Part shown: piece by piece, positions 1 through 64,000 of the stretch | Layout: each line of letters opens with the position of its first letter | How positions within the stretch are numbered: the first letter of the stretch is position 1 | DNA from: Patescibacteria group bacterium | GTDB lineage: Bacteria; Patescibacteriota; UBA1384; XYA2-FULL-43-10 | DNA: 64,000 bases | Assembly (NCBI GenBank): GCA_041674405.1 | Contig: JBAYVT010000001.1 | Span: forward strand, 181,032 to 245,031 | Reading direction: 5' to 3' | The notes under the pieces: generated by a model | Database searches by the model: none | Seen by the model: the letters and a program-made list of their open reading frames with translations, nothing else | Told to the model about the DNA's origin: nothing | Made by a program: the position numbers and the translations under genes

Positions 1-486
1 CTGATAGACCAAGCCATTGGCGAGATTATGTCGAAGGCAAAAGAAGCCAATCATACCCTTGTGTTTAATAAACCAGAAAAGGCGTTGCCGCTTACCTGGT
101 TTGATGTGACAAGAATTATGGAAATCCTCATCAATATTATTGGCAATTCAATCAAATATACTGATCCGGGTGGCAAGATCGAAGTTTCGGCATCAGCCGA
201 GGACAAGCTTATCACTGTTGCGATCAAAGACAATGGCCGCGGTATCCCGAAAGAAAAGCAGGACCAGGTATTCTCCAAATTTACTCAGGTTGACGTACTT
301 AAAGATGAGGTCAAAGGCACAGGCCTTGGCATGTACATTTCAAAAGAATTTATTAATCTCCACAAAGGCAAAATTTGGTTTGAGTCTGATGGCGAAAATA
401 AAGGCACGACGTTTTACTTTTCACTGCCAATTTTGAAGGAGAAACCTCTCGACCCTCACGAAGGAGAAGGAGCCGTTTTGCACTAG
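1..486 (+). CDS. sensor histidine kinase, C-terminal fragment (HATPase_c domain; 5' end lies outside the window)
   Basis: Reading frame is open from the window edge. ATP-lid motifs DNGRGIP and GTGLGMYISK match the HATPase_c fold. Confidence 0.7.
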   Translation: MIDQAIGEIMSKAKEANHTLVFNKPEKALPLTWFDVTRIMEILINIIGNSIKYTDPGGKIEVSASAEDKLITVAIKDNGRGIPKEKQDQVFSKFTQVDVLKDEVKGTGLGMYISKEFINLHKGKIWFESDGENKGTTFYFSLPILKEKPLDPHEGEGAVLH

Positions 487-698
487 CAAAACGGAATGAC
501 AAATTCCTAATATCAAATGTCTAATAAATTGGATATATTTCCGTATTAGTCCTAGGTAAATTGAACTAAGCTAGAACTTAGATGTCTTTCGATTGCACTC
601 GGGATCAATGCCCCTGTCATTTAATGAAGTATTTGGGAATTATTAGCTTCTGTAAAAGATAATTCTGCCAAGTACTTGTGCCGAGCGAAGTCGAGGCA

Positions 699-726
699 TT
701 GACATTATGTAAAGTATACTTTACAT
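699..726 (+). promoter_or_regulatory. TTGACA -35-like box (699-704) directly followed by a perfect 20-bp palindrome ATGTAAAGTATACTTTACAT (707-726) upstream of dnaK; candidate repressor operator
   Basis: Palindrome read directly from the sequence. The same 20-mer, with one central base different, occurs at 60723-60742 upstream of the HTH-Hsp20 gene. Confidence 0.55.
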
Positions 727-753
727 TTATAAAGAAGGTCAATTTGCCGGCCT

Positions 754-808
754 GGCTCCTTACCAAGGAGTTGCCTACCCCCTCCGGGCGGCTCCTTGGT
801 AAGGGGTC
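754..808 (+). promoter_or_regulatory. leader stem-loop: 15-17 bp inverted repeat GGCTCCTTACCAAGGAG / CTCCTTGGTAAGGGGTC with a 21-nt loop, in the dnaK 5' region
   Basis: Inverted repeat seen in the sequence. It lies between the putative promoter and the dnaK start at 951. Confidence 0.35.
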
Positions 809-950
809 GGGTCACCATAATCCAAAGCAGATTGGCCTTCAGCCAAACACAACCCGACTAAAGAACCAAAGAACGCAAGAACAAGTATTCAACAAAGTGG
901 TTCTTGGGTTCATTAGTCCATAAGTTCTTAAGTTTCTACGAAGGAGAAAA

Positions 951-2849
951 ATGGGTAAAATTATCGGAATTGACTTGGGTACGACAAACTCTGCCGTTGC
1001 CGTAATGGAAGGCGGAGAAGCCAAAATTATTACGACTGCCGAAGGCGGGCGCACTTGTCCATCAATTGTCGCCGAGACTAAAAAAGGCGATCGCCTCGTT
1101 GGGCAACTGGCCAAAAGGCAGGCTGTGACCAATGCAGAAAACACGATTTTTTCAGTAAAGCGCTTCATCGGCCGCAATTTTGACGACAAGGAAGCACAGG
1201 CTGACCTTAAAAAAATGCCTTACAAAACAATGAAGGCCTCCGACGGTTCAATCCGCGTTGTCATGAATGGTAAGGAATATAGCCCGCAGGAAGTTTCAGC
1301 TTTTACCTTGCAAAAATTAAAGACAGATGCCGAAACATATCTTGGCGAGAAGGTCACAGACGCCGTAATCACCGTCCCAGCCTACTTCAATGATGCACAA
1401 AGACAGGCTACCAAGGATGCGGGCAAAATCGCTGGTCTTGACGTGAAACGAATTATCAACGAACCTACTGCCGCTTCGCTTGCTTATGGCCTCGATAAGA
1501 AAAAAAATGAAAAGATCGCAGTTTATGATCTCGGTGGTGGAACTTTTGATATTACCATCCTTGAGCTCGGCGATGGCGTTTTCGAAGTCAAGGCGACCAA
1601 TGGTGACACTCATCTCGGTGGTGATGACTTCGATCAACGCATCATGGACTTTATTATCGATGAGTTCAAAAAGGATCAGGGGATCGATCTTCACTCAGAC
1701 ACGGCTGCGCTTCAGCGTATAAAAGAAGCCGCAGAAAAAGCCAAAATTGAGCTTTCTTCGACAACCGAAACTGAAATTAATCTGCCATTTATTACTGCCG
1801 ATGCTTCCGGCCCGAAGCATCTGACGATGAATATTACCCGAGCCAAACTCGAAGATATCGTCGGCGAATTAATCGAAGCAACTCTTAAGCCATGTGAAAC
1901 TGTGATGAAAGACGCCGGCGTTACCGCCAAGGATATCAATGAAGTGATTCTTGTGGGTGGTATGACCAGGATGCCTAAGGTTCGCGAAACAGTGAAAAAG
2001 TTTTTTGACAAAGAGCCAAACCATTCCGTAAACCCGGACGAGGCTGTGGCAATCGGCGCTGCAATTCAAGGTGGAATCTTGGGCGGTGAGGTTAAGGACC
2101 TTCTTCTTCTCGATGTCACTCCCCTATCTCTCGGAATTGAAACACTCGGTGGCGTGATGACCAAGCTTATAGACAAAAACACGACTATTCCGACTTCAAA
2201 ATCACAGATTTTCTCAACAGCAGCAGACAACCAGACACAAGTTGATATCCATGTCCTTCAGGGCGAGCGCGAAATGGCTGCTGACAACCGCACGCTTGGC
2301 CGATTTGTCCTCGATGGCATTCCTCCAGCTCCACGAGGCATCCCGCAAGTTGAAGTCTCCTTTGACATTGATGCTAATGGCATAGTGAATGTGAAAGCAA
2401 CGGATAAGGCCACTAACAAAGAGCAAAAAATTACAATCACCAGCTCCTCCGGCCTTTCCGACGAAGACATCGAGAAAATGAAGAAGGATGCTGAACTTCA
2501 CGCCGAAGAAGACAAGAAGAAAAAAGAACTTATTGATGCCAGAAATATGGCTGACAGCTTGATTTTCACTGCCGAGAAGACTATCAAAGATGCCGGAGAA
2601 AAAGCTGACTCGAATCTAAAGAGCGACGTTGAGAGCAAGATTGAGGCCCTAAAGGGAGTAAAAGAGAGCGACAACACAGAAGAAATCAAGACTCAAACCG
2701 AATCACTATCAAAATCGCTTCAGGAACTGGGCGCAAAGATGTACGAACAGGCTGGACCGCAACAAGCCCCTGAAAAACCGGAAAATGAAAGTAAAGATGG
2801 TGCTAGCAAAGAGGAAAAGCCAGACGACAAGGGAGAAGAAAATAAATAA
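951..2849 (+). CDS. dnaK: molecular chaperone DnaK (Hsp70)
   Basis: 632-aa protein. N-terminus [22 protein letters not shown] and other Hsp70 signatures are present along the full length. Confidence 0.97.
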
Positions 2850-2862
2850 ATTTTGGCGAATT

Positions 2863-2892
2863 GGCCCCGACCTTGCTGGTCGGGCCGATTCT
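2863..2892 (+). terminator. rho-independent terminator-like hairpin after dnaK (GGCCCCGACC ttgctg GTCGGGCC followed by a T-rich stretch)
   Basis: GC-rich inverted repeat immediately 3' of the dnaK stop codon. Confidence 0.5.
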
Positions 2893-2952
2893 TGATAGAA
2901 TTGCAATAAGCTAACAGCGATAAGTTAAGGATGTAAGCTTATAGGAGGGGCA

Positions 2953-3645
2953 ATGTTGGATATCTTCAAAAGGCCAATTACCGTCATTATCATTGTTGGG
3001 GCGATTGTGATCGCCCTTATCTGGTCATATGTTGACAAGAGAATTCAATCCAATAAGGAAGCTGCGGAAGCTAAAAAAATTACCGATGCCGCTCAGATCA
3101 TTACCAATCTTACCAATATAGATCCCAAAGATTACGATGAATTAGTGAAGGCTGAATATCAGAAAGCAGTTACGAATGCGACAGCAGCTGATCCAAATAA
3201 TGCATTTTCGGCGTTGGTGGTAGAATTGCCAGGCGACCTTGCCTTAAACTCGGGAAATGACAGATTTGTTTTTACTTCTCCGGACAATGCTGCAAATAAC
3301 TGGACCATCACATTTTCTGAGCTTACCGGCAACTTTATTCGGGCAATAATTCCCAAAAGCGATTATTTAGGGGAACTGAAGCCGGTAAATACAAACCTAT
3401 GGAAATTCCAATATGTGACGGCAATTCAAATTGCCGAACAAAATGGCGGAAAGACTTTTCGTGAAAACAATTCTTTGACCGGAGTTACACTTACCCTGAA
3501 GCACGGAGACCCGAATAATTGGCTGGCATGGACAGTCGAATACAACAGCAAGGATAATAAATTTGTAAAACAGGTTGATGCCAATTCCGGAAAAACGATT
3601 GATTCAATTTCAACTACCGGAGATCAAGCATCTTCTGTCCAGTAA
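2953..3645 (+). CDS. membrane-anchored hypothetical protein; C-terminal region resembles a PepSY domain
   Basis: N-terminal hydrophobic helix. C-terminal WTVEYNSKDNKFVKQVDANSGKTI fits the PepSY pattern. The gene sits between dnaK and the J-protein gene. Confidence 0.5.
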   Translation: MLDIFKRPITVIIIVGAIVIALIWSYVDKRIQSNKEAAEAKKITDAAQIITNLTNIDPKDYDELVKAEYQKAVTNATAADPNNAFSALVVELPGDLALNSGNDRFVFTSPDNAANNWTITFSELTGNFIRAIIPKSDYLGELKPVNTNLWKFQYVTAIQIAEQNGGKTFRENNSLTGVTLTLKHGDPNNWLAWTVEYNSKDNKFVKQVDANSGKTIDSISTTGDQASSVQ

Positions 3646-3743
3646 TTCAAATCTCAAATTTCAAATCTCAAAAATAAGGAATTAAATATTTAAATATTTG
3701 AGATGAAATTTTGACTTTTGAAATTTAAGTTTTGAGATATATC

Positions 3744-4406
3744 ATGTCCAAGGATTACTATAAAATTCTAGGAGTGGACAAGAGGGCTTCCGCCGACGAA
3801 ATCAAAAAAACATATCGGAAGCTTGCTTTGGAATGTCATCCGGATCGAGGCGGAGGAGACAAAGCGGAAGAGAAATTCAAAGAACTGAACGAAGCTTATC
3901 AAGTTCTTTCGGATTCACAGAAACGGGCACAATACGATCAATTTGGCTCAACATTCGCAGGCGGACAGGGCAGCGGTGGATTTGGCGGTTTCGATTTTGG
4001 CGGATTCCAAGGGCAAGATTTCGGTGGATTCGGTCCCGAAGGGGCCCACTTTGGGGGCTTTGGCGGCGGCGGGCTTGGCGATATATTTGATGATTTCTTT
4101 GGTGCTGCTTTTTCATCCGTGTCTGCTGAGATTGAGATTGGCCCCGCGCAAGCTGTTCTCGGTGAAAAAATTTCGATCAATGTTAGTGGTGAAAATATTG
4201 AACTAAATATCCCACCTGGCATTCAGGATGGAACTACTTTTCGGTTTCTTGGCAAGGGTCGCGCATACAACAAGTCGGGTAAGAAAGGCGATCTCAATGT
4301 GATAGTGCACATAAAAATGCCTCAAAGAATCACACCGGAGCAAAAGGAGCTATGGGAGAAGCTTAAGGAAGCCGAATCAAAGAAGAAATCTTGGTGGCAA
4401 CGCTAG
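3744..4406 (+). CDS. J-domain co-chaperone (DnaJ/CbpA-like; J domain plus G/F-rich region, no Cys-rich zinc-finger domain)
   Basis: DYYKILGV...HPD J-domain motif followed by a Gly/Phe-rich stretch. ATG at 3744 preferred over the TTG at 3732 used by the ORF track. Confidence 0.85.
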
Positions 4407-4505
4407 CTGCGCTACGCGCTAGTCTAAAGAGAAAAGATGAAAGTGTAAAGACAATTAATTTGTTTTTTTAAGCTTTTCTCTTTCCACTTTACACTTTCCA
4501 CTAAT

Positions 4506-4871
4506 TTATGCTGCCTCCGGCATTTGATCTTGCGATTCTAGAAATCTTAAATCATCTTCATCTGCGGCCGTGTCTTGACCCAGTGAACGCTCATTTTCAA
4601 TCTTTCTTTGAAGAAAATGCTCGATTTCCCGCCGATCTTTGCCTTCTCGGAGAATTTTAATCATATTCTCCAGCGTTTGGATCTCGCTCTCGTTGATATG
4701 ATACAGGCCGCCCTGTTCTCCATGAAGGGCTCGATCAACTTGCTGTTCACGATCGATTCTTCCCTTTACCCGTTCAATTTCGCTCTCGAGATCCGAGATT
4801 AGCCGGTTACAGATCGACCGCTCCCGATCCACAGTTTCTTCTTCTGGAGCGGCTTCTGTTTCAATCGCCAT
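4506..4871 (-). CDS. hypothetical acidic coiled-coil protein (122 aa)
   Basis: Internal ATG at 4871 is preceded by the strong RBS AAGGAGGG. The longer ORF start would overlap the obg 3' end. Confidence 0.55.
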   Translation of the reverse strand: MAIETEAAPEEETVDRERSICNRLISDLESEIERVKGRIDREQQVDRALHGEQGGLYHINESEIQTLENMIKILREGKDRREIEHFLQRKIENERSLGQDTAADEDDLRFLESQDQMPEAA

Positions 4872-4887
4872 GATCCCTCCTTTTTCC

Positions 4888-6291
4888 TTATAATTTGTCA
4901 ATTTTAGAACTGATTGAAGCAAAATAATCTTTGATATTTTGATAATTTAAGTTTTCTTTGACCTCATTCAGCAACACCCAAACAGGAATTTCGTCGGTTT
5001 CTTTTTCTCCAAGATCCACTTTCTCTGATCTAAAAAGAAACATTTTACAGGTGATTCCTTTCGGGTTCATTTTATTTACATACTCGAAATCGGGCAGATC
5101 AGTTCCATCAGACACTACAACCCCGGTTTCTTCAAATATCTCTCTGATAGCCGCTTTCTTTTCATCTTCTCCAGGCTCTAAGTGGCCTTTTGGAAATGAA
5201 AACTCATTGTTGTGACGCGGCCGCTGGATCATCAGAACATATTTTTTGCCTTGGCGCTCCAACACAACTATTCCGCCTGATTTTAGAGTGTGCCCTGCTG
5301 GATTTTTTACTTTATTTGGATGATTCAGCTCCGAAAGAATAACTTTTATTAATTCTTCTATACCTTTATTAGCTGCGGCAGAAATCGGAATAGCAACCAC
5401 GCTAATTTCTTCAAATTGCCCGATTTTTGACTTGATGTTTTCTGAAGATTCAACATCGGTTTTATTTAATACAACAATTTCATTTTTGCTGCTTAAGTTT
5501 TTTGAAAATTCCTCAAGCTCCTTGCGAATTGTTTTGTAATCACGAATCACATCGTCACTCATCGAATCAATCACATGCACAAGCAAATTGGTGCGCTCGA
5601 TATGTTTTAGGAATCGATCGCCAAGCCCACGTCCAGCCGATGCTCCTTCAATCAAGCCAGGGATGTCGGCGACAATAACATTGCGATCTATACCCTTAAT
5701 AACCCCTAGATTCGGCGTAAGCGTAGTAAAGGGATAGTCGGCAACTTTCGGCCTAGCATTGGAAATAACCGATAAGAGAGTTGACTTACCAGCATTTGGA
5801 AGGCCGATGAGCCCTACATCTGCGATCATTTTAAGTTCCAGGTTTAAACGTTTTGATTCTCCGAATAAGCCCTTTTTTGACCATTTTGGAGCTTGTTTGA
5901 TCGAGGTGGCAAAATGTACATTTCCCCAGCCGCCTTGCCCCCCACTTACTGCGACGTATGAACCGGCATCACCCGCTAGATCAGCTACCAATTTATCATC
6001 TTCAAATATTTGTGTGCCTAGGGGCACATTCAATTTAAGATCATCGCCGTTTTTGCCGTGCATTTTTTTACCCATTCCATTTTGGCCATTTTCCGCACTG
6101 AATTTTCTGATGCGGTTAAAATAAGACAGATCCGATGTGTGTGAATCGGCAGAGATGATGACACTGCCACCATTTCCTCCATCTCCCCCATCGGGCCCAC
6201 CTTTTGGAACATATTTTTCATGGCGAAAAGAGGCAGACCCATCTCCGCCATTGCCGGCTTTCACATAAATTTTCGCTTCATCAAAAAACAT
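4888..6291 (-). CDS. obg: GTPase Obg with a C-terminal Nudix hydrolase domain in place of the usual OCT/TGS tail
   Basis: N-terminus MFFDEAKIYVKAGNGGDG (Obg fold), G1 GLPNAGKST and other G-motifs. The last ~130 aa carry a perfect Nudix box GHLEPGEDEKKAAIREIFEETGV. ATG at 6291 preferred over the GTG at 6324. Confidence 0.9.
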   Translation of the reverse strand: MFFDEAKIYVKAGNGGDGSASFRHEKYVPKGGPDGGDGGNGGSVIISADSHTSDLSYFNRIRKFSAENGQNGMGKKMHGKNGDDLKLNVPLGTQIFEDDKLVADLAGDAGSYVAVSGGQGGWGNVHFATSIKQAPKWSKKGLFGESKRLNLELKMIADVGLIGLPNAGKSTLLSVISNARPKVADYPFTTLTPNLGVIKGIDRNVIVADIPGLIEGASAGRGLGDRFLKHIERTNLLVHVIDSMSDDVIRDYKTIRKELEEFSKNLSSKNEIVVLNKTDVESSENIKSKIGQFEEISVVAIPISAAANKGIEELIKVILSELNHPNKVKNPAGHTLKSGGIVVLERQGKKYVLMIQRPRHNNEFSFPKGHLEPGEDEKKAAIREIFEETGVVVSDGTDLPDFEYVNKMNPKGITCKMFLFRSEKVDLGEKETDEIPVWVLLNEVKENLNYQNIKDYFASISSKIDKL

Positions 6292-6297
6292 GACTTT

Positions 6298-6401
6298 CAC
6301 AGAATGGTTATCACAGAATTTCACAGAATTGATTGCAGCATGGATTCATGAGATTCACAGAAATGATATTTTTCTGTGTCTTTCTGTGTGATTTTTCTGT
6401 G
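6298..6401. repeat. array of seven CACAGAA heptamers (four direct, then three inverted as TTCTGTG) in the obg upstream region
   Basis: Copies read from the sequence at 6298, 6312, 6322, 6356 (forward) and 6372, 6382, 6395 (reverse). Confidence 0.6.
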
Positions 6402-6437
6402 CAGTAATTTCCTATTATTATATTCTATAATAACACA

Positions 6438-6464
6438 AAATCCCTCATGAAGCTAGGGATTTTT
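6438..6464 (-). terminator. hairpin AAATCCCT-catgaagct-AGGGATTTT downstream of the LysM/CHAP gene
   Basis: Inverted repeat flanked by A and T runs, so it could act in either direction. Confidence 0.45.
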
Positions 6465-6501
6465 GCATTTATACTACAGACTAAGGACTACAAACTACGG
6501 A

Positions 6502-7602
6502 CTAATATATGAATCCTCGAATCGCGCCTTCACCGGCAGATATTGTGCGGCGGCTGACTACACCCCATCCGGCATAATTCATCTCGGAAATCGTGAGTGA
6601 GTTTCCATTTACACTTTCGACATATGCAACATGTCCCCACCAAGATTCAGAGGTAACTACAATCGCGCCAACAGCCGGGGTTGAACCAGTAGACATTCCG
6701 CGTGATCGAGCCGAAGAAAGCCAGTTCTTGGCATTTCCCATGCTGGTCGGCATTGACCGGCGAGTTGCCACATAATATGTGCAGTATCCATAAGGATAGC
6801 CGTTGTTTCGGCTGCCGGCTGGATGGCTAATCGAGGTTGTTTTACTTCTGCTTGAGCTCGAGGAACGATTAACGGTGCTTCTGGAAGCTACGGCAAGCTT
6901 TGCCTGCTGAGCCGCATATGCGGAATCGGAAACCTCATAACCGGCTTGTGGAATTTTGATGGTTTGGCCAGGCTTAATAAGGTCGGAGCTACCCATATTG
7001 TTTACATATTTAATTGAAGCTAACCTAACACCAAATTTCCAGCCCAAACCAGTAAGTGTATCACCGGATCGAACGGTATATTGCACAGATCCACTTGAGT
7101 TATCAGGCAAAGGTTCTTCTCGAGCAGTGATATTGGTATCAACGGTGGTTTTTACTTCTGTAAACGATTGGCTTGATGCCAAATACGCTTTTTCCACATT
7201 GACATGCCCGTCTGGAATCAGCGGCGTATATTGATCTACAGAAGCAGCTACAGCGATTTCTTGCTCCGGTTCAGCAGGAACAAGGGAATCGGAATTTTTT
7301 GCCCTTGCTTGCACCACAAAGTTTGAACCAACCACGATTAGAGTAAGAGCAGTTACAACAGCGTGCGGAAGATATTCCGAAATTATTCCGGTTTTCTGCA
7401 TTTTTTTGAAAGCAGAAATATTCTGCCCACAAAAAATAGCAGTAGCCTTGTAACCGGTCGCTGCTAGCTTTTTGGCTTTCGCCAATTCGTCAAAATATTT
7501 ATTTAAATGGTTTTTAGTTTTGGAAAGTTTTAAAGTAAAATTTTTGATTTTTGAGTTTCCGCTACGTTTATGCGGCGGTTCTACGTCATCTTGTAAAATC
7601 AT
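6502..7602 (-). CDS. secreted peptidoglycan hydrolase with LysM and C-terminal CHAP domains
   Basis: LysM-like YTVRSGDTLTGLGWKFGV...IKPGQTIKIP. C-terminal block with Cys (GYCTYYV) and His (WGHVAYVESV) typical of CHAP. N-terminal membrane helix. Confidence 0.75.
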   Translation of the reverse strand: MILQDDVEPPHKRSGNSKIKNFTLKLSKTKNHLNKYFDELAKAKKLAATGYKATAIFCGQNISAFKKMQKTGIISEYLPHAVVTALTLIVVGSNFVVQARAKNSDSLVPAEPEQEIAVAASVDQYTPLIPDGHVNVEKAYLASSQSFTEVKTTVDTNITAREEPLPDNSSGSVQYTVRSGDTLTGLGWKFGVRLASIKYVNNMGSSDLIKPGQTIKIPQAGYEVSDSAYAAQQAKLAVASRSTVNRSSSSSRSKTTSISHPAGSRNNGYPYGYCTYYVATRRSMPTSMGNAKNWLSSARSRGMSTGSTPAVGAIVVTSESWWGHVAYVESVNGNSLTISEMNYAGWGVVSRRTISAGEGAIRGFIY

Positions 7603-7673
7603 TGTGTTTTCCTACAACGTTAACCATTATATACAAGCCTCGAATTTTGTCAAGGCTTGAATAAAAAGTTCTA

Positions 7674-8903
7674 TTATTTGTTGGCTAGCACAACAGAAAT
7701 TGAGGAAGGAGAAACTGAATTTACCGTCACTCCCTGTGGAACTTTTATATCAGAAGCATTAATATCATAAGAATATGTGCCGGAGGGTTTGCCTGAAAAA
7801 TCGATAGACAACGACACGTCACCCGCACCGAGATTATTGATCTCCGACTGAGGCCCAGAAACGACCGCATTTATTGCTTGGGGCGTAAAACTAAAATTCA
7901 GATTGTTTAAGTTTAAGGGAATAATTGTAACCGGCATTTGCCGTGTAATTATGTTTTCTGATGCAACAATATTTACCTTAACAGAGGCGACCTGTCCGGG
8001 ATCAAGCGCGATTCCATCAGGAATCACAATACTTGCGGTTTTATCCGTTGACCCGTTAAGCCCGCTAACATCTATCAGGCTGGTCTCAAGAAAACTTAAG
8101 GCTAGAAGGGCAGACTCTGACCCCGTTACATCCACCGTGTTTGGGAGAACGCTCACCTTTGAGATATAAAAACCATCTTGCGGATTTCCGATAATTTTCG
8201 GCCTTATGCCTACGGTTTTATTGTTTCCAGCCCTTACCATAGACACGGAAACTTTGATATCCATCGGATTGAATACAACATTTGTAATTTCATTGCCCTG
8301 GTCGTCAAAAGCCTGGACTTTGATGGTTTTTTCAAAATTATTTGCTTCCCCAGAAAGCCCAATGACTACAACTCCCTCTGAGATCCCTTCTACAATGCTC
8401 TTCGGGCCAGAAACAACAACACTTTCGGGATCATAAGTAACATCACCCACAACCATGCCCTCGGCCGGAGAACCTTGAATTTTTCTATTTACATTGATGG
8501 TTTTATTGATGGATGGTTCTAGGCTGACCATAATTTTGTCGGGTGTTTTTTTGACAATTTGAACTCCCTCCACCGTGCTGATCACACTTATGGGTAGGTT
8601 GTATGTTCCCTCAGACAAGCCGGTTAAATCCACGGTGGCGCGGAAAGAATCAGCAGAAAGCTTGTTCCAAACAGCTGGTTCCGCAGATATTTGAATCTCA
8701 ACTTCTTTTTCATCATATATGGGTATGAGCCCTGTCTGAATATTTTCGGCTTTGATCGAAATTTTTGAAGGAAATTTGCCGGTGGTGCTTTGTCCTGACG
8801 CAACATAAACCCACAGCACCAGCGCGGCAAGAATACATATTAGCTTCACCGGCCAATCTGATAGTATATACCTTTTGATAAATTTTCGAGGTTTGAATTT
8901 CAT
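7674..8903 (-). CDS. cdaR: CdaR-like regulator of diadenylate cyclase (YbbR-repeat protein)
   Basis: Signal-anchor followed by a repetitive beta-rich sequence. The gene lies immediately downstream of cdaA with no gap, the conserved arrangement. Confidence 0.7.
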   Translation of the reverse strand: MKFKPRKFIKRYILSDWPVKLICILAALVLWVYVASGQSTTGKFPSKISIKAENIQTGLIPIYDEKEVEIQISAEPAVWNKLSADSFRATVDLTGLSEGTYNLPISVISTVEGVQIVKKTPDKIMVSLEPSINKTINVNRKIQGSPAEGMVVGDVTYDPESVVVSGPKSIVEGISEGVVVIGLSGEANNFEKTIKVQAFDDQGNEITNVVFNPMDIKVSVSMVRAGNNKTVGIRPKIIGNPQDGFYISKVSVLPNTVDVTGSESALLALSFLETSLIDVSGLNGSTDKTASIVIPDGIALDPGQVASVKVNIVASENIITRQMPVTIIPLNLNNLNFSFTPQAINAVVSGPQSEINNLGAGDVSLSIDFSGKPSGTYSYDINASDIKVPQGVTVNSVSPSSISVVLANK

Positions 8904-9713
8904 CTACTTTCCACTCCTCAGAAGTGATCTTAAACGATTTTCTAGCCGGTCGCTGCCGATTCTTCTCTCAATCGCCCCATCCGCAGCAAGTGAAACATTG
9001 CCAGTTTCCTCCGACACAATTACAGATACCGCATCAGAATTTTCGGTTATTCCAAGACCAGCCCGATGTCTTGTTCCCATTTTTGATGATGCCTCAAAAT
9101 CGGATACTGGCAGGGTAACCGATGCGGCAACTATTTTCGATCCGGAAATTATGACGGCTCCATCGTGCAGCGGGGATCGAGGAAAAAATATCGAAAGGAG
9201 TAACTCGGCGGATACTACGGCATCTAGCTCGGCCCCTCGTTCAATATATTCCCGAAGACCGGTTTTGCGCTGAAAAACGATCAAAGCGCCAATTTTTTGT
9301 TTGGACAAAATATCTACCGCCGCAAGAACTTCGTTCACTACATTAAGCTGTGTACCGCGGCCAAAATCTTTGATAAATCTGGTCCGGCCAAGCCGCTCAA
9401 GGGCGTTTCGAAGCTCGGGCTGGAAAACAATTGGAATTGCAACAACAAGCATCGCCATAATATATTGGAGAATCCAATTTAATAGTACCAGATTCATTAA
9501 TCTGCCAATCAACATAAGAGCTAGGAGAAAAAATAGGCCATAGAGGATTCTCATCGCTCGCGTTTCTCGCAGAAAAATATAAGCCCAATAAAAAAGAACC
9601 GTCACTATAAACACATCGAGAATTATGAGAGGCCACGAAGTAGCATGGAGGTTCTCAAAAAAATAACTAGCCTTTGATGTAACACTTAGGACTTGACCAG
9701 ACATTGAATCCAC
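8904..9713 (-). CDS. cdaA: diadenylate cyclase CdaA (c-di-AMP synthase)
   Basis: Three N-terminal TM helices followed by a DAC domain: TRHRAGLGITENSDAVSVIVSEETGNVSLA and DGAVIISG. Confidence 0.9.
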   Translation of the reverse strand: MDSMSGQVLSVTSKASYFFENLHATSWPLIILDVFIVTVLFYWAYIFLRETRAMRILYGLFFLLALMLIGRLMNLVLLNWILQYIMAMLVVAIPIVFQPELRNALERLGRTRFIKDFGRGTQLNVVNEVLAAVDILSKQKIGALIVFQRKTGLREYIERGAELDAVVSAELLLSIFFPRSPLHDGAVIISGSKIVAASVTLPVSDFEASSKMGTRHRAGLGITENSDAVSVIVSEETGNVSLAADGAIERRIGSDRLENRLRSLLRSGK

Positions 9714-9879
9714 TGAAAAATCCCTCTGTTGTAATAAATGAATACACTATCATTTTACCACAAGCAGAATTTGATGCAAAAAATACGGGTAGACCCCTTT
9801 CGTCGTAATTTTCAACGACTCATCAGAACACTTATGTGTTGAGGGGTGGACGAACAGCAAATGTCCGCCCCGGGCAGGC

Positions 9880-10371
9880 TTAGGCCTCCTCCATGACCTG
9901 AGCCAGAGTCAGAAACTCCTTGTCCCGACTAAACGACTCGAATCCCATCGGGACATCATTCTCCCGCCGCAGCTTAAGTACGCCGTGGCGTTCGAGAGCC
10001 ACACCCATGGTGACGGCAAGGTCGCACAAGGCTACGGCATCTTCCCCCTTGCAAACCCCGAAGTCCACCATGAAGCTTCTCGTGACCAGCTCACACAGCG
10101 TGAAGCAGCACTCCGTGCTTGGCTGGCCCCACTCTTCCAGTGTCGGCCTCGGATGTTCTGCCGCCGCCTCCGGCTTTTGCACCTTGTGGCGTGCTGCAAA
10201 ATCATCGAGGATTCCGACAATCTTCTCCCAGTCTGCCACATCTTCCGCACGGGAAGATTCTTTCAGTGGCAGAAGTGAGAGATAGATACTTGCCAGCAGC
10301 CCCTCGAACTCTTCATACCTGAAGTCGGTGTGGGGCATCGTCCCGACATTCAGTTGGGCTTCTTCGCCCAT
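9880..10371 (-). CDS. hypothetical protein encoded in a GC-rich island
   Basis: ATG at 10371 sits 9 nt downstream of an AAGGAG RBS (the ORF-track start at 10392 is a GTG). Local GC is visibly higher than the flanks. No recognisable motif. Confidence 0.5.
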   Translation of the reverse strand: MGEEAQLNVGTMPHTDFRYEEFEGLLASIYLSLLPLKESSRAEDVADWEKIVGILDDFAARHKVQKPEAAAEHPRPTLEEWGQPSTECCFTLCELVTRSFMVDFGVCKGEDAVALCDLAVTMGVALERHGVLKLRRENDVPMGFESFSRDKEFLTLAQVMEEA

Positions 10372-10463
10372 TGGGCACCACTCCTTTATCACTCGAGTTT
10401 CGCACTAGACAATACAAGATTTATCCTTTAATGTCAAGGATCAATCAGTAATTCAGACTAATA

Positions 10464-10490
10464 AAAAAGATCGAGAACTCGATCTTTTTT
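10464..10490 (-). terminator. rho-independent terminator downstream of infB (AAAAAAGATCGAG-aac-TCGATCTTTTTT)
   Basis: Perfect 10-bp stem flanked by A and T runs. It lies 3' of the infB stop on the minus strand. Confidence 0.75.
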
Positions 10491-10515
10491 ATTATTTCCG
10501 AAAAGATATTATTTG

Positions 10516-12417
10516 TTATTCTATCGTTCTGGGTTTTTCGATAGTTTTGAAAATGATAATTTTATCACCTACAGCAATCTTTGCTCCGGCATCCGCACCA
10601 AATCCAAACTCAATTCCGGCATCAACTTCTTTAACCTCGTCCTTTTCTCTTCGCAATGAGAGAATTTTTCCTCGCCACTTTTCATTGTCATTTTGGAAAA
10701 CCTTGATTTCATTTCCAATGGCAGCTTTTCCACCATCAAGCCTTGCGCCAGCAACTACACCTTTCTTGTCATCACGGAATATTGCCAAAATCTCGCCGCC
10801 TCCAAGCTCATCTTCAATAATTTCTGGAGGAAGCATACCAGAAAGTGCCCCCTTAACATCTTCAATAAGTTTATAAATAACATCATACAGCTCTACTGGG
10901 ATCTTTTCTTTTTCAGCAATTTTTAGAGCTGCCTGAAGCACTTTGACTCGAAAACCAATAATGATTGCTTTGGTCGCCTTAGCAAATGTAATATCTGATT
11001 CTGAAATCGTGCCAATTCCTTCGGATACGACATTCATTTTAATTTCTTGGGTATCGATTTCGTTAAATGACTTCTTGATTGCTTGTAGCGATCCGTTTAC
11101 ATCTGCCTTTAGAACAATGTTTAATTCCTTGGATTTTCCAGTGGCAATATCGTCCGCCACCTCCTCAATTCCAACTTTTTGTGCCGTAGCAACATGAGCA
11201 ATACTTATGCTTTCTTTGATCTGCGATGCTGCTTCCCTTGCTTCTTTTTCATTGTCGTAAGCAATTAATTTGTCACCAAAAGTCGGCAATGATTTTAATC
11301 CGGCAACTCGGGCTGGAAAGCTTGGTGGAGCTGATTTGATTGGCCTTCCTTGATAATCTTCCAATATTCTAACCTTACCCCATGACGAGCCTATCTGGAC
11401 GGGATCACCGACTTTCAAGGTACCATTTTCGATAAGCGCAAGCGCCAGTGCTCCGGCTCCTTTATGCATATGTGATTCGATAACCACTCCGACAGCCTTG
11501 TCAGAAGGATTAGCTTTTAGTTCCATAAGATCAGCTTGCAGTAAAATAAGCTCAAGTAAATTATCAATGCCAATGCCAGTTTTCGCTGAAACCTCTACCA
11601 TCGGTGTTTTACCGCCCCATTCCTCTGGAACAAGTTCATATTCGGAGAGCTGTTGTTTAACTTTCATTACATCAGCATCAGGCAGGTCAATCTTATTGAT
11701 GGCGACAATCACCGGCACATGATGAAGCTTGATTTGTTCGATCACTTCCTGCGTTTGCGGCATAACTCCGTCGTTGGCCGCAACAATAAGAACGACTATG
11801 TCCGTAATTGCCGCTCCATGGCTTCGAAGGGCCGAAAAGGCTGCATGTCCAGGAGTGTCAATAAATGTGATAGTGCGATTTTTAATGCCACTTTTTACCT
11901 TGTTTAGCGTGACTTGATAAGCAGAAATGTGCTGGGTAATTCCGCCTGATTCACCCTCGGCGACATGTGCCTCTCGGATTTTATCCAAAAGTGAAGTCTT
12001 GCCATGATCGACATGTCCCATAATAGTTACGACTGGTGGGCGAATTTCGGATCCCTCGGATGAGATTTCAATCTTTGCCTTTTCTTGCGATTCTACCGGG
12101 TTTTCTTCTTCCTTTTCCTTCACACTGATTCCAAGATCATCCGCAATGATAGCCGCTGTTTCAAAATCAATTGTTTGGTTAATATTGGCCAATATGCCGT
12201 TTTTCATCAGTTCAGAAATAATGCTAGTTACAGGCAAGCCGGTTACGACGGCAAAATCTTTAACCGTAATGACCGCAGGAATTAATATTTCTCCCCTACT
12301 CTCCCTAGTGGCTGTTTCCTGCATTTCAGGAATATTATTTTGGGTAGCAAAAGAGCGGCGATTCTGCGCCCGCTTTTTTTTGTCGCTCTTTTTTTGTGGA
12401 TATCGTTTCTTTTGCAT
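10516..12417 (-). CDS. infB: translation initiation factor IF-2
   Basis: GTPase motifs GHVDHGKTSL and DTPGH, NKID, and IF-2 C-terminal domains. 633 aa. Confidence 0.95.
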   Translation of the reverse strand: MQKKRYPQKKSDKKKRAQNRRSFATQNNIPEMQETATRESRGEILIPAVITVKDFAVVTGLPVTSIISELMKNGILANINQTIDFETAAIIADDLGISVKEKEEENPVESQEKAKIEISSEGSEIRPPVVTIMGHVDHGKTSLLDKIREAHVAEGESGGITQHISAYQVTLNKVKSGIKNRTITFIDTPGHAAFSALRSHGAAITDIVVLIVAANDGVMPQTQEVIEQIKLHHVPVIVAINKIDLPDADVMKVKQQLSEYELVPEEWGGKTPMVEVSAKTGIGIDNLLELILLQADLMELKANPSDKAVGVVIESHMHKGAGALALALIENGTLKVGDPVQIGSSWGKVRILEDYQGRPIKSAPPSFPARVAGLKSLPTFGDKLIAYDNEKEAREAASQIKESISIAHVATAQKVGIEEVADDIATGKSKELNIVLKADVNGSLQAIKKSFNEIDTQEIKMNVVSEGIGTISESDITFAKATKAIIIGFRVKVLQAALKIAEKEKIPVELYDVIYKLIEDVKGALSGMLPPEIIEDELGGGEILAIFRDDKKGVVAGARLDGGKAAIGNEIKVFQNDNEKWRGKILSLRREKDEVKEVDAGIEFGFGADAGAKIAVGDKIIIFKTIEKPRTIE

Positions 12418-12542
12418 TTTTAAAAGCGAAAATTACCCTTTTACGCTCACTAAGAATAGCACACTTAACCACTCTTCGCAACGAAGAGCAAACACAACAT
12501 GTTTAGATCCTAGTATCGAGTAAAATAATTAGATATTTGACA

Positions 12543-15500
12543 CTAGTTATACAACCCTTTTTGCTTACCCCAGTAGTTTGGCTCATCATCCTTTTTTATT
12601 GAAGGAACCTTTTTGATCGTAAACCCAGCTTCAACTGATTTTTCCTCGTTTTTTTCTTCCCTTACTTTCACCTCTGCTGTTTCTTTGTAATTATGGATTT
12701 CTGGAATAATTGTTTTCGAAGAATTTGATTTTTCTTCTGGCTGTTTTGTTGATTTTGTCTCCGGCACTTTTGGCTCCTTGTAGGATTTAATCTTTAATTC
12801 CGCAGCCGGATCATTCTTTTCATCTTTTTCTGCAGCTCTTTTTTCAACACTTTGCGAATTGGCAACTTCTTTTGAAGAATTATTTTTCGACTCATCGGAT
12901 GATTTTGTTTCTTCTTGTGGCTTAATATCTAATTTTGGCGGTTTTCCATTATCCAGCGGAAGCTGACTGCTATCTCCTTCGTCTTCATCATTCGGCAAAA
13001 TCAGGGCAACAGACGCAACCTTATCTCCTCCCTTTAATCTCATGAGCGTAACGCCCTGAGTGTCTCGGCCCAAACGTTTAATATCTTTAAGTGCCATTCT
13101 TATAAACTGGCCTTTGTTTGAAGCAAGGACAACATCTCCTTCATCAGAATAGGTAATATGCATACCGATTACGTTACCAGTTTTCGGAGTGCAGTTAGCG
13201 GCTTTTATTCCCATTCCTCCGCGTTTCTGCAAGTGGAAATGTTTCAGCATTGTGCGTTTTCCAAATCCATTTTCAAGAACAATTAGCATATCCGGCCCAG
13301 TATATTTGGTGATTGTTTCGTCAAATATACCCGCAAATTTGCTATGAATAACATCCATCGACATCACATTATCGGAAGCCTTGAGCCTCACTCCGGTTAC
13401 GCCGCTTGCAGATCGTCCCATTGGCCTGGCATCAGTTTCGTTATAGCAGATTGCAAGGCCTTTTTCAGAGACCTCGACAATCGTGTCGTTGCCAGAAGTT
13501 GCCTTAACCCATTTAAGCTCATCGCCAGATTTCAAGCCGATTGCAACAATGCCGGTTTTTCTTATATTGTCATACTTTTCAATTTCTGTACGCTTGATTT
13601 GGCCGTTTTTGGTCCCCATGACAAAGAATTTCATGCCGTCTTTTACTTGCGGGACAGTCAAAATTGAAGTTACTTTTTCAGTTGGACCAAGCTGGATTAT
13701 GTTTACTACCGGTGTGCCTTTTGACTGGCGTGAAGTTGCCGGAAGTTCATAGACCTTACTCTTGAACACGCGCCCTTGGTTGGTAAAAAAGTATATATCA
13801 TCATGAGTATATGAGCACACCAGATAATCAACAATATCCTCTTCCTTGGTCGTCATCCCAACTACACCAACACCGCCACGGACTTGTTTCCTGTACGTCC
13901 CAACCTCTTGGCGCTTAATGTAGTTGCCTCGGGAGAGAGAAACAATTACTTGTTCGTTCGGGATTAAATCTTCAGCAGAGAATGATCCGAGGGCATGCGG
14001 AACGACAACTGTTCTTCTGCCGTCGCCGTATTTTTCTTTAACTTCAGAAAGATCATCTTTGATAAGCCCAAGAATTTTTTCGGGATGAGCAAGAATATCC
14101 TCAAGATGAGCAATCCTCTTCATAATTTCGGCAAGCTCATCTTCGATTCTCTTTCTCTCAAGAGCTGCTAATGCCGAAAGCCTCATGTCCAGAATAGCGT
14201 CAGCTTGTTTTTCGGAAAGCTCAAACCTTTTTATCAAATTTATTTTTGCCGCATCACGGGTTTCGGATTCTTTTATTGTCTTGATAACCTCATCGATATT
14301 ATCAAGAGCAATTTTCAAGCCTTCTAAAATATGAGCCCTATCTTTGGCACGATTAAGCTCATATTCACTGCGCCTAGTAATTACTTCTTTCCGGTGTTCA
14401 ATATAATAACCAAGCACATCTTTGAGTGACATCACCCTTGGTTCAAGATCGGGAGTTAAGGCAAGCAAATTTACATGAAATGCCGTCTGCATGCTTGTAA
14501 GCTCAAATAGGCGGTTTAAAACCTTATTTGGATAAGCACTGCCCTTGAGCTCAACCACAACCCTGACCCCGCGGCGGTCTGATTCGTCTCGAAGGTCAGA
14601 AATTCCATCAATTTTTTTCAGCTTTACAAGTTCAGCAATTTTCTCGATCAAAGTTGCTTTATTTACCTGATATGGAATTTCCGTGATCACGATACGGAAG
14701 CCGCGCTTCGCTTCTTCGATCTCAGCTTTTGCCCGCATCATAATGCGGCCCTTGCCGGTCGCATATGCTGTTTTGATATCTTCAATATTGTAGATATTTC
14801 CGCCAGTTGGAAAATCTGGCCCTTTTATAAATTCCATGAGATCATCAACAGTTGCTTCAGAATTATCAATCAAATGTATGACACCATCACACAATTCTCC
14901 CAAATTGTGAGGTGGAATATTGGTTGCCATGCCAACGGCAATTCCCATGGAACCGTTCAACAATAGTTGCGGAATTCTTGCCGGTAATACCATTGGTTCC
15001 TGTGTCGAGCCATCATAGTTATCTTGCCAGTTGACGGTATCTTTATCGATATCAAGAAGCATTTCTTCTGCAATTGCGCTCATACGGCACTCAGTATATC
15101 GCATTGCAGCAGCAGAATCGCCATCCATAGAGCCAAAGTTTCCCTGGCCATCAATCATAGGATAACGCATTGAAAAATCTTGAGCTAAACGCACCAAGCT
15201 ATCATAAACCGCTAAATCGCCGTGTGGATGAAAATTACCAAGTACCTCACCCACGACTTTTGCCGATTTGCGGTATTTCACATTGTGGCGAAGCCCCGTT
15301 GAATACATGGCATATAATACGCGGCGGTGAACCGGTTTCAGGCCATCGCGAACATCAGGCAGTGCCCGAGAAACAATAACACTCATAGCATAATCGAGAT
15401 ATGAGACTTGCATTTCTTCTATCAATGACCGCGGTTTTAAAAGGCCAAATTCACTCTTGATTTCTTCCTCGATTACTTCGTCAGGAATTGAATCAATGTT

Positions 15501-15659
15501 TTCAGCTTCATGAACTTCGCCGGTATCATCAGACATATGATGAACAGGTTCAATTTCTTCGGGCTCTTCTTCAGATTCTGCTATCGAGTTATCGTCTTGT
15601 CCGGTTTGGTCTTCAGAAACATCATTGTCGTTCTTGTTTTGGTCTTTCTCTTCGTCCAT
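12543..15659 (-). CDS. gyrA: DNA gyrase subunit A, with a ~70-aa acidic N-terminal and a ~170-aa K/E-rich C-terminal low-complexity extension
   Basis: YLDYAMSVI, the active-site region AAMRYTE, the GyrA box and C-terminal beta-pinwheel repeats. Extensions are seen in the translation. Confidence 0.97.
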   Translation of the reverse strand: MDEEKDQNKNDNDVSEDQTGQDDNSIAESEEEPEEIEPVHHMSDDTGEVHEAENIDSIPDEVIEEEIKSEFGLLKPRSLIEEMQVSYLDYAMSVIVSRALPDVRDGLKPVHRRVLYAMYSTGLRHNVKYRKSAKVVGEVLGNFHPHGDLAVYDSLVRLAQDFSMRYPMIDGQGNFGSMDGDSAAAMRYTECRMSAIAEEMLLDIDKDTVNWQDNYDGSTQEPMVLPARIPQLLLNGSMGIAVGMATNIPPHNLGELCDGVIHLIDNSEATVDDLMEFIKGPDFPTGGNIYNIEDIKTAYATGKGRIMMRAKAEIEEAKRGFRIVITEIPYQVNKATLIEKIAELVKLKKIDGISDLRDESDRRGVRVVVELKGSAYPNKVLNRLFELTSMQTAFHVNLLALTPDLEPRVMSLKDVLGYYIEHRKEVITRRSEYELNRAKDRAHILEGLKIALDNIDEVIKTIKESETRDAAKINLIKRFELSEKQADAILDMRLSALAALERKRIEDELAEIMKRIAHLEDILAHPEKILGLIKDDLSEVKEKYGDGRRTVVVPHALGSFSAEDLIPNEQVIVSLSRGNYIKRQEVGTYRKQVRGGVGVVGMTTKEEDIVDYLVCSYTHDDIYFFTNQGRVFKSKVYELPATSRQSKGTPVVNIIQLGPTEKVTSILTVPQVKDGMKFFVMGTKNGQIKRTEIEKYDNIRKTGIVAIGLKSGDELKWVKATSGNDTIVEVSEKGLAICYNETDARPMGRSASGVTGVRLKASDNVMSMDVIHSKFAGIFDETITKYTGPDMLIVLENGFGKRTMLKHFHLQKRGGMGIKAANCTPKTGNVIGMHITYSDEGDVVLASNKGQFIRMALKDIKRLGRDTQGVTLMRLKGGDKVASVALILPNDEDEGDSSQLPLDNGKPPKLDIKPQEETKSSDESKNNSSKEVANSQSVEKRAAEKDEKNDPAAELKIKSYKEPKVPETKSTKQPEEKSNSSKTIIPEIHNYKETAEVKVREEKNEEKSVEAGFTIKKVPSIKKDDEPNYWGKQKGLYN

Positions 15660-15680
15660 ACTAGTTCCTTGTCATTTATG

Positions 15681-17795
<2,115 letters not shown>

Positions 17796-18035
17796 TCAAA
17801 CTAATCCAAAAACAATAACCGTTGCAATTAATTACTTAATGTTTGCAATTTTGGCTTTGAAATTTTGATTTTGAATTAATTATTACGTATATATTTTATC
17901 ACTCGACTCCAGATTTGCCAAGCACAAAATGAATCTAAAATTCCAGAATTTACCCTCTGGAAGTAGCAAAAAGCATCACCAATTATTGTGTATAATTAGT
18001 AGGCCCATACTTGAGAATTGCTTGTTTAAAATATA

Positions 18036-20108
18036 CTATTTCCGTTGCAATTTGATTGATATGTTTTTGTCAGAAATTAAGTCAAAATTAAAAGTTGCCG
18101 AATTTGTCTCCGCATTGTACTCTTGTAGATTTATCGGTACTAAATTTTCTGGAAAATGTAGCGTATAAGTAATTCTGTCGGCGTTTGCACCTGGCTGGCG
18201 TTGAAAAACAGCGGAGTAAATCAATCCATTTTGGTCAAAGTTATTTATTGGAAAAGAATAATTGATGGTAGCCTTACTTTCCTCTTTTGGTTTGGTGTTG
18301 ATCCAAAAAACCATTTCGGGATTACCCGCCTCTTCGCTTGCCCAATAGGGCTGGCCATTTTTATAGCCAGAATTGCTATTTTGCTCAAAGTTACCGACAA
18401 CCGGATCAAAATTTGTAACTTTCGAATTTGCTGGCAAAAGAACCCGTAAAAGGTTGATGTTGTATCCGTCTGGCCATTCATTCGATCCGTTATGAATGCG
18501 ATTGATGATAAGAGAATTGTTTACTATTCCATCGCTACCAATAGTGGAATCTAATGATAAATTTTCCAAAATGTTTGAGCTTGATTTGAACCCATTCAAA
18601 TTTGAATTATTAACATATAAATAATCGTTTCCCGTATTCAAGACCTTTCCGGCGATATTGTATTTTTCCAAGTCAGCCTCAATGTCTTTGTCAAAAGCGT
18701 AGAACATCATGTGCTTCTGGCTGAAAGAATCCGAGAACGTTTTAAATAAGTTTACAATTTCTGTTTTGTCGGAAAGTTTGGAAATCAAACGATCGACTAC
18801 AGCCGGCATCATATCCGCAAGCATTTTTTTGGGCTCATTTTCCTCTAGTGCACCCGATTTGTTGAAATAATCTTGGTGTACTTCTTTTTCTGTTTCCATT
18901 TCAAAATTATTTGCATCAATTATTTTCTCATAAGCCGGCAAATCAACCGGGCCAATTAATCGTAATATATCCACGAAAGCAGATGTGTCCAATTCAAACA
19001 CTCCATCAATCTTCTGTCCTGTTTCAGCTTCATAAAACCATTTAATTTTCTCAAATGCCTCGGGTCCGTCAACAGCCCATCCGGAATCCTTTAGTGCCCA
19101 TGTCCCATCTCTGACAACCCACGAAAGATCATCCGGCGGTGCAATTTTTGTTGTGGCCTCAAATGCATGATCGATTTTGTAAATATTCGTGCCAAAATCA
19201 ATTCCATTGAACTTGCCATTTTCAAAATGTGCTACCCCAAAAGAACCAAAGGACCCGCCACTTCCACCCCTAAGTTCCGCATTGTTTTGAAAAATTATCA
19301 GAAAATCACGTTTTTGCCCATCTTTTGCCGAAATCCAAGGCAAGTCTGTAGAAACAAGTTTTTGAGAAGATTCGATCGACTTTTTTGCCGAGGAAATTGC
19401 CGCTCGGGCTTTTTCTATACTATTTTTGAAGGATCCTAGCTGACCAAGATTTATTCTATTTAAAATTTTTTCACAATCCGATAATCTATCGGACGAATCT
19501 GAAATGGTTTTTGAAAATGCTTCTGACACAGCGGCAATATCAACAGCAAAATTGACGTTTTTGTCCTTTTTATCTTTAGCAAACTCTTCGGAAATTATTG
19601 CTTCCAAACTTTTTTGCGAGTCGGTAAGCGTATTTAAAATAATATTTGCTGCATCGAGCGTCATTTCCAAATTAACCGTGTCGGAATGTTTGTTGGAGAT
19701 CAAACTTAAATAACTTAAATCCTGCCCCCAAGATTGGAGATTGAGTTTTATTTCAGAAATATTTGCTCTGGCTTTTTCAGCTTCGGACAGCGCCTGATCG
19801 ATTTCGCCCTTGTTTAAGCTGGAAAACGCATTGTCTAAATAAATTTTAGTGTTTTCAACTAAGATTTCTACTTTACTTTTAGCATCAAATGCTCGGGCAA
19901 GTGAAAAAGCTAAAAGAGATGTTAAAATTGCTACAGCAATACTTCCTCGTGCAATCGCCATTTTCAGTTTATCGCTCAGAATTGGCTTCTTTTCAAAATT
20001 TTCGGAACCATGCCAAAAACCATCATCGTAGCCGTCTCTATTTTCGTAAGATACGGCAATCGGTTTTTTTCTATTAGTCCTGATTTTGATGTCGTGAATT
20101 TTCCTCAC
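18036..20108 (-). CDS. large membrane-anchored extracytoplasmic protein, DUF4012-like
   Basis: N-terminal TM helix. Motif FQNNAELRGGSGGSFGSFG recalls DUF4012. It lies next to glycosyltransferase genes. Confidence 0.5.
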   Translation of the reverse strand: MRKIHDIKIRTNRKKPIAVSYENRDGYDDGFWHGSENFEKKPILSDKLKMAIARGSIAVAILTSLLAFSLARAFDAKSKVEILVENTKIYLDNAFSSLNKGEIDQALSEAEKARANISEIKLNLQSWGQDLSYLSLISNKHSDTVNLEMTLDAANIILNTLTDSQKSLEAIISEEFAKDKKDKNVNFAVDIAAVSEAFSKTISDSSDRLSDCEKILNRINLGQLGSFKNSIEKARAAISSAKKSIESSQKLVSTDLPWISAKDGQKRDFLIIFQNNAELRGGSGGSFGSFGVAHFENGKFNGIDFGTNIYKIDHAFEATTKIAPPDDLSWVVRDGTWALKDSGWAVDGPEAFEKIKWFYEAETGQKIDGVFELDTSAFVDILRLIGPVDLPAYEKIIDANNFEMETEKEVHQDYFNKSGALEENEPKKMLADMMPAVVDRLISKLSDKTEIVNLFKTFSDSFSQKHMMFYAFDKDIEADLEKYNIAGKVLNTGNDYLYVNNSNLNGFKSSSNILENLSLDSTIGSDGIVNNSLIINRIHNGSNEWPDGYNINLLRVLLPANSKVTNFDPVVGNFEQNSNSGYKNGQPYWASEEAGNPEMVFWINTKPKEESKATINYSFPINNFDQNGLIYSAVFQRQPGANADRITYTLHFPENLVPINLQEYNAETNSATFNFDLISDKNISIKLQRK

Positions 20109-20152
20109 ACCCCTCGCCTCATATTAGTTTCTGACTTTTAGTTTTTGGCAAC

Positions 20153-21256
20153 TCATTTTGAATTAGTATTAGTATAGCTAGAAACTAATTTATCAATCGT
20201 TGTCTTGAATTCGTTCCTGAATCTTTCCGATGAGAATTTTTCGGCATGCTTCCTGATTTTTGTAGTATCGTATTTCTTTGGGTCAAATGCTTTGACTGCA
20301 GCAATTAATGAGTCTGTTGTTTGTTCGGTAAAAAATTCGCCTGTTACACCGGGCACGATTGTTTCCGCTGCACCGCCAATCCCATAAGCAATCACAGGCC
20401 GGCCGGATGCCATCGCCTCTACTGGCACGATTCCAAAATCTTCTTCGGCCGCGAAAATGAACGCTTTCGCTTCACAATAGTATTTTTTGATCTCATCATC
20501 ACTCAAAAAACCCAGAAACTCAATATTTTTATTTGCCTTTTTTGCCAACGCTTCCTTCTCTGGCCCGCGGCCGATAACCTTGAGCGGAAGCCCCAACTTA
20601 TTGAAAGCATCAATAACAAGATCACATCGTTTGTACCCGACAAGCCTGGAAACAAACAGGAAATAGTCTCCGGTTTTGCCATTTTTGTCTGGTGAAAATT
20701 TTTCAACATCAACCGGCGGATATACGACCACACTATCTCGATGGTAAAATTTTTTGATTCTTTTAGCTACATAATGTGAATTTGCAATGTAATAATCGAC
20801 TCGTTCAGCAGCGGCGATGTCCCAGATTCTATTTTTGTGCGCCACTTTTTTCCGAAGACCCGACAGGAACCCTTTACTAGCCCTGGGATCTACCTGTGGT
20901 TCCCACAAATACCGAGATGGCGTATGACAATAGCATATGTGTACGGTATTCGGCTTTGTAATTATGCCCTTTGAGGGAAAACTCGTGGATGAAACCACAA
21001 CATCGTACTTGGAAAAATCAAAGGACTCAAATGCAAGTGGGGTGTATGGGATCAGAAGTTCTCTTTTTGATTTAAAAAACGGCCAATTATTTAAATAGCT
21101 GGTTTTGATATCAAATTTTGCAAATTCTTTGGCACCAACCGGATCAAATACCGAAGTATATATCGGAGCGTCAGGATAAATCTTTTTGACCTCAAAAAGA
21201 ACTCTTTCTGCTCCAGCCATATTTGTGAGCCAATCATGGACGAGTGTGATATTCAT
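20153..21256 (-). CDS. glycosyltransferase family 4 (GT-B fold)
   Basis: C-terminal EDFGIVPVEAMASGRPVIA motif. Start at MNITLVHDW (21256) preferred; it overlaps the upstream gene slightly. Confidence 0.85.
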   Translation of the reverse strand: MNITLVHDWLTNMAGAERVLFEVKKIYPDAPIYTSVFDPVGAKEFAKFDIKTSYLNNWPFFKSKRELLIPYTPLAFESFDFSKYDVVVSSTSFPSKGIITKPNTVHICYCHTPSRYLWEPQVDPRASKGFLSGLRKKVAHKNRIWDIAAAERVDYYIANSHYVAKRIKKFYHRDSVVVYPPVDVEKFSPDKNGKTGDYFLFVSRLVGYKRCDLVIDAFNKLGLPLKVIGRGPEKEALAKKANKNIEFLGFLSDDEIKKYYCEAKAFIFAAEEDFGIVPVEAMASGRPVIAYGIGGAAETIVPGVTGEFFTEQTTDSLIAAVKAFDPKKYDTTKIRKHAEKFSSERFRNEFKTTIDKLVSSYTNTNSK

Positions 21257-22655
21257 ACTTTCCGCCGAATATTTCATAAATTATTAAACCGATCGTTTTA
21301 ATCACAATTTTCATATCAAACCACAAGCTCCAATTTTCAATATAGAACATGTCATATCTCACCCTCTCCGGAATAGAGGTGTCTCCTTTTAAACCATTGA
21401 CTTGCGCCCAACCGGTAAGGCCTGATTTGACCCTGTGTCGCTTATAATATTCAGGAATTTCTCTCTCAAATTTTTCTACAAAGGTTGGTTGTTCCGGACG
21501 AGGCCCAACAAAACTCATATTACCTATCAATATATTCCAAAACTGGGGCAATTCATCAATGTTTGTCTTCCGAATTATTTTACCAAGAGGAGTAATTCTG
21601 TTCTTTTCATCTTCGGCCGTAGTCCATTTGGCGCCGCCATCTTTAAAATCACATTTATCAATGTACATCGATCTGAATTTATAAACTTTGAATTTTTTTC
21701 CATCGCGGCCAATACGATCATGAGAATAAAAGATTGGACCCCTTGAGGTCAGTTTTTCCAACAGCACAATTATTAGCAAAATCGGGGACAAAACGATAAG
21801 TAATAAAGCAGAAAAGATAATGTCACAGATTCGCTTAATGATTCTACCCCAGCCGTCCAGAGCAATCGTTTGGACATCAAGAAGTGGCATCGACCCGATT
21901 GTGTCGTTTTTGACGCTTATGGTCATTGCGCCAAATATTGAGGGAACAAAGCTCAAAGCTATAGACCTATCGCTGCAAGTTTCTATAATTTGCGCGATTT
22001 TAGTTTGTGAGAGTTTAGATTCCGATGCGATGACTTGGTCGATTTGTTTTTCAGAAATAATTTTTGAGAGCTCAGACAGATTGCCAAGATATTTCAGGGC
22101 CTCACCAGATCTTTCATCGTCTGATGCAACCCCAGCCACCCGCATACCTAAGGAAGGATTTTTTCTGATTTCATTTGCCACAAACGAAGTGACATTATCT
22201 GCACCAATTAAAAGTATATTCCGGCGCCCGATTCCAAATTTTAAAAGATAAATTTGAAGCTGGTCTAGAAGCATTCTGCCAAATGAAATCAAAATTATGC
22301 TAAATGCCCAAGTTAAAAGCAAAATTATTCTTGAAAAAAATGTGGTTTTCGAAAAAAACAAAATCATGGTCAAAATAAGTATAACCACAGAACTTGAAAT
22401 AAAAATTTTGAATAAATCGGAAAACGGGTTTCGGTCTGCTCTTTTTCTATACAAACCAAAGGCGGCAAAAATAATTATCCAAATGGGAATGAGATAGAGT
22501 GCATACTGAAGGTATTGCCAAAATCCATTGCGATTAAACGTTTCGCCAATTTCAAGGTTTATTCGAAGCAAGTAAGAAAATGCAAAACCAGCGATTATCA
22601 TCGCGATATCCAAGGGAAGCAAAACGAATATAAAAAATAATTCGGCTTTCTTCAT
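21234..22655 (-). CDS. polyprenyl-phosphate sugar phosphotransferase (WbaP/bacterial sugar transferase family)
   Basis: Multi-TM N-terminus. C-terminal VGPRPEQPTFVEKFEREIPEYYKRHRVKSGLTGWAQVNG is the classic sugar-transferase signature. Confidence 0.85.
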   Translation of the reverse strand: MKKAELFFIFVLLPLDIAMIIAGFAFSYLLRINLEIGETFNRNGFWQYLQYALYLIPIWIIIFAAFGLYRKRADRNPFSDLFKIFISSSVVILILTMILFFSKTTFFSRIILLLTWAFSIILISFGRMLLDQLQIYLLKFGIGRRNILLIGADNVTSFVANEIRKNPSLGMRVAGVASDDERSGEALKYLGNLSELSKIISEKQIDQVIASESKLSQTKIAQIIETCSDRSIALSFVPSIFGAMTISVKNDTIGSMPLLDVQTIALDGWGRIIKRICDIIFSALLLIVLSPILLIIVLLEKLTSRGPIFYSHDRIGRDGKKFKVYKFRSMYIDKCDFKDGGAKWTTAEDEKNRITPLGKIIRKTNIDELPQFWNILIGNMSFVGPRPEQPTFVEKFEREIPEYYKRHRVKSGLTGWAQVNGLKGDTSIPERVRYDMFYIENWSLWFDMKIVIKTIGLIIYEIFGGKYEYHTRP

Positions 22656-22790
22656 AAATGTAACTTGATTCTAGCTTATATGATACCATTATTCAATAAT
22701 TCGCCGATAATTGGACGATCGTCGATATTTCGACGATAGCTGAAATGAAAAAAGCTCGCGTCTCACAACTTTTTCATTAGGCTGAAATGA

Positions 22791-22815
22791 AAAAAGCCTT
22801 ATTCAGGCTTTTTTC
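22791..22815. terminator. hairpin AAAAAGCC-ttattca-GGCTTTTT downstream of the zinc-ribbon gene; potentially bidirectional
   Basis: 8-bp GC-containing stem flanked by A and T runs. Confidence 0.6.
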
Positions 22816-22848
22816 ACTATCAAAAACAAAAATTAAAAGAGTCTTTGA

Positions 22849-22992
22849 TTAGGCGGCTTTTCCGATTCGGAAAACCTTAGTACCACATGCTGGGCAGACG
22901 CCTCTTGTTGCTGGCTTGCCATTCTTCATGGTAATTTGCTCAGCTGACTGCATCTCAACCTTTTTGCGGCATTTAACGCAATATGCTTGTGC
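22849..22992 (-). CDS. small zinc-ribbon protein (CxxC...CxxC)
   Basis: MAQAYCVKCRKK...CPACGTKV. ATG is preceded by an AAGGAGGTG RBS. Confidence 0.55.
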   Translation of the reverse strand, partial: AQAYCVKCRKKVEMQSAEQITMKNGKPATRGVCPACGTKVFRIGKAA

Positions 22993-23272
22993 CATTTTCT
23001 TCACCTCCTTCCGTGTGGGATTTTTACTTATCTTACGTACATAAACCATTGTATTAGGCGTGGATCACGCTTGTCAAGCACTTTTTCAAAAGAAAATTTT
23101 ACTTTTTTGCCACAGAAATATTCCAAGATATAATATTGGCTCTCATATTGGCTAATTACGATTAAGATATAAAATGCATATAGCTACAATAAATTTACTA
23201 CCATTGTTGTTCCCGACAGAAAAACAAAAATGCAGCAAGAGCCGCATTCTTGAATGTTGCACAATATTCTGT

Positions 23273-23716
23273 CTATTTCTGATTATATCCGACAATATTT
23301 GCCAGTTCCTGCAAAGATTTATCACCGGAATATTTTGTTCCGTTGTAAATCCAGGTCGGGTATCCCTCTATGCCCTTGGCGACACATTCGTCTGGATTTG
23401 CATCCGGTCCTGAAGCATCACACTCTACATAATCAACATATTTAAAGGCATCTCCGAATATTTCCTTCTGGCTTTTGCAATGAGGGCACCAATATGCCCC
23501 ATACATTACCATTCCTTGAGCTGTCATGTATTTTGCAAGTCCAGTGGCGAAATCCTGATCCTCTGTGGTCACCCCTGCTACATTACCTTCGCCGGAATTG
23601 TCCGAATTTGCTTGTTCGCTGCTAGATTTTTTATTGGAATAAAACAAAATAACCAACCCAATTATTACAATAATCACTGCGATAAATACGAATAGATATA
23701 GTGGTTTGTTTTTCAT
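23273..23716 (-). CDS. membrane-anchored thioredoxin-fold thiol-disulfide oxidoreductase (CPHC motif)
   Basis: TM helix. GAYWCPHCKSQKE active-site motif in a Trx-like context. Confidence 0.7.
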   Translation of the reverse strand: MKNKPLYLFVFIAVIIVIIGLVILFYSNKKSSSEQANSDNSGEGNVAGVTTEDQDFATGLAKYMTAQGMVMYGAYWCPHCKSQKEIFGDAFKYVDYVECDASGPDANPDECVAKGIEGYPTWIYNGTKYSGDKSLQELANIVGYNQK

Positions 23717-23738
23717 ATTCTCCCTTTCTGAATAAAAT

Positions 23739-24350
23739 TTATATGCTGCTACCCAAAACTATATCGCTGGTTTCAACAAATGTAAATACGCCATTTCGGT
23801 ATCTATAAGTGGTGCGCAAAGCGTCGGATAACGGATCAAGTTCATAATTTCTATTATCAACATGAATCAAGTTTAAATCATGGTTAATAGCAAAATTCGG
23901 CTCATCCGACACCATATTTGCGGTTTCCCCACTCTCAGTTTTGAATTTAACCACATCAATTTTTCTGTCTTTATATGCCACAAATTGAATATTTTGGCTA
24001 TGAGCGCCAACATTTCCAATCAGGCACAATAAGTTATCGTCGGAAAAATTATACGACACTGGATCACAAAATTTCACCTCATCCTGAAAACCGCTTAGTG
24101 AAACTGACTGAGCAAGAAACCATGATTTCGAAATGGTAAGAATAAATATCGTATTGTCGCCCTCTTTGTAGCTTTTCAAGCTGACCGATTCATCTTTCTT
24201 GTCTTGATCCAGGTTAAGATGGATAATCTTTTCTGAAACGATATCTCCCTTTGGTACATTTCTGGAAAGATCGCCCCTGAAAATAAAAACTAGCGAGGCT
24301 ACCCCCGCCAAACATATGATAAACGCCAATAAATATATTTTTCTATTCAA
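23739..24350 (-). CDS. secreted hypothetical protein
   Basis: Signal-anchor. No recognisable motif. Its start overlaps the stop of the upstream ORF by 4 nt. Confidence 0.5.
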   Translation of the reverse strand: MNRKIYLLAFIICLAGVASLVFIFRGDLSRNVPKGDIVSEKIIHLNLDQDKKDESVSLKSYKEGDNTIFILTISKSWFLAQSVSLSGFQDEVKFCDPVSYNFSDDNLLCLIGNVGAHSQNIQFVAYKDRKIDVVKFKTESGETANMVSDEPNFAINHDLNLIHVDNRNYELDPLSDALRTTYRYRNGVFTFVETSDIVLGSSI

Positions 24351-24853
24351 AATTGCCCTTCCAAAATTACAACTCCCGCTGCTTCCCCCATATTGTTTTC
24401 GCGATATACATATATATGATCATAACTACTCATGTCTTCACCCTTGCGATATTCTAGGTAGTACGTGCCACCATCATCATCCAATTTTCCAAGAAACAAA
24501 GGTTCGGACGATTCATTGGCTGATTTGTATGCCCATCCTTCATATGACCACCCTTGTTCTAAATTTGGCAACTGGGCATTGATAGTCAGTATAAACTCAC
24601 TGTTTGCATAAACCCTTCCAGATATTCCACTCGCTTCAGTCCCCACCGCTTTTAGATTTATTTTTTGGGGAGAAGGAGCTACATTTGTTTGGTCTTCGTC
24701 TTTCGAATTATCTTCGTCTGATGAAACTGGACCATTTGACACTAGGGATCTCTCATTTGAAGTCTTCTGGTCATAAAGATATAGCCCACCCCCCAAAAGG
24801 AGTGCGATTATTGCGACTGCGAGAGCAATATTTGATGATTTCATTTTAACCAC
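24347..24853 (-). CDS. secreted hypothetical protein
   Basis: N-terminal signal-anchor. Co-oriented with the ORF at 23739-24350 and overlaps it by 4 nt. Confidence 0.5.
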   Translation of the reverse strand: MVKMKSSNIALAVAIIALLLGGGLYLYDQKTSNERSLVSNGPVSSDEDNSKDEDQTNVAPSPQKINLKAVGTEASGISGRVYANSEFILTINAQLPNLEQGWSYEGWAYKSANESSEPLFLGKLDDDGGTYYLEYRKGEDMSSYDHIYVYRENNMGEAAGVVILEGQF

Positions 24854-24961
24854 ACTGATTTTTAATCTAGCCAGATAACGATTGATGAATTTTATTTGTG
24901 ATAATTTTTATTTAATCATCGATCTTAAGACTCTTCAGTGAGGGAATCTGAGACAAAAATA

Positions 24962-25195
24962 CTATTTATTATCTTTATCTTCTTCGTTTTTCTCAGCGCT
25001 AACAATAATTTTCTTGTCCTTTTTGAGGAGGATTGAAATTCCAAGAAGAATTATGAATGCCGGCCATACGATATTCCAGACCTCACCAGTAACATATCCA
25101 AGGTTTTGCAGAAGAAAAACAACTCCAACAACGATAAGCACAATTCCGAACCACATATTCGCTCCTTCCGGGTAGTGAAAATTTGACCGCCGCAT
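24962..25195 (-). CDS. small two-helix membrane protein
   Basis: Hydrophobic ORF of 77 aa. Confidence 0.4.
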   Translation of the reverse strand: MRRSNFHYPEGANMWFGIVLIVVGVVFLLQNLGYVTGEVWNIVWPAFIILLGISILLKKDKKIIVSAEKNEEDKDNK

Positions 25196-25293
25196 ACGGC
25201 TAACTACCCACTATTTTATTATTAAAAATTGTCAAACTTCTGCTAACAGGCTTTTGCCTTCAACATGCTTCAGCTACATAATAGAATATATTC

Positions 25294-25899
25294 TCAATTA
25301 TTAAAAGTTATTTTCTCATAAACAGCTCTTGTAGCTTCAACATCACGCTTACAATACTCAATAATTTCATCGCCCTTACCAGAGAGGAAATAATCATAAA
25401 CTTTTCCGCCATCAATCCCCTGCTCTTTCGGCGAAGCAATTCCCAAGATTAAGCTTAGCTTGTGCAGACTTGTGCATCCATTGCTCCATTTTTCCCACTC
25501 CTTCATCGTGTCAAAGATCGGATTATTGCGATAACGGGCAAACGACAAATCCTTAGATGGTTTCACGCCAAGAATGATCGAGCGCTTATAAATAAACCTC
25601 AAATCAAAGTCTATAATGTTGTGCCCGATGAATAAATCAGCATTCTTTGCAAGTTCCCAGAACTTAATAAGAATTTCCCTTTCTTCGCCAGAAACACAAT
25701 CCGTCGGTTTGTCATCGGTGGCATAACCGATGCAAAAAATTCTGCCAAACTCTCCCGAAAGTGAAGTTAAGCGAAAATAATCATCAAATGATATTTTTTC
25801 TTTTGTTGATTTTCTGCTCGTTTCTTCCCAAAGTTTTTTGAGAAGTTCTAATTTATCGCCGGCTGCCGGCAAAGTCTCGATGTCCAAAAATAGTTTCAA
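25294..25899 (-). CDS. DEDDy-type 3'-5' exonuclease (RNase H-like fold)
   Basis: Exo motifs LDIETLP (I), HNIIDFDLRF (II) and YCKRDVEAT (III, YxxxD). Confidence 0.6.
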   Translation of the reverse strand: MKLFLDIETLPAAGDKLELLKKLWEETSRKSTKEKISFDDYFRLTSLSGEFGRIFCIGYATDDKPTDCVSGEEREILIKFWELAKNADLFIGHNIIDFDLRFIYKRSIILGVKPSKDLSFARYRNNPIFDTMKEWEKWSNGCTSLHKLSLILGIASPKEQGIDGGKVYDYFLSGKGDEIIEYCKRDVEATRAVYEKITFNN

Positions 25900-26086
25900 A
25901 AGGCACCTTTCTTGTCTATTATGTAATATGTAACAACTAAAAACGAATAACCATCCGAAAATCAGTTTTGTTGATTAGTTATCAGTTTTGTTATGTTTAT
26001 ATTAATATAGCGCAATTTTTCTGCGATTGTAATATTATGTGTATATCCTGGTCTTTACTTAATAGTTATTAGTTTTAAGTTTCATT

Positions 26087-26644
26087 ATGAAAACCGAATC
26101 TAAACAATTTTTGTTAAAAATCGCTCGAAAATCGCTCGAGAATTACTTTAGGGGCAAAGGAAAATTGAAAGTTGATGAATCTAATGCTCCGGCCGAAACA
26201 AATAAACTAGGAGCAACATTTGTTACGTTAACAAAAGATGGCGAATTGCGTGGCTGCATCGGTTCACTGATCGCGAAGAAAAAAATATATGAGGACGTAA
26301 TTAATAATTCACTCAATGCCGCTTTTTCCGATCATAGGTTTCCACAGCTTGCTGAGTCCGAACTTAATGAGATTAAAATTGAAATTTCGGTCTTGGGTGA
26401 GGCAAAACACATGCAAATCAAATCGCCTAAAACGTTTTTGGAAGAAATCGAAAGGAATAAGCCAGGTTTGATCCTACAGGTTGGAATGAACCAAGCAACT
26501 TATCTACCCCAGGTCTGGGAAGATTTACCGGAACCAAATGAATTTATGTCGACCCTCTCCCAAAAAGCTGGCCTTCTGGCTGATGCGTGGGCTCGTCCGG
26601 ATGCCGAAATCTTTACATATAATGTCGATGATATTCAAGAGTAG
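26087..26644 (+). CDS. AMMECR1 domain protein
   Basis: Conserved LRGCIGSL motif and overall length typical of AMMECR1. Confidence 0.75.
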   Translation: MKTESKQFLLKIARKSLENYFRGKGKLKVDESNAPAETNKLGATFVTLTKDGELRGCIGSLIAKKKIYEDVINNSLNAAFSDHRFPQLAESELNEIKIEISVLGEAKHMQIKSPKTFLEEIERNKPGLILQVGMNQATYLPQVWEDLPEPNEFMSTLSQKAGLLADAWARPDAEIFTYNVDDIQE

Positions 26645-26664
26645 TAAAAGATTTGAGATGCCAA

Positions 26665-27009
26665 TTATTTTTCCCAAATCGAGATCGTAATACATGTGCC
26701 GGCAAGAAAAAGCCAAGCCGGGATTATATATAGTACCCAGTACGTCCCTTGAACGATCGAAGTTGCAAGAACAAGAGCAAATAATACTCCGTAGGCAATG
26801 GCGCCTGCTTTTTTTGAAAACAATGCAACAATCAAGCCCGCAAGAAATAAAATTGTTGGAATAATTACAAGTCCGGAAAAAGCCGCATCATGGGTAGCCA
26901 CATAAGATGCAATTACATACCAAATAGATACGGCAACAAGTAACGCACCGAGAAAAATGCCGAGCCAAAAAATTATCCCCTTTTTGCCTTTCACATTTTT
27001 TGAAGGCAT
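26665..27009 (-). CDS. hypothetical multi-pass membrane protein
   Basis: Three or four hydrophobic helices. No known motif. Confidence 0.5.
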   Translation of the reverse strand: MPSKNVKGKKGIIFWLGIFLGALLVAVSIWYVIASYVATHDAAFSGLVIIPTILFLAGLIVALFSKKAGAIAYGVLFALVLATSIVQGTYWVLYIIPAWLFLAGTCITISIWEK

Positions 27010-27010
27010 A

Positions 27011-27172
27011 TTACTCCTTCGTGTAGATTGCCCAAACGCCGAAGACCACCGCCACTATCAACCATGAAGAGGCTGATAGCCAGACTCCGACTCCAAGCGC
27101 ATCTAGAAGCGCTAAAACCGCAGCGATTACCGACAGCACGATAGCTGTCATTGAAAGTCCTTTGCTTTTCAC
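27011..27172 (-). CDS. possible small membrane protein (about 46-53 aa; GTG start at 27172 or ATG at 27151)
   Basis: Hydrophobic ORF below the track size cut-off. A GGGAGG RBS precedes the GTG. Confidence 0.3.
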   Translation of the reverse strand: MKSKGLSMTAIVLSVIAAVLALLDALGVGVWLSASSWLIVAVVFGVWAIYTKE

Positions 27173-27223
27173 ATTTCCTCCCTTTCCGCCAGCTGGCGGA
27201 TTAACATAACTATCTACATTATA

Positions 27224-27805
27224 TCAAATTCCTGCAATAATTTCTTTGGCGGTATCGAGACTTGCTCCTTTGCGAAGTATGGATTTTGTTTCCAGATCGA
27301 TCAATGTAGACGGAATCTTGATCGTGCAATCGCCCGATACGATAAAATCTACCAGTAATTTCAAGTCATCACTTCGAACTATATCCGGGTCACCAGAAAT
27401 ATTCGCGGACGTTGTGATTATCGGTTCACCCAATTCCTCAATAATTTTTATGATAAGATCATATTTTGGTATTCTTACACCAACCTTACCAAACCCCGCT
27501 GTGATTTTCTCACTAACCAAATCGTTTTTTGGAAGGAGAAATGTGTATGGCCCAGGCAGATATTTACGTAAGATTTTCTCATACTCTTCCGGCAATTTAA
27601 CATACTTCTTAATCATTTCAACAGACGAAAACGCCAAAGACATCGGCTTTGAAAAATCTCTCCCTTTCAATTCAAAAACTTTATCGACGGCGTCTAAGTT
27701 GGAAACCACACAGCCTATGCCATATGTTGTATCCGTCGGATATCCGATAACTCCACCAGAACGAAGTGACTGAACGGCTTTTTTGATAATTACAGCGTCT
27801 TTCAT
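27224..27805 (-). CDS. tsaC: L-threonylcarbamoyladenylate synthase (YrdC/TsaC domain)
   Basis: GGVIGYPTDTTYGIGC and the YrdC fold length (193 aa, no Sua5 C-terminal domain). Confidence 0.85.
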   Translation of the reverse strand: MKDAVIIKKAVQSLRSGGVIGYPTDTTYGIGCVVSNLDAVDKVFELKGRDFSKPMSLAFSSVEMIKKYVKLPEEYEKILRKYLPGPYTFLLPKNDLVSEKITAGFGKVGVRIPKYDLIIKIIEELGEPIITTSANISGDPDIVRSDDLKLLVDFIVSGDCTIKIPSTLIDLETKSILRKGASLDTAKEIIAGI

Positions 27806-27861
27806 TGTTTATTTGTAGCAATTTCACCGCGGTCGCGGAAGAATTACTACATTTTTCATAA

Positions 27862-28953
27862 TTATTTAGTTAGGTCTATCTTTATAGAATCATCTGCAAT
27901 TTTTAATGAGTTAAATTCTTCATCGTCAGGGAAAATGGCTTTGATCCTAGCTAATTTTGTACTCCCGGTGTCAAGGGCTGGTTTTACATTTGTCGAGGTG
28001 AATGGGGAAAATTTCAATGTCATACTTGATTCATCTATGTCTCCAGAAATTATAAGCCCTTGCTGGGTTTCGGGCGAAAAAAATTGATCAAAGACAAAAT
28101 TTCCGAGAGAGTAAATTATCGGTCGGTTATTATAGACTTGTACATCTTGTACAACATGCGGATGCCCCCCGATAACCATTGTTGCTCCGGCATCAATCCA
28201 GGATTTGGCCATGTTTTCTTGTGTTTTATTGTGAATACTTTGATATTCGACCCCCCAATGCGGGATGATAATTACGCGCTCGCCCTTTATAACTTCGGCT
28301 TTGATTGAATTTACAATTTCAGAATTATCCAAACCGACTAGAATGTCGGCTGTAATAATTGCGATTGGAATTTTAGTCTCAAGCTCGACAATATTTGTGG
28401 AGTCAAAATCATTTTGGCTGCCGGAATACTTTATTTCAGACTCAGAGAGAACTTTTTTTGTGTTAGCAAACCCATTTGTGCCAGCATTCATCGTGTGGTT
28501 GTTGGAAAGCGAAACAATATTCAAACCAAGATATTTTAGCGTATCGATAGTTTCAGGCGGAAAGTTAAAATTCATGCTGCCGGAAAGATAATCATCGTTG
28601 ATTTCGCCTGCCGAGATCGGCCCCTCCAGATTTGCAAATGCGATGTCGGAATTTTTAAAAATCGCAATATCTAAATTATCAAAAATCCGGTTTAAACCGA
28701 TATCCTTGTATTTGTGCCAGACATTCCGGTCGAACATCAAGTCGCCACCAAAAGCAAAGGTGGTCTTGGCAATCTCCGCAGGTTTTGATTCTTGTGGAGT
28801 CTCGTTGGCAGAATTCGTCTTAATTTCTGTCGCGCTAGCGGGTTTATCGCTTGTTCTGCTTTTTGAAAAGTAATAAAAACCGCTTGCAACAAGAAGGATC
28901 AAGGCGATAAAAATTAGCAGGCGAATTAATTTTGGTTTTCTTTTTTGTTCCAA
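27862..28953 (-). CDS. CapA/PgsA-family metallophosphoesterase
   Basis: IPHWGVEYQ...GGHPHVVQ...SLGNFVFDQ metallophosphatase signatures. N-terminal signal-anchor. Confidence 0.75.
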   Translation of the reverse strand: MEQKRKPKLIRLLIFIALILLVASGFYYFSKSRTSDKPASATEIKTNSANETPQESKPAEIAKTTFAFGGDLMFDRNVWHKYKDIGLNRIFDNLDIAIFKNSDIAFANLEGPISAGEINDDYLSGSMNFNFPPETIDTLKYLGLNIVSLSNNHTMNAGTNGFANTKKVLSESEIKYSGSQNDFDSTNIVELETKIPIAIITADILVGLDNSEIVNSIKAEVIKGERVIIIPHWGVEYQSIHNKTQENMAKSWIDAGATMVIGGHPHVVQDVQVYNNRPIIYSLGNFVFDQFFSPETQQGLIISGDIDESSMTLKFSPFTSTNVKPALDTGSTKLARIKAIFPDDEEFNSLKIADDSIKIDLTK

Positions 28954-29207
28954 AAATCCTCCGCTTCTGCTTCTAATTTTTCGAGCCGGTCATAGTAATC
29001 AGGATACTCATTAAGATGCGCCAAAGCGATTTTTCCGGTTACAAGAGAATCATCACTGGTTACATTCGTGGCTTCATCGCGATTGCCATGTTCTAATTCA
29101 ACACCCATCCCCTTGCGATACTGCTCAATATCAAAACGCGACCAATCGATGCCCAATCTTTCTCCAATTTCTTTTGCCTCTTCCGCAGAAAATGATTCCT
29201 TTGGCAT
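28926..29207 (-). CDS. hypothetical protein, DUF5661-like
   Basis: EQYRKGMGVELEHG motif. Overlaps the start of the CapA-like gene by 28 nt. Confidence 0.45.
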   Translation of the reverse strand: MPKESFSAEEAKEIGERLGIDWSRFDIEQYRKGMGVELEHGNRDEATNVTSDDSLVTGKIALAHLNEYPDYYDRLEKLEAEAEDFWNKKENQN

Positions 29208-29233
29208 AATTTCTCCTTCATGGACTTTATAAA

Positions 29234-29809
29234 CTATTTAAATAATATCATATGAAGATTTGACCAATTTGAGACTATTAATGATATTAAAATAATATTG
29301 GCAACAGGAAAAATAATTAGATTTTCAAACCAATGCCCGGTTTCGATTCTGATTCCATCAAATGGCTTAGGCGGAATGCCGAAAAAGCGTTTCCAAGGAT
29401 AGAACAATGGGATTCCCTCAACCGTAAACATGTCGGCTAAAAGATGGGCCAGATAAGCAAGCCCAAAAGCTATGATGACCGGAGCCGGTAAAACACCCCA
29501 ATACAAGGGAAGCGAATTCAGCAGTAAAATTATCAAAATATTAAAGATTGCATAACCAAGAATTGAGTGTGTGATATTACGATGTTTGATAAACGGATCA
29601 ACTAGATGGCCAACCGCGTGCCCTGAACCAAATGGTAATTTATCCCAAATTTCCGAAGCCGGCTGGTCGATATCAGGCAAAAGCGCACCAAAATAAGAGA
29701 ACAATAAAACCGCTGCAAATGTCGCCGGCATATAGCTAGCATCTTGCATTGCAATAAAGCTTCCCATTCCTATTGTGATACCAATTGCTTTATGGGTTTT
29801 TCCGGTCAT
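29234..29809 (-). CDS. membrane-bound metal-dependent hydrolase (YdjM/DUF457-like)
   Basis: Multi-TM protein with an LLPDIDQP motif. Confidence 0.55.
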   Translation of the reverse strand: MTGKTHKAIGITIGMGSFIAMQDASYMPATFAAVLLFSYFGALLPDIDQPASEIWDKLPFGSGHAVGHLVDPFIKHRNITHSILGYAIFNILIILLLNSLPLYWGVLPAPVIIAFGLAYLAHLLADMFTVEGIPLFYPWKRFFGIPPKPFDGIRIETGHWFENLIIFPVANIILISLIVSNWSNLHMILFK

Positions 29810-29889
29810 TTACATCCCAAATAAATAATATGGAAACAATCCAGCATTCCCGATAAAATAGATTATGAGAAAATTATATCAAACCTTTT

Positions 29890-30564
29890 ATGAGACAGAA
29901 ATTACTCCGAAAATATTCAATTATTATTATTGCGATAGCCGCCACGCTTTTAGCAATTTTGATCTACCTTGTGTACTATCATCCAATTTCACACATTGAT
30001 ATTGCCTTTTCCCGAGATTTGCAATCGGAAGGTGACACAGGTTTGAGCCGAACGCTTTTTTTTAGCATATTTAGGTCCATCAGCTTTTTGGGGATACCAG
30101 TCGTTGCCGGAGTTATGATTGTGCTTTCTGCTCTCTTATTCTGGTTTTTCGGCTATTTCCGTGAATCAATTTATATATTGATAACTGTTGTCGGTACTCC
30201 AATTGAAGAACTAGCAAAACTGATCATCGGCCGGCCGCGGCCTCCAGCTGATGTCGTCAAAATAATCGACCAGCAATCCTCTCCGAGTTTCCCTAGTGGG
30301 CACGTAGTTTTCTTTACAATTTTTTTCGGATTTTTGATAGCTGCGATGATTATAAATAAAAAAATAAAACTCTGGATTAGAGTTGCATTAGCATCAATTT
30401 CTACAATTTTGGTGGTTTTAGTTTCTTTTTCGCGGGTTTATCTCGGATCACATTGGATATCCGACGTTATCGGAGGCTACCTTGTAGGAATAATCATACT
30501 TTGTATGATTTTGTATTTTTATCTAAAACCAATATTTAAAATATCTGACCGAATTAAAATTTAG
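29890..30564 (+). CDS. PAP2-family phosphatase
   Basis: KLIIGRPRPP, PSGH and SRVYLGSHWISD: the three PAP2 motifs. Confidence 0.8.
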   Translation: MRQKLLRKYSIIIIAIAATLLAILIYLVYYHPISHIDIAFSRDLQSEGDTGLSRTLFFSIFRSISFLGIPVVAGVMIVLSALLFWFFGYFRESIYILITVVGTPIEELAKLIIGRPRPPADVVKIIDQQSSPSFPSGHVVFFTIFFGFLIAAMIINKKIKLWIRVALASISTILVVLVSFSRVYLGSHWISDVIGGYLVGIIILCMILYFYLKPIFKISDRIKI

Positions 30565-31285
30565 CTAAAATAAAAGCAGCCAGAAATCCTAAAACGGTAA
30601 TTATTCCGATCGAAAATCCACCCTCCTCATATGCTTCCGGCATCATCGTGTCCGCTAACATGGCGAGAATTGCACCGGCCGCAAACGCTTCGATAATACC
30701 AATGTTGTTCGGATCGATGTCGGTAAGAAATATGTAACTCAATATTGTTATCACTAGAGTTGTGATCGCTACGATCGCCCAGGTGGTGAATATTTTTTTG
30801 TTGGAATAGCCCTCTTTCTTAAGCCCAGTAATGGATGAAATTCCCTCCGGGAAGTTGGATATAACGATCGCCATTGCCATCAGGAAGCCCCTGCCATGCC
30901 CCGCAAACAAAGATATGCCGAGAGCTGCCGATTCGGGTATTCCATCCAGAATTGCCCCCAGAGTGATTGCGCGGCCATTGGTTATTGCACCAGTCTCGAT
31001 CATTTTTCTTCGTTTGTGATTACGTCCTCCGTAAAAATGAAGTAAATAATCCCCAAGAACATATGCCAAGCCACCGATAAGAAAGCCGATGGTTACAGCA
31101 TCAAAACCACCAAAAGAAAAGGCGTCTTCCATTAGCCCAAAGGTGAGGGCGCAAACCAAAACCCCGGCACCAAATGCCATGAAACGAGCTATTACCCGTT
31201 GTGAGAAATTAAAATATATGCCGACAGCTGCCCCACCGACGAGTGCAAGTCCAGAAATTGCTCCATATAAAACTGCATATTCCAT
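30554..31285 (-). CDS. ZIP-family divalent metal transporter (ZupT-like)
   Basis: Multi-TM protein with ISNFPEG and HGRGF metal-binding helix motifs. Confidence 0.75.
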   Translation of the reverse strand: MEYAVLYGAISGLALVGGAAVGIYFNFSQRVIARFMAFGAGVLVCALTFGLMEDAFSFGGFDAVTIGFLIGGLAYVLGDYLLHFYGGRNHKRRKMIETGAITNGRAITLGAILDGIPESAALGISLFAGHGRGFLMAMAIVISNFPEGISSITGLKKEGYSNKKIFTTWAIVAITTLVITILSYIFLTDIDPNNIGIIEAFAAGAILAMLADTMMPEAYEEGGFSIGIITVLGFLAAFILAKF

Positions 31286-31372
31286 AAAAATATTTTATCA
31301 AATTTAGCCATTAAAAAGAAACTCCCGCCCCCGGAAACCGGGGACGGGTGACGAAATTCGCGGGGACTCGGC

Positions 31373-31603
31373 CTAGAGGCCGGCAATCCCATTCGCCATT
31401 GCTGGCGAGAGGATGGTGTTGCCAGAGGATGACGCTTCGACGGAAGTTCCGCCACGCCATCGCTCTCCGGCAATGTGTTGGCCAACCCACATCGCGTGGG
31501 CAGCCTGCTGCTGCGGAGTGGGAGGGGAGCAAACCACGGCTCCCTTCGACCTCTGTCGGCGGAAGTACTCCTCCGCCTCTTCCCAAGCAGGGAAAATCAA
31601 CAT
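31373..31603 (-). CDS. possible small protein (77 aa) in a GC-rich island
   Basis: ATG sits 5 nt after GGAGGTG. The region is open in several frames because of its high GC, so the call is weak. Confidence 0.3.
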   Translation of the reverse strand: MLIFPAWEEAEEYFRRQRSKGAVVCSPPTPQQQAAHAMWVGQHIAGERWRGGTSVEASSSGNTILSPAMANGIAGL

Positions 31604-31832
31604 ATGCCACCTCCAGCGGAAGAGTAGTAACAAAAATACTCTACAATATATATTGTGATTTGTCAATATTAAGGCAACAATATTTTTATTAATAATAAAG
31701 GCACAATAGAACGATAAAACAAAAAGTTATCCACAAAAATTGTAGAACGCAGGGATTAAACTACCACCATCAATCAAAGAATAAATATTCCCTATTGCAT
31801 AAAAATGAAGATATTAAACTGGAACTCGTTCG

Positions 31833-34800
31833 CTATGGATTTGTAACTGTGATAGGAGTAGTTGCAGAAGCAGTCACCCCAGCACTATCTTGGACTGTCA
31901 CTTTGGCAGTATAGGTGCCGGCTGCAGTATATGTACAGACCCCGGATAGGGTTGGAGTGTCCTTAAGCACTCTGACTGGAGTAGTGTTGCCAATCTTACA
32001 GTAGTAGGAGTAGGTCTTAGTGCCTGTGGCGCCACCGGTGACATTTGAGGTAAGGGCAACTGTTTGAGTATTGTTTACAATCAAAGAGCTGGGAGTTGCA
32101 TTGAGCGTTACGGCGAGAGATGCGGGAGGAGCAGCTGCTTGCGTTGTACAACGTATTGTCGTCGTCGCCATTCTACCTGTAAGAATGTTGATTCCTGTTG
32201 GACGAGAGTTGACACACAATTTTCCAGTACCTCGCTGCCGAATTGAACTAATTAACTGGCTACCAGATGGGATATTTCGAATTATGAAGTAGCCTTGACC
32301 GTTTGTGATTGCGGCTTTCGGACCAATTTGGATGACGTAATTGGCGAGAATTGTTGAATCACTGGCGCTACGCAGCGTCCCCTGGACCGATCCTAAATTT
32401 GTGATGTGTAGGGCTGCTAAAGCACTATCTGCCCAATTATTTAAGGTTTGAATGGCGGAAACTACGGTCGCCCGTACTGAGCTTATTACGGGAGCTAGAA
32501 TTCTTTGATACTGAATACTTACTTTTTGAGATAACGGCAGTTTGTCGTAAGTACTCTGGATCCAAGAACCATTAGAAATCTGGGCGTAGGTATATGGGAT
32601 GCCGGTGACGCTTCCGCCAACCGATTTGAACACCTGGCCATCATCCGGGTCAACCCTACCGACATTGTCAGCAAACCATTGCCACATATACTTCATAATA
32701 TTTTGGCACGTACCAGTAGTATGGTCTCTAATAATCCCATGAAGCCGTCCGTGCTGCATGAAATAAGCCCAGTAAAAGCTTGCAAAGAATTCATTATCAT
32801 TGTCCCACGGGTGTCCTCCTGTATCCCCAGGCATCAGCTCAACATTCGAATCCGTTATCGCTCCCATCACACAACCTTTATCCGGTCCAGCCATAACCCG
32901 GTTGTAAAGATCGTTCCATGGTGCATATATACTTGGAGTTGAATTCCTAATTTTCTCATTAACAGCGTGGCCGTACTCATGGGCGATGGTAGCGCCAACA
33001 TCAGCACCGGTCGGGTCTGAAGCCAGTGAAAAGTCTAAAAGCTCGGTAGAAAAAATGATCGGCTTCACGTCTTTGCCAATTTTAGCGCAATTCCACATGC
33101 CGTTCCACTGGTATCCTTCAATTTTTCCCATTGGCAGGAAGCCAATCACAACAGGGCGGACATCCTTAGATTGTGACTTTAACCTACGGAGTGATTGTGC
33201 CGCTTCATCGAAAATTGAGCTATGCTGCCCATATATAGTCTTGGGCTTGAATATCATATAAATACCATCGCCGTAATCTTTTAATAAACTGTTGTCATCA
33301 GGGCTGCAAAGGTCTTCGACATCACCGAGACGAGTCCAGTTATCATAGCCTGGAGTAAATTCTACCGGCGGGGACTTGGCGTTGTGCTTATTTATTCCCA
33401 CGCGGTATGTGCCAGCGCTTGTCGGAACAAATTTGGCTGTTTCTTCTCCAAAATCATTGACGGCCAGAAAAGCCTTGTCGGCTGTCTTTGACCACGATCC
33501 GTCGGCAGTTTTCTTTTCCAGATAAAGGTCAGTATAATCGCAATCCTTGAAGTAGTCGTAGTTATAGACATATATTCCCGCCTGAGCTTCCAGGGCGGGG
33601 GCCTTTTGAAGAGTTAGGACGATGACCTTTGGTTGTTGTGTTTCGACGTCTTTTTCGACCACGGCGGTTGTATGTAGGAGTTTATATCCCTGTTTCAACA
33701 CCATGAGATCCAGCGGCTGTCCCTCGGCAAACCCTTGAGGCACAATCCCGGCAGGGGGAGAAATTGGCGTCCTGTTGGGCTGCAAATAGCTCGAATAACT
33801 CTCGTAAAGGCTAAAATCGTTTTTTAATTTTAAATCGAGACCAGAAGACGATGTTCCAATGTAAGCGGCATCTGTGAATCCGAGATTGGAAAAATAGTAG
33901 TTGTTAAGCTTATTTACCACAGTGGCCCCCGCAATTCTTTTACCACTCTCGTCAATAACTTTAATCGGTACGGGCGAAAACTCAGATTGGCCGGTGTCTA
34001 ATAGCATCAATAGATTCCTGGCGGCAAAATCTTTCTGTTGATCGAGGGTCAGCGAAAAATAATTTTGCGGTATTGTGAAACTTTGGGTTTTGGAAGCGCC
34101 ATTTTTTGTTGCTTTGGCAGTATAGGTTTTCCCTAATTCAAACGAAAAATTTGCCTTCCCTAACCAGTCGGTAATTTTTGTTTGAACGACACCTTGGCCG
34201 TTTAGCGTAACTTCGGCGTCACCGATGGCTTTAAGTGTTTTGGAGTCAGCCACCATAATCGAGGCCGGTAGACCTGATGTTATATATTTTTGCAAAGAAA
34301 GTGTAATAGAAATCTTGCCCGTAAGTCCTACATCAAGCGTGATACGGCTTGAAGAGTTTTGCAGATATCCAGTTTTGAAGGCATCAACAGTCAGGACACC
34401 GGTGACATTTGTAAAGGATGCATACCCAGAAGTGTCAGTATTTTTCGATATAGGATTTTCGTCAGAAATATTCCTTCGCACATTAACCTGAGCAGCGACG
34501 ATTGGTTTACTATCTTGATCCAAAACCTGAACTTTTATTTCGCGATCAAGTGTCTGCGCCCTTTGCAAATTTACAATAGTTTCGTCTCCTCGCGTGTTGG
34601 GATAGCCAATAAAATCGTAGTAACCCACCTTTGTGACCTTGATCATCGGTACTGGAGCACATCCGTGAAACTTCCACGCCAAATAATCGAAAATATCCTG
34701 GCTGTAAAAGTACGCTTTTCCCTGGGGATCCGTTATCTTGGAGGGCACATTCAGGTAGCTACATCCACGATCAAAGACGGTCACTTGAGCGCCGAGCACG

Positions 34801-36581
34801 GGGGAGGTTGGGTAAGTTCCGTCTTTCACTGCCACCTTGATGCCAAGATAATATATATCAAGCGATAGATCAGGAAGAGTGATTACGCCGTTTATAATCT
34901 CCGACTTCCTGAAGATTCTAATAGAGTCAGTATTATTTAGAAATTTCAAATATCCCGGAATCGTATAGGTTACTTTGTAGCTATCGGAGCTAATGGGAAT
35001 ATCTGCAATCTTGTAATTCGCGCCGTTGTTTGCATCAATCGAAGCCGCTTGAGATGTTGTGTTAAAGTGCTTATCGGTGCCAGAAAGCTGGATATCAACT
35101 CCAATTCCGCTAATTAATTCTCCAGTACCTTTCATCACAACTCTGCCTTGTGCCTTAAAGGTATTGGGCTCTGTTGCGGCGGGATCCGCTACGACTTGAG
35201 CGACTGCGGTCGCTCCGAGAACATCCCTCTCAATAATAACTTTGGGCTTAAACGTACCGCTGTCCGTATAGGTATGGCTGACCGTTTTGGTCAAATCCGT
35301 GACATTATCAAATTTAACCCCATATCTAGAATCAGCCGGATCACCGCAAACAGTAATAATACTGCTGATAAAATTGCCCTGATTGTCACAATTCCACCAA
35401 AAAGTATAGTTCAAAGTCCCTGTAGCGGTCCCGGAAGCGGTTGCGGTCAATGTATCAGACAAAGGCGCCGTTCCTGAAGTTGGGGTGGCAGTCAATGTAG
35501 CATTGAGTGTGGGGGTTGTTGGATTTGGTGTTGGATCCGAGACCGTAACATTTACCGAACCAGAACCAGAACCGGCGGAGCTCGTGCAAGTCAGAGAATA
35601 TATTGTGGTAGCCAAGGGAGAGATATTTGCACTGCCACTCAATGTATTATTCCACCACCCGCTTGGCGATGCGGTACATAGACTGAGTGTTGCATTTGTT
35701 ATTGTCCAAGTTAGTGATGTAGTTGTGCCCCTCTGCATCGTTACGGCGCTGGCACCGCCCGCTGTCTTAAGATTTACAATTGGCTTCGGAGAAGCCGTGC
35801 TTGCCATTATGAAATTTGCTTCCGAAGTAGCCCCGGAAGAAATAGTAACGGAACGGCTGGTGGGCTGAGAATTATATCCGGCCTTGTAGGCAGTCACAGT
35901 GTAATTACCGACAGGAATGTCTGAAATAGAATAATTGTAGAGCGTAGTACCGGAAGTAGTTGCAGTTTTGACGACAGTGGTTTGCAAGATATTTACCACA
36001 TCGTTGGATCCCAGAACATTAATAGTTACACCATCCAGATTCTTTTGAACACCATCGACGTAAGATGTTACTTGCCCATGCAATATTCCCATATTTGCGG
36101 AACAGGTAGCTGGGTCGACTTTTCCAACTTTAATAGTTGCGCTATTTCCGTATGTTCCCGGATCGTGCGTGCCCCAGGTGCCTTCCGGCGGTGGGCTATT
36201 ATTCCATGCGCCGCTTTCATAGCCTAAAAAACCATAATTGGTCACTGACCAAACTCTCTGTCCTGACCAAGGATAATCGATAAGATTGATAGTGTGATTA
36301 CTGTCCATTCGGTAATATACCCCCGGATTTCCTTCCGAGGTGTCGTTCGTCCCCGTATATGTATAATACCCGTTAAATTCCGCTCTGCCGGCATTACATA
36401 CTGTATATGTTTGTGGCCAAGCAGCTATTGTATCGGCCTTGATATGAAGAACATTAGCTAGCTTAGGAAAATATCCGAATTTGGCGGCTGCAATGGAGCC
36501 GGAAGCAAGAAGGACAAATACAAAAAGACCGGCGTAAAGTATTAGCTTGCGTTTTGAGATTTGTTTCAGGCGTTCGAACAT
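31833..36581 (-). CDS. giant secreted multi-domain surface protein with a central HExxH zinc-metalloprotease motif and repeated Ig/CARDB-like beta domains
   Basis: N-terminal signal-anchor. IAHEYGHAVNE motif. Long Thr/Ser-rich beta-repeat stretches at both ends. 1582 aa. Confidence 0.8.
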   Translation of the reverse strand: MFERLKQISKRKLILYAGLFVFVLLASGSIAAAKFGYFPKLANVLHIKADTIAAWPQTYTVCNAGRAEFNGYYTYTGTNDTSEGNPGVYYRMDSNHTINLIDYPWSGQRVWSVTNYGFLGYESGAWNNSPPPEGTWGTHDPGTYGNSATIKVGKVDPATCSANMGILHGQVTSYVDGVQKNLDGVTINVLGSNDVVNILQTTVVKTATTSGTTLYNYSISDIPVGNYTVTAYKAGYNSQPTSRSVTISSGATSEANFIMASTASPKPIVNLKTAGGASAVTMQRGTTTSLTWTITNATLSLCTASPSGWWNNTLSGSANISPLATTIYSLTCTSSAGSGSGSVNVTVSDPTPNPTTPTLNATLTATPTSGTAPLSDTLTATASGTATGTLNYTFWWNCDNQGNFISSIITVCGDPADSRYGVKFDNVTDLTKTVSHTYTDSGTFKPKVIIERDVLGATAVAQVVADPAATEPNTFKAQGRVVMKGTGELISGIGVDIQLSGTDKHFNTTSQAASIDANNGANYKIADIPISSDSYKVTYTIPGYLKFLNNTDSIRIFRKSEIINGVITLPDLSLDIYYLGIKVAVKDGTYPTSPVLGAQVTVFDRGCSYLNVPSKITDPQGKAYFYSQDIFDYLAWKFHGCAPVPMIKVTKVGYYDFIGYPNTRGDETIVNLQRAQTLDREIKVQVLDQDSKPIVAAQVNVRRNISDENPISKNTDTSGYASFTNVTGVLTVDAFKTGYLQNSSSRITLDVGLTGKISITLSLQKYITSGLPASIMVADSKTLKAIGDAEVTLNGQGVVQTKITDWLGKANFSFELGKTYTAKATKNGASKTQSFTIPQNYFSLTLDQQKDFAARNLLMLLDTGQSEFSPVPIKVIDESGKRIAGATVVNKLNNYYFSNLGFTDAAYIGTSSSGLDLKLKNDFSLYESYSSYLQPNRTPISPPAGIVPQGFAEGQPLDLMVLKQGYKLLHTTAVVEKDVETQQPKVIVLTLQKAPALEAQAGIYVYNYDYFKDCDYTDLYLEKKTADGSWSKTADKAFLAVNDFGEETAKFVPTSAGTYRVGINKHNAKSPPVEFTPGYDNWTRLGDVEDLCSPDDNSLLKDYGDGIYMIFKPKTIYGQHSSIFDEAAQSLRRLKSQSKDVRPVVIGFLPMGKIEGYQWNGMWNCAKIGKDVKPIIFSTELLDFSLASDPTGADVGATIAHEYGHAVNEKIRNSTPSIYAPWNDLYNRVMAGPDKGCVMGAITDSNVELMPGDTGGHPWDNDNEFFASFYWAYFMQHGRLHGIIRDHTTGTCQNIMKYMWQWFADNVGRVDPDDGQVFKSVGGSVTGIPYTYAQISNGSWIQSTYDKLPLSQKVSIQYQRILAPVISSVRATVVSAIQTLNNWADSALAALHITNLGSVQGTLRSASDSTILANYVIQIGPKAAITNGQGYFIIRNIPSGSQLISSIRQRGTGKLCVNSRPTGINILTGRMATTTIRCTTQAAAPPASLAVTLNATPSSLIVNNTQTVALTSNVTGGATGTKTYSYYCKIGNTTPVRVLKDTPTLSGVCTYTAAGTYTAKVTVQDSAGVTASATTPITVTNP

Positions 36582-36693
36582 ATCCCCTCAAACTTAAAAT
36601 CAGCTGAACCGTGATTCTATATGTATTATTGTAAACCCGAAATTAATATTTTGGAATAGTGGAGTATAATTTAAAAAATCAATTGGAGAAAAA

Positions 36694-37224
36694 ATGACCA
36701 GGGAAATTGTTTTCCGAAGATTGACCAAAAAGGAATCAGAAATACTAACAAACGAAGTTAGAAACACTCCGAATATTGTGGCAGTGCCGATCAATCGCTG
36801 GAGATCATTTGATAAGATGTTCGTATTTGAAGATGAAAAAGGGATAGGCGGTGTCTGCGCCTTGGATTATTTTGGCAAAGATTGGGCGGAAATTGCCGAC
36901 TTTATTGTTCTCCCCCGCCTTCGCGGCAAAGGAATTGGCAGAAAATTGTTCGATAAAGCGTTCGGGTATTTAAAGATTCATCAGTATAATATTTATATTG
37001 TGAGCAGAAATCCGTTAGTGATTGGGATGATGGAAAAAGCCGTTTTTAATATATATCAAAACTTTTTCCAGATGCCATGGCCGGTGATCTGGCATTCGAC
37101 CAAGAAAACGTTAAATCTGGCTGTAATGACCGAATTTGTACGGAAATTATTCGTTTTCAGGAAAAAAACATCCTTAGTATATGGAATATTAAGAAAGGAA
37201 GATTATGGGAAAAACTTGGACTGA
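36694..37224 (+). CDS. GNAT-family N-acetyltransferase
   Basis: Acetyl-CoA-binding motif LRGKGIGRKLF. Confidence 0.7.
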   Translation: MTREIVFRRLTKKESEILTNEVRNTPNIVAVPINRWRSFDKMFVFEDEKGIGGVCALDYFGKDWAEIADFIVLPRLRGKGIGRKLFDKAFGYLKIHQYNIYIVSRNPLVIGMMEKAVFNIYQNFFQMPWPVIWHSTKKTLNLAVMTEFVRKLFVFRKKTSLVYGILRKEDYGKNLD

Positions 37225-37663
37225 AAAATTGCATGATTCAAAAGACTTGCCAAAAACGGGAAAGCTGAACAAAAATGCCCGGATCCATTGGCATGGCGAT
37301 ACGATGACGGTGCCAGCACCGCTCGAGGTTGATGAAATAATGAAAAAAGTGCCGAAGGGCAAGATCATTACGATCAATGAAATCAGGCAGAAGATCGCAA
37401 AAAAGCATGGCTCAGATATCGCCTGTCCCCTAACATGCGGGATTTTTTCCTGGATTGCTGCCCACGCCGCTGAGGAACAACGCGAAGAGGGCAAAAAGAA
37501 CATCACGCCGTGGTGGAGAACATTGAAATCCGACGGATCGCTCAATCCCAAATTCCCCGGTGAATGCGATCTTCAGAAAAAGATCCTTGAGGACGAAGGT
37601 TTTACGATCAAGAAACGAGGTAAAAAGTATTTCGTCGAAGATTTTGAAAAATATTTGGCCTAA
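37205..37663 (+). CDS. alkyltransferase-like (ATL) protein: MGMT-family DNA-binding domain with the active-site Cys replaced (PWWR in place of PCHR)
   Basis: TPWWRTLKSDGSLN and QKKILEDEGF match the MGMT C-terminal domain apart from the Cys-to-Trp change. Overlaps the GNAT gene by 20 nt. Confidence 0.55.
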   Translation: MGKTWTEKLHDSKDLPKTGKLNKNARIHWHGDTMTVPAPLEVDEIMKKVPKGKIITINEIRQKIAKKHGSDIACPLTCGIFSWIAAHAAEEQREEGKKNITPWWRTLKSDGSLNPKFPGECDLQKKILEDEGFTIKKRGKKYFVEDFEKYLA

Positions 37664-37852
37664 ACCTTTCATCGCAACTAATTCCAATAATAGTCTCAAA
37701 TGCTTTAATACGTGCAGTATAAAGCATTTTTAACAATTTGGGGCTAAAAATCAAGAACCCGCCGGGGAGGGCGGGAACTTGGATACTTCTTCGGAGCGTG
37801 GAGCTCCAATTTGAGATTCGTGGAAAGAGGTACCCCGAAAAGCAGGATGGAC

Positions 37853-39097
37853 TTAGCCGGCCTTCAGGACCCTAGGCGGGTCATTGGCGAAGTAGTCGGG
37901 AGCCTCATTGATCAGGCAGCGAATGCCCGCGTAGTACCATGCTCCATATCGGTATAGCGGTTTCTCACTAATGACGACCTGGTCGTCACCCACAAGATCC
38001 GTTATTACTTGCTGAAGCTCTGGCTCCCCTCCACTCATGACCACTCTGCCGTCCGCGGTCTGATAGACGCCCATAGCCAGTGGATGGTGGATTCGTTTGA
38101 TCCGATGGAACTCGATGCCAGCGCGTATGGCCCGACGACGACACTCACGAAGCGTCGAATCAGGGTTGTACTTTGGCGGTTTTCTCTGTCCCTGGAAGCC
38201 AGACCAGATCAAGGGGTCAGCAAGCAGGTGCAAGCCACCTCGACGGTCTTCAATTACGGCGAAGAACCGATCGATGTGGTTGTCGGCGCCATAGCCCATC
38301 TTGCTCGCTTGTCCATCCAGGAAGGTAGCTGATACTTCCGGGAGTTCGAGCACTGCCATTCCCAGATCCTTGAGTGGCTGTATCGGCGGCGGTTTGAGCT
38401 CATAGCGATCTTCTCCCAACGCCTTCAACGTTTCTGGTCCAGGCATTTCGACCTTGTCGAACACAACTGCCAAAGACTGCCTGAAGAGTATCCGGCCGCC
38501 TTCGCCGTAGATACTGTCGACAACGTTGTTCTTTTCCACCCAAGCCGGATCGACGACCCGGCTATGTCGCGGATCGAGCACAGCTTGGAAGCGGTGCCAG
38601 CTCAGGTCCATCATCACCGTGCCATTCGGCAGCATGGTCCACAGGTCCCGAGGGAACCCTTGAACCAAGATGTCAATGTCCGGGAAGTTGATGGTCGGGA
38701 AAGGGCCACTCTTCATCGCATCGAAATACTGCTGGCCCAGAAGCTCCCTAAAGGCTAGCATCACCATGGGAGTCAAACCTGCCGCAGCCAGCATGGAATA
38801 GATCAGGGCCCATTCTTCCGCAGCTTCCTGAGCCATTCCCCGGAGAATCCCCATGAATTCGGGGTCTTTGGCGGGAAGAGCATAGCTGCGGCCCGGGACT
38901 AAACTGTACCGGGAAAACGTTGGAAGCGGGTACGGCGCAAACCGCTCGTCTTGCCCATACGGTCTCGTCTTGTAGACGTTTGATACGGCAAAATGCGGCA
39001 AGCCATAAACGTGAATCACGCAGATGCCCTCCTTTCGGGCTTCGCTTTGGGATAGTACGGCTACATTTGGATTACCACAATTTTTAGAAAATAGCAA
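37853..39097 (-). CDS. hypothetical protein (414 aa) encoded in a GC-rich island
   Basis: Long ORF. GC content is clearly above the flanks. No motif recognised. Confidence 0.55.
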   Translation of the reverse strand: MLFSKNCGNPNVAVLSQSEARKEGICVIHVYGLPHFAVSNVYKTRPYGQDERFAPYPLPTFSRYSLVPGRSYALPAKDPEFMGILRGMAQEAAEEWALIYSMLAAAGLTPMVMLAFRELLGQQYFDAMKSGPFPTINFPDIDILVQGFPRDLWTMLPNGTVMMDLSWHRFQAVLDPRHSRVVDPAWVEKNNVVDSIYGEGGRILFRQSLAVVFDKVEMPGPETLKALGEDRYELKPPPIQPLKDLGMAVLELPEVSATFLDGQASKMGYGADNHIDRFFAVIEDRRGGLHLLADPLIWSGFQGQRKPPKYNPDSTLRECRRRAIRAGIEFHRIKRIHHPLAMGVYQTADGRVVMSGGEPELQQVITDLVGDDQVVISEKPLYRYGAWYYAGIRCLINEAPDYFANDPPRVLKAG

Positions 39098-39309
39098 GGC
39101 TGGTTAAGTTCAAAATTATTTACGCTGCGTTTTCCAAAATATTTTATTTATCCACTTCCAAAGCGAAAAAAGTATTTGACAAAAATATTTCATTAGTGTA
39201 CAATATTACCAAGTTTGAGAGTGTAGGTGTGCTAAGAACTTTCGTTCAAATCCCCCGAGACAATCAAGCGGGTCGATTTAATTATCGCTTAGGAAAGCGA
39301 ACTGAAAAC

Positions 39310-39609
39310 ATGGATCAAGAAGTTGAAAAGAGCAACAAGCTCTATGTAGGAAATCTTCCCTACAATGTAGATGATCAGCCTTTCCGTGATGAACAGCTTA
39401 AAGCAATCTTCGCCGAAGCCGGCGAGGTTTCTGAAGCTACCGTTATCACAGAGAGAGAAACTGGTCGTTCTAAAGGGTTCGGATTCGTCACTTATGCTGA
39501 CGAAGCCACAGCCACCAAGGCTTTGGAAGAACTCAATGGAAAAGAAATTGGCGGCAGAGAATTAAGAATTTCTTATGCCCGACCAATGCGCGAGAGAGAA
39601 GACAGATAA
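39310..39609 (+). CDS. RRM-type RNA-binding protein
   Basis: RNP2 KLYVGNL and RNP1 KGFGFVTY. ATG at 39310. Confidence 0.85.
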   Translation: MDQEVEKSNKLYVGNLPYNVDDQPFRDEQLKAIFAEAGEVSEATVITERETGRSKGFGFVTYADEATATKALEELNGKEIGGRELRISYARPMREREDR

Positions 39610-39634
39610 TTTCGTCTACTTGACGCGAATAAAA

Positions 39635-39667
39635 GCAAAAATCCCCCAAAGGGGGATTTTTGCTTTT
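39635..39667 (+). terminator. rho-independent terminator after the RRM gene (GCAAAAATCCCCC-aaag-GGGGGATTTTTGC followed by TTTT)
   Basis: Perfect stem plus a T tract. Confidence 0.8.
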
Positions 39668-39789
39668 ATAATTGATTTTTTACGCCCAGTGCGTTAGTAT
39701 TGCGGTGCTCGCAGCAAGGCAACTTTCCAGTCCGGATCTGGCCGCCCCTCACGAAAATTCAACCGCCTATGGCGGAGGAGGAGCTGACC

Positions 39790-40143
39790 ATGACAAAGAG
39801 CTGGAGAATATTGCTAGAAGGTTTCGAGGCACTCGAGGAAAAAGTCCATCATGCGTTGTTCGAAGTCGCAGCAGCGCAAGAGGACGCAGATGCGGGATGG
39901 GACTCGTGGCTAGAGTGGGAAGAACTCGCGAAGCAGGTCCGGCGCGCAGCGCACGCCCGGGACCTCTCGATAGACGAGTTTGACTCGCTTTGCCGCACGG
40001 CCCGTCGGTACCAGAACAAGAGAGTGCATGACCTCTGCGTCGCACTCGAGATCGAGAGTTTCGCAGAGGAAGACGGCACCATGATCTGGGAGCAGTTTTG
40101 TGCTTTAGTTGGCAAACTCGAGCACCTGGCGCCAAGCCCGTAG
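39790..40143 (+). CDS. hypothetical protein (118 aa) encoded in a GC-rich island
   Basis: ATG is preceded by GGAGGAGG. GC-rich. No motif recognised. Confidence 0.5.
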   Translation: MTKSWRILLEGFEALEEKVHHALFEVAAAQEDADAGWDSWLEWEELAKQVRRAAHARDLSIDEFDSLCRTARRYQNKRVHDLCVALEIESFAEEDGTMIWEQFCALVGKLEHLAPSP

Positions 40144-40212
40144 GGAGCTCCGAGCCTTCAACGAGCGAGTCGGGCGGTCTGATGCATGGACCGCCCACAA
40201 TTTATTTTAGAC

Positions 40213-40980
40213 CTATTTCTTTAAGTTCTCACTCGACATAAACTTTTTGATGTCATTGATCGTAGACATGAATTGGGCAGGAAAAATGATCGTGGAATTT
40301 TTCTCTGTCGAAATTTCAGATAGGACTTGAAGGTTTCGAAGCTGCAGTGCAATTGGGTGTTTATTGATAATATCAGCAGCTTTACCAAGTTTGTCCGCCG
40401 ATTGAAATTCGCCTTCGGCAGCGATAATTTTTGCTCTTTTCTCCCTTTCAGCTTCTGCCTGTTTTGCCATCGCTCTCTGCATCGTATCAGGAAGTTGAAT
40501 ATCTTTGATCTCAACAGTTGTTACAATCACGCCCCAAGCTTCTGTATGGCTATCGATAATTTTTTTGATTTTTTGGTTAATTTTGTCCGTGTCAGAAAGA
40601 ACCTCATCAAGTGAAAATTGGCCCACGATATTTCTCACGGTCGTTTGGGCAATCTGGTTTACCGCCGCATAAACATTTTGGACGGCAACGATCGATTTGG
40701 TTGCATCTACCACATGGTAATAAGCCACGGCTGCCACATCAATCGAAACATTATCGCGCGTGATAATTTTCTGGGATTGAACCGGCATTGTAATTATCTG
40801 TAGAGAAATTTTGTAAAGTCGATCAATAATCGGAATAATCATCCGAATTCCTGGCTCTTTTTCTCCTATCACCCGCCCAAGCCTAAACCAGACTCCCCGT
40901 TCATATTGCTGAACTACCCGCAATGCCGCAGCGATTAATATCACCGCAATCCCGATCACATACCACCATACTATGCTCAT
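40213..40980 (-). CDS. SPFH/band-7 (stomatin/prohibitin-like) membrane protein
   Basis: N-terminal TM helix plus an SPFH core and a coiled-coil tail ([17 protein letters not shown]). Confidence 0.85.
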
Positions 40981-41098
40981 TTTTTCCTTTCGTTATTGAT
41001 TAAAATGTAGTGCTAGTTTAGAAAAATTGCAATAGGCAGGACAACTAGAACAATCGCTTCGGCTTGGGTATAATACGGAAAGACAAAAGAAAGGAATT

Positions 41099-42031
41099 AT
41101 GGCGAAAGTAATCGAAGTAAAAAATTTGTCCAAAAAGTACGGACCGCTTGTTGCGGTTGATGGAATCAATTTTAGTGTTGAAAAGGGTGAAATTTTTGGT
41201 CTTTTGGGTGAAAATGGAGCCGGTAAGACGACAACACTTGAGATGATTGAGGGGTTAAGGAAACCATCTAGCGGAGAAATCAAAGTGCTTGGCCATGATT
41301 CGCAGAGTGAAATTGCCGAGATTAAGAATAGGATTGGAGTCCAGCTCCAGTCATCAGCATATTTCAGCTTTTTAAATCTAAGAGAAATTCTTGATCTTTT
41401 TGGTGGGTTTTATCCGAAGAGAATCGCCACGGATGAGCTTCTTTCCATGGTCCGGCTCAGGGAAAAATCAAAAGACTTCGTCGGCAACCTCTCTGGCGGA
41501 CAGAAGCAAAGATTCTCGATTATTGCTAGCCTCATAAATGATCCCGATGTGGTTTTTCTTGATGAGCCAACCACCGGCCTCGACCCTCTGGCGCGCCGAA
41601 ACCTCTGGGATATTATTCTGAAAATCAAGTCGCAAGGAAAAACAATAATTCTGACCACTCATTACATGGAGGAAGCAGAAAAACTTTGCGACCGAATTGC
41701 AATCATGGAGAGAGGAAAAATTCTCGCTATTGGCACGGTCCACGAACTCATCTTGAAGGTAAATAATCCATTCAGAATTCAATTTGTCGCCGCTGGTATT
41801 CCAGCAAACATTGAAAAAAACATTCGCGGATGCTGTGGAGAATTCGTGAAATTCGATGGCAAAACTGACCATTACGAGTTGCAGCTTAAAAATCGCAAGG
41901 ATTTAAAAACTGCTCTATCAGAGATTGAAAAAATAAATTACGAAGATTTACTGGTAACGCGAGCATCACTTGAAGAATTATTTATCGAGCTTACAGGAAA
42001 AGCGATTGAGGACGAGGAGGCAAATGCTTAG
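41099..42031 (+). CDS. ABC transporter ATP-binding protein
   Basis: Walker A GENGAGKTT, signature LSGGQKQR, Walker B VVFLDEPTTGLD. Confidence 0.9.
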   Translation: MAKVIEVKNLSKKYGPLVAVDGINFSVEKGEIFGLLGENGAGKTTTLEMIEGLRKPSSGEIKVLGHDSQSEIAEIKNRIGVQLQSSAYFSFLNLREILDLFGGFYPKRIATDELLSMVRLREKSKDFVGNLSGGQKQRFSIIASLINDPDVVFLDEPTTGLDPLARRNLWDIILKIKSQGKTIILTTHYMEEAEKLCDRIAIMERGKILAIGTVHELILKVNNPFRIQFVAAGIPANIEKNIRGCCGEFVKFDGKTDHYELQLKNRKDLKTALSEIEKINYEDLLVTRASLEELFIELTGKAIEDEEANA

Positions 42032-43106
42032 ATTATTTATCGCAGACCTGAAAATGCTGGTCCGGAATCGACAGGCGCTTTTTTGGAGCTTGATGTTTCC
42101 GCTGATGTTTACAATAATTTTTGGCTTCTTTTTTGGCGGGTCAACCATCGCCGGCACAATTGGCTTGATCAACAATTCGAACACACAGATAGCGCAGGGT
42201 CTAGTTTCTGCACTCAAGGGAACCGACTTACTCAAAGTCCAGGACGAGAGCGATTTGAACACAGCCAAAGATTTGATCAAGAAAAACACAATTTCTGCGG
42301 TCGTCGTGATTCCTCAAGGTTTTGGGGATATCACCCCCGATTCACCAAGACAAGTTGATGTTATTTACGACCCCGGATCGCAACAGCTTGTGGCAATTAT
42401 TAATTCTTTTCTGAATACTTATCTTACCAATGTAAATTATTCCGTTCAGAATGCTAAACCGATTTTTTCCGTTAATGCCCAGGCAATAAATTCGGAGAGA
42501 AAGTTAAATTACTTCGATTTTGTTCTTGCTGGAATCCTCGGGATGGCAATCATGCAATCCTCCATTATCGGCGTTTCTATTGCCATCAGCACTTACAGGC
42601 AGGAAAAAATACTAAAGCGCATAACCACCACCCCGATTAAGACATGGCAATTTATCATCGCCGAAGTTTTATCGCGTTTAGTGGTAAATTTAATTCAAGT
42701 TGCCCTCGTTCTGGCGCTTGGCGTTTATGCATTTCACGGACATATTTATGGAAATATCTTCGAAATTTTCGGCATCGCTCTTTTGGGTGCCCTTCTATTT
42801 CAGATGATCGGTTTTGTGGTTGCCAGCTTTGCCAAAACCGCCGATGCGGCGCAAGGGATGGCAACCGCTATCGGAATCCCGATGATGTTTCTAGCCGGCG
42901 TATTTTTTCCGATCGATTCTTTGCCCAAGTGGCTTTACTCTGTTGTCCAATATCTGCCACTTGCACCACTTCTCAGAATCCTGCGCACTGTGGCCCTTGA
43001 AGCTGGCTCGGCTTTTCAAAACCCAGTGAATATGGCAATCGTCGGTGCCTGGATTGTCGTATGTTTGGCACTTTCGCTCTGGAGATTTCGCCTATCAGAA
43101 GAATAG
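42024..43106 (+). CDS. ABC-2 type transporter permease
   Basis: Six-TM ABC-2 topology. The start overlaps the ATPase stop (ATGCTTAG). Confidence 0.8.
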   Translation: MLRLFIADLKMLVRNRQALFWSLMFPLMFTIIFGFFFGGSTIAGTIGLINNSNTQIAQGLVSALKGTDLLKVQDESDLNTAKDLIKKNTISAVVVIPQGFGDITPDSPRQVDVIYDPGSQQLVAIINSFLNTYLTNVNYSVQNAKPIFSVNAQAINSERKLNYFDFVLAGILGMAIMQSSIIGVSIAISTYRQEKILKRITTTPIKTWQFIIAEVLSRLVVNLIQVALVLALGVYAFHGHIYGNIFEIFGIALLGALLFQMIGFVVASFAKTADAAQGMATAIGIPMMFLAGVFFPIDSLPKWLYSVVQYLPLAPLLRILRTVALEAGSAFQNPVNMAIVGAWIVVCLALSLWRFRLSEE

Positions 43107-43205
43107 TGGACAAATGGGCTATTGCCGAGCCCTACAAAATGATATGATATATATGGTGAATTGTGAAATTTGCCATTTGAAATATTTAGTGAGGAGGATA
43201 CCACA

Positions 43206-43409
43206 ATGGATCCAGAAGAGACACAAGAAGAAACAACCCCTGTTGAGGGTGGCGAAGCTGAAGGCACTGAGGCTCCAGCAGCACCAGAAGCGAATGCAGA
43301 AGGTGGAGAAGAATCAGAACTCGGTGCACCAGCCGACGAAGAAGCTCCAAAAGCTCCAGAGACGGGAGCCGAAGGCGAAAGTGAAGAAGAACCACCAGCC
43401 ACAGAGTAA
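43206..43409 (+). CDS. small highly acidic, probably disordered protein (E/A/P/G-rich, 67 aa)
   Basis: ATG is preceded by GAGGAGG. A terminator hairpin follows. Confidence 0.45.
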   Translation: MDPEETQEETTPVEGGEAEGTEAPAAPEANAEGGEESELGAPADEEAPKAPETGAEGESEEEPPATE

Positions 43410-43426
43410 TTCAATTGAACAATAAG

Positions 43427-43455
43427 AAAAATCAGGCCTTGGCCTGATTTTTCTT
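43427..43455. terminator. bidirectional terminator hairpin (AAATCAGGCC-tt-GGCCTGATTT) between convergent genes
   Basis: Stem flanked by A and T runs. Confidence 0.7.
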
Positions 43456-43469
43456 ATTGTAAATATAAT

Positions 43470-44099
43470 TTATTCTGCGCTTGTATCTGTTGATATTTTG
43501 GAAACGACCACATCAAACATGTGTGTTCCGGAGGAAACAATATACATCGAAATATCGCCTTTATCAAAATATGCACTGAACGAATCGCTTGTGTTGTAGT
43601 TCGCCGTTTTGGTATAGCCGGCATTTACAAAAGCATTTTCTATGTCTGAATATTTTGAGGCATTGACTTCATTTTTTGTAGTATAATACAGCGTTGCACT
43701 ATCCGTTGCCGATGACCAAAGCGAAAGTTTTGCTCCGCCAAACAAATTGGTAAGTATTGGCTTGATTTCCGCATTAACAGAAATCGACAAGGAATCAGAC
43801 GGAGTAACTTCTTGAACCTGTGAATAATCATTGGTATCAGTGCCAATATTTGTAGTGTCAGTGTTCACACCGGTGGTGTCTTTGATCACATCCGACACTG
43901 CATTGTGGACTCTATTTTTGACAAAACGATAAATTCCATAACTAATTCCGCCACCCACAACTACAAGGACGAGTACCACAATCAGGATAATCAATCCTAC
44001 ATTTGTTTTTTTCTTGGCTGGTGCGGCCTGTGTCGGCTGCGGCGCTGCCGTTTGCGCTGGTGCTGGCGCCTCAGGAGTATTTTTTTGATCCTCTGGCAT
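43470..44099 (-). CDS. membrane-anchored extracytoplasmic hypothetical protein (Pro/Ala-rich N-terminus, one TM helix)
   Basis: ORF with a TM helix. No motif recognised. Confidence 0.5.
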   Translation of the reverse strand: MPEDQKNTPEAPAPAQTAAPQPTQAAPAKKKTNVGLIILIVVLVLVVVGGGISYGIYRFVKNRVHNAVSDVIKDTTGVNTDTTNIGTDTNDYSQVQEVTPSDSLSISVNAEIKPILTNLFGGAKLSLWSSATDSATLYYTTKNEVNASKYSDIENAFVNAGYTKTANYNTSDSFSAYFDKGDISMYIVSSGTHMFDVVVSKISTDTSAE

Positions 44100-44327
44100 A
44101 AACCCTCCATATTCCTTTTGGAATTTAGTTCTAAATATTATTACACAGGATTATTTTACCCCCATTTTATAAAGATTCAAAGTTTTTATTAGAAATTATA
44201 ATGCAACATCTTTGTTGATCGGCTAAGATTCTGATAGCGTTAAACAAAAAATTAAATGATTTTATTTTCAGTTTTAATTTTTGATTCCGAAGGGACCCCT
44301 TTGGGGCTTTGATTTAGATGAGGTGCC

Positions 44328-44771
44328 ATGATTATTACCAGCCCCGATTTTCAAGAAGGAGAAAAAATTCCAGAAATATATACCTGTGACGGCAACGATA
44401 TTGCGCCGGATATCATTGTTGATGATGTCCCAGATGAGGCAAAAAGTTTAGCATTAATTATGGATGATCCCGATGCCCCGATGCATACTTGGACTCATTG
44501 GATTGCTTGGAACATTCCTCCCGGGACGAAAAAAATCAAAGAAGGAATGACACCCGAAGGCACAATTGAGGGAATAACTTCTGCTGGTAATGCCGGATAC
44601 CACGGCCCTTGCCCAACCGAAGGAGAGCATAGATATTTTTTTCGATTCTATGCGCTGGATACGATGCTGAAAATATCTGAAGAATCAGATCGGCACAAGG
44701 TTGAACAAGCCATGTCTGGCCATATTATCGAAACATCGGATCTGATGGGGCTGTATGAAAAAGAAGACTAA
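44328..44771 (+). CDS. YbhB/YbcL-family (PEBP/Raf-kinase-inhibitor-like) protein
   Basis: DDPDAP...HW and GYHGP...HRY PEBP signatures. Confidence 0.85.
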   Translation: MIITSPDFQEGEKIPEIYTCDGNDIAPDIIVDDVPDEAKSLALIMDDPDAPMHTWTHWIAWNIPPGTKKIKEGMTPEGTIEGITSAGNAGYHGPCPTEGEHRYFFRFYALDTMLKISEESDRHKVEQAMSGHIIETSDLMGLYEKED

Positions 44772-44776
44772 GCGTT

Positions 44777-45088
44777 TTACACAACTGCAATTACAAATAA
44801 TGCAATTAATGTAATGATTGCAACGAAGAGAACGGTATAAAGAAGAAGGCTTATGGCTTCTTTTTTCTTACCATCAAAGTAAAGCATAAGCGGTTTTCCT
44901 ACCGATAATATGCCCACGACTAGAGCCGAAAGCACAAAAACCATGAGAAATGTGGCACTTCCGATTATCGAATTCATTTTCCCGAAAATCTTTTCACCAT
45001 TATTAAGAAATAACACAACCAGAACTACATACGCTGCAATACCAATTGCGTTGATAACGCCTCTCCACATTAGGCTCAAATTTTTCAT
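44777..45088 (-). CDS. hypothetical membrane protein
   Basis: Three hydrophobic helices. Confidence 0.45.
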   Translation of the reverse strand: MKNLSLMWRGVINAIGIAAYVVLVVLFLNNGEKIFGKMNSIIGSATFLMVFVLSALVVGILSVGKPLMLYFDGKKKEAISLLLYTVLFVAIITLIALFVIAVV

Positions 45089-45153
45089 TTAATCTCCTTT
45101 TTAATAGTAATCGATATTATAGCACAGCTTGAAATTAGTGCTAAGATAATTGT

Positions 45154-45411
45154 ATGAATAATGGCGACAAAAAAACAAAAGGCAAATTTGTTTATGTTTT
45201 AATACAAGTTCTAGGTGTTTTTTTGTTAATTCTGGGAGTACTGGGAATATTACTCCCGATATTACCCGGTTGGCCATTGATTTTTTTTGGGCTCTTGATT
45301 TTGGGAGCAGATGTTGCATTTCGTGACCGCATAATCAACATATTTCCCGAAAGGTTTCGTCCTGTAATTCGCCATCATGCAGACAAAATATATGCAAAAA
45401 AACACAAATAA
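45154..45411 (+). CDS. DUF454/YbaN-family small inner-membrane protein
   Basis: LGILLPILPGWPLIFFGLLIL pattern. Confidence 0.55.
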   Translation: MNNGDKKTKGKFVYVLIQVLGVFLLILGVLGILLPILPGWPLIFFGLLILGADVAFRDRIINIFPERFRPVIRHHADKIYAKKHK

Positions 45412-46033
45412 TAAACCAACTTTTGAAATTGAAAAACATTTTCAGGAGCAAGGTTTCGAACTTGTCGCTGGGGCTGACGAAGTCGGAAGAGGAGCCCTTG
45501 CTGGTCCAATTTTTGCCGCAGCGGCAATTTTTGATATTGAAAAAAACTTTCGCGGAATCCGAAAAATTAAAGATTCGAAATTGTTGAAAGCAAAAGAAAG
45601 AGAAGAAATCCTGAAATATATACGAAAAAATGTGATCGATTCGGCAATAGGGTCAGCATCTGTCGAGGAGATTAACAAACATGGAATTGGTGCGGCAAAT
45701 ATCATGGCTTTCAAGCGCGCTCTCGATAATTTAAAAAGTGTTGATTTTGCCATCATTGACGGGCGGCAATTTCGAGGTTTCGCATATAAATATTTTTGTG
45801 TGGAGAAGGGTGATAATAAATCAATTTCGATAGCTGCAGCCTCGATAATTGCCAAAGTCGAGAGAGACAAATTGATGAGCGAATTAGACCCGAGTGATAT
45901 ATATGGTTTCAAAAATAATAAGGGCTACGGCGCCAAAAAACATCAAGAAGCCTTGAAATCTCATGGCCCAAGCGAACACCACAGAACTCAATTCATACGC
46001 GGGATTCTGAATTCTGATCCGAAATTGTTTTGA
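45392..46033 (+). CDS. rnhB: ribonuclease HII
   Basis: GADEVGRGALAGP active-site motif and RNase HII length. Confidence 0.9.
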   Translation: MQKNTNNKPTFEIEKHFQEQGFELVAGADEVGRGALAGPIFAAAAIFDIEKNFRGIRKIKDSKLLKAKEREEILKYIRKNVIDSAIGSASVEEINKHGIGAANIMAFKRALDNLKSVDFAIIDGRQFRGFAYKYFCVEKGDNKSISIAAASIIAKVERDKLMSELDPSDIYGFKNNKGYGAKKHQEALKSHGPSEHHRTQFIRGILNSDPKLF

Positions 46034-46057
46034 ATAGTACAAACTTAATTATCATTT

Positions 46058-46927
46058 TCATTTCTGTCCAGTTATCACTGTTCCTGTGCGTTCTTCGAAA
46101 AACTCATCATTTGGGTTTATTTTTAATAGTTCTTCCTTAAGCTCATCGTCAAAATTTTTGAGATTATTGCCAAAAAGTTCCGGGGCGGCGTAAGAATAGC
46201 TATGTTGTTCTTGGGCAATCTCGCTTGACGCGACCTTGATCTTTGGAAACTTTAAGTGTTCGTAGCGAACGTTTTCGAAGCCTATTTCTTCCAGGATTTT
46301 CGGATAATCTTTTGTCTTAACACTAGGAAATGAACCGCTCGATGTTCGCCTCTCTTCACCAAGATATTTTTTAATAATTTCGATTGTTTTCTGCTGCCAG
46401 ACCTCTGGTGTATTTTGCCAAATTGTTGAGACTCCGGTTATACCGACACAACCTCCGGGAGCCAGAATTGTATAGGCAAATTCAAGCATTCTTTTGTAAT
46501 CCATCCAGTGGAGCGAATTGCCAAAGGTCACTGCCTGAAATTCTCCGATTGTATCGCTTAAATCTTCTCCGTTTGCACAAAGCCAATCGATATTCTCTGC
46601 TTTCCTTTCGGTAGCCAGAATTTTGCCCTCGTCGATCATTTCCCTGCTTGGCTCAACGGCAACTACCCGATTAAAATAATGGCTTAAAGGGATAGCAAGA
46701 GTGCCCGGGCCAGCGCCGATGTCAAGCAAATCGCCCTTTTTGTCAGGCAGGTTCGCGACAATAAGATCGATAACCTCTTTGGGATATTGCGGGCGATATT
46801 TGTAATATTTTGATGAGCCCTTAAAAACATCCATTTGCGTCCTGTTCGTTATTTGCTGCATACTATCATAGCCAAAAAATCCTAAACACTGATCCAAAGT
46901 TGTTCTAATAATCGATTCAGATAACAC
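46058..46927 (-). CDS. class I SAM-dependent methyltransferase
   Basis: Motif I LLDIGAGPGTLA. Confidence 0.75.
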   Translation of the reverse strand: MLSESIIRTTLDQCLGFFGYDSMQQITNRTQMDVFKGSSKYYKYRPQYPKEVIDLIVANLPDKKGDLLDIGAGPGTLAIPLSHYFNRVVAVEPSREMIDEGKILATERKAENIDWLCANGEDLSDTIGEFQAVTFGNSLHWMDYKRMLEFAYTILAPGGCVGITGVSTIWQNTPEVWQQKTIEIIKKYLGEERRTSSGSFPSVKTKDYPKILEEIGFENVRYEHLKFPKIKVASSEIAQEQHSYSYAAPELFGNNLKNFDDELKEELLKINPNDEFFEERTGTVITGQK

Positions 46928-46938
46928 GAATGATTTCT

Positions 46939-47100
46939 CTAATACAAATCTTGAATTTTGTTCTGTAGTTCTTGAATTTTAATAGCGATTCGGTCTTTCT
47001 GAACTTTTTTAAGATCAGGTCCGTATTTAACAACGAATCGTTCTATTCTGGCCAGTGCCTCCAGAGTCTTTACTACCGTTTTTTCTAGTTTTTCTTCCAT
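46939..47100 (-). CDS. small hypothetical protein (coiled-coil)
   Basis: ATG at 47100. The longer ORF version is hydrophobic with no RBS. Confidence 0.35.
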   Translation of the reverse strand: MEEKLEKTVVKTLEALARIERFVVKYGPDLKKVQKDRIAIKIQELQNKIQDLY

Positions 47101-47243
47101 GCCCGGATTATAGCACGAAAAATGATCGAAAAAGATCCCTTCCGAATCCCATATTATTGCAAGACCAGGAAAAACAACCACCAAAAGTCGGAGAAAAAAA
47201 GATGGCGATATTATTATGATAGAAATAAGTTTATGATTAAATC

Positions 47244-47912
47244 ATGGAATCAGTAATCATAGCAGACAATTTAATAAAGATTTACCATTCAAGCACCAAC
47301 AATGTCAAAGCTTTAGATAAAGTGTCTCTTGAAATTTCGAGTGGTGAGTTTTTGATGATTACTGGCAGAAATGGCTCTGGAAAATCAACGCTTCTTCATC
47401 AATTAGCTTTATTAGATGAATATGATAGCGGCGAAATAATTATTAACAATCAAAAAACCTCCCACCTTTCGGAAAGAAAACGTATGGATTTGCGGCTCAG
47501 GGGGCTGGGCTATATCTTCCAGGAATACGCCTTGATCGGTGAACTTTCGGCACTGGAAAATGTAATGCTTCCGGCAATGATGCTGGAATCAAGCAAGGAA
47601 GCAAAGGCTAAGGCTTTCGAAATATTGGAAAAAGTTGATTTGAGAGAAAAATGCTTTCGGCTTCCATCAGAGCTTTCTGGCGGCGAACAACAAAGAGTCG
47701 CGATCGCTCGTTCGCTCATAAATAGCCCAAAGATTATTTTTGCCGACGAACCAACAGCAAATCTGGATTCGACCTCTTCAAAAAAAGTATTGGAAATTTT
47801 TAAATCTTTAAATAAGAAAGATGATATTACTATTGTAATGGTTACTCATGAACCGGAGGAGTTGGCTTATGCCAGCCGTCATATTCAATTAGCAGACGGA
47901 AGGATAGTATGA
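47244..47912 (+). CDS. ABC transporter ATP-binding protein (LolD/FtsE/MacB-type)
   Basis: GRNGSGKST, LSGGEQQRVAIAR and IFADEPTANLD. Confidence 0.9.
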   Translation: MESVIIADNLIKIYHSSTNNVKALDKVSLEISSGEFLMITGRNGSGKSTLLHQLALLDEYDSGEIIINNQKTSHLSERKRMDLRLRGLGYIFQEYALIGELSALENVMLPAMMLESSKEAKAKAFEILEKVDLREKCFRLPSELSGGEQQRVAIARSLINSPKIIFADEPTANLDSTSSKKVLEIFKSLNKKDDITIVMVTHEPEELAYASRHIQLADGRIV

Positions 47913-49111
47913 AAAGTCAAAACCGCCTGCCCTTTTATCTAACTTTAAAATATCTACAGCGAGGAAAAAAGTGGACATTATTCCTTACCGTTTTTCTGGT
48001 GGCTATTGCTTTTGTCAACTTGTTGTTCATCTCCTCTTTGTTTAACGGTATTATAAAAGGCACTAACGAACAAATTATTAACACCATGACTGGCAATATT
48101 TATATCGCTCCCAAAGAGGGGGAAGAGTTTATAAGCAATAAAACCAAAAATGTTAATACTTTACGTTCGATTGATGGGGTTATTGGTGTAAGCGCTCAAG
48201 CCCAACTGCCGGCACGGCTTGAGTATAAAAAAATTTCCGGCAATTGGCAGGTGTTAGCCATAAAGCCAGGTGATGAGGCGCAAGTCACTAATACCTCACA
48301 AAAAATGATCGCTGGCCGTTATCTTGAGGAGAATGATGAAGATGGCATTATTTTAGGCCAGCAAATTGCCGGCGGCGACGGGGTAGAACAAAATGCATTT
48401 TCCCTCAAAGGCGCAAAAGTCGGCGAAAAAGTTAAATTAATTTTCAATAATCAATCATATGAGTTTACAATTCGCGGAATTTTTAAAACAAAATTTCTTA
48501 ACGCCGATGAACAGGCTTTTATTACGCAAAAAGCTTTTGAAAAATTACTCCCGGAGATCGACGATAAAACAAGTACGATTATTATAAAAGTTGCGAATAA
48601 TCATGACGAAGATACGGTAATTTCCAGTATTAAGGATAAAAACATTGACGGCAATGTCTATACTTGGCGCGAGGTTGCTGGACTAATGAAATCAGTAAGC
48701 GAAAGTTTTTCAAGTATTAATGTTATCATGACCTTTGTTGGCATATTAATTGCCGCTGTCACCATTTTTATAGTTATATATGTGGACATTATCAACAAGC
48801 GAAAACAAATCGGCATTTTACGAGCCATTGGTATTCGGCCATACATCATTATTTTTAGTTATGTAATTTTATCGGCCGTTTATTCGGTAATAGGGGTTTT
48901 GCTCGGCACGGCCATATTTTTTGCAATCCTGACACCTTATTTTATAGCTCATCCATTTCAAATTCCAATAACGGATGTTGTTCTTGCCCTAGATAAAGTT
49001 GATTTTATTGCTCGCGCCGAAGCGGTAATGTGGGTTTCTGTATTTTCTGGTTTAATTCCGGCGGCAGTTGTTACTCGGACTAAAATGCTCGATGCGATTC
49101 TAGGGAGATAA
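47909..49111 (+). CDS. ABC transporter permease, FtsX/MacB-like
   Basis: N-terminal TM helix, a large periplasmic domain, and a C-terminal FtsX-type TM bundle. Overlaps the ATPase stop by 4 nt. Confidence 0.85.
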   Translation: MKSQNRLPFYLTLKYLQRGKKWTLFLTVFLVAIAFVNLLFISSLFNGIIKGTNEQIINTMTGNIYIAPKEGEEFISNKTKNVNTLRSIDGVIGVSAQAQLPARLEYKKISGNWQVLAIKPGDEAQVTNTSQKMIAGRYLEENDEDGIILGQQIAGGDGVEQNAFSLKGAKVGEKVKLIFNNQSYEFTIRGIFKTKFLNADEQAFITQKAFEKLLPEIDDKTSTIIIKVANNHDEDTVISSIKDKNIDGNVYTWREVAGLMKSVSESFSSINVIMTFVGILIAAVTIFIVIYVDIINKRKQIGILRAIGIRPYIIIFSYVILSAVYSVIGVLLGTAIFFAILTPYFIAHPFQIPITDVVLALDKVDFIARAEAVMWVSVFSGLIPAAVVTRTKMLDAILGR

Positions 49112-49140
49112 TGATTTCAACAATTAAAAGGGAATAATAA

Positions 49141-49167
49141 AAACACCAATTTGTTGGTGTTTTTATT
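49141..49167 (+). terminator. rho-independent terminator after the permease gene (ACACCAA-ttt-TTGGTGT followed by TTTTATT)
   Basis: Seen in the sequence. Confidence 0.7.
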
Positions 49168-49169
49168 AT

Positions 49170-49286
49170 GGTTCGGGGATAGGGATTTCGGGCATTCGCG
49201 CTGCTCACTTCTAAAAACCCTCGGTTTTTAGTGTTTTCCGCCAGCGGGAGACCAATTGTTCTCCCGACCCCTCTCTCGTCCGAACC
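49170..49286. repeat. structured non-coding element (first copy): begins GGTTCGGGGATAGGGATTTCGG and is closed by the complementary CCGAACC at its far end
   Basis: The 19-nt 5' motif is repeated at 49342. The ends are complementary. No convincing ORF. Confidence 0.3.
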
Positions 49287-49341
49287 CCATATATAACCAC
49301 CCAAAAGAAAAACGACCACCAAAAGGTGATCATTTTTCTTT

Positions 49342-49415
49342 GGTTCGGGGATAGGGATTCGGACCCCAATTCTTTGGACCAAAACCAAATGTCCTGCCAT
49401 TAGACGATCCCCGAA
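49342..49415. repeat. structured non-coding element (second copy): GGTTCGGGGATAGGGATTCGG ... closed by TCCCCGAA
   Basis: Shares the 5' motif with 49170-49191. The ends are complementary. Confidence 0.3.
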
Positions 49416-49584
49416 TATCAAATTCTAATCCAAAACCCAGCTCCCAAACTTATCGTTTGCAAGCATTAGCATACCCGAAATCACTCGCATTTTCAACTAA
49501 AACACCCCAGCGTAAGCCGAGGTGTTACCCATTACAGGTCTCCCTGAATTGGGCCATAATTTGCGTTCGCTGGGGCTGTTTTAG

Positions 49585-49915
49585 GCTTTATGAAGCATCC
49601 AATAAGCCGGGTTTTGTATAACGATAGCAATCTATCTACGCGTGGAGACCGCAGGTCACCTTCCGAGTCGGAATTGATGTCAGGCGGTCCACTCCACTTG
49701 CACCGAGCTAGGCTTGCCACAGACGCACATTGCTGTACGAACGCGTGAGCTCTTACCTCACGATTTCAACCTTACCGGTCTTGCGACTTAGGCGGTATAT
49801 TTTCTGTTGCGCTGTTCTCAGAGCTTTCACCCTGCTTGTTTTCACAAGCGCTCCACTCTGCGGTGCCCGGACTTTCCTCCCTTGCGGGTAGCTATCTAGA
49901 ATGCTTTTAAAGCAT
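49585..49915 (-). ncRNA. rnpB: RNase P RNA (bacterial type A, compact)
   Basis: On the minus strand: GGAGGAAAGTCCGGGCACC, GGTAAGGTTGAAATCGTGAGGTAAGAGCTCACG and ACAAAACCCGGCTTATTGG. The 5' end GCTTTAAAAGCATTC pairs with the 3' end GGATGCTTCATAAAGC to form P1. Confidence 0.85.
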
Positions 49916-49975
49916 TAATATTGTATCCGAAAATGACCAAAAAGTCAATGTTTAAGGGTTGGAACTCACAAAAAG

Positions 49976-49997
49976 ATTATCTTATATTAAAATATTT
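49976..49997. repeat. 22-bp direct repeat ATTATCTTATATTAAAATATTT, left copy; the right copy is at 51351-51372
   Basis: Exact 22/22 match read from the sequence. The two copies bracket the GC-rich HD-methyltransferase gene. Confidence 0.7.
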
Positions 49998-50038
49998 AAA
50001 TTATAGGATATTGATACAAAATTTTAGTTTTAACCGAA

Positions 50039-50063
50039 GGCGCCAGGCCGCAAGGCCTGGCGC
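50039..50063 (-). terminator. GC-rich hairpin GGCGCCAGGCC-gcaa-GGCCTGGCGC downstream of the HD-methyltransferase gene
   Basis: Perfect 10-11 bp GC stem just 3' of the stop on the minus strand. Confidence 0.6.
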
Positions 50064-50073
50064 TCGGTGATAC

Positions 50074-51180
50074 TTAGTTGGTTCGGCCGAAAATCAGCCG
50101 GAAGGCTTCCGGGTCAACGCACGGATAGCCAGAAAAGTCGAAGTCGTGGTCTTCTGCGATCAGCGAGAAGCCTGGGAGCATCGCTTCGATCTGTCGACTT
50201 GCGACCTCGATGCTGTCTGCACCATAGGTCGGCGTGTAGCTCTCGATGACCTCGAGTCGCCCATCGCTTAAAGACAATACTCGGAGGAGTTCCTGTGGGC
50301 TGAGCGCATCGGGGCAGCGTAGTGCTACGTTCGCCATCACGATATCGCCAGCATCATCCGGAATCGGCAGTGCGTCCGCCGTCCCGGGCAAGATAATCTC
50401 TGGGGCGGAGTTGCGCAGCTTGGCCGTCTCGACAGAAAGCACAGCCGCGACTTTGCGATCTGCCTGTGAGGGTTCGACGCCGATGATCAGCTCAAGCGGA
50501 GTATGTTTCCGAAAGAGGCTGATTGGCAGTCTGCCGGGCCCAATCTCTATAAGGACCTTTGGCTCCTCGCCGCGCTCCGCACAAAGCACACCGTAGTTGC
50601 GAATGATGTTTCTCGCTACATTGGTGTGCCATTCGCTGGCATGGTTCGTGCCCCAGTACTGGGGAGTGAGCCTGATCTCCGGCCAGAGATAGGCCACCAT
50701 TCCATGGAGATTCGGCCAGAAGAAGTCCCAGCCACCCTCAAAGCCGAACTCGGCCGCGAGTTTGTCGAAGTCCTCGCGAAAATCCGAGTACGCGCCAGCC
50801 ATCCGTGATAGGTCGGCAGCACGCAAGATTTTCGCCTCGACGGTGACCGGCATGACGCCAGCATTGGTAGGTTTGATCGCATCGATCACTGCGGCGATCA
50901 TGTGCTCCAGGTAGCCAAGTTTCCGCATCTCCTCGGCAGCCACCTTGGCACTCAGCTCCTCAGGAGTCGAGCACCCGAATTCTCGCGGATCCTTGCCAAA
51001 CAACGCATCATGGAAAAGCGCTGCCCAGACAAGGACCTCAATCGAGACGTGGATGCCGCAATGTCGGCATCGTTCTGCAAGCATGAAGGCAGTTGCGCAG
51101 ACCCCCTGAGCATGCCTCCAATTATGGTACGGCCGCATGGTGTAATACGGCCAAGCCAATTTCTCGATGAATCCCAGCAT
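50074..51180 (-). CDS. fusion protein: N-terminal HD-domain phosphohydrolase plus C-terminal class I SAM-methyltransferase-like domain; GC-rich island gene
   Basis: YHNWRHAQGV...ALFHDALF (HD). VLIEIGPG motif I. ATG at 51180 is preceded by AAGGGGGA (the track start at 51201 is a TTG). Confidence 0.6.
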   Translation of the reverse strand: MLGFIEKLAWPYYTMRPYHNWRHAQGVCATAFMLAERCRHCGIHVSIEVLVWAALFHDALFGKDPREFGCSTPEELSAKVAAEEMRKLGYLEHMIAAVIDAIKPTNAGVMPVTVEAKILRAADLSRMAGAYSDFREDFDKLAAEFGFEGGWDFFWPNLHGMVAYLWPEIRLTPQYWGTNHASEWHTNVARNIIRNYGVLCAERGEEPKVLIEIGPGRLPISLFRKHTPLELIIGVEPSQADRKVAAVLSVETAKLRNSAPEIILPGTADALPIPDDAGDIVMANVALRCPDALSPQELLRVLSLSDGRLEVIESYTPTYGADSIEVASRQIEAMLPGFSLIAEDHDFDFSGYPCVDPEAFRLIFGRTN

Positions 51181-51292
51181 CTTGGTCCCCCTTGTGTACA
51201 AGCCTGAATTTCGAGCAGTGCTAGATTAACACAAAAAACATGTTCCGTAAATTATCCAAACATTAGTACATCCATCCAAATCTTATTATTCC

Positions 51293-51339
51293 AAACGTAA
51301 CAATTTCTCCGCGACCGCGGAGAAATTGTTACGTTTTTA
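51293..51339 (+). terminator. long hairpin (AACGTAACAATTTCTCCGCG-acc-GCGGAGAAATTGTTACGTT followed by TTTTT) with no upstream plus-strand gene
   Basis: About 19-bp stem plus a T tract. It sits between the island gene start and the right direct repeat. Confidence 0.5.
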
Positions 51340-51350
51340 TTTCTAAAACA

Positions 51351-51372
51351 AATTATCTTATATTAAAATATT
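51351..51372. repeat. 22-bp direct repeat ATTATCTTATATTAAAATATTT, right copy
   Basis: Exact match to 49976-49997. Confidence 0.7.
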
Positions 51373-51399
51373 TTTATCAAATAAGTACAAAAAAGTGAT

Positions 51400-51825
51400 T
51401 TATTTAATCATTTTCTTTAGATAAATATCTACTGGCTCCTTCGTGGTTTGGGTAAGCTTTTTGGGAAGTTTATCCGGTGGGAACCATCTCATATCCTCGT
51501 GCTTATTCGGTTCCATATTTTTTGGTTCCTGGCCGTCTCGGATTTTTGCCAGGTGGTGGATCGCCACCCAATGCTGACCTTCAATTATATGGTCCGTGTA
51601 TCCTAGACACTCTAAGATATCAATATCGACTCCAATTTCCTCACGAATCTCTCGCTTTAGCATCTCTTCAACTGTTTCACCAAATTCAACCGTGCCGCCG
51701 GGCTTCGTCCAAAAACCGGCATCGTTATTGCTTTTTGACGTTCGTTTTAATAATAGAATTTCGTTGTTGTCATTGACAATTAAGGCACCGCCACCAACTC
51801 CGATGAAGTCTTTCCCTGGTTTTAT
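51400..51825 (-). CDS. Nudix hydrolase; start codon unresolved (no in-frame ATG/GTG/TTG upstream of the Nudix fold; the frame is open to 51843)
   Basis: Nudix box G...E...REIREEIGV. The full fold needs the upstream strands IKPGKDFIGVGGGALIVND. The first in-frame ATG (51663) would truncate the fold. Confidence 0.55.
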   Translation of the reverse strand: MKPGKDFIGVGGGALIVNDNNEILLLKRTSKSNNDAGFWTKPGGTVEFGETVEEMLKREIREEIGVDIDILECLGYTDHIIEGQHWVAIHHLAKIRDGQEPKNMEPNKHEDMRWFPPDKLPKKLTQTTKEPVDIYLKKMIK

Positions 51826-51827
51826 TT

Positions 51828-53552
51828 TTACTCCTTGACTTCTTTAATAACCGCAGATAAATCTTCTTGCCCTTTGTCGCCTTCGCCATATTTACGGACA
51901 GCGACTTTTTCAGCCTCGATTTCTTTGTCGCCGACAATAAGCATATATGGGATTTTTTGCATCTCGGCTTCGCGAATTTTTTTGCCGATCGATTCAGTAC
52001 GATCATCAACCTTAACTCGAATTCCGGCTTCATTGAGCTCCTTTTCGATTTTTGCGGCGTAGTCCAAATGTTTATCGGAGATTGGCAACACAATAGCCTG
52101 GACAGGAGCGAGCCATGTCGGAAATGCGCCGGCAACATTCTCGATATATATACCAAGAAAACGCTCGATTGCCCCATAAATCACGCGATGGATCATTACA
52201 GGACGGACTTTTTCACCTTTTTCATCAATATAGGTCAAGTCGAATGTTTCCGGATTGGCAAAGTCAAGCTGTATTGTGCCGCACTGCCATGTGCGACCGA
52301 TAGCATCCTTTAGATGAAAATCAAATTTCGGGCCATAGAATGCTCCATCACCTTCATTAACTTTATGTTCGATTTTGTTTTCAGCAAGAATTTCCTTCAT
52401 TGTCGATTCTGCCTTTTCCCAAACCTCATCCGAACCGACTGACTTTTCCGGCCTTGTTGAAAGCTCAATATGATCAACTTTCATGCCAAATTTCTCATAC
52501 ATTTCAAAACATAAATCAAATACCTTTTTGATTTCTTCCTTTACCTGATCAGGCCGGCAATAGATGTGGGCATCATCTTGTGTAAACTGGCGAAGGCGCA
52601 TAAGCCCATGGACTTCGCCCGAACCTTCGTAGCGGTGGACCAAGCCAATCTCCCCCATCTTTACCGGCAGATCTCGGTATGAATGAACCTTAGTCCTGTA
52701 AATCAGCATACCGCCGATGCAGTTCATTGGCTTTACAGCATAGGAATAATCTTTTTCATCGGGAGTTCTGGCTAAATACATTCTTTCGGCATAGTTTTTC
52801 ATGTGTCCGCTCTGCTCCCAGACTTCTTTTAGCATCATGATTGGGGTATTTACCTCTTCGTATCTCTCACGGCGATGAACCTGCCGCCAATACTCGAGCA
52901 TTTTTTGAAATACAATCCAGCCATTATCATGCCAAAAAACAAAGTTTGGTCCTTCCTTGTGAAACGAAAAGAGATCCAGCTCCGTGGCAAGTTTGCGGTG
53001 ATCGCGCTTCTCAGCTTCCAGTATGATTTCTTCATACTTTTTAAGCTCAGACTCGTTTTCAAACGCAAGAGCATATATCCTCTGTAGCATTTTGTTTTTC
53101 TCACTACCTCGCCAATAAGCACCGGCAATTTTATCAAGCTTAAAACCAACATTTTTGAGATCAGAGGTTGTATCAACGTGAGGACCAGCACAAAGATCGA
53201 CAAATTCTCCTGTTTTGTAAAGTGAAACTTTGTCATTGCCACTACTCTTCAAATCTTTAATCAACTCCAATTTGTAATTTTGTTTGTCAAATTTTTCAAT
53301 TGCTTGGCTTATTTCCACTTCTGATTTTTCAAAGGCAAGATTCTTTTCAATAATCTCGCGCATTTTTTTCTCAAGTTTTGGCAAATCCTCCGGCACCAAA
53401 GCTCGGGGCAAGTCAAAATCATAATAAAAGCCATTTTCAATCGCCGGACCAATACCAAGTTTTGCATCAGGGAACATCTCAAGTACTGCCATCGCCAGTA
53501 CATGGCTCAGCGAATGCCTCATGGTTTCAAGTTCAAATTTTTTTTCAGCCAT
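51828..53552 (-). CDS. thrS: threonyl-tRNA synthetase (lacks the N-terminal TGS domain)
   Basis: Class II aaRS motifs, N2 editing-domain remnants (HSLSHVLA) and a C-terminal anticodon-binding domain. 574 aa. Confidence 0.95.
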   Translation of the reverse strand: MAEKKFELETMRHSLSHVLAMAVLEMFPDAKLGIGPAIENGFYYDFDLPRALVPEDLPKLEKKMREIIEKNLAFEKSEVEISQAIEKFDKQNYKLELIKDLKSSGNDKVSLYKTGEFVDLCAGPHVDTTSDLKNVGFKLDKIAGAYWRGSEKNKMLQRIYALAFENESELKKYEEIILEAEKRDHRKLATELDLFSFHKEGPNFVFWHDNGWIVFQKMLEYWRQVHRRERYEEVNTPIMMLKEVWEQSGHMKNYAERMYLARTPDEKDYSYAVKPMNCIGGMLIYRTKVHSYRDLPVKMGEIGLVHRYEGSGEVHGLMRLRQFTQDDAHIYCRPDQVKEEIKKVFDLCFEMYEKFGMKVDHIELSTRPEKSVGSDEVWEKAESTMKEILAENKIEHKVNEGDGAFYGPKFDFHLKDAIGRTWQCGTIQLDFANPETFDLTYIDEKGEKVRPVMIHRVIYGAIERFLGIYIENVAGAFPTWLAPVQAIVLPISDKHLDYAAKIEKELNEAGIRVKVDDRTESIGKKIREAEMQKIPYMLIVGDKEIEAEKVAVRKYGEGDKGQEDLSAVIKEVKE

Positions 53553-53610
53553 ATAAACTCCAATATTACTTGTTAATCATATTGTAACAAAAATCAAACG
53601 GTTTAACTTT

Positions 53611-54069
53611 TTATTTTATTAGACCCAATCTTTCAAATAATTCAATCGATGGTGGGGTTAGTTTAATTTTGTCTAGTTCCGAGATATCAGCCCATTGAAA
53701 TATTTCAAGATCGTCGCCAATTTTTACCAAAATCTCACTCGCGTCTTCACTTGCCGATACCTTAAAAACATTGAAAGACATTGTGCACAAGACTTTTTCT
53801 CCGGTTGTTCGCAACGTTTTTTCCGACTCGCCAATTCCTTTGTCATCAATCAATTCAATGCTGTAATTCTTAATATTGATTCCTGTTTCCTCTGAAATTT
53901 CTCTCCGAAGTGCCGTCTCAAAATTTTCATCTTCATCCACGCCTCCTCCCGGAAGATGCCAAAAGTCCACGTAAACTCCGCCTCCGTGAGCGTGTTTTTT
54001 ACCAAGAAATATTTTTTTATCTTTTGAAATAATCATTGCGGAGACTATTTCACGATGGATTGTGCGCAT
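53611..54069 (-). CDS. Nudix hydrolase
   Basis: Nudix box GGGVDEDENFETALRREISEETG. Confidence 0.8.
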   Translation of the reverse strand: MRTIHREIVSAMIISKDKKIFLGKKHAHGGGVYVDFWHLPGGGVDEDENFETALRREISEETGINIKNYSIELIDDKGIGESEKTLRTTGEKVLCTMSFNVFKVSASEDASEILVKIGDDLEIFQWADISELDKIKLTPPSIELFERLGLIK

Positions 54070-54092
54070 TGTATTGATATTAAACTAAATAA

Positions 54093-54150
54093 AAAGACCA
54101 ATTATCTCGAGACCCCAAACTTTGGGGGGTTCCATCTCGATATGGTCTTT
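54093..54150. other. long imperfect palindrome AAAGACCA...CCCCAAAG / CTTTGGGG...TGGTCTTT (two 8-bp stems around internal loops) between glyA and the Nudix gene
   Basis: Seen in the sequence. Could be a glyA terminator or an inter-cistronic structure. Confidence 0.3.
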
Positions 54151-54267
54151 ATTTGCCGATTCGTTTCGGCTTACGCTGTTTCTCGCCGGTTGGTGAATCC
54201 GGGTCACTAAAACAGATTAATTGACATTAGTTTAACACATTTAGATAAGAACGTAAATATCTTCAGA

Positions 54268-55515
54268 TTATTTCGTTATTCCCGGCACCGGAAAAACTTT
54301 TGTCATTTCTGCGACTTCCTTTTTGATTTCGGCAAGCTTTGATTCATTATTCATATTTTCAGCAACTATATTGAATAATTCAGCGATTCGCTGCATCTCT
54401 CCTGCTCCCATGCCACGAGTTGTCAGAGCGGCGGTGCCAACACGGATTCCAGAAGTGACCTTTGGGGGATTTGGATCATTCGGGACGGCATTTTTGTTTA
54501 CCGTAATGCCGGCTTTGTCGAGCGCGACTTCGAATTCCTTACCGGTGATTTTTTTGCTCTGTAAATCAACCAAAATTAAATGATTATCCGTACCACCTGT
54601 TACCAAATCAAAGTCTAAGCTCATCAGGGTTTTGGCAAAAGTCTGCATATTGTCGAGGACTTTACCAATATACTCTTTAAATTCAGGCTTCAATGCTTCA
54701 CCAAAAGCAACTGCCTTAGCGGCGATAATATGCTCAAGCGGACCTCCTTGAATACCCGGGAAAATCGTTTTGTTGATTTTTTTTGAGAGCTCCTCGTTAT
54801 TGGTCATGATAATTCCTGACCTAGGGCCTCGCAAAGTTTTGTGAGTTGTTGAGGTAACAATATCTGCAACTCCAACAGGGGATTCGTGGTAGCCCGTCGC
54901 AACGAGACCAGCGATATGGGCAATGTCTGCAAATAAAAGTGCACCGACTGAGTTTGCAATTTCGCGAAATTTTTTAAAATCCAGCTTTCGCGGGTATGCA
55001 GAGTATCCACACATGATCACTTGTGGCTTAGCTTCTTTTGCTAATTCAGCAATTTGATTATAATCAAGCACTCCTGTTTCTGGGTTCAGACCATAAGAAT
55101 AGGATTCAAAAAACTTACCCGAAAATGAAACCTTTGATCCGTGGGTCAAGTGCCCGCCGGCATCAAGCGATTGGCCCATAATTTTATCACCCGGTTTCAA
55201 GGTGGCAAAATACGCCGCCATATTAGCGCTGGAACCAGAATGCGGTTGGACATTGGCAAATTTGCAGCCGAATAATTTTTTAAGCCGATCAATAGCCAGG
55301 TTTTCGGCTTGATCGATAAACTCACAGCCGCCGTAATACCGTGCGCCGGGATAACCTTCGGCATATTTATTGGTTAAAACCGAGCCTTGTGCTTCAAGCA
55401 CTGCTTTTGATGGATAATTTTCAGACGCAATCATCTCAAGCCCTTCAGTCTGGCGCCTCTCTTCACAACGGATGATGTCATACATTTCTTTGTCGTTTTT
55501 TTCAAGCTCGGTCAT
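54268..55515 (-). CDS. glyA: serine hydroxymethyltransferase
   Basis: PLP site region [10 protein letters not shown] and full-length SHMT similarity. Confidence 0.97.
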
Positions 55516-56168
55516 TTTTCCTCCAATTCATGATATTCAATTAACTCTTTTTTAAATTCACTATAAAATCTTTTTAAGAACAAATTCCTGCGCCGTGCAA
55601 TTTTCTTGGAATACGCAAAATGCAATTTATCCCATTTTATCATCGGATCTCTTCTGATTTGATCCAGCAGGCTATGATTCAGCCATATTTCTTCATCTTT
55701 TGGTACCGGTTTGTCAGTATATATTGGGAAACCTCTCTCGCCGAAGTAATATGCCAATCGCGCTATGCCGATTGCGCCAAGCATTTCAATTTTATCGGCA
55801 TCTTGCAAAATCCTTACTTCATCTTTGTCTGATTTTTCAGCTTTATCTCCCTCATGATAGTTGTCGTGCAATTTAATAACTTCTAGAACAGCAGCAATTT
55901 TTTTCTTCGGGAAGCCAACTTCCGGCAGCCATTTTTCTGCTATTTCCATGCCATATTTGTAGTGGTGCCAATCGTCATCTTCATGATGCATAAAACCAAT
56001 ATCATGCATTAGGCATGCTGCTTCCAAAATTTCCGTATCACAAGGAACTTTTGCTGCAATTTTAAGCGCGTTATCCCGCACTCGAGTTAAATGGAAAAAA
56101 TCATGACAGGCAGTATATCCTTCCAGATACTTCTTGATCTTTTTTTCCAAATCCTTTTGCCAGCTCAT
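55512..56168 (-). CDS. HD-domain phosphohydrolase
   Basis: HDIGF...HH...D motifs. Overlaps glyA by 4 nt, suggesting co-transcription. Confidence 0.8.
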
Positions 56169-56269
56169 GTATTTCCTTGGAGTTACATGAATATTATAAC
56201 CAGATCAGGCAATTTCTGCCACAGAAAATGAAAATATATGAGCTTTCTATGTAGTTATTAATCAGAAAT

Positions 56270-57877
56270 TTACAGCTCTTTCAGCCGTTCTTCAAATTCT
56301 TCGTCCAATTGAGATTTCAAATCTTCATGAAATTTGTCGTCATAATCTTTAACTGTGTCTTTAACTCGCCCGCAGCTTTTTTCTTCGAGGCAAAAATGCG
56401 GAATTTGGCATTTGGTCACCATCAGTTTTGCAATATTAGGCAATTTTTTCCGTTCAAGAATTTTTTTAATTTTTTCCATTTCTTTAATAGCCATTGGGCG
56501 CAATTGCGCTTCAGCGGTCGTGCAGGTCCTCACCGGGTAATAACCAGCAATTAGATTATATAAATCGTATTGCTGCAAAATATCCACCCTAACTCCGCGC
56601 GGCATAATGAAAATAGCATCAGAGGGCTTAATTTTGTATTTCCCAATGAGTAAGAAATATGCATCGAGAGCATTAATGACAATATTCAAATATTCATAAA
56701 GCAGACTTTTCTGCTTTTTTATAGTAGGCGGAATAGTGAAAAAACGATCAATAATTTTAAGGTCAGCCTCCGCTAGTTTTTCTTTGGCAATTTTATTGCG
56801 GTATTTCTCAAAGATTGGCTGGCAGCGGTCAATAGCATAATACAGCGAGTCTGGCGTCATTGGTACTGTCCTATGGCGTTTTTTGTCTCCCCAAACCCGC
56901 CAGGAAACTGCTGATAGCACCTTGACCGTAAGAGCAGTATTGTAGTCACGGCAAAAGTCATGCCGTAGAGCTAATAACTTACGCCAATTTTTTTTGATCA
57001 TCCTTTTATTTGGGACTAATTCCTTTTCTTTCTTTACGATTTCCTTGGCGCTCCTATCAAGGCCTGGTGTAATTGTTGCATCTAAGCTAATTACATCGGA
57101 CAAGTCGTTGGAGATACCTTTAGCTTTAATTAGTTCGCGTGTAATGTTTATCTTTGCTGGATCCTTAAAGGGATTAGGATAAGGAAGAACATTTCGGCCT
57201 GCAAGATCTCTGGAAGCATATACTAAATCCACGCCATATTTTTTTAGCTCTTTTTCAATTTTTTGGATCATCATCTGGGCTTCTTCAGGCATCCAATCAC
57301 CTTGCGATTCTGCTTCCTTCTTAAAAGCTATTACAGATTCAATCGGGTAAGCGATAATACCGGTACCATATATACCATAATGCAGTGTTTTTGATGCATC
57401 ATCTTTGTTGATTCCACTTTTGAGCAATTTGTTTAGAAAATTGATATTATTATCTGAAATTTTTTTATAAATTGCTTTTGCTTCGGCATTATTGTTAATG
57501 GCAGTAGGGTATACTATGTCATCTACAGTGGTATCGGTGCGGCGTCCTGAAGCCATGAGCGCAGACGAGAAAACCATCCCGGTCATCAAAGAGTCAATAA
57601 ATTTTGAAGCTTCATAGGTAAAACAGATCGCCGGTGTCGTGGCAATCGAGGCATGACCTCGAAGAGAGGACCGGCGAATAATGCCTTTGACTTTTTTGTC
57701 TAGGTCCTGGCCTTTTTCACAGACATCTTTGTAAAGATCTTTGACGGATTTGCCTTTAAATGTCATTAAAGCAGACAGAGAAACCAAATCTTGAGGCTTA
57801 AGATATCCTGTTTTATCTGCTAAAACCGGAATCACCCCCAAAAATGTGACTTTCATGTCTGATACTTTTCTTGCCAT
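56270..57877 (-). CDS. hypothetical 535-aa protein, possibly a divergent ThyX-like (flavin-dependent thymidylate synthase family) protein
   Basis: Weak pattern similarity to ThyX (RGHASIATTPAICFTYEA ~ HGHETPFEHIVFTFHV; a later KRHR). The dNTP-metabolism neighbourhood also points this way. No firm motif match. Confidence 0.35.
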   Translation of the reverse strand: MARKVSDMKVTFLGVIPVLADKTGYLKPQDLVSLSALMTFKGKSVKDLYKDVCEKGQDLDKKVKGIIRRSSLRGHASIATTPAICFTYEASKFIDSLMTGMVFSSALMASGRRTDTTVDDIVYPTAINNNAEAKAIYKKISDNNINFLNKLLKSGINKDDASKTLHYGIYGTGIIAYPIESVIAFKKEAESQGDWMPEEAQMMIQKIEKELKKYGVDLVYASRDLAGRNVLPYPNPFKDPAKINITRELIKAKGISNDLSDVISLDATITPGLDRSAKEIVKKEKELVPNKRMIKKNWRKLLALRHDFCRDYNTALTVKVLSAVSWRVWGDKKRHRTVPMTPDSLYYAIDRCQPIFEKYRNKIAKEKLAEADLKIIDRFFTIPPTIKKQKSLLYEYLNIVINALDAYFLLIGKYKIKPSDAIFIMPRGVRVDILQQYDLYNLIAGYYPVRTCTTAEAQLRPMAIKEMEKIKKILERKKLPNIAKLMVTKCQIPHFCLEEKSCGRVKDTVKDYDDKFHEDLKSQLDEEFEERLKEL

Positions 57878-57915
57878 AAAACTCCTTGAAAAAGTTAATT
57901 AGTATATATTAAATT

Positions 57916-58497
57916 TCAAAATCGTAACTCTTCTTTGATAAGTTCAACTTCGGGTGTCATATCAAAATACTCGCTGTTTATCTTGATTTTGCCTCGAAAT
58001 TTTTCGCAAATTATTCCCCTTTTATTGGCCAAGCGTCTTGCTTCCGGCTCAGATTCTTTCTTGGATCCGTCACTGCCTTCCTTGACTCTTAAATATTCGT
58101 CTAAATAAATAATCTTTTTGATTCCAAGATTGTTCAGTGCCTTTAAGCAGTCATAGCATGGAAAGAGGGTAATATATAAGGTTGAGCCTTTCAGGCGCTC
58201 AGTGTTGCCGGAATTAATAATCGCATTTATCTCGCTATGTGCCCCACGGCAACGCTGAATTTCATTCGTGTCCGGATCTCCATGCACCTTTGCGCAACCT
58301 TCATCAATACAATGAATATCGCCGGCGGTCGGCCCATTATAACCCAAAGAAATTACCCTGTGGTTTTCATCCACAAAAACGGAACCGACTTTGTGAAAAA
58401 TACAAGCGGTTCTTTCCGCAGCAGCAACGGCAATGGTCATAAAAAACTCATCCCAAGAAAGCCTATGGTTTCTTTGATATTTCTTATCTTTTGCCAT
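57916..58497 (-). CDS. dCMP deaminase (ComEB-type cytidine/deoxycytidylate deaminase)
   Basis: Zinc-binding HAEINAI and PCYDCLK motifs. Confidence 0.85.
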   Translation of the reverse strand: MAKDKKYQRNHRLSWDEFFMTIAVAAAERTACIFHKVGSVFVDENHRVISLGYNGPTAGDIHCIDEGCAKVHGDPDTNEIQRCRGAHSEINAIINSGNTERLKGSTLYITLFPCYDCLKALNNLGIKKIIYLDEYLRVKEGSDGSKKESEPEARRLANKRGIICEKFRGKIKINSEYFDMTPEVELIKEELRF

Positions 58498-58511
58498 TTG
58501 TCCTCCGGTTA

Positions 58512-59051
58512 TTACACTTGGATTTCTTTACCCTTGCTGGTTACCCTTCCACCTTTCCATTGTCCCCGATATGCATTTGATTTCCCCGATATCTCAAAAA
58601 ACATTATATGAACGATTCTGGCACCTAGTTCAATTTCAAATTCGCATGGACCAGAATTATAAAACAGAAATGAAAGTTCCCCGCAATATCCTGGATCGAT
58701 TTTTCCACCGGACATAATAATTCCTGATCGAAACAGGGTGCTCCTAAGCCACATCGCAGCAGTCAAATTCAGTGGCATATTTACCTTTTCGTTAGTTGTC
58801 ACCAAGTAGCAATCGCCCGGTTTGAAAATAACTGATTGTTTTTTTTCTGGTATATATTCATATAACAATTTTGAGTCAGTCGAGTCGCGTTCGGTAAGCC
58901 CCATAAATCCCCTGCCGCTTATTTCATGCACTTTTCCAAGACACAGGTCAAAACCACAGCCCTCTGGATTTGTAAGCTCTCTTTCACACAGGTTTTCAAC
59001 TAATTTTTGTTTTTTGACAAGATCCAAGAGTTTGTCCACGCCGAGTACCAT
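58512..59051 (-). CDS. dcd: dCTP deaminase / dUTPase-superfamily protein
   Basis: GKIDPGYCGELSFLFYN and the overall Dcd pattern. Confidence 0.75.
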   Translation of the reverse strand: MVLGVDKLLDLVKKQKLVENLCERELTNPEGCGFDLCLGKVHEISGRGFMGLTERDSTDSKLLYEYIPEKKQSVIFKPGDCYLVTTNEKVNMPLNLTAAMWLRSTLFRSGIIMSGGKIDPGYCGELSFLFYNSGPCEFEIELGARIVHIMFFEISGKSNAYRGQWKGGRVTSKGKEIQV

Positions 59052-59396
59052 CTTCCCTCCAAATTTATTGATATATACCAGAAACTTTTTGATAAAAAAT
59101 GCGCCGGATAATTAGCGCAAATTGTAGTTTATTTCTGTTTTTTAAAGTATAGCAATACATAAATATTTTGGCGCAAGAATCGATTTGAAGATACAAAAAT
59201 TATAATCACAAATTGGCAAATTACTATTTTTTATTTCCAGCATTGGATATTTATACCTAAGGCATAAAGTAAAAAAATGTTTTAGACTTGAGAAAACGCA
59301 TAAGTTTTGCTATCATCATAATGTTTTTGGGCGGTTAGTCCCGATGCGGTAACCCGATCGGGATCCCGAAAGCTTCGCTCTTCGGGACTCTTTACA

Positions 59397-59657
59397 ATGA
59401 AACCAAGCGTATATATTTTAAAACTCGATGACGGAAGTTATTATATTGGATCAACTCGCGACTTAAAGAGACGCATTGCTGAACACCGGAAAGGTTTAAA
59501 AGCCAGTACAAGATTTTCTAAGAATCCCCAGATCGTATTCTTCCAGAATTTTGAAACTTATCATCAAGCTCGAATTATCGAGATAAAATTAAAATCCTAT
59601 AAAAGTCGCAAAGTGATCGAAAAAATTATTAAGGAAGGAAAAATTAACAAATTATAA
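59397..59657 (+). CDS. small GIY-YIG nuclease-domain protein
   Basis: VYILKL...GSYYIGSTRDLKRRIAEH is the GIY-YIG core. It ends 4 nt before tRNA-Val. Confidence 0.85.
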   Translation: MKPSVYILKLDDGSYYIGSTRDLKRRIAEHRKGLKASTRFSKNPQIVFFQNFETYHQARIIEIKLKSYKSRKVIEKIIKEGKINKL

Positions 59658-59661
59658 TAAT

Positions 59662-59738
59662 GGGCCCGTAGCTCAGTTGGTTAGAGCGCATCGTTGACAT
59701 CGATGAGGTCTGCAGTTCGAGTCTGCACGGGCCCACCA
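59662..59738 (+). tRNA. tRNA-Val (anticodon GAC), CCA encoded
   Basis: Manual cloverleaf: acceptor GGGCCCG/CGGGCCC, D-arm GCUC/GAGC, anticodon stem CAUCG/CGAUG with loop UUGACAU, T-arm UGCAG-UUCGAGU-CUGCA. Confidence 0.9.
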
Positions 59739-59744
59739 AAAAAA

Positions 59745-59769
59745 TCCCTACTTTGTTAGGAATTTTTTT
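59745..59769. terminator. hairpin TCCCTA-ctttgt-TAGGAA followed by TTTTTTT, downstream of the tRNA and of the convergent HTH-Hsp20 gene
   Basis: Seen in the sequence. Confidence 0.5.
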
Positions 59770-59790
59770 GTTATCTAACTTATTAATTTG

Positions 59791-60663
59791 TTACTTTTTG
59801 GCTTTTTTCTTGACCGCAATTTTGGCAGCTTGTTTCGGTGCGACTTTCGGTACAGTAATAGTCAAAATTCCGTTGTCCATCTCAGCTTCGGCCTTTTCTG
59901 ATTTAACTTCGGATGGCAGTGTGAAGCTTCTAGTAAATGATCCAGTATACATTTCTTTGTGATAAAATCCCTCGTCTTTTTCTTCCTTTTCCTCTTTTTT
60001 CTCACCAGAAATTGTCATTATGTTATCGGCAACTTCAACAGTGACATCTTCCTCGGCAACTCCCGGAAGTTCGGCTTTGACTATGACAGCGTCTTTGGTT
60101 TCTTTTACATTGATTTTCGGCATTCCGCCAGCCTTGGCTGGGGTGACAACGCTTTCCTCAAAAAGACGATCCATTGCATCACGGAGAGTAACCATTTCTC
60201 CGAAAGGGCGCCACGGCCCAATTTCTCTTGGCATAGAATTCTCCTTTACCCCGAGCCTGTCGAGGGGTTTACCCACCTCATCGAGCCTGTCGAGGGGTTT
60301 ACCCACCTCATCGAGCCTGTCGAGGGGTTTACCCACCTCATCGAGCCTGCCGAGGAGTCTCTCGTCCTCAATTTGTCCGAGTTGCCCAGCAGTTGCGGGG
60401 TTATGATTAATAATTTTTATTGGTGAATTATTTTCAAACATTTGATTAATTTCTTTTTCAAAATCAAATATTTCCTCAAATGCAGAATTGAAAAAATTGC
60501 ACATCGATACAACAAGGGGTAGTGATGGCATATATTTCCCCTGCTCAAGAGCGATCACAGACTGCCGGGAAATACCCAGAGCTTCGGCCAGTTCCTCTTG
60601 TGAAAGATCGTGTTGGCGACGAAGTTCGCGCAATCTGTTTTGAATGTTTGGTTCTTCTTTCAT
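59791..60663 (-). CDS. fusion protein: N-terminal XRE/Cro-type HTH DNA-binding domain plus repeat linker plus C-terminal small heat-shock protein (alpha-crystallin/Hsp20) domain
   Basis: HTH: LRELRRQHDLSQEELAEALGISRQSVIALEQGK. Linker: LDEVGKPLDR x3.5. ACD: INVKETKDAVIVKAELPGV...GILTITVPK. Confidence 0.85.
   Translation of the reverse strand: MKEEPNIQNRLRELRRQHDLSQEELAEALGISRQSVIALEQGKYMPSLPLVVSMCNFFNSAFEEIFDFEKEINQMFENNSPIKIINHNPATAGQLGQIEDERLLGRLDEVGKPLDRLDEVGKPLDRLDEVGKPLDRLGVKENSMPREIGPWRPFGEMVTLRDAMDRLFEESVVTPAKAGGMPKINVKETKDAVIVKAELPGVAEEDVTVEVADNIMTISGEKKEEKEEKDEGFYHKEMYTGSFTRSFTLPSEVKSEKAEAEMDNGILTITVPKVAPKQAAKIAVKKKAKK
60251..60356. repeat. perfect in-frame 30-bp tandem repeat (3.5 copies; TCGAGCCTGTCGAGGGGTTTACCCACCTCA) inside the HTH-Hsp20 gene
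   Basis: Copies at 60251, 60281, 60311 and a partial one at 60341. Copies 2 and 3 are identical. Confidence 0.9.
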
Positions 60664-60720
60664 AATTTTTTACTCATCAGTGATGGAATTCTGTGAAAGA
60701 TCCTTGTGGTTAAATTTCAT

Positions 60721-60757
60721 TGATGTAAAGTTTACTTTACATCATGATCTTTGTCAA
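60721..60757 (-). promoter_or_regulatory. promoter TTGACA-17-TAAACT (minus strand) whose -10 is embedded in a 24-bp palindrome TGATGTAAAGTTTACTTTACATCA (60721-60744); candidate autoregulatory operator of the HTH-Hsp20 gene
   Basis: Seen in the sequence. The core 20-mer equals the dnaK-upstream palindrome (707-726) except for one central base. Confidence 0.6.
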
Positions 60758-60849
60758 GGTGCCTTAAATGAAATCAAAAGCTAAATCAAGAATTAAAACC
60801 GCAAAAAAATCAATAAATTTCAAATTACATTTATTAATTTTAATTATAG

Positions 60850-61449
60850 TTATAGGTTATCTTTCCCATAGAGAAATATCTTTGTTTTTTTGCCCAAATT
60901 GAAGGTTTTAGCTGATTTTATGAATATGTGCTCGGTGAATGTAAAAGACAGCGAAACGACCCTGGCATCCTCTTTGATTGCTGCAAAAAACCATGGCTCG
61001 ATAGCAGTAAGAACCTTATTGAGCAAATATAGATATACTACATTAGCATGGCCTAAATGTTTTTTTGCTTTTTTAAAATCACCAAAAATTATTTTGATGT
61101 TTTTGCTCTCTCCGGCAAGAAATACGTTCCATCTTGATTTTAAAAAGCAGTAAGGCGAAATTTCTACCCCCACTCCTTTGGCTCCAAATATTCTGGCAGC
61201 AATTATTAAGCTCCTTGCGTTGCCACAACCGAGATCAACAACCAATTCGCCGCTTTTTAACTTGGCCAATTTGAATGCATCGATTATAGCTTGATCAGAA
61301 GCATATACCGTAGGCGCACTAAAAATCGCTGCAAACAAAAGCGATCCCTGCCAAAAGCAAAGTACAAAAGAAATAACTAAAAATATTATCAAAAATGCTG
61401 TCTGCATATTTACATGCGAATTATACCCGATCCAATGTGACGAGCTCAA
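60850..61449 (-). CDS. class I SAM-dependent methyltransferase with an N-terminal membrane anchor (start uncertain: 61449 or about 61407)
   Basis: Motif I VVDLGCGNA. Confidence 0.65.
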   Translation of the reverse strand: MSSSHWIGYNSHVNMQTAFLIIFLVISFVLCFWQGSLLFAAIFSAPTVYASDQAIIDAFKLAKLKSGELVVDLGCGNARSLIIAARIFGAKGVGVEISPYCFLKSRWNVFLAGESKNIKIIFGDFKKAKKHLGHANVVYLYLLNKVLTAIEPWFFAAIKEDARVVSLSFTFTEHIFIKSAKTFNLGKKTKIFLYGKDNL

Positions 61450-61542
61450 GCTTTGGGTGATAATCTCAAGATAATTTGAGGTTAAGCTCGGCCTATATCC
61501 TGATATATAGTATGCGTACTCACAAAATGATAAGATTCAAAT

Positions 61543-62016
61543 ATGAAACATAGAATTCAAAAAGCCACAATCGAAGATTTGCCCGAGGTCCAGCGATTGC
61601 GAAAGAAATTATTCGAATATGAAAAAGATCAGTTTGATAATCGACTTAATACCAAATGGTCTTACGAAGAAAAAGGTATCGAAAAATTAACTGAACGGAT
61701 TAAATCGCCAGATGATATTGTCCTTTTAGTCGAAAAAGAATCTAAAAACATAGGGATTTTGATTGGGTCTACCTGGGCCGACCCAACAATTAAGGATCAT
61801 AAATTAGTTGCCGAATTATCTTCTCTCTATATTGATGAAGGTTTTCGAGGCGAAGGCATCGGATCGGAATTGATCGAAAAATGCATAGCATGGGCCAAAG
61901 AAAAAGGGGCCGAGAGACTTACTCTAAATGTTGCGGCTGTTAATGATGCAGCACTTAGTCTTTACAAAAAATACGGATTTAATGATTATTATATGAAACT
62001 GAAAAAGGATTTATGA
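61543..62016 (+). CDS. GNAT-family N-acetyltransferase
   Basis: FRGEGIGSELIEKCIAWAKEKG motif A. Confidence 0.8.
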   Translation: MKHRIQKATIEDLPEVQRLRKKLFEYEKDQFDNRLNTKWSYEEKGIEKLTERIKSPDDIVLLVEKESKNIGILIGSTWADPTIKDHKLVAELSSLYIDEGFRGEGIGSELIEKCIAWAKEKGAERLTLNVAAVNDAALSLYKKYGFNDYYMKLKKDL

Positions 62017-62324
62017 TGGATATTTCCGAAATCTCAAAAAGAGCACTTGAAATAAGGTCAAAATACGCAGAATTGGAAATGAAAAAATTTGGACACGAGT
62101 GGTCTAATAAAGAAATATTTAAAGGGTTCAAAAAAGATGTTTCTGATTTAGAATCACTGATCGCTGACGATCAAATAAGACCATCAGAGTTTGCCCACGA
62201 ACTATCAGATTGCCTCTGGTCAATACTGGTCATGGCCAATAAATATGAAATAGATATTGAAAAATCTTTCCTTGAAACAATGAATGATTTAGAACAAAAA
62301 ATAAAACAGGAACTTGATCAATAA
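62013..62324 (+). CDS. MazG-like nucleotide pyrophosphohydrolase (small single-domain)
   Basis: EW..KE and ELSDCLWSILVMANKYEID pattern. Overlaps the GNAT stop by 4 nt. Confidence 0.65.
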   Translation: MMDISEISKRALEIRSKYAELEMKKFGHEWSNKEIFKGFKKDVSDLESLIADDQIRPSEFAHELSDCLWSILVMANKYEIDIEKSFLETMNDLEQKIKQELDQ

Positions 62325-62929
62325 TGGCAGTATTAATCAATTTTAAAATTTGTGACAATGCGGAAGAATGTGCCGGCATAGAAACCTGCCCGAGTGGCGC
62401 ACTTTCTTGGGATGATGAAAATAAGACGATCAAGATTGATAATGAGAAATGTACTAGCTGCGGCGCTTGCGAGAAAGCTTGTGGTGTTGAGGCAATCAAG
62501 GTTGCGAGAACTGATGCTGAATATGCGCAGATCACGAAAGAATTCGACGAGGATCCGCGTACCGTCAACGATCTCATGGTCGACCGCTATGGCGCACAAA
62601 TAATTTTGCCATTTAATTTAATAGATGATGAAAGATTCGAAATTGACATTCTAAAAAGTGAAAAACTTGCGGTAGTTGAATTATTTAAAAACGACACGAT
62701 CGAATGCATGATCAAGTCGATTCCAATCAAAGAGTTATTAGCCGGTTATGATTACAAATACCGCAAACTCGAAGTCAAAAACGAAGAAATTATGAAAAAG
62801 TATGATATTTCGCAACTTCCGGCACTGCTCTTTTTCAGAAATGGCAAACTAATTGGCAAGGTTGAAGAATATTTCACCACCGACCAAAAATCAGAAATTA
62901 TCGCAAAAATTAAAGAAATTATGAACTAA
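62324..62929 (+). CDS. hypothetical protein: N-terminal Cys-rich ferredoxin-like module plus C-terminal thioredoxin-like domain lacking CxxC
   Basis: CDNAEECAGIETCPSG and CTSCGACEKAC cysteine clusters. C-terminus resembles the Trx fold (LPALLFFRNGKLIGKV). Confidence 0.45.
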   Translation: MAVLINFKICDNAEECAGIETCPSGALSWDDENKTIKIDNEKCTSCGACEKACGVEAIKVARTDAEYAQITKEFDEDPRTVNDLMVDRYGAQIILPFNLIDDERFEIDILKSEKLAVVELFKNDTIECMIKSIPIKELLAGYDYKYRKLEVKNEEIMKKYDISQLPALLFFRNGKLIGKVEEYFTTDQKSEIIAKIKEIMN

Positions 62930-63909
62930 TGGCTAAAAATATCAAAAAAGTGAACAACGTGTCATTGATAGTTTTTTATGACCCCAAAGGCAAAATTATG
63001 CTTCAGGATAGAAGGGGGCATAGCAAGGTCGGAGAGGAATGGGGATTTTTCGGCGGACATATTGAAGAGGGCGAAACTCCCGAACAAACCCTAATCCGAG
63101 AAATTCAGGAAGAACTGGATATAGCCATTTCTGACTATAAATATATTGGAGAAGCAAATACACTAATCAACAATGTGGCGGTCAATCGCCACGTTTACAT
63201 TGCTCCTATCGGCGAAAAAGAACCAGAAATTAATCTGAAAGAAGGTCATGGTTGTAAATTTTTCACTATAAATAGCGCGAAAAATCTTAAAATGGTTCCC
63301 GGAGACGAAAAGGCAGTGGAATTAGTCGGTGAATCTTTGGAAAAATTAATGCCTGACTTATTAGAAAAATCTATTGAGTTTGTTGATAAATCGTTTGGCA
63401 AGAAATCGCCACATTTCGAGCGGGCGCTGTATTGGGTCAAAATTCTTAAACCCGACGCGGATGAAGCTTTACAAATCGCCGCATACTGTCACGATATCGA
63501 TCGATCAACTTGGATGAATTCGAAAGATCGCCCTGCTATCAGCAAGAAGCTGATGCTTCAAGATCTCGAAGCGATCCGAGAGCACGAGGAACATGGCGCA
63601 GAAATGATGTACGATTTCTTGGTCGCAAACGGAGCCGATGAATCTCTGGCAGAAAAAGTTCGCCACCTGATTTCTCGTCATGAAGAAGGCGACGATGACG
63701 AACAAAATGTTTTGAAAGATGCGGACTCTATAAGCTATTTTGAAACGAACGCGGAAAGACACATCGCAGAACTGGGCACATTCACATTTCACGAACTCAA
63801 ATCAAAAACCGACTACATGTTCAATCGCATTACCTCTCCCGAAGCCAAGAAACTTGCCGAGCCGAATTACAAGTCTGCAATTGAAAAATTAGAGAAAGCT
63901 GCCAAATAA
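62929..63909 (+). CDS. fusion protein: N-terminal Nudix hydrolase plus C-terminal HD-domain phosphohydrolase
   Basis: Nudix box GGHIEEGETPEQTLIREIQEELDI. HD motif AAYCHDIDRS...HEEHGAEMM. Confidence 0.8.
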   Translation: MAKNIKKVNNVSLIVFYDPKGKIMLQDRRGHSKVGEEWGFFGGHIEEGETPEQTLIREIQEELDIAISDYKYIGEANTLINNVAVNRHVYIAPIGEKEPEINLKEGHGCKFFTINSAKNLKMVPGDEKAVELVGESLEKLMPDLLEKSIEFVDKSFGKKSPHFERALYWVKILKPDADEALQIAAYCHDIDRSTWMNSKDRPAISKKLMLQDLEAIREHEEHGAEMMYDFLVANGADESLAEKVRHLISRHEEGDDDEQNVLKDADSISYFETNAERHIAELGTFTFHELKSKTDYMFNRITSPEAKKLAEPNYKSAIEKLEKAAK

Positions 63910-64000
63910 CAATGCAAATATTTTTTACCTTGCTGATAAAAATATCGCCTTTGTATGGGCTCATTGCCTTGTCTTATATTGTCGGCAAATTTTTTACCAT

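Follow-up and report, generated by a model that had tools for sequence, protein, structure and literature searches.

A palindrome common to the promoters of dnaK and of an XRE-HTH/small heat-shock protein fusion gene points to an undescribed heat-shock circuit in Patescibacteria

[quoted passage not shown] The question raised by this locus is whether the palindrome is an operator through which the fusion protein would control dnaK together with its own gene, and how such control would relate to the known heat-shock systems. The recurrence of the arrangement across many Patescibacteria points to an undescribed heat-shock circuit with a putative repressor that contains its own chaperone domain. 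Patescibacteria (Candidate Phyla Radiation) account for a large share of bacterial diversity and have very few regulators, and to our knowledge their gene regulation is almost unstudied. In the literature searched, which covered subscription journals thinly and included a review on bacterial sHSPs, no description of heat-shock control in Patescibacteria was found, and neither this operator nor a regulator of the HTH-sHSP type was described.

The palindrome and its conservation at two gene families

The features of the two promoters and of the genes that they precede are as follows.

699-704, + strand: -35 hexamer TTGACA of dnaK, from a promoter consensus scan
707-726, no strand assigned: operator 1, ATGTAAAGTATACTTTACAT, two 8-bp half-sites and a 4-bp variable center
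722-727, + strand: predicted -10 TACATT of dnaK, the last 5 nt of the palindrome and a conserved T
951-2849, + strand: dnaK (Hsp70), 632 aa (PF00012, 879.6 bits, E = 1.1e-264)
59791-60663, - strand: XRE-HTH/sHSP fusion gene, 290 aa, proposed repressor
60723-60742, no strand assigned: operator 2, ATGTAAAGTTTACTTTACAT, in the fusion gene's own promoter
60734-60729, - strand: predicted -10 TAAACT of the fusion gene, at the center of the palindrome
60757-60752, - strand: -35 hexamer TTGACA of the fusion gene, from a promoter consensus scan

The original prediction of a perfect palindrome 2 nt past TTGACA, with a second copy changed in one central base and overlapping the -10 of the fusion gene, was confirmed on each of these points. 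Positions 695-734 read ...ggcaTTGACAttATGTAAAGTATACTTTACATttataaag..., with the two bases TT between the hexamer and a perfect 10+10 inverted repeat of 20 bp. The second copy differs from the first only at position 10, in the center, and the predicted TAAACT lies inside it. The symmetry of this copy reaches 11-nt arms (TGATGTAAAGT/ACTTTACATCA). With up to three mismatches allowed, the 20-mer was found at exactly these two sites in the 64 kb, which hold about 58 genes, compared to a mean of 0.03 matches per window in 100 dinucleotide-preserving shuffles, none of which reached two matches. The ten largest other ORFs were annotated as housekeeping genes, including those for IF-2, GyrA, GyrB, ThrRS, SHMT, and a ThyX-like protein, and no operator site was present before any of the ten.

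Conservation at dnaK was analyzed on contigs fetched by protein identity, whose DnaK homologues are 82-88% identical to that of the window. All eight loci with upstream DNA (L201-L204 and L209-L212) carry TTGACA-N2-ATGTAAAG-N4-CTTTACAT without a mismatch at any of the 16 defined positions, and the end of the site lies 35-230 nt from the dnaK start codon. An identical arrangement precedes dnaK in a Saccharibacteria locus, L150, obtained from an independent pattern scan. The operator was present in the TTGACA register at 11 of 11 patescibacterial dnaK promoters, those named being the window, L150, and the eight loci above; across these dnaK operators the outer 16 positions are invariant and the central four variable.

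For the fusion gene, 80 metagenome loci were fetched by protein similarity only, of which about 42 encode full-length fusions. The same pattern with up to two mismatches was found upstream in 38 distinct promoters and begins 17-131 nt ahead of the approximate start codon; the exceptions are L005, L040, and L043, with little or no upstream DNA, and L036, in which the motif has diverged to four mismatches. The register seen at dnaK, TTGACA-N2-palindrome (class I), occurs in 31/38 fusion promoters with the consensus TTGACAaAATGTAAAGt.t.CTTTACAtTt, and a T directly follows the palindrome in almost every class I promoter. Class II, TTGACA-N9/10-palindrome, comprises L010, L011, L014, L019, L024, and the window, and a TTGACA-N3 spacing was seen at L037. 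The fusion promoters likewise show essentially no variation at the 16 outer positions and free variation at the central four. No extra operator sites were found in the flanks of 40 fusion-gene loci. The claim that a single operator is common to dnaK and the HTH-Hsp20 gene therefore holds for both sets of promoters. The DnaK protein P0202 and the operator-bearing fusion gene of L029, each recorded on a contig of 200,483 bp, probably represent a second genome with both sites.

The palindrome had also been taken as the mark of a heat-shock regulon, a reading that the comparison of genomes supports well for dnaK and the regulator gene and not for a wider set of genes. In 531,515 nt of homology-retrieved loci, 45 sites with up to one mismatch were counted, and per-locus scans placed sites solely at fusion-gene or dnaK promoters. 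The operator was absent from grpE in all six loci that contain this gene upstream of dnaK (L201-L204, L211, and L212) and from clpC in all four homology-retrieved Patescibacteria loci (L205-L208), including the clpC of L205, which shares an 867,751-bp contig with the site-bearing dnaK locus L204. The only clpC-type gene with a site came from the pattern scan, in one Saccharibacteria MAG (L191), where it encodes an 837-aa Clp-type ATPase whose close homologues are named ClpC by JGI; the operator also precedes the fusion gene on another contig of this MAG (L197). As grpE has no site and clpC is mostly without one, the conserved core appears small, namely, dnaK with its downstream genes and the regulator.

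The fusion protein and the relatives of its HTH

Three elements were distinguished within the fusion gene.

60472-60633, - strand: HTH of the fusion (HTH_3, residues 11-64)
60252-60355, - strand: 30-nt tandem repeat in 3.5 copies, encoding LDEVGKPLDR, in the inter-domain linker
59815-60108, - strand: alpha-crystallin domain of the fusion (HSP20, residues 186-283)

Both domains scored well above the Pfam gathering cut-offs, the HTH as XRE/Cro-C1 type (HTH_3, PF01381, 53.3 bits versus 23) and the sHSP part as HSP20 (PF00011, 82.5 bits versus 20.8). Residues 8-70 match, over the full length of those proteins, the 65-aa "PbsX family" regulator 9k3w (E = 1.9e-12) and the 66-aa cytolysin repressor CylR2 (1utx, E = 5.5e-9), and residues 181-279 match pea Hsp18.1 (5ds2, E = 4.9e-21) and wheat Hsp16.9 (1gme, E = 1.1e-20). 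The HTH is thus like that of CylR2 from Enterococcus faecalis and of the 65-70 aa PbsX/Xre family regulators, which are single-domain proteins, whereas in the fusion the HTH is extended by a variable linker and a complete sHSP. The latter occupies the C-terminal 145 aa with an N-terminal arm, an alpha-crystallin domain, and a C-terminal motif. In a 33-member alignment its landmarks are the PWRPF...SLRDAMDRLFE arm before the domain, GVLTITVPK within it, and the C-terminal oligomerization motif I/V-x-I/V, present as K(I/V)x(I/V)K and as KIAVK in the window protein. The linker varies in both length and sequence in this alignment, and the 93%-identical homologue P0002 has a single copy of the LDEVGKPLDR repeat. 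The AlphaFold2 model built from the 33 sequences had a mean pLDDT of 54.5 and a pTM of 0.33, with a disordered linker and both domains moderately confident, and a model of this quality lends no structural support to a coupling of the two domains.

The window protein is identical to a database entry annotated as an Hsp20 family protein. A word-indexed protein search with the fusion returned 1,582 proteins at E <= 0.001, the best 120 of which all contain HTH and HSP20 Pfam domains; the source names of the homologues were Patescibacteria, Berkelbacteria, or plain "bacterium." The regulator family amounts to more than 1,500 clusters at 90% identity. When 1.84 billion representatives at 50% identity were searched exhaustively, 43 proteins reached E <= 1e-30; the majority are 190-260 aa long and matched in two stretches (HTH and sHSP), which suggests one large tight cluster and a few dozen divergent ones. 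NCBIfam gave a specific name to neither the fusion nor the small HTH, all matches being under the cut-off.

The suggestion that the operator might be lineage specific was not upheld. A bare-pattern scan with one genome per species yielded at least 120 stretches, mostly outside Patescibacteria, and at 31 of the 120 listed, the palindrome directly adjoins a stand-alone gene for an XRE protein of 62-90 aa. The encoded proteins are 35-52% identical to the HTH of the fusion, and the recognition-helix motif (S/T)RQ(S/T)(I/V), in its fuller form (S/T)RQ(S/T)(I/V)...E...Y.PS, is common to all. The hosts include Bacillota (Neobacillus, Mesobacillus, Alkaliphilus, Oscillospiraceae, Roseburia, and others), Chloroflexia (Chloroflexota), Spirochaetota, an actinobacterium, Sphingomonas, Paceibacterota, and Saccharibacteria. 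Within Patescibacteria, stand-alone paralogues were found at L100, L189, L194, and other Paceibacteria loci. Fusion genes appeared among the listed matches at L113 and L197, a membrane protein with the HTH as its C-terminal part at the Asgard-archaeal (Promethearchaeota) locus L086, and one further HTH gene, cut off by the contig end, at L085. In Paceibacteria, the stand-alone HTH genes adjoin methionine-rich membrane proteins and not heat-shock genes, and at L145 the palindrome precedes a pyridine-nucleotide-disulfide oxidoreductase, with no adjacent HTH homologue detected there. As to whether the motif also lies at non-heat-shock loci, the outcome was divided: it does so beside stand-alone XRE genes elsewhere, whereas only fusion and dnaK promoters carried it in the 531 kb of homology-retrieved DNA.

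The presence of the palindrome beside homologous HTH genes across phyla strongly supports binding of this DNA by this type of HTH, and an operator of this HTH family very probably sits at both promoters in the window. Judged from this distribution, the palindrome appears to be the site recognized by a CylR2-like subfamily that is widespread, and the fusion would have inherited it. The DNA specificity would be old and widespread, and what is new and specific to Patescibacteria would be that the HTH was joined to a complete sHSP and that dnaK acquired the site. Such a history shows how a widespread small XRE module of fixed DNA specificity can be recruited to a new regulon via domain fusion.

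Because the same palindrome lies beside stand-alone paralogues, one of them could in principle bind the dnaK site or compete for it. A small XRE protein encoded elsewhere would then be the regulator, and the fusion would serve chiefly as a chaperone that has this DNA specificity only in common with the regulator or no longer possesses it. Stand-alone homologues that share the recognition helix do lie beside the palindrome in many phyla, Paceibacteria and Saccharibacteria (L100, L189, and L194) among them, and the window shows 64 kb out of the roughly 250 kb of its contig, so a paralogue may sit outside it; no other homologue of the fusion's HTH was found inside. This explanation is nevertheless unlikely, as the palindrome lies on the fusion's own promoter at 38 distinct loci, in none of which a stand-alone HTH gene is adjacent. 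The recognition region is moreover nearly invariant in 33 fusions (G30, R33, Q34, S35, I37, L39, E40, P46, and S47), with R33, Q34, S35, and I37 strictly so, which argues for selection for DNA binding. From these observations we infer that the fusion rather than a paralogue is the binder, and the fusion protein is the likely repressor.

Predicted promoter occlusion, the proposed circuit, and known heat-shock systems

Two promoter layouts were recognized. In one, TTGACA-17-TACATT, the operator lies in the spacer and the -10; in the other, TTGACA-17-TAWACT, the center of the palindrome is the -10. The dnaK promoter (699-727, + strand) follows the first, its operator occupying the spacer and the predicted -10. 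The promoter of the fusion gene in the window, TTGACA-17-TAAACT (60757-60729, - strand), follows the second, the palindrome lying 7 bp further downstream than at dnaK with its center on the predicted -10. Each has 10/12 consensus matches; the -10 assignments are consensus matches, and the A/T-rich TtTAat block after the palindrome is an alternative -10 position. Since the operator lies on the core promoter in both classes, repression by occlusion and negative autoregulation would be expected, and the position of the site in either layout has the geometry of a repressor operator.

The circuit would operate as follows. A dimer of the XRE-HTH/sHSP fusion would bind ATGTAAAG-N4-CTTTACAT through its CylR2-like HTH and, covering the spacer and the -10 of sigma-70-type promoters, would block the unit of dnaK, the gene that follows it, and the dnaJ-like gene, and likewise shut off its own gene. 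Proteotoxic stress would lift the repression via the covalently attached sHSP. In the simplest form, titration, unfolded clients would sequester the fusion into sHSP-client assemblies and off the DNA; alternatively, heat would alter its oligomeric state. Newly made DnaK would clear the clients and free the repressor, and the loop would close. Substrates bound by sHSPs are known to be cleared by DnaK. The sHSPs themselves are ATP-independent holdases for unfolding proteins, and their oligomeric state shifts with temperature (PMC8155344).

For the circuit taken whole, with the fusion as a dimeric repressor on both promoters that is relieved by stress via its sHSP, we estimate a probability of roughly 0.7. 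The assignment of the sensor role to the sHSP domain is a close call at just under even odds. The broader idea that Patescibacteria control dnaK by a one-polypeptide sensor-effector, with a complete sHSP as the signal-receiving domain, is put forward tentatively.

Activation or dual regulation by MerR-like reshaping of the promoter, with the TtTAat block as the -10, is quite improbable. The class I operator does lie between TTGACA and the A/T-rich TtTAat, which gives it a superficially MerR-like appearance, and MerR-type promoters hold their operator in an over-long spacer of 19-20 bp. The spacer here would, however, be 22-23 bp, longer than in MerR promoters, whereas a 17-bp spacer to TACATT or TAWACT gives 10/12 matches at both window promoters. 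In addition, the center of the class II palindrome is the -10, which would be occluded upon binding, and the HTH of the fusion is XRE/CylR2-like and not of the MerR type. It is barely credible that the block is a special sigma-factor promoter element, as its tight link to TTGACA might suggest, or an RNA or terminator hairpin, as which a terminator scan flagged copy 2 (weak hairpin and T-rich tail, + strand), because a perfect dyad with a free 4-bp center is typical of dimeric HTH proteins, a palindrome that moves 7-8 bp relative to the -35 between classes is a dimeric transcription-factor site incompatible with a fixed sigma element, and in phyla unrelated to one another the palindrome likewise stands beside homologous HTH genes. 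The terminator reading of copy 2 was rejected for its weak A/T-rich stem with 3 G-C pairs and the absence of an upstream + strand gene end.

The reading as an occluding, autoregulated repressor was compared to the known systems. In HrcA-CIRCE, HspR-HAIR, and CtsR, a repressor acts on a conserved repeat at chaperone core promoters, dnaK included; these repressors are usually autoregulated, and chaperone feedback is exerted by GroEL on HrcA and by DnaK on HspR. The proposed circuit would share the repressor on chaperone promoters, the autoregulation, and the chaperone feedback. It differs in the regulator, an XRE/Cro-C1 HTH compared to the HrcA, MerR, or CtsR family, in having its own operator sequence, in a conserved regulon seen here of only dnaK and the regulator gene, and in carrying the chaperone within the regulator polypeptide, whereas the co-repressor is separate in those systems.

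Consistent with the original prediction that the element is neither CIRCE nor HAIR, scans of the window gave 0 matches to CIRCE (TTAGCACTC-N9-GAGTGCTAA) at up to three mismatches and 0 to HAIR (CTTGAGT-N7-ACTCAAG) at up to two. The CtsR box (GGTCAAA-NAN-GGTCAAA) had one 2-mismatch match in the window, at 5876-5892 within an Obg-NUDIX ORF (4888-6324), which is not convincing, as 24/100 shuffles were as good. No hrcA was seen ahead of grpE or dnaK in L201-L204, L211, and L212. As these boxes are absent, the regulator belongs to a different family, and no hrcA lies beside grpE or dnaK, the circuit, as reconstructed from sequence, would work like the three systems yet belong to none of them.

RheA of Streptomyces albus, the repressor of hsp18, is said to sense temperature directly. 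It resembles the fusion in repressing an sHSP gene and differs in being encoded by a separate gene, in belonging to another family, and in lacking a chaperone domain. In the known systems, one molecule serves as the chaperone and another as the transcription factor. If the proposed circuit is correct, the natural fusion would reduce the chaperone-titration model to a minimal form, in which the unfolded-protein load or the oligomerization of the sHSP is read directly at the promoter without a separate co-repressor; this bears on how cells measure unfolded protein and would offer a compact part for engineering stress-responsive promoters. With a defined 20-bp operator, a regulator family, and dnaK as the target, the circuit is directly testable. 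A conceptual precedent for an sHSP as a titratable sensor is IbpA of Escherichia coli, described as a titratable aggregation sensor controlling its own translation and that of sigma-32 (PMC10410725 and PMC10474464) and, there and in bioRxiv 10.1101/2020.04.20.050740, as an sHSP that represses heat-shock expression and is thought to be titrated off by aggregates. IbpA acts on mRNA, at the ibpA and rpoH 5' UTRs, without a dedicated nucleic-acid-binding domain, whereas the fusion, with an HTH of the classical DNA-binding kind and an operator at the promoter, would act on transcription.

The dnaK unit and its leader hairpin

Downstream of operator 1, three further features belong to the region of dnaK.

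734-840, + strand: structured dnaK 5' leader, a long hairpin with the apical loop CCCCUCC at 779-785
2953-3645, + strand: gene without a Pfam family, with an N-terminal membrane anchor, between dnaK and the dnaJ-like gene
3732-4406, + strand: short DnaJ-like co-chaperone with a J domain and part of the C-terminal domain

The gene at 2953-3645 is probably a member of an operon with dnaK. A syntenic gene of 201-218 aa, also without a Pfam match, is present in L201, L202, L204, and L209-L213, and L203 is arranged differently. The DnaJ-like protein matched PF00226 (E = 3.3e-28) and PF01556 (E = 6e-13), and the true start of its gene is probably the ATG at 3746.

The leader hairpin starts at the predicted start of the dnaK transcript, and the fold of the leader (733-960) reached -97.8 kcal/mol with z = -9.2. 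No Rfam match was obtained for positions 600-1000 at E <= 1. The hairpin was also found in five other dnaK leaders (L201, L202, L209, L210, and L212), whose stems differ in sequence yet stay paired, with CCCCUCC unchanged as the apical loop of each. Compensatory double changes were seen at 15/24 pairs when five of the sequences (window, L201, L202, L209, and L210) were aligned. Across the window and the Patescibacteria loci, a search for this loop within a hairpin recovered the six dnaK leaders and two other places, the latter probably fortuitous. The hairpin may add a second, RNA-level layer of regulation to dnaK. The CCCCUCC loop resembles the anti-Shine-Dalgarno sequence and could pair with the dnaK ribosome-binding site AGGAG; on the hypothesis drawn from this small sample of leaders, the hairpin might exert control of a translational or thermometer-like kind, or act as a 5' stabilizer.

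RNA leader and neighboring genes of dnaK

The dnaK region of the window contains the following features.

734-840: 5'-terminal hairpin of the dnaK leader; loop CCCCUCC at 779-785
2953-3645: conserved gene without a family, between dnaK and the dnaJ-like gene
3732-4406: DnaJ homologue of only about 220 aa
4888-6324, minus strand: Obg GTPase-NUDIX fusion of 478 aa, with the NUDIX domain C-terminal

The leader hairpin is very stable and conserved in related dnaK loci, namely, L201 (~3850-3925), L202 (~3795-3870), L209 (~1780-1860), L210 (~1815-1890), and L212 (~1410-1455), and its stems covary. The CCCCUCC loop is invariant and resembles an anti-Shine-Dalgarno sequence. No family for this hairpin was found in Rfam. 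Its function may be control at the RNA level or stabilization of the 5' end.

Syntenic counterparts of the gene at 2953-3645 were present in L201, L202, L204, and L209 to L213, always between dnaK and the dnaJ-like gene. Their products and that of the window gene are about 200 to 230 aa long with a membrane anchor at the N-terminus, and no family was assigned to the window product by Pfam or NCBIfam. The DnaJ homologue comprises a J domain and part of the C-terminal domain; no zinc-finger domain was reported in it by Pfam, and its NCBIfam DnaJ scores were far under the cut-offs. The Obg-NUDIX fusion also occurs in L209, and L202 carries a plain Obg with a separate MazG gene adjoining.

Linker of the XRE-HTH/sHSP fusion protein

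60252-60355, minus-strand coding: 30-nt tandem repeat, 3.5 copies, 98% matches

The repeat encodes LDEVGKPLDR three times within the linker joining the HTH and sHSP domains. Since a 93%-identical homologue (P0002) has one copy compared to 3.5 in the window, linker length is polymorphic among close relatives.

Palindromes at other loci

In the genome-collection scan with the bare palindrome pattern, the palindrome adjoined genes for methionine-rich membrane or secreted proteins in Paceibacteria and other MAGs (L125, L127, L131, L174, L182, L188, and L149), with a 64-79 aa ORF on its opposite side in L125, L127, L131, L174, and L188; in L145, of the same set, it adjoined a pyridine-nucleotide-disulfide oxidoreductase gene. 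A (T)ATAAAGT...CCACAG block often precedes the palindrome in this set. The stand-alone single-domain XRE paralogues may control a metal or redox regulon here.

In the Streptococcus mitis group (L091, L128, L132, L137, L147, L157, L162, L173, L180, L186, L187, and L199), a 252-aa ORF, ParB-like on visual inspection, is preceded at a distance of 28 nt by the conserved element TTGACATCT-ATGTAAAG-N4-CTTTACAT; a search for HTH homologues next to the element at these loci gave none. A longer palindrome, CAAAATGTAAAGTCGACTTTACATTTTG, was found in Pseudomonadota MAGs and Polaromonas (L082, L088, L112, L114 with two copies, L120, L130, L133, and L185), with several copies per genome, and looks like a dispersed repeat or a multi-site operator of another factor.

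In a Promethearchaeota MAG (L086), the palindrome adjoins an ORF ending near 3950 for a 277-aa membrane protein, whose C-terminal HTH belongs to the same subfamily as that of the fusion protein. This protein, from an Asgard archaeon bin, is a further fusion of this DNA-binding module.

Follow-up and report, generated by a model that had tools for sequence, protein, structure and literature searches.

The analyzed stretch of DNA (64 kb, hereafter the window) carries on its minus strand an unbroken reading frame of 467 codons encoding an Obg GTPase joined to a Nudix hydrolase domain (Table 1), with its start ATG at position 6291 and its TAA stop at 4888-4890. A GTG at 6324 would lengthen the ORF upstream, but the ATG is the likely start, since all homologues open with MFIDEAK. 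The Obg fold and G domain described in the initial annotation were recovered by profile search, with matches to GTP1_OBG and to MMR_HSR1 (residues 158-277, E 9.7e-28), and all five motifs of a TRAFAC G domain were intact: G1 GLPNAGKS (163), G2 YPFTT (186), G3 DIPG (209), G4 NKTD (276) and G5 SAA (304). The Obg equivalogs TIGR02729 (424 bits, cutoff 280), NF008956 (426 bits, cutoff 300) and NF008955 were all above cutoff and aligned to residues 1-331 only. From its family membership only, the Obg part would be expected to bind GTP, GDP and ppGpp and to associate with the 50S subunit.

Table 1. Features of the Obg-Nudix gene in the window (residue numbers refer to the 467-aa protein).
Feature	Position	Strand	Basis
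Obg-Nudix ORF, complete, 467 aa + stop codon	4888..6291	minus	ORF list and sequence
Obg fold, glycine-rich N-terminal domain, residues 3-155	5827..6285	minus	Pfam GTP1_OBG E 8.6e-54, profile 1-155 of 155
G domain, residues 158-322, G1-G5 intact	5326..5820	minus	Pfam MMR_HSR1, Obg equivalogs above cutoff, motif positions
P-loop GLPNAGKS	5782..5805	minus	motif position
Linker, residues 323-339, LNHPNKVKNPAGHTLKS, predicted flexible	5275..5325	minus	gap-free junction in seven fused proteins; pLDDT < 50
Nudix hydrolase domain, residues 340-467	4891..5274	minus	Pfam NUDIX E 1e-16; AF2 model; Foldseek
Nudix box GHLEPGEDEKKAAIREIFEETGV, residues 369-391	5119..5187	minus	read from sequence
obg leader, CACAGAAA / UUCUGUGA direct and inverted repeats adjoining the start codon	6292..6401	minus	sequence repeats

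The Pfam search gave no match to the OCT domain (PF09269) in the window protein, which thus differs from the three-domain Obg of the Bacillus type. E. coli ObgE has an acidic tail, and the window protein lacks such a tail. The initial description of the Nudix domain as standing in the place of the usual OCT/TGS domain proved misleading, since in at least 110 of the nearest relatives, Obg proteins with two domains and ~322 aa in length, the chain stops directly after the G domain, and OCT was found in only one listed match (P0009). The few relatives with a name in their source are labelled Candidatus Berkelbacteria, Patescibacteria group bacterium or just "bacterium". It follows that the Nudix domain was added to an Obg of the short two-domain form and did not take the place of OCT/TGS. 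With the short Obg/CgtA proteins (TIGR02729; Patescibacteria, truncated chlamydial YhbZ) the window protein shares the Obg fold, the G domain with all its G motifs, scores above the equivalog cutoffs and the housekeeping syntenic position, and it differs from them in its additional, putatively catalytic C-terminal Nudix domain.

The presence of a C-terminal Nudix domain with a textbook box, also claimed at the outset, was borne out: the Pfam NUDIX match (residues 340-447) scored 61.6 bits against a gathering cutoff of 21.1, and the box is an exact fit to GX5EX7REUXEEXGU. The catalytic R/E residues of the box were unchanged in all seven fused proteins known (see below), and the AF2 model of residues 325-467 (pLDDT 87.8, pTM 0.82) matched Nudix structures, with their alpha/beta/alpha fold, at E 1e-10. 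Judged by its motifs, the domain is catalytically intact.

A frameshift or assembly error uniting two genes had been named as the outcome that would undo the observation, and the last 125 residues (343-467) are indeed annotated as a separate NUDIX protein (MFA7243863.1) in one NCBI MAG ("Patescibacteria group bacterium"), a case known from the protein annotation alone. However, a protein identical to that of the window (P0001) is present in a public collection with JGI and ENA as sources, the same ORF was recovered by the Logan assembly from sequencing reads (P0283), and a fragment on a short JGI contig (P0282) crosses the Obg-Nudix junction. Moreover, six further 90%-identity clusters from other samples (P0002-P0007) showed the same three-domain architecture, with ~64% identity overall and 50-57% over the Nudix part, and the junction (consensus ILSE[LQ]NHPNKVKN) was free of gaps in all seven proteins. 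For a pair of fused orthologues (L001 and L005), the Obg part had a dN/dS of 0.067 and the Nudix part one of 0.13, so that the Nudix part is under purifying selection. GC3 of the window gene was alike in its Obg and Nudix halves (0.370 vs. 0.375). An artefact is thus extremely improbable and that reading is effectively refuted: the fusion of Obg with a Nudix enzyme in a small clade of uncultured, ultra-small Patescibacteria (CPR) is genuine.

The architecture is very rare, and its distribution patchy. When the junction region (residues 256-467) was searched against 1.84 billion representative proteins, the combination of Obg and Nudix, which the initial annotation had suggested looking for across bacteria, was represented among the 150 best matches by a single cluster at 50% identity, P0004 being the only match that aligned through the junction. 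The remaining top matches were either Nudix proteins that stand alone (~140 aa) or Nudix domains joined to unrelated partners (signal peptidase II, GT4 glycosyltransferase, histidine phosphatase, or a second Nudix in tandem), and no Obg domain was present in the other long proteins of this Nudix type that were inspected (P0244, P0267, P0247, P0213 and similar). A metagenome scan with the Nudix alignment revealed no further fused loci among the matches listed, where relatives had at most 47% identity and mostly generic FPKGH patterns. A scan of genome representatives likewise gave no fused member among the matches listed, which included a stand-alone Nudix protein, 42% identical, in candidate division CPR2. 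The seven sequence clusters known for the fused protein all come from uncultured organisms, and no publication on an Obg-Nudix fusion or architecture was found in the literature.

The genomic context of the gene points to its origin. A conserved block, IF2-CdaA-YbbR-LysM/CHAP-Obg, was observed in fused and unfused genomes alike, which identifies the fused gene as the housekeeping obg rather than a paralogue. The best stand-alone Nudix match among the 150 best (P0132, 152 aa, 46-50% identity to the fused domain) is encoded 340 bp downstream of obg at the same syntenic locus in the sister genome GCA_964398545.1 (locus L088), where the gene order is Obg (323 aa), an 82-aa ORF, NudixA (P0132), a YfbR-like HD phosphohydrolase and NudixB; DnaJ lies beyond these on the opposite strand. 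In two independent assemblies of another sister lineage (L172 and L173), the first 4 bp of a NudixB-type gene are shared with the end of obg (ATGA); this NudixB is a paralogue of the fused Nudix, not its closest stand-alone homologue, and its family (four clusters) is entirely stand-alone, with no Obg-NudixB fusion. These split arrangements therefore share locus and gene families with the fused gene, P0132 being the nearest stand-alone homologue of the fused Nudix domain, and they differ from it in having separate genes and, in L088, a further HD 5'-nucleotidase-like gene. Beyond the clade, no obg-nudix adjacency was detected at 160 Nudix loci of other phyla; the one Obg gene in the vicinity of any of them was on the opposite strand at a distance of 3.4 kb.

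Since a Nudix gene adjoins obg at the same syntenic locus in sister lineages, the fusion was most likely formed in place from the adjacent gene. Unfused Obg proteins end in ...IL, while the fused ones continue ...ILSE[LQ]-NHPNKVKN..., which matches the outcome expected if a nudix gene followed obg closely and the stop codon between them was lost, and the linker corresponds mostly to the N-terminus of the stand-alone P0132 (shared motif KVKN..G.T.K.GG). The arrangement in L088 is not the immediate precursor, because the 82-aa ORF separates obg from nudixA. That the junction is identical in the fused proteins speaks for one fusion event. In a neighbor-joining tree of the Obg part, however, the fused proteins were not monophyletic: P0002-P0007 fell in a clade with 99% bootstrap together with eight unfused proteins (P0010, P0011, P0016, P0017, P0020, P0022, P0037 and P0049), and the window protein was placed outside it. 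A single in-place fusion would consequently also require that the fusion was later lost or split, or that the fused gene was transferred. The proteins most similar to that of the window, P0008 and P0013 (69-71% identity in the Obg part), have no Nudix domain, and their loci have in common with the window locus a downstream small acidic ORF and a convergent DnaJ gene. No Nudix remnants were detected by tblastn 3' of the unfused obg genes.

Three more Nudix genes are present in the window, along with further fusions (Nudix-HD, HTH-HSP20 and ferredoxin-thioredoxin). Together these suggest a lineage-wide tendency to fuse neighboring genes, which speaks against a specific coupling of Obg and Nudix. 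The direct and inverted repeats of the obg leader may form a regulatory hairpin, whose connection to the fusion is not established.

As to the type of Nudix domain, the best solved relatives by sequence were the Ap6A hydrolase Ndx1 from T. thermophilus (phmmer, E 2.7e-9), the Ap4A hydrolases from Aquifex and C. elegans, and MutT1. For the predicted fold, the best PDB matches in Foldseek were the Ap4A hydrolases of C. elegans and Aquifex, MutT1 of M. smegmatis, the M. tuberculosis diadenosine polyphosphatase Rv2985, human NUDT2 and Ndx1. Ndx1 (1vc8), the Aquifex (3i7u) and C. elegans enzymes and NUDT2 were thus the best matches in sequence and fold (Foldseek E 1e-10, TM ~0.75), and with Ndx1 the domain shares the FPKGHxExGE context of the box and a Y-V-N..NPKG segment. 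Identity to characterised ApnA hydrolases was 22-29%, which is too low for a reliable substrate class. None of the NCBIfam equivalogs matched the Nudix domain above cutoff; the best, MutT1 (NF052459), was matched over its Nudix half only, with 43 bits against the 475 needed, and the protein thus falls outside that family. Because sequence, fold and the best partial NCBIfam match all point there, the domain would belong to the ApnA-hydrolase/MutT1 neighborhood, as a resemblance and not as a substrate assignment. The ApnA hydrolases are free enzymes, whereas here the Nudix is a domain of a GTPase and has no match at equivalog level. In the mycobacterial MutT1/Rv2985 proteins, hydrolases of 8-oxo-(d)GTP and diadenosine polyphosphates, a Nudix domain of this type is likewise joined to a second catalytic domain, but the partner there is a His-phosphatase. 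A reading of the protein as part of a defence system was dropped, as PADLOC returned a generic Nudix match only.

The preferred explanation, to which we assign a probability of roughly 60%, is a bifunctional protein whose two modules are autonomous while being expressed and located together; its substrate class, its ribosome association and any cross-talk between the modules are inferred. A housekeeping two-domain Obg at its normal syntenic locus would have gained a C-terminal Nudix pyrophosphohydrolase of ~140 aa when the obg stop codon was lost and translation read through into the close downstream nudix gene, so that the former N-terminus of the Nudix protein would largely make up the linker. 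The product would be two catalytic modules on a flexible tether. The Obg part would act as the usual GTPase of 50S assembly that senses guanine nucleotides, as its family membership suggests, and the Nudix part would be competent to split a nucleoside-5'-polyphosphate, to judge from its nearest characterised relatives. The likeliest substrate may be a dinucleoside polyphosphate of the Ap4A/Ap6A type, or else a damaged or signalling guanine nucleotide. Coupling would most probably consist of obligatory 1:1 co-expression and co-localisation and not of an allosteric interface. The full-length AlphaFold model (pLDDT 70.9, pTM 0.46; residues 324-339 of the linker with pLDDT < 50) predicted no confident interface between Obg and Nudix, from an alignment with seven sequences for the Nudix half; stand-alone Nudix proteins, which misaligned onto the G domain, were left out. 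This missing interface is weak negative evidence, because the seven-sequence alignment may by itself explain it.

A tighter coupling can also be envisaged, in which the Nudix domain acts in cis as an alarmone hydrolase, cleaving (p)ppGpp or nucleotides derived from GDP or GTP at or near Obg. Inhibitory ppGpp would be converted to pGpp or pGp, which do not bind Obg, and ribosome assembly would be reset, so that the fusion would parallel, in covalent form, the partnership of Obg with SpoT. The plausibility of the idea in the initial annotation is supported by the literature: Obg binds ppGpp strongly and pGpp not at all, and (p)ppGpp is hydrolysed by the Nudix enzymes NahA (B. subtilis), NudG and MutT (E. 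coli) and Ndx8 (T. thermophilus) (PMC7584652), and an interaction between Obg and SpoT is known (PMC3153485). What the window protein would have in common with these systems is the concept of a Nudix enzyme acting on the nucleotide bound to Obg and of Obg being physically tied to an alarmone hydrolase (PMC7584652, PMC3153485); in contrast to the Obg-SpoT interaction, the link here is covalent and confined to a few uncultured lineages. The fusion together with the repeated obg-nudix adjacency in the clade is classic Rosetta-stone evidence, the obg-adjacent Nudix genes of the sister lineages being in favour of some functional link, and no RelA/SpoT homologue was seen among the ~40 larger ORFs scanned in the window, which at 64 kb says little about the genome as a whole. 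Nonetheless, among characterised enzymes those closest to the domain are ApnA hydrolases and MutT1 rather than NahA, Ndx8 or NudG. These three were absent among the top PDB and NCBIfam matches, from libraries with models for only part of them, and in these matches no specific similarity to the (p)ppGpp-degrading NahA, NudG, MutT and Ndx8 was found beyond the Nudix fold. The lack of a confidently predicted interface also weighs against such coupling, as do the question of whether the clade makes (p)ppGpp at all and the unrelated partners (signal peptidase II, glycosyltransferase, His-phosphatase) to which the same Nudix family is joined elsewhere. Moreover, the closest Obg relatives do without the Nudix domain, which is therefore dispensable, and this counts against such coupling too. 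Functional coupling to alarmones is thus plausible from the literature, with no direct support from the window data, and a cis-acting alarmone hydrolase seems an unlikely, if attractive, account of the protein. The more pointed proposal that the tethered domain is a dedicated cis hydrolase of the nucleotide that switches Obg off, be it (p)ppGpp or a dinucleoside polyphosphate of the Ap4G/Gp4G type, is quite doubtful.

Two other roles for the Nudix domain were weighed. It could be a ligand-sensing, non-catalytic domain that regulates Obg in the manner of NrtR, whose Nudix domain ranked 36 among the fold matches. Non-catalytic Nudix domains usually have a degenerate box, and here the box is canonical, with REx2EE residues invariant in the seven fused proteins, which makes this role highly improbable. 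Alternatively, Obg, as a factor that binds the 50S subunit (PMC7584652), could bring a pyrophosphohydrolase of RNA 5' ends or caps (RppH-like, or decapping Np4A caps) to nascent ribosomes or rRNA precursors; weak matches to RppH and YtkD models and structures were found, but the scores of the RppH type were below those for Ap4A hydrolases and MutT1 and far under their own family cutoffs, and an RNA-binding extension is absent, so that such an activity appears improbable.

The preferred reading of two tethered, autonomous modules bears on a protein that is universal and essential, for which the signal sensed in the cell is debated and the links to (p)ppGpp and SpoT, though long-standing, are indirect. 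The reach of the finding is limited to seven sequence clusters from uncultured organisms with a patchy distribution. Within it, a natural fusion of Obg with a pyrophosphohydrolase, together with the adjacency of the genes in sister lineages, provides a Rosetta-stone hint at a specific partner activity; at issue is which nucleoside polyphosphate is cleaved and with what effect on the nucleotide state of Obg. If the Nudix domain did act as a cis hydrolase, bacteria with minimal genomes would have hard-wired an alarmone "eraser" onto the GTPase of a ribosome-assembly checkpoint, and this natural covalent version of Obg-SpoT would give direct access to the signal sensed by Obg in vivo. Should the Obg and Nudix parts instead be independent, the gene would still be a clean and datable case of domain accretion via stop-codon loss in reduced CPR genomes.

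Besides the C-terminal domain of the Obg-Nudix fusion protein, three further Nudix domains were found in the 64-kb window, which makes four in total: one in an ORF adjacent to thrS, one in a stand-alone protein and one in a Nudix-HD fusion (see table below). The thrS-adjacent ORF opens right at the stop codon of ThrRS, in a frame that differs from that of thrS, and no ATG, GTG or TTG start is present ahead of its codon 56. Translation may begin at ATA or ATC, used as a rare start codon, or the ORF may be reached by frameshifting out of thrS; it may also represent a disrupted gene.

In the sister lineage L088, where obg and Nudix genes are separate, nudixA (the closest stand-alone relative of the fused domain), a YfbR-like HD 5'-deoxynucleotidase gene and a second Nudix gene (type B) form a small nucleotide-hydrolase cluster adjoining obg. 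Both the HD gene and the type B gene overlap their respective upstream neighbours, and the type B protein is divergent, with non-canonical spacing of its Nudix box.

Features of the window and of related loci (L-numbers)
Feature	Position	Strand	Remarks
Acidic protein	4506-4871	minus	121 aa; immediately downstream of obg
Acidic protein copies	L006 3277-3678; L007 1368-1745
obg leader	6292-6401	minus	repeats, predicted hairpin
Large ORF	31833-36581	minus	1582 aa; only Pfam match CarboxypepD_reg
tRNA-Gln(UUG)	49341-49414	minus
RNase P RNA, class A	49588-49907	minus	149.7 bits
HD-domain protein	50074-51201	minus	375 aa
Nudix ORF	51400-51828	minus	complete domain, Pfam E 1.9e-21
thrS (ThrRS)	51828..53552		directly precedes Nudix ORF
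Stand-alone Nudix	53611-54069	minus	152 aa; upstream of thrS
ThyX-like protein	56270-57877	minus	535 aa; long N-terminal extension
tRNA-Val(GAC)	59662-59738	plus
HTH_3-HSP20 fusion	59791-60663	minus	290 aa
4Fe-4S ferredoxin-thioredoxin fusion	62324-62929	plus	201 aa
Nudix-HD (DUF4202) fusion	62929-63909	plus	326 aa
nudixA, YfbR-like HD, type B Nudix (in this order)	L088 5435-6447		GCA_964398545.1

Other unusual architectures were the HTH_3-HSP20 fusion, the 4Fe-4S ferredoxin-thioredoxin fusion and a ThyX-like protein whose N-terminal extension had no Pfam match. The large ORF probably encodes a surface protein. The RNA genes comprised RNase P RNA and two tRNAs, with no rRNA genes within the 64-kb window.

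The small protein encoded downstream of obg is highly acidic, was assigned to no Pfam family and is probably a coiled-coil. It is kept in the same position in the closest relatives of the window (L006 and L007), and each of the three copies terminates in -AA. An acidic ORF of 82 aa, located between obg and nudixA in L088, has the same ending, but no similarity was detected.

In the obg leader, CACAGAAA is repeated three or four times; its reverse complement, UUCUGUGA, comes next in four copies that extend to the AUG. The leader is predicted to fold into a hairpin of -30.6 kcal/mol (z = -2.3). Five occurrences of the sequence TTCACAGAA were counted in the window, where 0.7 would be expected. 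Leaders upstream of obg were compared among related loci (L001, L004, L005, L006, L007, L088, L171 and L172): in most of the relatives checked, this leader likewise carries short direct repeats and, after them, the reverse complements of these repeats, the repeat sequence being different in each genome. The structure of the obg leader may be conserved while its sequence diverges.

Follow-up and report, generated by a model that had tools for sequence, protein, structure and literature searches.

The window analysed here is a 64-kb stretch of a Patescibacteria (CPR) chromosome with a mean GC content of 41.8%. Within it, island 5 lies between a NUDIX hydrolase gene (51400..51825, minus strand) and rnpB, the gene for a class A RNase P RNA (49588..49907, minus strand; Rfam RNaseP_bact_a, 149.7 bits), and is bounded by two copies of a direct repeat. 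The stop codon of the NUDIX gene is 26 nt from the right repeat, and a promoter-like site for rnpB, TTGACT-17-TACAAT (49920..49948, minus strand), separates rnpB from the left one. The neighbors of the insert are ThrRS, NUDIX, rnpB, tRNA-Gln and ABC transporter genes, with no phage genes among them.

Genes converge near 49.1-49.3 kb, and the 3' end of the tRNA-Gln gene is duplicated (49161-49187 and 49333-49359) at a distance of 0.6 kb from the insert. This duplicated 3' end is a classic att-like scar, indicating that site-specific integration has occurred in this genome. GC skew tracks gene strand throughout the window, and is therefore uninformative with respect to the terminus.

Composition of the insert and its single gene

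The segment between the repeats is 1,354 bp long (49998-51351) and contains a single gene, which encodes a 368 aa fusion of an HD domain to a methyltransferase fold (50074..51180, minus strand). Island 5 has a GC content of 57-58%, and the GC3 of its gene is 0.67, compared to 0.35-0.41 for host genes. The foreign single-gene insertion proposed in an earlier note on this DNA was therefore borne out: the GC-rich gene is of foreign origin and was inserted between the NUDIX gene and the promoter of the RNase P RNA.

The gene carries its own expression signals, all on the minus strand. A promoter block (51214..51252), consisting of a -35 element TTTACG, an extended -10 element TGTGTTAATCT and a conserved AGCACTGCT, was recognized by alignment with L003 and L095, in which it corresponds to ATTGACAAT...TTGTGATAATCTAACACTGCT. 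A ribosome-binding site, AAGGGGGA (51186..51193), was read from the sequence 5 nt 5' of the ATG, and a GC-rich hairpin (50033..50068; -30.2 kcal/mol) that is homologous in the window, L095, L003 and L096 follows the gene. This hairpin is the cassette's own transcription terminator and is conserved in homologous cassettes, with 2 of its 12 pairs kept by compensatory changes. Homology between cassettes of different genomes extends from the -35 element to just past the terminator. Outside of these limits lie 2 AT-rich inner flanks: 35 nt from the terminator to the left repeat (49998..50032, minus strand), which are without homology to other cassettes, and 40 nt from an AT-rich palindrome to the cassette promoter (51253..51292, minus strand), for which no homology was found.

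The N-terminal domain of the encoded protein matched Pfam HD with 27.1 bits against a cut-off of 22. The metal-binding motif H...HD...D is present, and H19, H23, H57, D58 and D123 are invariant among 50 relatives. A profile of the protein matched phosphodiesterases (E = 2e-8) and the methyltransferase 2yqz (3.5e-7) in the PDB, and Methyltransf_11 was detected in 9 of the 50 relatives. An AlphaFold2 model built from 5 sequences was unusable (pLDDT 48.8), and the model obtained with a 50-sequence input (pLDDT 95.9) was used instead; Foldseek matched it to many methyltransferases with a probability of 1.00. The C-terminal methyltransferase domain carries the motifs EIGPGRL and IGVEP, but the glycine-rich motif I is not invariant in the wider family, so catalytic activity is not assured. 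Taken together, profile and model comparisons agree with the fusion that the earlier note had read from the sequence, and show an N-terminal HD/cyclic-nucleotide-phosphodiesterase-like domain followed by a C-terminal class I SAM-methyltransferase fold. The protein has more than 1,000 metagenomic relatives, none of which has a solved structure, and its family counts at least 76 strong members. Searches of IMG/VR, INPHARED and PLSDB gave no matches, those of PADLOC and NCBIfam gave nothing, and PHROGs returned a weak phosphohydrolase match only.

The direct repeat and the AT-rich palindrome

The window contains two exact copies of the 22-mer ATTATCTTATATTAAAATATTT, one at 49976-49997 and the other at 51352-51373, and no third site was found within the 64 kb at up to 3 mismatches. 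It can be extended to a 28-nt repeat (left, 49970..49997; right, 51346..51373) in which 26/28 positions match (93% identity). The perfect 22-bp direct repeats reported earlier are therefore real and somewhat longer than described; the left copy had been placed correctly, and the right copy (given as 51351-51372) was one base off. None of 100 shuffles contained two matches to the 22-mer, and in a longest-common-substring test the flanks of island 5 shared 22 nt, compared to a shuffle maximum of 13. The boundaries of the repeat are sharp on the NUDIX-facing side, and the match between the copies is 22/22. Inspection of the sequence revealed neither convincing dyad symmetry nor dif-like arms. On the minus strand, the right copy together with its flank (51352-51380) reads as a promoter-like TTGATA-17-GATAAT.

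A scan of JGI metagenome contigs for the exact 22-mer returned four unrelated contigs (26-36% GC), which are chance matches, and a scan of viral contigs returned none. Neither set of contigs yielded a related element carrying the 22-mer. The occurrence of the repeat on both sides of island 5 is far beyond chance, and the 22-mer is not the common or widespread motif that the earlier note had allowed it might turn out to be.

Just inside of the right repeat lies the AT-rich palindrome, GTARYAATTTCNCCSCG, which has a GC core, is perfect over 21/21 pairs and is followed on the plus strand by TTTTTATTT (51293..51336). It folds with -30.9 kcal/mol (z = -9.1). The hairpin and T tract had been recognized previously, although the stem is 20-21 bp rather than 19, and the T tract is present on the plus strand only. 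The palindrome recurs in the window at 27813-27852, just behind a host gene on the minus strand and away from any island; this copy has no comparable flanking repeat. A related copy is found in L095 (1325-1353). It belongs to a lineage-typical palindrome family. The tidy order of repeat, hairpin, ORF, hairpin and repeat, earlier taken as the architecture of the element, is accordingly a coincidental symmetry, one hairpin being the terminator and the other a member of this family. A circular permutation, in which the terminator-repeat-palindrome of the window would be colinear with the terminator-spacer-palindrome of L095, was considered and rejected, since the palindrome alone is similar and the spacer alignment is no better than chance (p = 0.61).

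Origin of the insertion

No recombinase Pfam domain was found among the ORFs of the 64-kb window or inside the insert, which fits the earlier suggestion that the integrase is gone or elsewhere. Searches for an empty site, a circular junction and an insert-free strain found none. A scan of GTDB species genomes with ThrRS gave a best match of 62% identity without rnpB synteny, a search with the NUDIX protein returned the same organism followed by matches of at most 65% identity, and exact-protein look-ups led to the same strain or to contigs that end short of the locus (L090, L093, L094). The data sets SRR22315508 and SRR22315504 hold a related strain, seen as L094 in SRR22315508, and a related cassette. 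The nearest relatives are ~62-65% identical in the flanking proteins, with no rnpB synteny.

The window holds four further GC-rich islands of the form promoter-ORF-terminator, and GC-rich genes with expression signals of their own make up ~7% of the 64 kb. These genes are either orphans or have only a handful of known relatives; the island-3 protein has homologs but had no viral match. Flanking direct repeats above chance were found neither around these four islands nor around the HD cassettes of L003 and L004, indicating that the repeat is a property of one insertion event rather than of the cassette family, and that the usual acquisition of cassettes in these genomes may leave none. A search for an attachment motif common to the flanks of all of the GC islands yielded low-complexity AT matches only, and the 22-mer was not found beside homologous cassettes.

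The ends of the insert lack terminal inverted repeats. Target duplications made by transposases usually measure 2-15 bp, while the identity blocks of att cores usually measure 15-60 bp. The lack of terminal inverted repeats together with a 22-bp duplication therefore counts in favor of att-like recombination over a transposase. A DDE transposon or MITE was rejected on these same features.

The overall best explanation, to which we give roughly an even chance of being correct, is an insertion that left the 22-28 bp repeat as its scar through Campbell-type recombination, with a recombinase supplied in trans and a flank of CPR type. Under this explanation, 1,354 bp of foreign DNA would have entered recently into the spacer between the NUDIX stop codon and the rnpB promoter of a Patescibacteria chromosome. 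Its core is a self-contained, moron-like cassette in which the GC-rich gene is preceded by a sigma-70-type promoter and a strong ribosome-binding site and followed by a GC-rich terminator hairpin. This core is flanked by ~150 nt of AT-rich, CPR-type DNA, including the lineage-typical palindrome, that would have arrived with it. The nature of that flank suggests that the immediate donor was another Patescibacteria replicon and not a GC-rich organism. The direct repeat, 22 bp long or 28 bp when extended, would be the scar of the insertion, most likely generated when a circular form integrated in the manner of Campbell via a 22-28 bp sequence common to element and chromosome. The site lies in a promoter-like AT-rich stretch upstream of the RNA gene and not within it, so that rnpB is only a neighbor. 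The recombinase may be encoded elsewhere or may since have been lost, such that the element would resemble a cis-mobilizable element. The repeat, the foreign composition, the boundaries of the cassette, the domains of its gene, the absence of a recombinase from the window and the palindrome family are observed, and it is the circular intermediate, the recombination in trans, the recency and the CPR donor that we infer. Patescibacteria are reported to exchange genes often (PMC12455944).

The alternative that survives best, although we consider it unlikely, is a target-site duplication, in which a fragment was joined into a break with a 22-nt stagger, fill-in duplicated the 22 bp, and the element never carried the 22-mer. 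An integrase- or casposase-like enzyme could have been responsible, as could repair of a staggered break or a fork-template switch. Such an origin would account for the sharp NUDIX-side boundaries and the perfect match, for the absence of the 22-mer beside all homologous cassettes examined, and for the other islands being without repeats, as is expected if the length of the duplication varies with the break. However, the insert has no terminal inverted repeats, the window contains no candidate enzyme, and we know of no bacterial transposase that makes a 22-bp duplication. Moreover, illegitimate joins show microhomology or deletions more commonly than long duplications.

We also regard it as rather improbable that island 5 is one fresh, scar-bearing example of GC-rich single-gene cassettes that circulate among AT-rich Patescibacteria and settle beside host hairpins by an integrase-free or trans-acting route with a ~22-bp target duplication. 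In such a pool, every cassette would consist of an ORF that is rare or orphan, with a promoter and a strong ribosome-binding site before it and a GC terminator behind it.

It is quite unlikely that the palindrome and the right repeat are native sequences downstream of the NUDIX gene, that the cassette landed after this host hairpin, and that the repeat is older or unrelated, for example because it flanks an older palindromic-element insertion or represents a duplicated promoter/operator segment. Were the palindrome a native terminator-like element of the NUDIX gene, the logic by which everything between the repeats is insert would need revision. Favoring this possibility, the copy at 27813-27852 also lies just downstream of a minus-strand host gene without an island, islands 1 and 4 sit immediately behind AT-rich hairpins, those of infB and an RRM gene, and the right repeat copy is promoter-like on the minus strand. 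In contrast, it calls for two events where one is enough, and the 27813-27852 copy has no comparable flanking repeat. In addition, a 22/22 match in neutral AT-rich spacer suggests that something happened here recently, and nothing at the locus looks recent except the acquisition of the GC-rich gene.

A module that depends on Xer, as IMEX elements and pdif modules do, and in which the 28-nt repeat would be a dif-like 11-6-11 site at which a host XerC/D-type recombinase inserted the cassette, is very unlikely. The extended repeat is exactly 28 nt, the element is without a recombinase of its own, and the gene convergence noted above would suit such a module. Nevertheless, only ~13 of the 28 positions match canonical dif (from which the dif site of CPR may differ), the inner arms show no clear ATAA-N6-TTAT dyad, GC skew follows gene strand and gives no sign of a terminus, and no Xer gene lies within the 64-kb window.

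The earlier note had viewed the cassette as an integrase-type island that used rnpB as its stable-RNA attachment site, a reading that we find highly improbable. The RNase P RNA gene is real and the cassette is close to it, with direct repeats present, but the left repeat begins 68 nt from the rnpB 5' end as the 22-mer (62 nt as the 28-nt version), and not 60 bp as had been reported. Att cores of the tRNA/tmRNA type usually include the 3' portion of the gene, which is rebuilt upon integration. The repeat, by contrast, lies upstream of the 5' end of the RNA and beyond its promoter, without overlap, and an integrase is absent; given this position, rnpB was not the target.

Finally, there is a negligible chance that the locus is an assembly chimera with a GC-rich fragment of another organism joined at a shared 22-mer: although the source is a metagenome and composition changes abruptly at steps, both repeat copies are identical in three assemblies made by different methods (the window, ENA contig L001 and Logan contig L002) with the same sequence across both junctions, L001 differs from the window in tandem-repeat copy number elsewhere and is hence a separate assembly, the HD, NUDIX and ThrRS genes are consecutive in the NCBI annotation of a 250,826-bp contig, and both inner flanks are of an AT-rich, CPR-like kind. 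In addition, the final assembly k-mers were longer than 22 bp. Records of the MAG include the NCBI contig that encodes MFA7243907-MFA7243909 and ENA ERZ27247358 k141_1464549.

Relation to known elements and significance

Phage morons each combine a gene with an independent promoter and terminator, and deviate in GC content (PMC3594210). The island 5 cassette resembles them in having its own promoter and its own terminator around one ORF, in its composition (GC 0.58, GC3 0.67 vs host GC3 0.35-0.41), in its location within an intergenic gap, in the lack of a characterized function for its product, and in that its homologs move as the same promoter-to-terminator unit. It differs in residing in the chromosome among housekeeping genes (ThrRS, rnpB, ABC transporter) rather than in a prophage, and in having no phage or viral homolog in the viral databases searched; direct repeats at the flanks, furthermore, are no defining feature of morons.

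CIMEs are integrated elements in which attL and attR persist after loss of the genes for integration (PMC5704250). Island 5 is similarly bounded by direct repeats, which would be the putative att sites, and holds cargo only, with no recombinase inside. In contrast to CIMEs, it has no known cognate integrase or parent ICE/IME, and its site is not located at a gene's 3' end. Its size of 1.35 kb is also far below that of the CIMEs described.

Like an integron cassette, island 5 is a unit of one gene, and a palindrome able to form a hairpin lies close to one of its ends. Arrays of such units exist in relative L003, but their orientation alternates in a way that differs from integrons. Island 5 also departs from integron cassettes, which are promoterless and expressed from Pc, in having its own conserved promoter, with IntI absent from the window, and in its flanking repeat of 22 bp compared to a 7-bp core. 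Unlike attC, its palindrome is perfect (21/21 pairs), without bulges or extrahelical bases; the palindrome's ACGTAAC and GTTACGT are each one mismatch away from the core boxes RYYYAAC/GTTRRRY.

As in islands at tRNA/tmRNA genes, the direct repeats adjoin a stable RNA gene, but here the repeat is outside and upstream of that gene and there is no integrase. Island 5 likewise shares with IMEX and the pdif modules of Acinetobacter a small, integrase-less module with sites of ~28 bp, although its repeat shows little resemblance to canonical dif and at most a weak dyad, and GC skew gave no evidence of where the terminus is located.

In summary, island 5 is a clean but fairly ordinary insertion scar and does not represent an element targeted to RNase P. 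The genomes of Patescibacteria are tiny, and these bacteria are thought to rely on exchanging genes, but little is known of the routes by which individual genes are acquired. The locus provides an insertion resolved to the base pair, with a mobile unit that is defined from promoter to terminator and boundaries that are confirmed by homologous cassettes elsewhere. As the scar is intact, the corresponding junctions can be predicted: GGTTGGAACTCACAAAAAGATTATCTTATATTAAAATATTTTTATCAAATAAGTAC for the empty site and CGTTTTTATTTCTAAAACAAATTATCTTATATTAAAATATTTAAATTATAGGATATTGATAC for the circle or tandem form. If the circulating pool of cassettes considered above proved true, it would be the chromosomal, CPR-specific equivalent of phage morons and would move in a way of its own. 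If the repeats are a recombination site used in trans, few of the cis-mobilizable elements described would be as small as island 5; if they are not such a site, the locus would be a well-preserved case of ordinary horizontal acquisition.

The direct repeat and the gene it encloses

The 64-kb window contains two exact copies of the 22-mer ATTATCTTATATTAAAATATTT, one at 49976-49997 (left repeat, on the rnpB side) and one at 51352-51373 (right repeat, on the NUDIX side), with no further copy at ≤3 mismatches. The earlier note had described such a pair flanking a GC-rich gene (island 5); its position for the first copy was correct, while that for the second was one base too low. The exact match at both ends exceeds shuffle expectation: two 22-mer matches were obtained in 0 of 100 dinucleotide shuffles, and the longest substring common to the flanks of island 5 is 22 nt, compared to a shuffle maximum of 13. 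Grown leftward to 28 nt, the repeats are identical at 26 of 28 positions.

The enclosed ORF (50074-51180, minus strand, ribosome-binding site AAGGGGGA) has a GC content of 0.58 and a GC3 of 0.67, compared to a GC3 of 0.35-0.41 for five host genes. Its product had been read as an HD plus methyltransferase fusion. The N-terminal domain is HD (Pfam HD), with the H...HD...D residues invariant across 50 relatives, and the family profile matches cyclic-nucleotide phosphodiesterases (E = 2e-8) as well as, over residues 208-349, SAM methyltransferases (2yqz, 3.5e-7; 1xxl, 2.8e-5). Pfam Methyltransf_11 is matched in 9 of the 50 relatives. Likewise, the C-terminal half of an AlphaFold2 model built from the 50-sequence alignment (pLDDT 95.9) resembles many class I methyltransferases (Foldseek probability 1.00). 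Taken together, these results indicate that the fusion reading is correct. A word-indexed search returned only five homologs of this protein and an exhaustive profile search 1,175, including 76 at E ≤ 1e-30; those looked up are all unnamed metagenomic proteins.

The mobile unit and the two hairpins

Homologs of the HD gene were viewable in genomic context on 4 contigs (L003, L004, L095 and L096). On the first three, the HD gene likewise stands out from an AT-rich contig as a GC-rich island (GC3 0.58-0.71). The L096 copy is ameliorated (GC3 0.44, nearly host-like) and adjoins the same downstream host gene as the L004 cassette, consistent with longer residence; in contrast, the window copy looks fresh. 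The window protein is 48% identical to the L096 homolog (P0004) and 35% identical to that of L004 (P0005). When the flanks of these cassettes are aligned, homology starts at the -35 element (ATTGACAAT...TTGTGATAATCTAACACTGCT) and stops just past the GC terminator hairpin, in which 2 of 12 pairs are kept via compensatory changes. Based on these limits and paired changes, the conserved unit comprises promoter, ribosome-binding site, gene and terminator. Such a promoter-to-terminator cassette conforms to what has been defined as a phage moron (PMC3594210), having its own promoter, ribosome-binding site, single gene and terminator, but it resides in a chromosome and no viral relative of it was found. 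On L003, three GC-rich cassettes lie side by side (2185-4830), alternate in orientation and each carry their own promoter and GC terminator; the HD cassette is the central one, and the two non-HD proteins are unrelated to the window island proteins.

Folding and ORF reading bear out the arrangement of a GC hairpin (50033-50068, -30.2 kcal/mol), the minus-strand ORF, and a perfect palindrome (51293-51336, 20-21 bp stem, -30.9 kcal/mol, z = -9) after which the plus strand reads TTTTTATTT. The earlier note had further seen in repeat-hairpin-ORF-hairpin-repeat a tidy element layout. This symmetry is coincidental, since the GC hairpin is the terminator of the cassette itself, and the AT palindrome is a palindromic element typical of the lineage. 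The latter reading draws on further copies. A related imperfect copy (27813-27852), far from any GC island, occupies the 56 nt that separate two host genes of the PGA_cap and Sua5 (Sua5_yciO_yrdC) families, both on the minus strand, and a third, at 1325-1353 of L095, follows the HD cassette at a distance of 62 nt. The family consensus is GTARYAATTTCNCCSCG, a loop, then the complement of GTARYAATTTCNCCSCG. The two window copies both carry their T tract on the opposite strand from the adjacent genes, so these elements may not be simple terminators.

The chromosomal site and the proposed route of insertion

The window comes from a Patescibacteria/CPR chromosome and carries gyrB, gyrA, infB, dnaK, obg, ThrRS, rnpB and tRNAs; NCBI lists its proteins under "Patescibacteria group bacterium". 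The neighbouring rnpB is real, a full-length class A RNase P RNA (49588-49907, minus strand, 149.7 bits). A consensus-like promoter (TTGACT-17-TACAAT, 49920-49948) separates it from the left repeat. The right repeat and its flank read TTGATA-17-GATAAT on the minus strand. As reconstructed, the pre-insertion spacer would have comprised the NUDIX stop, 26 nt, the 22-mer and the rnpB promoter, with the insertion point within an upstream promoter-like stretch. The NUDIX frame (51400-51825, minus strand) has no ATG, GTG or TTG start and opens 5 nt downstream of AAGGAG, at an ATA codon (51823-51825) overlapping the stop codon of ThrRS; the NCBI protein (MFA7243908.1) has M there, and other gene callers truncate the product to 87 aa. 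NUDIX genes are unusually frequent in the window (also 53611-54069, an Obg-NUDIX fusion near 4888-6324, and 62929-63909, a host gene encoding a NUDIX + HD (DUF4202) fusion). Beyond rnpB, the last 19-25 nt of tRNA-Gln (49341-49414, minus strand), CCA included, recur 172 nt downstream (49161-49187 and 49333-49359), the two copies being separated by only ~150 nt of DNA rich in hairpins. They look like the classic attL/attR scar of a former tRNA-targeted integrative element, now almost wholly deleted.

The ends of the island 5 insert lack terminal inverted repeats, and no ORF of the 64-kb window encodes a recombinase or transposase domain, which fits the earlier proposal of an integrase "gone or elsewhere". 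A 22-bp duplication is beyond the usual transposase range and typical of an att-core identity block. Elements keeping attL and attR after integrase loss are known as CIMEs (PMC5704250). The inner flanks of the insert are AT-rich and carry the CPR-type palindrome, so that the donor was probably another CPR replicon; frequent exchange among Patescibacteria has been reported (PMC12455944). On these grounds we favor integration of a circular form, which would have recombined at a shared 22-28 bp site using a recombinase supplied in trans or since lost, and give this statement as a whole an even chance. Counting against an att site intrinsic to the cassette, the 22-mer was not found adjoining any other cassette, and flanking repeats are absent around the L003 and L004 HD cassettes and the four other GC-rich single-gene islands of the window (islands 1-4: 9771-10414, 31268-31669, 37711-39088 and 39673-40242; GC3 0.60-0.67). 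A strain without the insert was not found among relatives, the nearest of which are ~62-65% identical in flanking proteins and lack synteny; contigs of a related strain end before reaching the locus.

Target duplication at a 22-nt staggered break is the leading alternative, albeit an unlikely one. We give still less weight to the view that the palindrome is native and that the repeat has nothing to do with the cassette. A Xer/dif-type module is improbable, and integration targeted to rnpB slightly more so: the left repeat lies 68 nt upstream of the RNase P RNA 5' end, beyond the promoter, and, unlike tRNA-/tmRNA-type attachment sites, does not overlap the gene. An assembly artefact is the least credible, as both repeat copies are present in all three assemblies (the window, ENA contig L001 and Logan contig L002), and a chimera is very unlikely. 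L001 has zero mismatches to the window over the compared span around the locus, and L002 (SRR6484325) is 100% identical over 49747-53441. The window and L001 are separate assemblies, since they differ in a 30-nt tandem repeat (60252-60355, inside ORF 59791-60663), of which the window has 3.5 copies and L001 two fewer; this 60-nt difference reflects either variation in copy number between strains or a collapsed assembly.

Taken together, the earlier interpretation holds for a foreign HD-methyltransferase insert with repeats, and fails for the rnpB target and the hairpin symmetry. At this locus, a CPR genome carries a moron-like foreign gene within a well-preserved insertion scar.

Other GC-rich cassettes of the window

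Proteins of islands 1-4 have no family match in Pfam (gene tables), PHROGs, PADLOC or NCBIfam, and for that of island 3 a set of 5.8 billion proteins yielded only 9 homologs. A strong ribosome-binding site is present at all four islands, a TTGACA-like or TTGCTA-like promoter at three (none was identified at island 4), and a GC hairpin terminator is evident at islands 1-3. Islands 1 and 4 start ~20 nt past long, perfect AT-rich hairpins (10459-10494 and 39629-39669), which are located behind the host gene infB and an RRM-domain gene. The order matches that of NUDIX, palindrome and HD cassette, and it suggests a preference of cassettes for sites immediately downstream of host hairpins. More interesting than the single scar is this wider pattern, in which self-expressed, GC-rich cassettes without known function lie next to host hairpins.

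Follow-up and report, generated by a model that had tools for sequence, protein, structure and literature searches.

A fusion of a CylR2-like DNA-binding domain to a small heat-shock protein as a candidate autoregulated controller of chaperone genes in Berkelbacteria-like Patescibacteria

The stretch of DNA analysed here, 64,000 nucleotides from a Patescibacteria group bacterium and called the window throughout, carries on its minus strand a gene (59791..60663, ATG start) whose 290-aa product joins a helix-turn-helix (HTH) domain, a linker and an sHSP (small heat-shock protein) in a single polypeptide, as indicated by the open reading frame, Pfam matches and homologues. The gene has a tRNA-Val gene, a GIY-YIG protein, a 199-aa ORF and an acetyltransferase as neighbours, and the sole name that databases give to its product is "Hsp20 family protein". 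An earlier note on this DNA had placed a Cro/C1-type HTH at about residues 8-65, and Pfam HTH_3 matches residues 11-64 (60472..60633, minus strand; E 2.8e-14) with 53.3 bits, well over the cut-off of 23. The same note had placed a complete alpha-crystallin domain at about residues 160-275; the HSP20 profile and matches to PDB chains support the domain, at residues 186-283 (59815..60108, minus strand; E 2.6e-23, 82.5 bits, cut-off 20.8), but not the idea of a domain alone, given that a whole sHSP begins at about residue 144. The C-terminal GILTITVPK described there is indeed present, within 'DNGILTITVPK'.

In sequence, the sHSP part is complete. Its N-terminal arm (residues ~148-175, GPWRPF..LRDAMDRLFEES; 60139..60222, minus strand) has the PWRPF..DAMDRLFE pattern of an sHSP arm, conserved in the 35 sequences of alignment A1, in which P150, P153, L160, R161, D162, A163, M164, D165, R166, L167, E169 and S171 are invariant; on this alignment, the arm is conserved beyond what is usual for sHSP N-termini. 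At the other end, I282-A283-V284 (59812..59820, minus strand) corresponds to the C-terminal I-x-V motif of sHSP oligomerisation, and the pattern K-[IV]-x-[IV]-K is kept across the alignment. The NCBIfam Hsp18, Hsp14 and Hsp20 models begin their alignment to the fusion protein at residue 160, and among solved structures its best sHSP matches are to pea Hsp18.1 and wheat Hsp16.9 (E ~1e-21), canonical oligomeric sHSPs that lack the N-terminal HTH and linker of the long form. Moreover, stand-alone sHSPs of 145-160 aa, e.g., from Chloroflexota, start at the position of Met144 and share 41-53% identity with the sHSP of the fusion; in one of them (P0148), residue 2 aligns to residue 146 of the fusion protein. 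Judged by these comparisons, residues 144-290 form a complete sHSP.

The HTH, arm, alpha-crystallin domain and I-x-V motif are all kept in the alignment, and the variable part of the protein is the linker, where a 30-bp tandem repeat detected by TRF (3.5 copies; 60252..60355, minus strand) encodes LDEVGKPLDR units. Having fewer of these units, the relative P0002 (locus L202) falls 20 residues short of the fusion protein, to which it is otherwise almost identical. An AlphaFold2 monomer model built on a 35-sequence alignment reached a mean pLDDT of 57, with about 88 in the HTH, about 50 in the alpha-crystallin domain and less than 50 over residues 85-137, where the linker is disordered in the model. 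Being poor outside the HTH, this model says nothing on the interaction between domains. Its quality did not suffice for a search by fold, and the analysis relied instead on profile matches and on sequence matches to the PDB.

The fusion is a family rather than an isolated gene, present in Berkelbacteria and related Patescibacteria. All 120 of the 120 best homologues are full length with both domains, and of the best 150 representatives of clusters at 50% identity, about 60 give the two-part match of HTH and sHSP. Full-text literature searches found no description of an HTH-sHSP regulator, of such an operator or of heat-shock control in Patescibacteria, nor of chaperone control in the Candidate Phyla Radiation, and a 2021 review of bacterial sHSPs nowhere mentions DNA binding or fusions, which agrees with the earlier impression that this is not a characterised regulator. 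The HTH-sHSP fusion looks like an undescribed self-contained heat-shock controller in this group of tiny uncultured bacteria.

Upstream of the gene, a promoter (60729..60757, minus strand) matches the consensus at 10 of 12 positions, with a -35 TTGACA (60757-60752), a 17-nt spacer and a -10 TAAACT (60734-60729), and it is overlapped by the palindrome TGATGTAAAGTTTACTTTACATCA (60721..60744), whose core, TGTAAAG-N4-CTTTACA, lies at 60724-60741. The overlap of promoter and palindrome was thus correctly recognised before, and the -10 coincides with the palindrome centre. At up to three mismatches, the palindrome occurs in the 64 kb only here and before dnaK, against 0.03 matches expected. The promoter of the window is identical in two further loci (L202 and L203) and atypical for the family, a 7-bp insertion moving the palindrome relative to the -35. 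Canonically, the palindrome is placed between the -35 and the -10, whose hexamer it includes, and the layout at fusion loci is almost always TTGACA-N2/3-operator. Of 48 genome loci, 46 have the exact operator upstream of the fusion gene, 12-235 nt ahead of the region that tblastn matches to the fusion protein, and 48/48 have it at no more than one mismatch, whereas only 0.006 sites would be expected by composition in the 633 kb of these loci. This is the usual signature of autoregulation, which we infer for the fusion gene. Moreover, the base flanking the operator covaries with the HTH subfamily. These same loci contain only one extra operator-like site (L038, position 19372), which has neither a TTGACA nor a clear downstream gene and was treated as unexplained or as a chance match.

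A palindrome of this kind could also be read as an RNA hairpin or terminator of the upstream minus-strand gene (60850-61449), and a plus-strand scan does flag it, with 10 pairs (3 G-C) followed by TGATCTTTGT. The stem is A+T-rich, no T-run follows the palindrome when it is read in the direction of the upstream gene, and in many genomes TTGACA and the palindrome stand together, at a fixed distance, in front of dnaK, groES and the fusion gene, whatever the neighbours. The terminator reading, already contradicted by these comparative data, was rejected, its probability being negligible.

The second site of the window belongs to the promoter of dnaK (699..727, plus strand), with TTGACA at 699-704, the operator ATGTAAAGTATACTTTACAT at 707-726 and a -10 TACATT at 722-727 within the right half-site, a layout that recurs elsewhere. 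The claim that the same operator sits on the dnaK promoter is therefore real in substance, although the two sites have in common a 20-bp core and not the full 24 bp. The operator lies 225 nt upstream of dnaK (951..2849, plus strand), whose homologues reach 80-89% identity in Berkelbacteria and Patescibacteria. The rest of the operon (2953..4406, plus strand) encodes a conserved membrane-anchored protein of 230 aa that has no Pfam match (2953-3645; 43% identity to its counterpart in L205) and dnaJ (3732-4406; Pfam DnaJ and DnaJ_C), and the same gene order is repeated in seven other loci (L204-L210). The dnaK leader also contains a hairpin, CCCCCUCC, and gave no match in Rfam.

When dnaK loci were selected by DnaK similarity alone, a sampling blind to the operator that covered dnaK only, the exact promoter-operator was found in 7/7 of them, 76-285 nt upstream. 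One of these loci (L210) shares its assembly with a fusion locus (L011), and the window likewise has both sites. A metagenome scan for TTGACA plus exact half-sites gave at least 110 interpretable sites, at least 24 of them before the fusion gene, at least 23 before dnaK or grpE-dnaK, at least 12 before groES-groEL and at least one before a clp ATPase gene, proportions that are biased because TTGACA and exact half-sites were required. In two loci (L086, L060), a clp ATPase gene comes after the fusion gene, and the one directly downstream of it in L060 is the only dnaK, groEL or clp gene lacking an operator of its own in the 10-kb flanks of the 48 fusion loci. Therefore, the operator is supported as the mark of a putative chaperone regulon that comprises dnaK (with grpE and dnaJ), groES-groEL, clp ATPase genes and the fusion gene itself. 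The earlier note had named the absence of the palindrome from heat-shock promoters of relatives as evidence against its reading; instead, the search among relatives that it proposed found fusion and operator both conserved.

None of the classical heat-shock operators offers a substitute. CIRCE was found at up to three mismatches neither in the window nor in any Patescibacteria locus, its matches among the loci scanned being confined to Chloroflexota sHSP loci; HAIR was absent at up to one mismatch from 1.79 Mb of loci; and the tandem heptad of CtsR gave only scattered two-mismatch matches, none at chaperone promoters. Models of HrcA, HspR and CtsR are also missing among the Pfam and NCBIfam matches of the fusion protein, in line with the proposal that this system is distinct from HrcA/CIRCE, HspR/HAIR and CtsR.

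The origin of the DNA-binding part can be traced further. The closest solved chains to the HTH are a PbsX-family regulator (9k3w, E 1e-13) and CylR2 of Enterococcus faecalis (PDB 1utx, E 4e-10), the phmmer match to the latter spanning residues 8-70 and covering the whole domain of about 65 residues, including its C-terminal dimer-forming part. CylR2 and the fusion protein share the motifs SRQ(S/T)I and PSL-L and, by these matches, the HTH of the fusion is a member of the CylR2 lineage. CylR2 is a small homodimeric repressor that acts at a palindrome overlapping its promoter, and its signal is thought to arrive via the membrane protein CylR1 (PMC3709268). The fusion gene shares the promoter-overlapping palindrome, with a 7-4-7 arrangement over the spacer and -10. 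The cyl promoter region, taken from a plasmid record, contains TTTTGTCAAGTG-T-CACTTGACAAAA, whose half-site TGTCAAG is related to that of the fusion operator, the spacing being N5 instead of N4. The two systems differ in other respects, since CylR2 has 66 aa, no sensor domain and a toxin operon as its target, whereas the 290-aa fusion protein carries an sHSP and is associated with chaperone genes; likewise, CylR2 pairs with CylR1, a small membrane protein, while the fusion protein has its partner fused to it as the sHSP and no pairing of the CylR1 type was found.

A further feature of the fusion gene is a second, internal start, proposed from sequence signals. An AAGGAG Shine-Dalgarno sequence (60241..60246, minus strand) stands 6 nt upstream of the ATG of Met144, a residue invariant in the alignment, from which a free sHSP of 147 aa is proposed to be made (59791..60234, minus strand). 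A Shine-Dalgarno-like match precedes the equivalent ATG in 57/57 distinct fusion genes and is at least 5 nt long in 53 of the 57, compared with 7% of background codon positions, and it is retained despite differing amino-acid codings. The predicted short products range from 143 to 161 aa over the family. Thus, the fusion gene very probably also yields a free sHSP from the internal start. The long form would be translated in another way, as 25 of 63 promoters have its ATG exactly 6 nt past the -10, and 32 of 63 have it 5-9 nt past, so that it is predicted to be leaderless in about half of the family, and in most of the other members it has no good Shine-Dalgarno sequence. Both the internal start and the CylR2 lineage had been missed in the earlier note.

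In leaderless members, the operator would cover about -27 to -9, a position typical of repressors. This position, over the spacer and the -10, argues against the view that the fusion protein is an activator or a chaperone tethered to DNA to guard the nucleoid or the transcription machinery, as does the specificity of a conserved palindrome that occurs essentially once per 10-20 kb locus. A tethered chaperone would be in keeping with the presence of a full sHSP, and the short form would then be an ordinary chaperone, yet we regard this view as most improbable.

The preferred interpretation is that the fusion protein represses a chaperone regulon of Berkelbacteria-like Patescibacteria, including its own gene, and that its sHSP module serves as the sensor, a reading to which we assign a probability of roughly 0.7. 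A CylR2-like dimer of the HTH would bind the 7-4-7 palindrome, as homology and half-sites 11 bp apart suggest, and since the palindrome of canonical promoters is set between the -35 and -10 and takes in the latter, the bound protein should exclude RNA polymerase and would in this way keep it off the promoters of dnaK (with grpE and dnaJ), groES-groEL, clp and the fusion gene. The translation signals suggest that one mRNA gives a scarce long form (HTH-linker-sHSP) and an abundant short form, the free sHSP; because the arm, alpha-crystallin domain and I-x-V motif are common to both, the two forms could co-assemble and act on the same clients. Under heat or proteotoxic stress, the sHSP module would be drawn into sHSP-client assemblies or change its oligomeric state, and its engagement would take the HTH off the operators and induce the regulon. 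Newly made free sHSP, DnaK and Clp/GroEL would then clear the clients and allow the long form to return to DNA, so that chaperone titration would be built into the repressor. The free sHSP could affect the repressor either as a competitor for clients or as an inactivating partner. A stronger version, to which we give slightly less than even odds, is that this one gene constitutes a whole proteostasis loop in which the long form reads the unfolded load directly and turns it into occupancy of the dnaK, groESL, clp and its own promoters, while the short form is the bulk chaperone that buffers clients and thereby sets the shut-off.

The regulon could be repressed by the fusion protein in the same way if its sHSP merely oligomerised or stabilised it, the signal coming from a heat-labile HTH or protein or from DnaK or GroEL as co-repressor. 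The same operator and regulon evidence applies to this alternative, and heat-labile repressors (RheA, CtsR, some HrcA) and chaperone co-repressors (DnaK for HspR, GroEL for HrcA) are both familiar. The CylR2 dimer is marginally stable and has served in studies of unfolding as a function of temperature, which fits the many NMR entries among the matches listed, and the presence of dnaK, groESL and clp in the regulon would make chaperone feedback possible. Nevertheless, a whole sHSP is kept, including the I-x-V motif and an unusually conserved arm, and every member keeps the signals for a free sHSP predicted to be made alongside, which together go beyond what a passive scaffold needs. Moreover, HTHs of the CylR2 type dimerise unaided, so that the sHSP part is not required for the dimer, which leaves room for a sensor role without proving one. 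We thus consider a passive sHSP unlikely, at somewhat less than one chance in five, and retain the sHSP module as the probable sensor. All parts of the earlier interpretation that could be checked in silico held, and nothing that it had named as contrary evidence was encountered.

In its logic, the proposed repressor resembles HspR/HAIR and HrcA/CIRCE, in which a repressor of the dnaK, clpB and groESL promoters forms part of a negative chaperone feedback loop, with DnaK acting in trans on HspR and GroEL on HrcA. HspR is of the MerR type and HrcA constitutes its own family, both being unrelated to the XRE-type fusion, and their operators differ. RheA of Streptomyces albus is comparable as an autoregulated repressor tied to an sHSP gene, hsp18, and acts as an intrinsic thermosensor, although RheA and Hsp18 are encoded by separate, divergently transcribed genes, the regulon consists of the sHSP only, and we know of no report of an alpha-crystallin domain in RheA. 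To our knowledge, stress sensing by the well-studied heat-shock repressors of bacteria is in every case either intrinsic or mediated by chaperones in trans. For this feedback logic in HspR and HrcA, see also PMC6032397. A precedent for sHSP-based feedback, by analogy, is provided by IbpA of E. coli, which represses both its own mRNA and rpoH at the level of translation, a negative feedback that helps to shut off the heat-shock response (PMC10410725, bioRxiv 10.1101/2020.04.20.050740), so that an sHSP itself lowers gene expression as a sensor of aggregation (PMC10410725, PMC10474464, bioRxiv 10.1101/2020.04.20.050740). IbpA uses its own surface to affect mRNA translation, lacks a DNA-binding domain and operates via sigma-32, whereas the fusion protein is proposed to act at promoters through its HTH.

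If the stronger version, that of a whole proteostasis loop, is true, the fusion would be the first transcription factor with a chaperone domain in cis as its sensor, and in a reduced genome it would take the place of HrcA, HspR, CtsR or sigma-32. A specific candidate regulator, operator and regulon can be named for one large lineage of the Candidate Phyla Radiation. With repressor and sHSP in one covalent chain, a single purified protein and a DNA of 20 bp would be enough to test chaperone titration. In addition, a leaderless long form and a short form driven by a Shine-Dalgarno sequence would set the ratio of regulator to effector from a single gene, a two-product design that bears on genome-reduced organisms and on synthetic stress sensors.

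The operator is also found outside the fusion family. Stand-alone homologues of the HTH, 65-80 aa long, lie in operons preceded by TTGACA-N3-TGTAAAG-N4-CTTTACA, in which the HTH gene comes after one to three genes of DUF2178-like membrane proteins, and the common operator thus ties the fusion to widespread, unstudied modules of a small CylR2-like HTH and membrane proteins. Since CylR1 has no Pfam match, it cannot be assigned as a DUF2178 protein, and the gene arrangement alone is analogous. These operons have neither the sHSP nor the chaperone targets of the fusion. It might be supposed that such a separate small HTH reads the operator and that the fusion is only a member of the heat-shock regulon that also bears an HTH, inasmuch as many metagenome contigs, including some of low G+C (L096, L142, L156), have this operator in use by small HTHs of the same lineage. 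This we consider highly improbable, because the window has no second CylR2-like HTH in its 64 kb, the operator precedes the fusion gene in every one of the 48 genomes (two of them with one mismatch), and its flank covaries with the subfamily of the fused HTH. The small HTHs have their own membrane-protein operons, mostly of high G+C, and the G+C of their contigs, from 0.28 to 0.69, indicates that these operons come mostly from other phyla.

The fusion gene of the window (59791..60663, minus strand) encodes a 290-residue protein in which an XRE/Cro-C1-type HTH (Pfam HTH_3, residues 11-64, E 2.8e-14, 53 bits against a cut-off of 23) precedes an HSP20 alpha-crystallin domain (residues 186-283, E 2.6e-23, 82.5 bits against a cut-off of 20.8), so that the combination of both in one polypeptide claimed by the earlier note is borne out. 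The alpha-crystallin domain assigned there is likewise present, whereas its reading as a bare domain does not stand, since the C-terminal half is, judging from the following features, a genuine and entire sHSP. In an alignment of 35 fusion proteins, the N-terminal segment of the sHSP (residues ~148-175, hereafter the arm; PWRPFRE-VSLRDAMDRLFEDSVITP) is strikingly conserved and is followed by the alpha-crystallin domain and a C-terminal K-[IV]-x-[IV]-K, the I-x-I motif of sHSPs. Moreover, residues 144-290 match pea Hsp18.1 and wheat Hsp16.9 (E ~1e-21), as well as stand-alone sHSPs of 145-160 aa, mostly from Chloroflexota, at 41-53% identity. The alignment with the sHSP models of NCBIfam begins at residue 160, and no specific NCBIfam family model reached its cut-off for the fusion protein; the structure model was of poor quality.

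A protein search with the fusion gave 1582 matches. Each of the best 120 is full-length at 230-310 aa, contains both domains, derives from Patescibacteria or Berkelbacteria MAGs, and is labelled only as "Hsp20 family protein" in the source. The same two-part match was obtained for ~60 of the best 150 representatives of a library clustered at 50% identity. Judged by these homologues, the fusion is a conserved family and not an isolated event. Within the alignment the HTH is very conserved, while the linker varies in length and sequence. In the window the linker contains 3.5 copies of a 30-bp tandem repeat (60252-60355), and the 270-aa homologue P0002, from an otherwise near-identical population with an identical promoter across the 220 nt aligned, is 20 residues shorter because it has fewer repeat units. 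The reading frame through this poorly conserved linker is kept open in every member, which argues that HTH and sHSP are not simply adjacent genes. Shortened members also occur (L086, 190 aa; L138, 142 aa; L104, 167 aa; L044), in which the domain that follows the HTH is either truncated or an alpha-crystallin domain lacking the conserved arm. Larger proteins found among the representatives (P0132, 1002 aa; P0146, 703 aa; P0208, 484 aa) give 4 to 11 separate query matches each, with the HTH of the fusion as the best-scoring match, and may be multi-HTH arrays.

The promoter of the fusion gene (TTGACA-17-TAAACT, 60757..60729, minus strand) is overlapped by a 24-bp palindrome (60721-60744), and the 20-bp core of the same operator, ATGTAAAGTATACTTTACAT, lies at the dnaK promoter (707-726), as the earlier note had proposed. 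The window contains no third site when up to three mismatches are allowed, with 0.03 matches expected by chance. When one genome per species was scanned, giving 48 loci with the full fusion (633 kb), the exact TGTAAAG-N4-CTTTACA was located 12-235 nt upstream of the fusion match in 46 loci and with one base changed in the remaining two, whereas base composition predicts 0.006 sites by chance. The sole extra exact operator in the 633 kb (L038, 19372-19389) has neither TTGACA nor an obvious downstream ORF. In the consensus of the fusion loci, cTTGACAaaATGTAAAGnnnnCTTTACATt, the spacer is taken up by the operator, whose right end forms the -10 (TACAtT). The promoter of the window is atypical in that a 7-bp insertion displaces the palindrome, and TAAACT at the palindrome centre acts as the -10.

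Among solved structures, the fused HTH is most closely related to 9k3w, a PbsX-family regulator of 65 aa (E 1e-13), and to Enterococcus faecalis CylR2 (E 4e-10). CylR2, which has the membrane protein CylR1 as partner, is a small repressor binding at the cytolysin promoter (PMC3709268). The fused HTH thus belongs to the CylR2 lineage, although it has neither the stand-alone format nor the membrane partner of CylR2. The cyl promoter region of a plasmid record, with TTTTGTCAAGTG-T-CACTTGACAAAA, contains a palindrome with a related half-site, TGTCAAG, but a spacing one base longer. At the operators of the fusion family, the base next to each half-site suggestively tracks the HTH subfamily, a correspondence that is not independent of phylogeny: proteins with LSQEEL/PSLPL have A...T in 46/48 cases, and those with LTQGEL/PSVALA have T...A (5), A...A (4), or G...A (1). 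The near-universal operator at the family's own promoter, the kinship with CylR2, this covariation, and the fact that neither a second HTH of this type nor a second sHSP was found in the window make the fused HTH the likely reader of the operator.

At dnaK (951-2849, 225 nt downstream of the operator), the promoter consists of TTGACA (699-704) and TACATT (722-727), the latter inside the operator core. In a metagenome scan, at least 120 contigs matched TTGACA-N3-TGTAAAG-N4-CTTTACA, and 110 interpretable sites among the matches listed were classed by their first downstream genes with Pfam checks: 24 precede the fusion gene, 23 dnaK (with grpE before it in three), 12 groES-groEL, one a clp ATPase gene (Clp_N, AAA_2, ClpB_D2-small), ~47 operons of small HTH and/or DUF2178-like membrane proteins, and three other genes. 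The groESL and clp sites come from this operator-conditioned scan, whereas dnaK was also sampled independently of the operator, through seven loci fetched at 80-89% DnaK identity, and the exact promoter-operator was present 76-285 nt upstream of dnaK in 7/7. From these scan targets and independent loci, the palindrome is read as marking dnaK, groESL, clp, and the fusion gene in this lineage. In other bacteria, dnaK, groESL, and clp are classical targets of HrcA, HspR, and CtsR. Among the matches listed, the chaperone and fusion sites lie mostly on low-G+C contigs, whose DnaK is 66-93% identical to that of the window. One of the independent dnaK loci (L210) shares an assembly with fusion locus L011, DnaK sequences are also recorded for the MAGs of fusion loci L008, L019, L024, and L032, and a clp ATPase gene immediately follows the fusion gene in L086 and L060. 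A 95-aa DUF3467 protein (L088) is the only low-G+C target other than the classical chaperone genes among the matches listed. The ~47 non-chaperone sites (L087-L199, among the matches listed) precede one to three DUF2178-like membrane-protein genes and then an HTH of 65-80 aa that shares 36-55% identity with fusion residues 3-74, on contigs with a G+C of 0.28 to 0.69. This arrangement has the appearance of a widespread but unstudied module of the CylR1/CylR2 type with the same DNA specificity as the fusion.

The fusion gene would additionally yield a free sHSP. Met144 (ATG 60234-60232, minus strand), invariant in the alignment, is preceded by the SD AAGGAG (60246-60241) with a 6-nt spacer, and stand-alone sHSPs start at the equivalent position. 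Among 57 distinct fusion genes in which the arm could be recognised, an SD match of at least 4 nt precedes the internal ATG in 57, of at least 5 nt in 53, and of at least 6 nt in 42, against 25%, 7.1%, and 1.6% at all codon positions of the same ORFs. As the motif is retained while the encoded residues differ (KE, GG, RE, TE, EEV), the constraint acts at the nucleotide level. The predicted short product, of 143-161 aa, has an ordinary sHSP size. Start signals of the long form are weak: among 63 distinct promoters, its ATG lies 5-9 nt past the -10 in 32 (exactly 6 nt in 25), so close that its A is the expected transcription start and the mRNA would be leaderless, and 13 of the 25 promoters with a leader of more than 20 nt have no SD, as is the case of the ~60-nt leader in the window. 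Production of both isoforms is therefore highly probable, and we infer that one transcript would provide two products with all assembly and client-binding surfaces in common, the HTH-sHSP being scarce and the free sHSP abundant.

Altogether, the fusion protein is proposed, with a probability of roughly 85%, to be an autoregulated repressor of this chaperone regulon. The HTH would bind as a dimer, given half-site centres 11 bp apart, and, with spacer and -10 both covered by the operator, would occlude RNA polymerase. The sHSP module would respond to stress by going to unfolding clients or altering its oligomeric state, vacating the operators, and repression would resume after clearance of the clients by free sHSP, DnaK, and Clp/GroEL. 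That the module senses in this manner has about even odds. E. coli IbpA provides a precedent for an sHSP as a titratable repressor, although at the level of translation (PMC10410725, PMC10474464), whereas the fusion would act at promoters; the main rival maintains the repressor role and places the sensor elsewhere, in intrinsic thermolability or in DnaK/GroEL feedback. The proposed repressor would work like HspR/HAIR or HrcA/CIRCE but is a member of neither family, as anticipated: Pfam assigns an XRE-type HTH, and no CIRCE or HAIR was found in the window or these loci, CIRCE being seen only beside Chloroflexota sHSP genes. Relative to known chaperone-regulon repressors, the sensor design and the two-isoform gene would be new. 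A literature search, with subscription journals mostly outside its reach, found nothing on the HTH-sHSP fusion, on the operator, or on how Patescibacteria control the heat-shock response.

The fusion gene appears monocistronic in the window, with a tRNA-Val(GAC) (59662-59738, plus strand) and a small GIY-YIG protein gene (59397-59657, plus strand) directly downstream on the opposite strand, a neighbourhood kept in the fusion-gene loci L202 and L203. The dnaK leader contains a structured element between operator and ATG (745-818, plus strand), with an outer stem and a long hairpin whose invariant anti-SD-like apical loop, CCCCCUCC (778-785), is followed by GGYCAYCA. It is found in the closest relatives (L184, L205, L206, L208, L209, L210) and absent from more distant dnaK, groESL, and fusion-gene leaders. 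RNAalifold predicted 18 pairs from seven leader sequences, 12 with compensatory changes, and Rfam gave no match; the element may be an RNA thermometer or translational control element, a second layer on dnaK. Between dnaK and dnaJ, an ORF (2953-3645, plus strand) encodes a protein that carries a membrane anchor at its N-terminus, has no match in Pfam, and is 43% identical to its counterpart in L205. Membrane-anchored proteins of 205-230 aa occupy this position in most related dnaK loci fetched (L204-L210); the ORF represents a conserved component of the dnaK operon that is uncharacterised. Relatives instead have grpE upstream of the dnaK operator.
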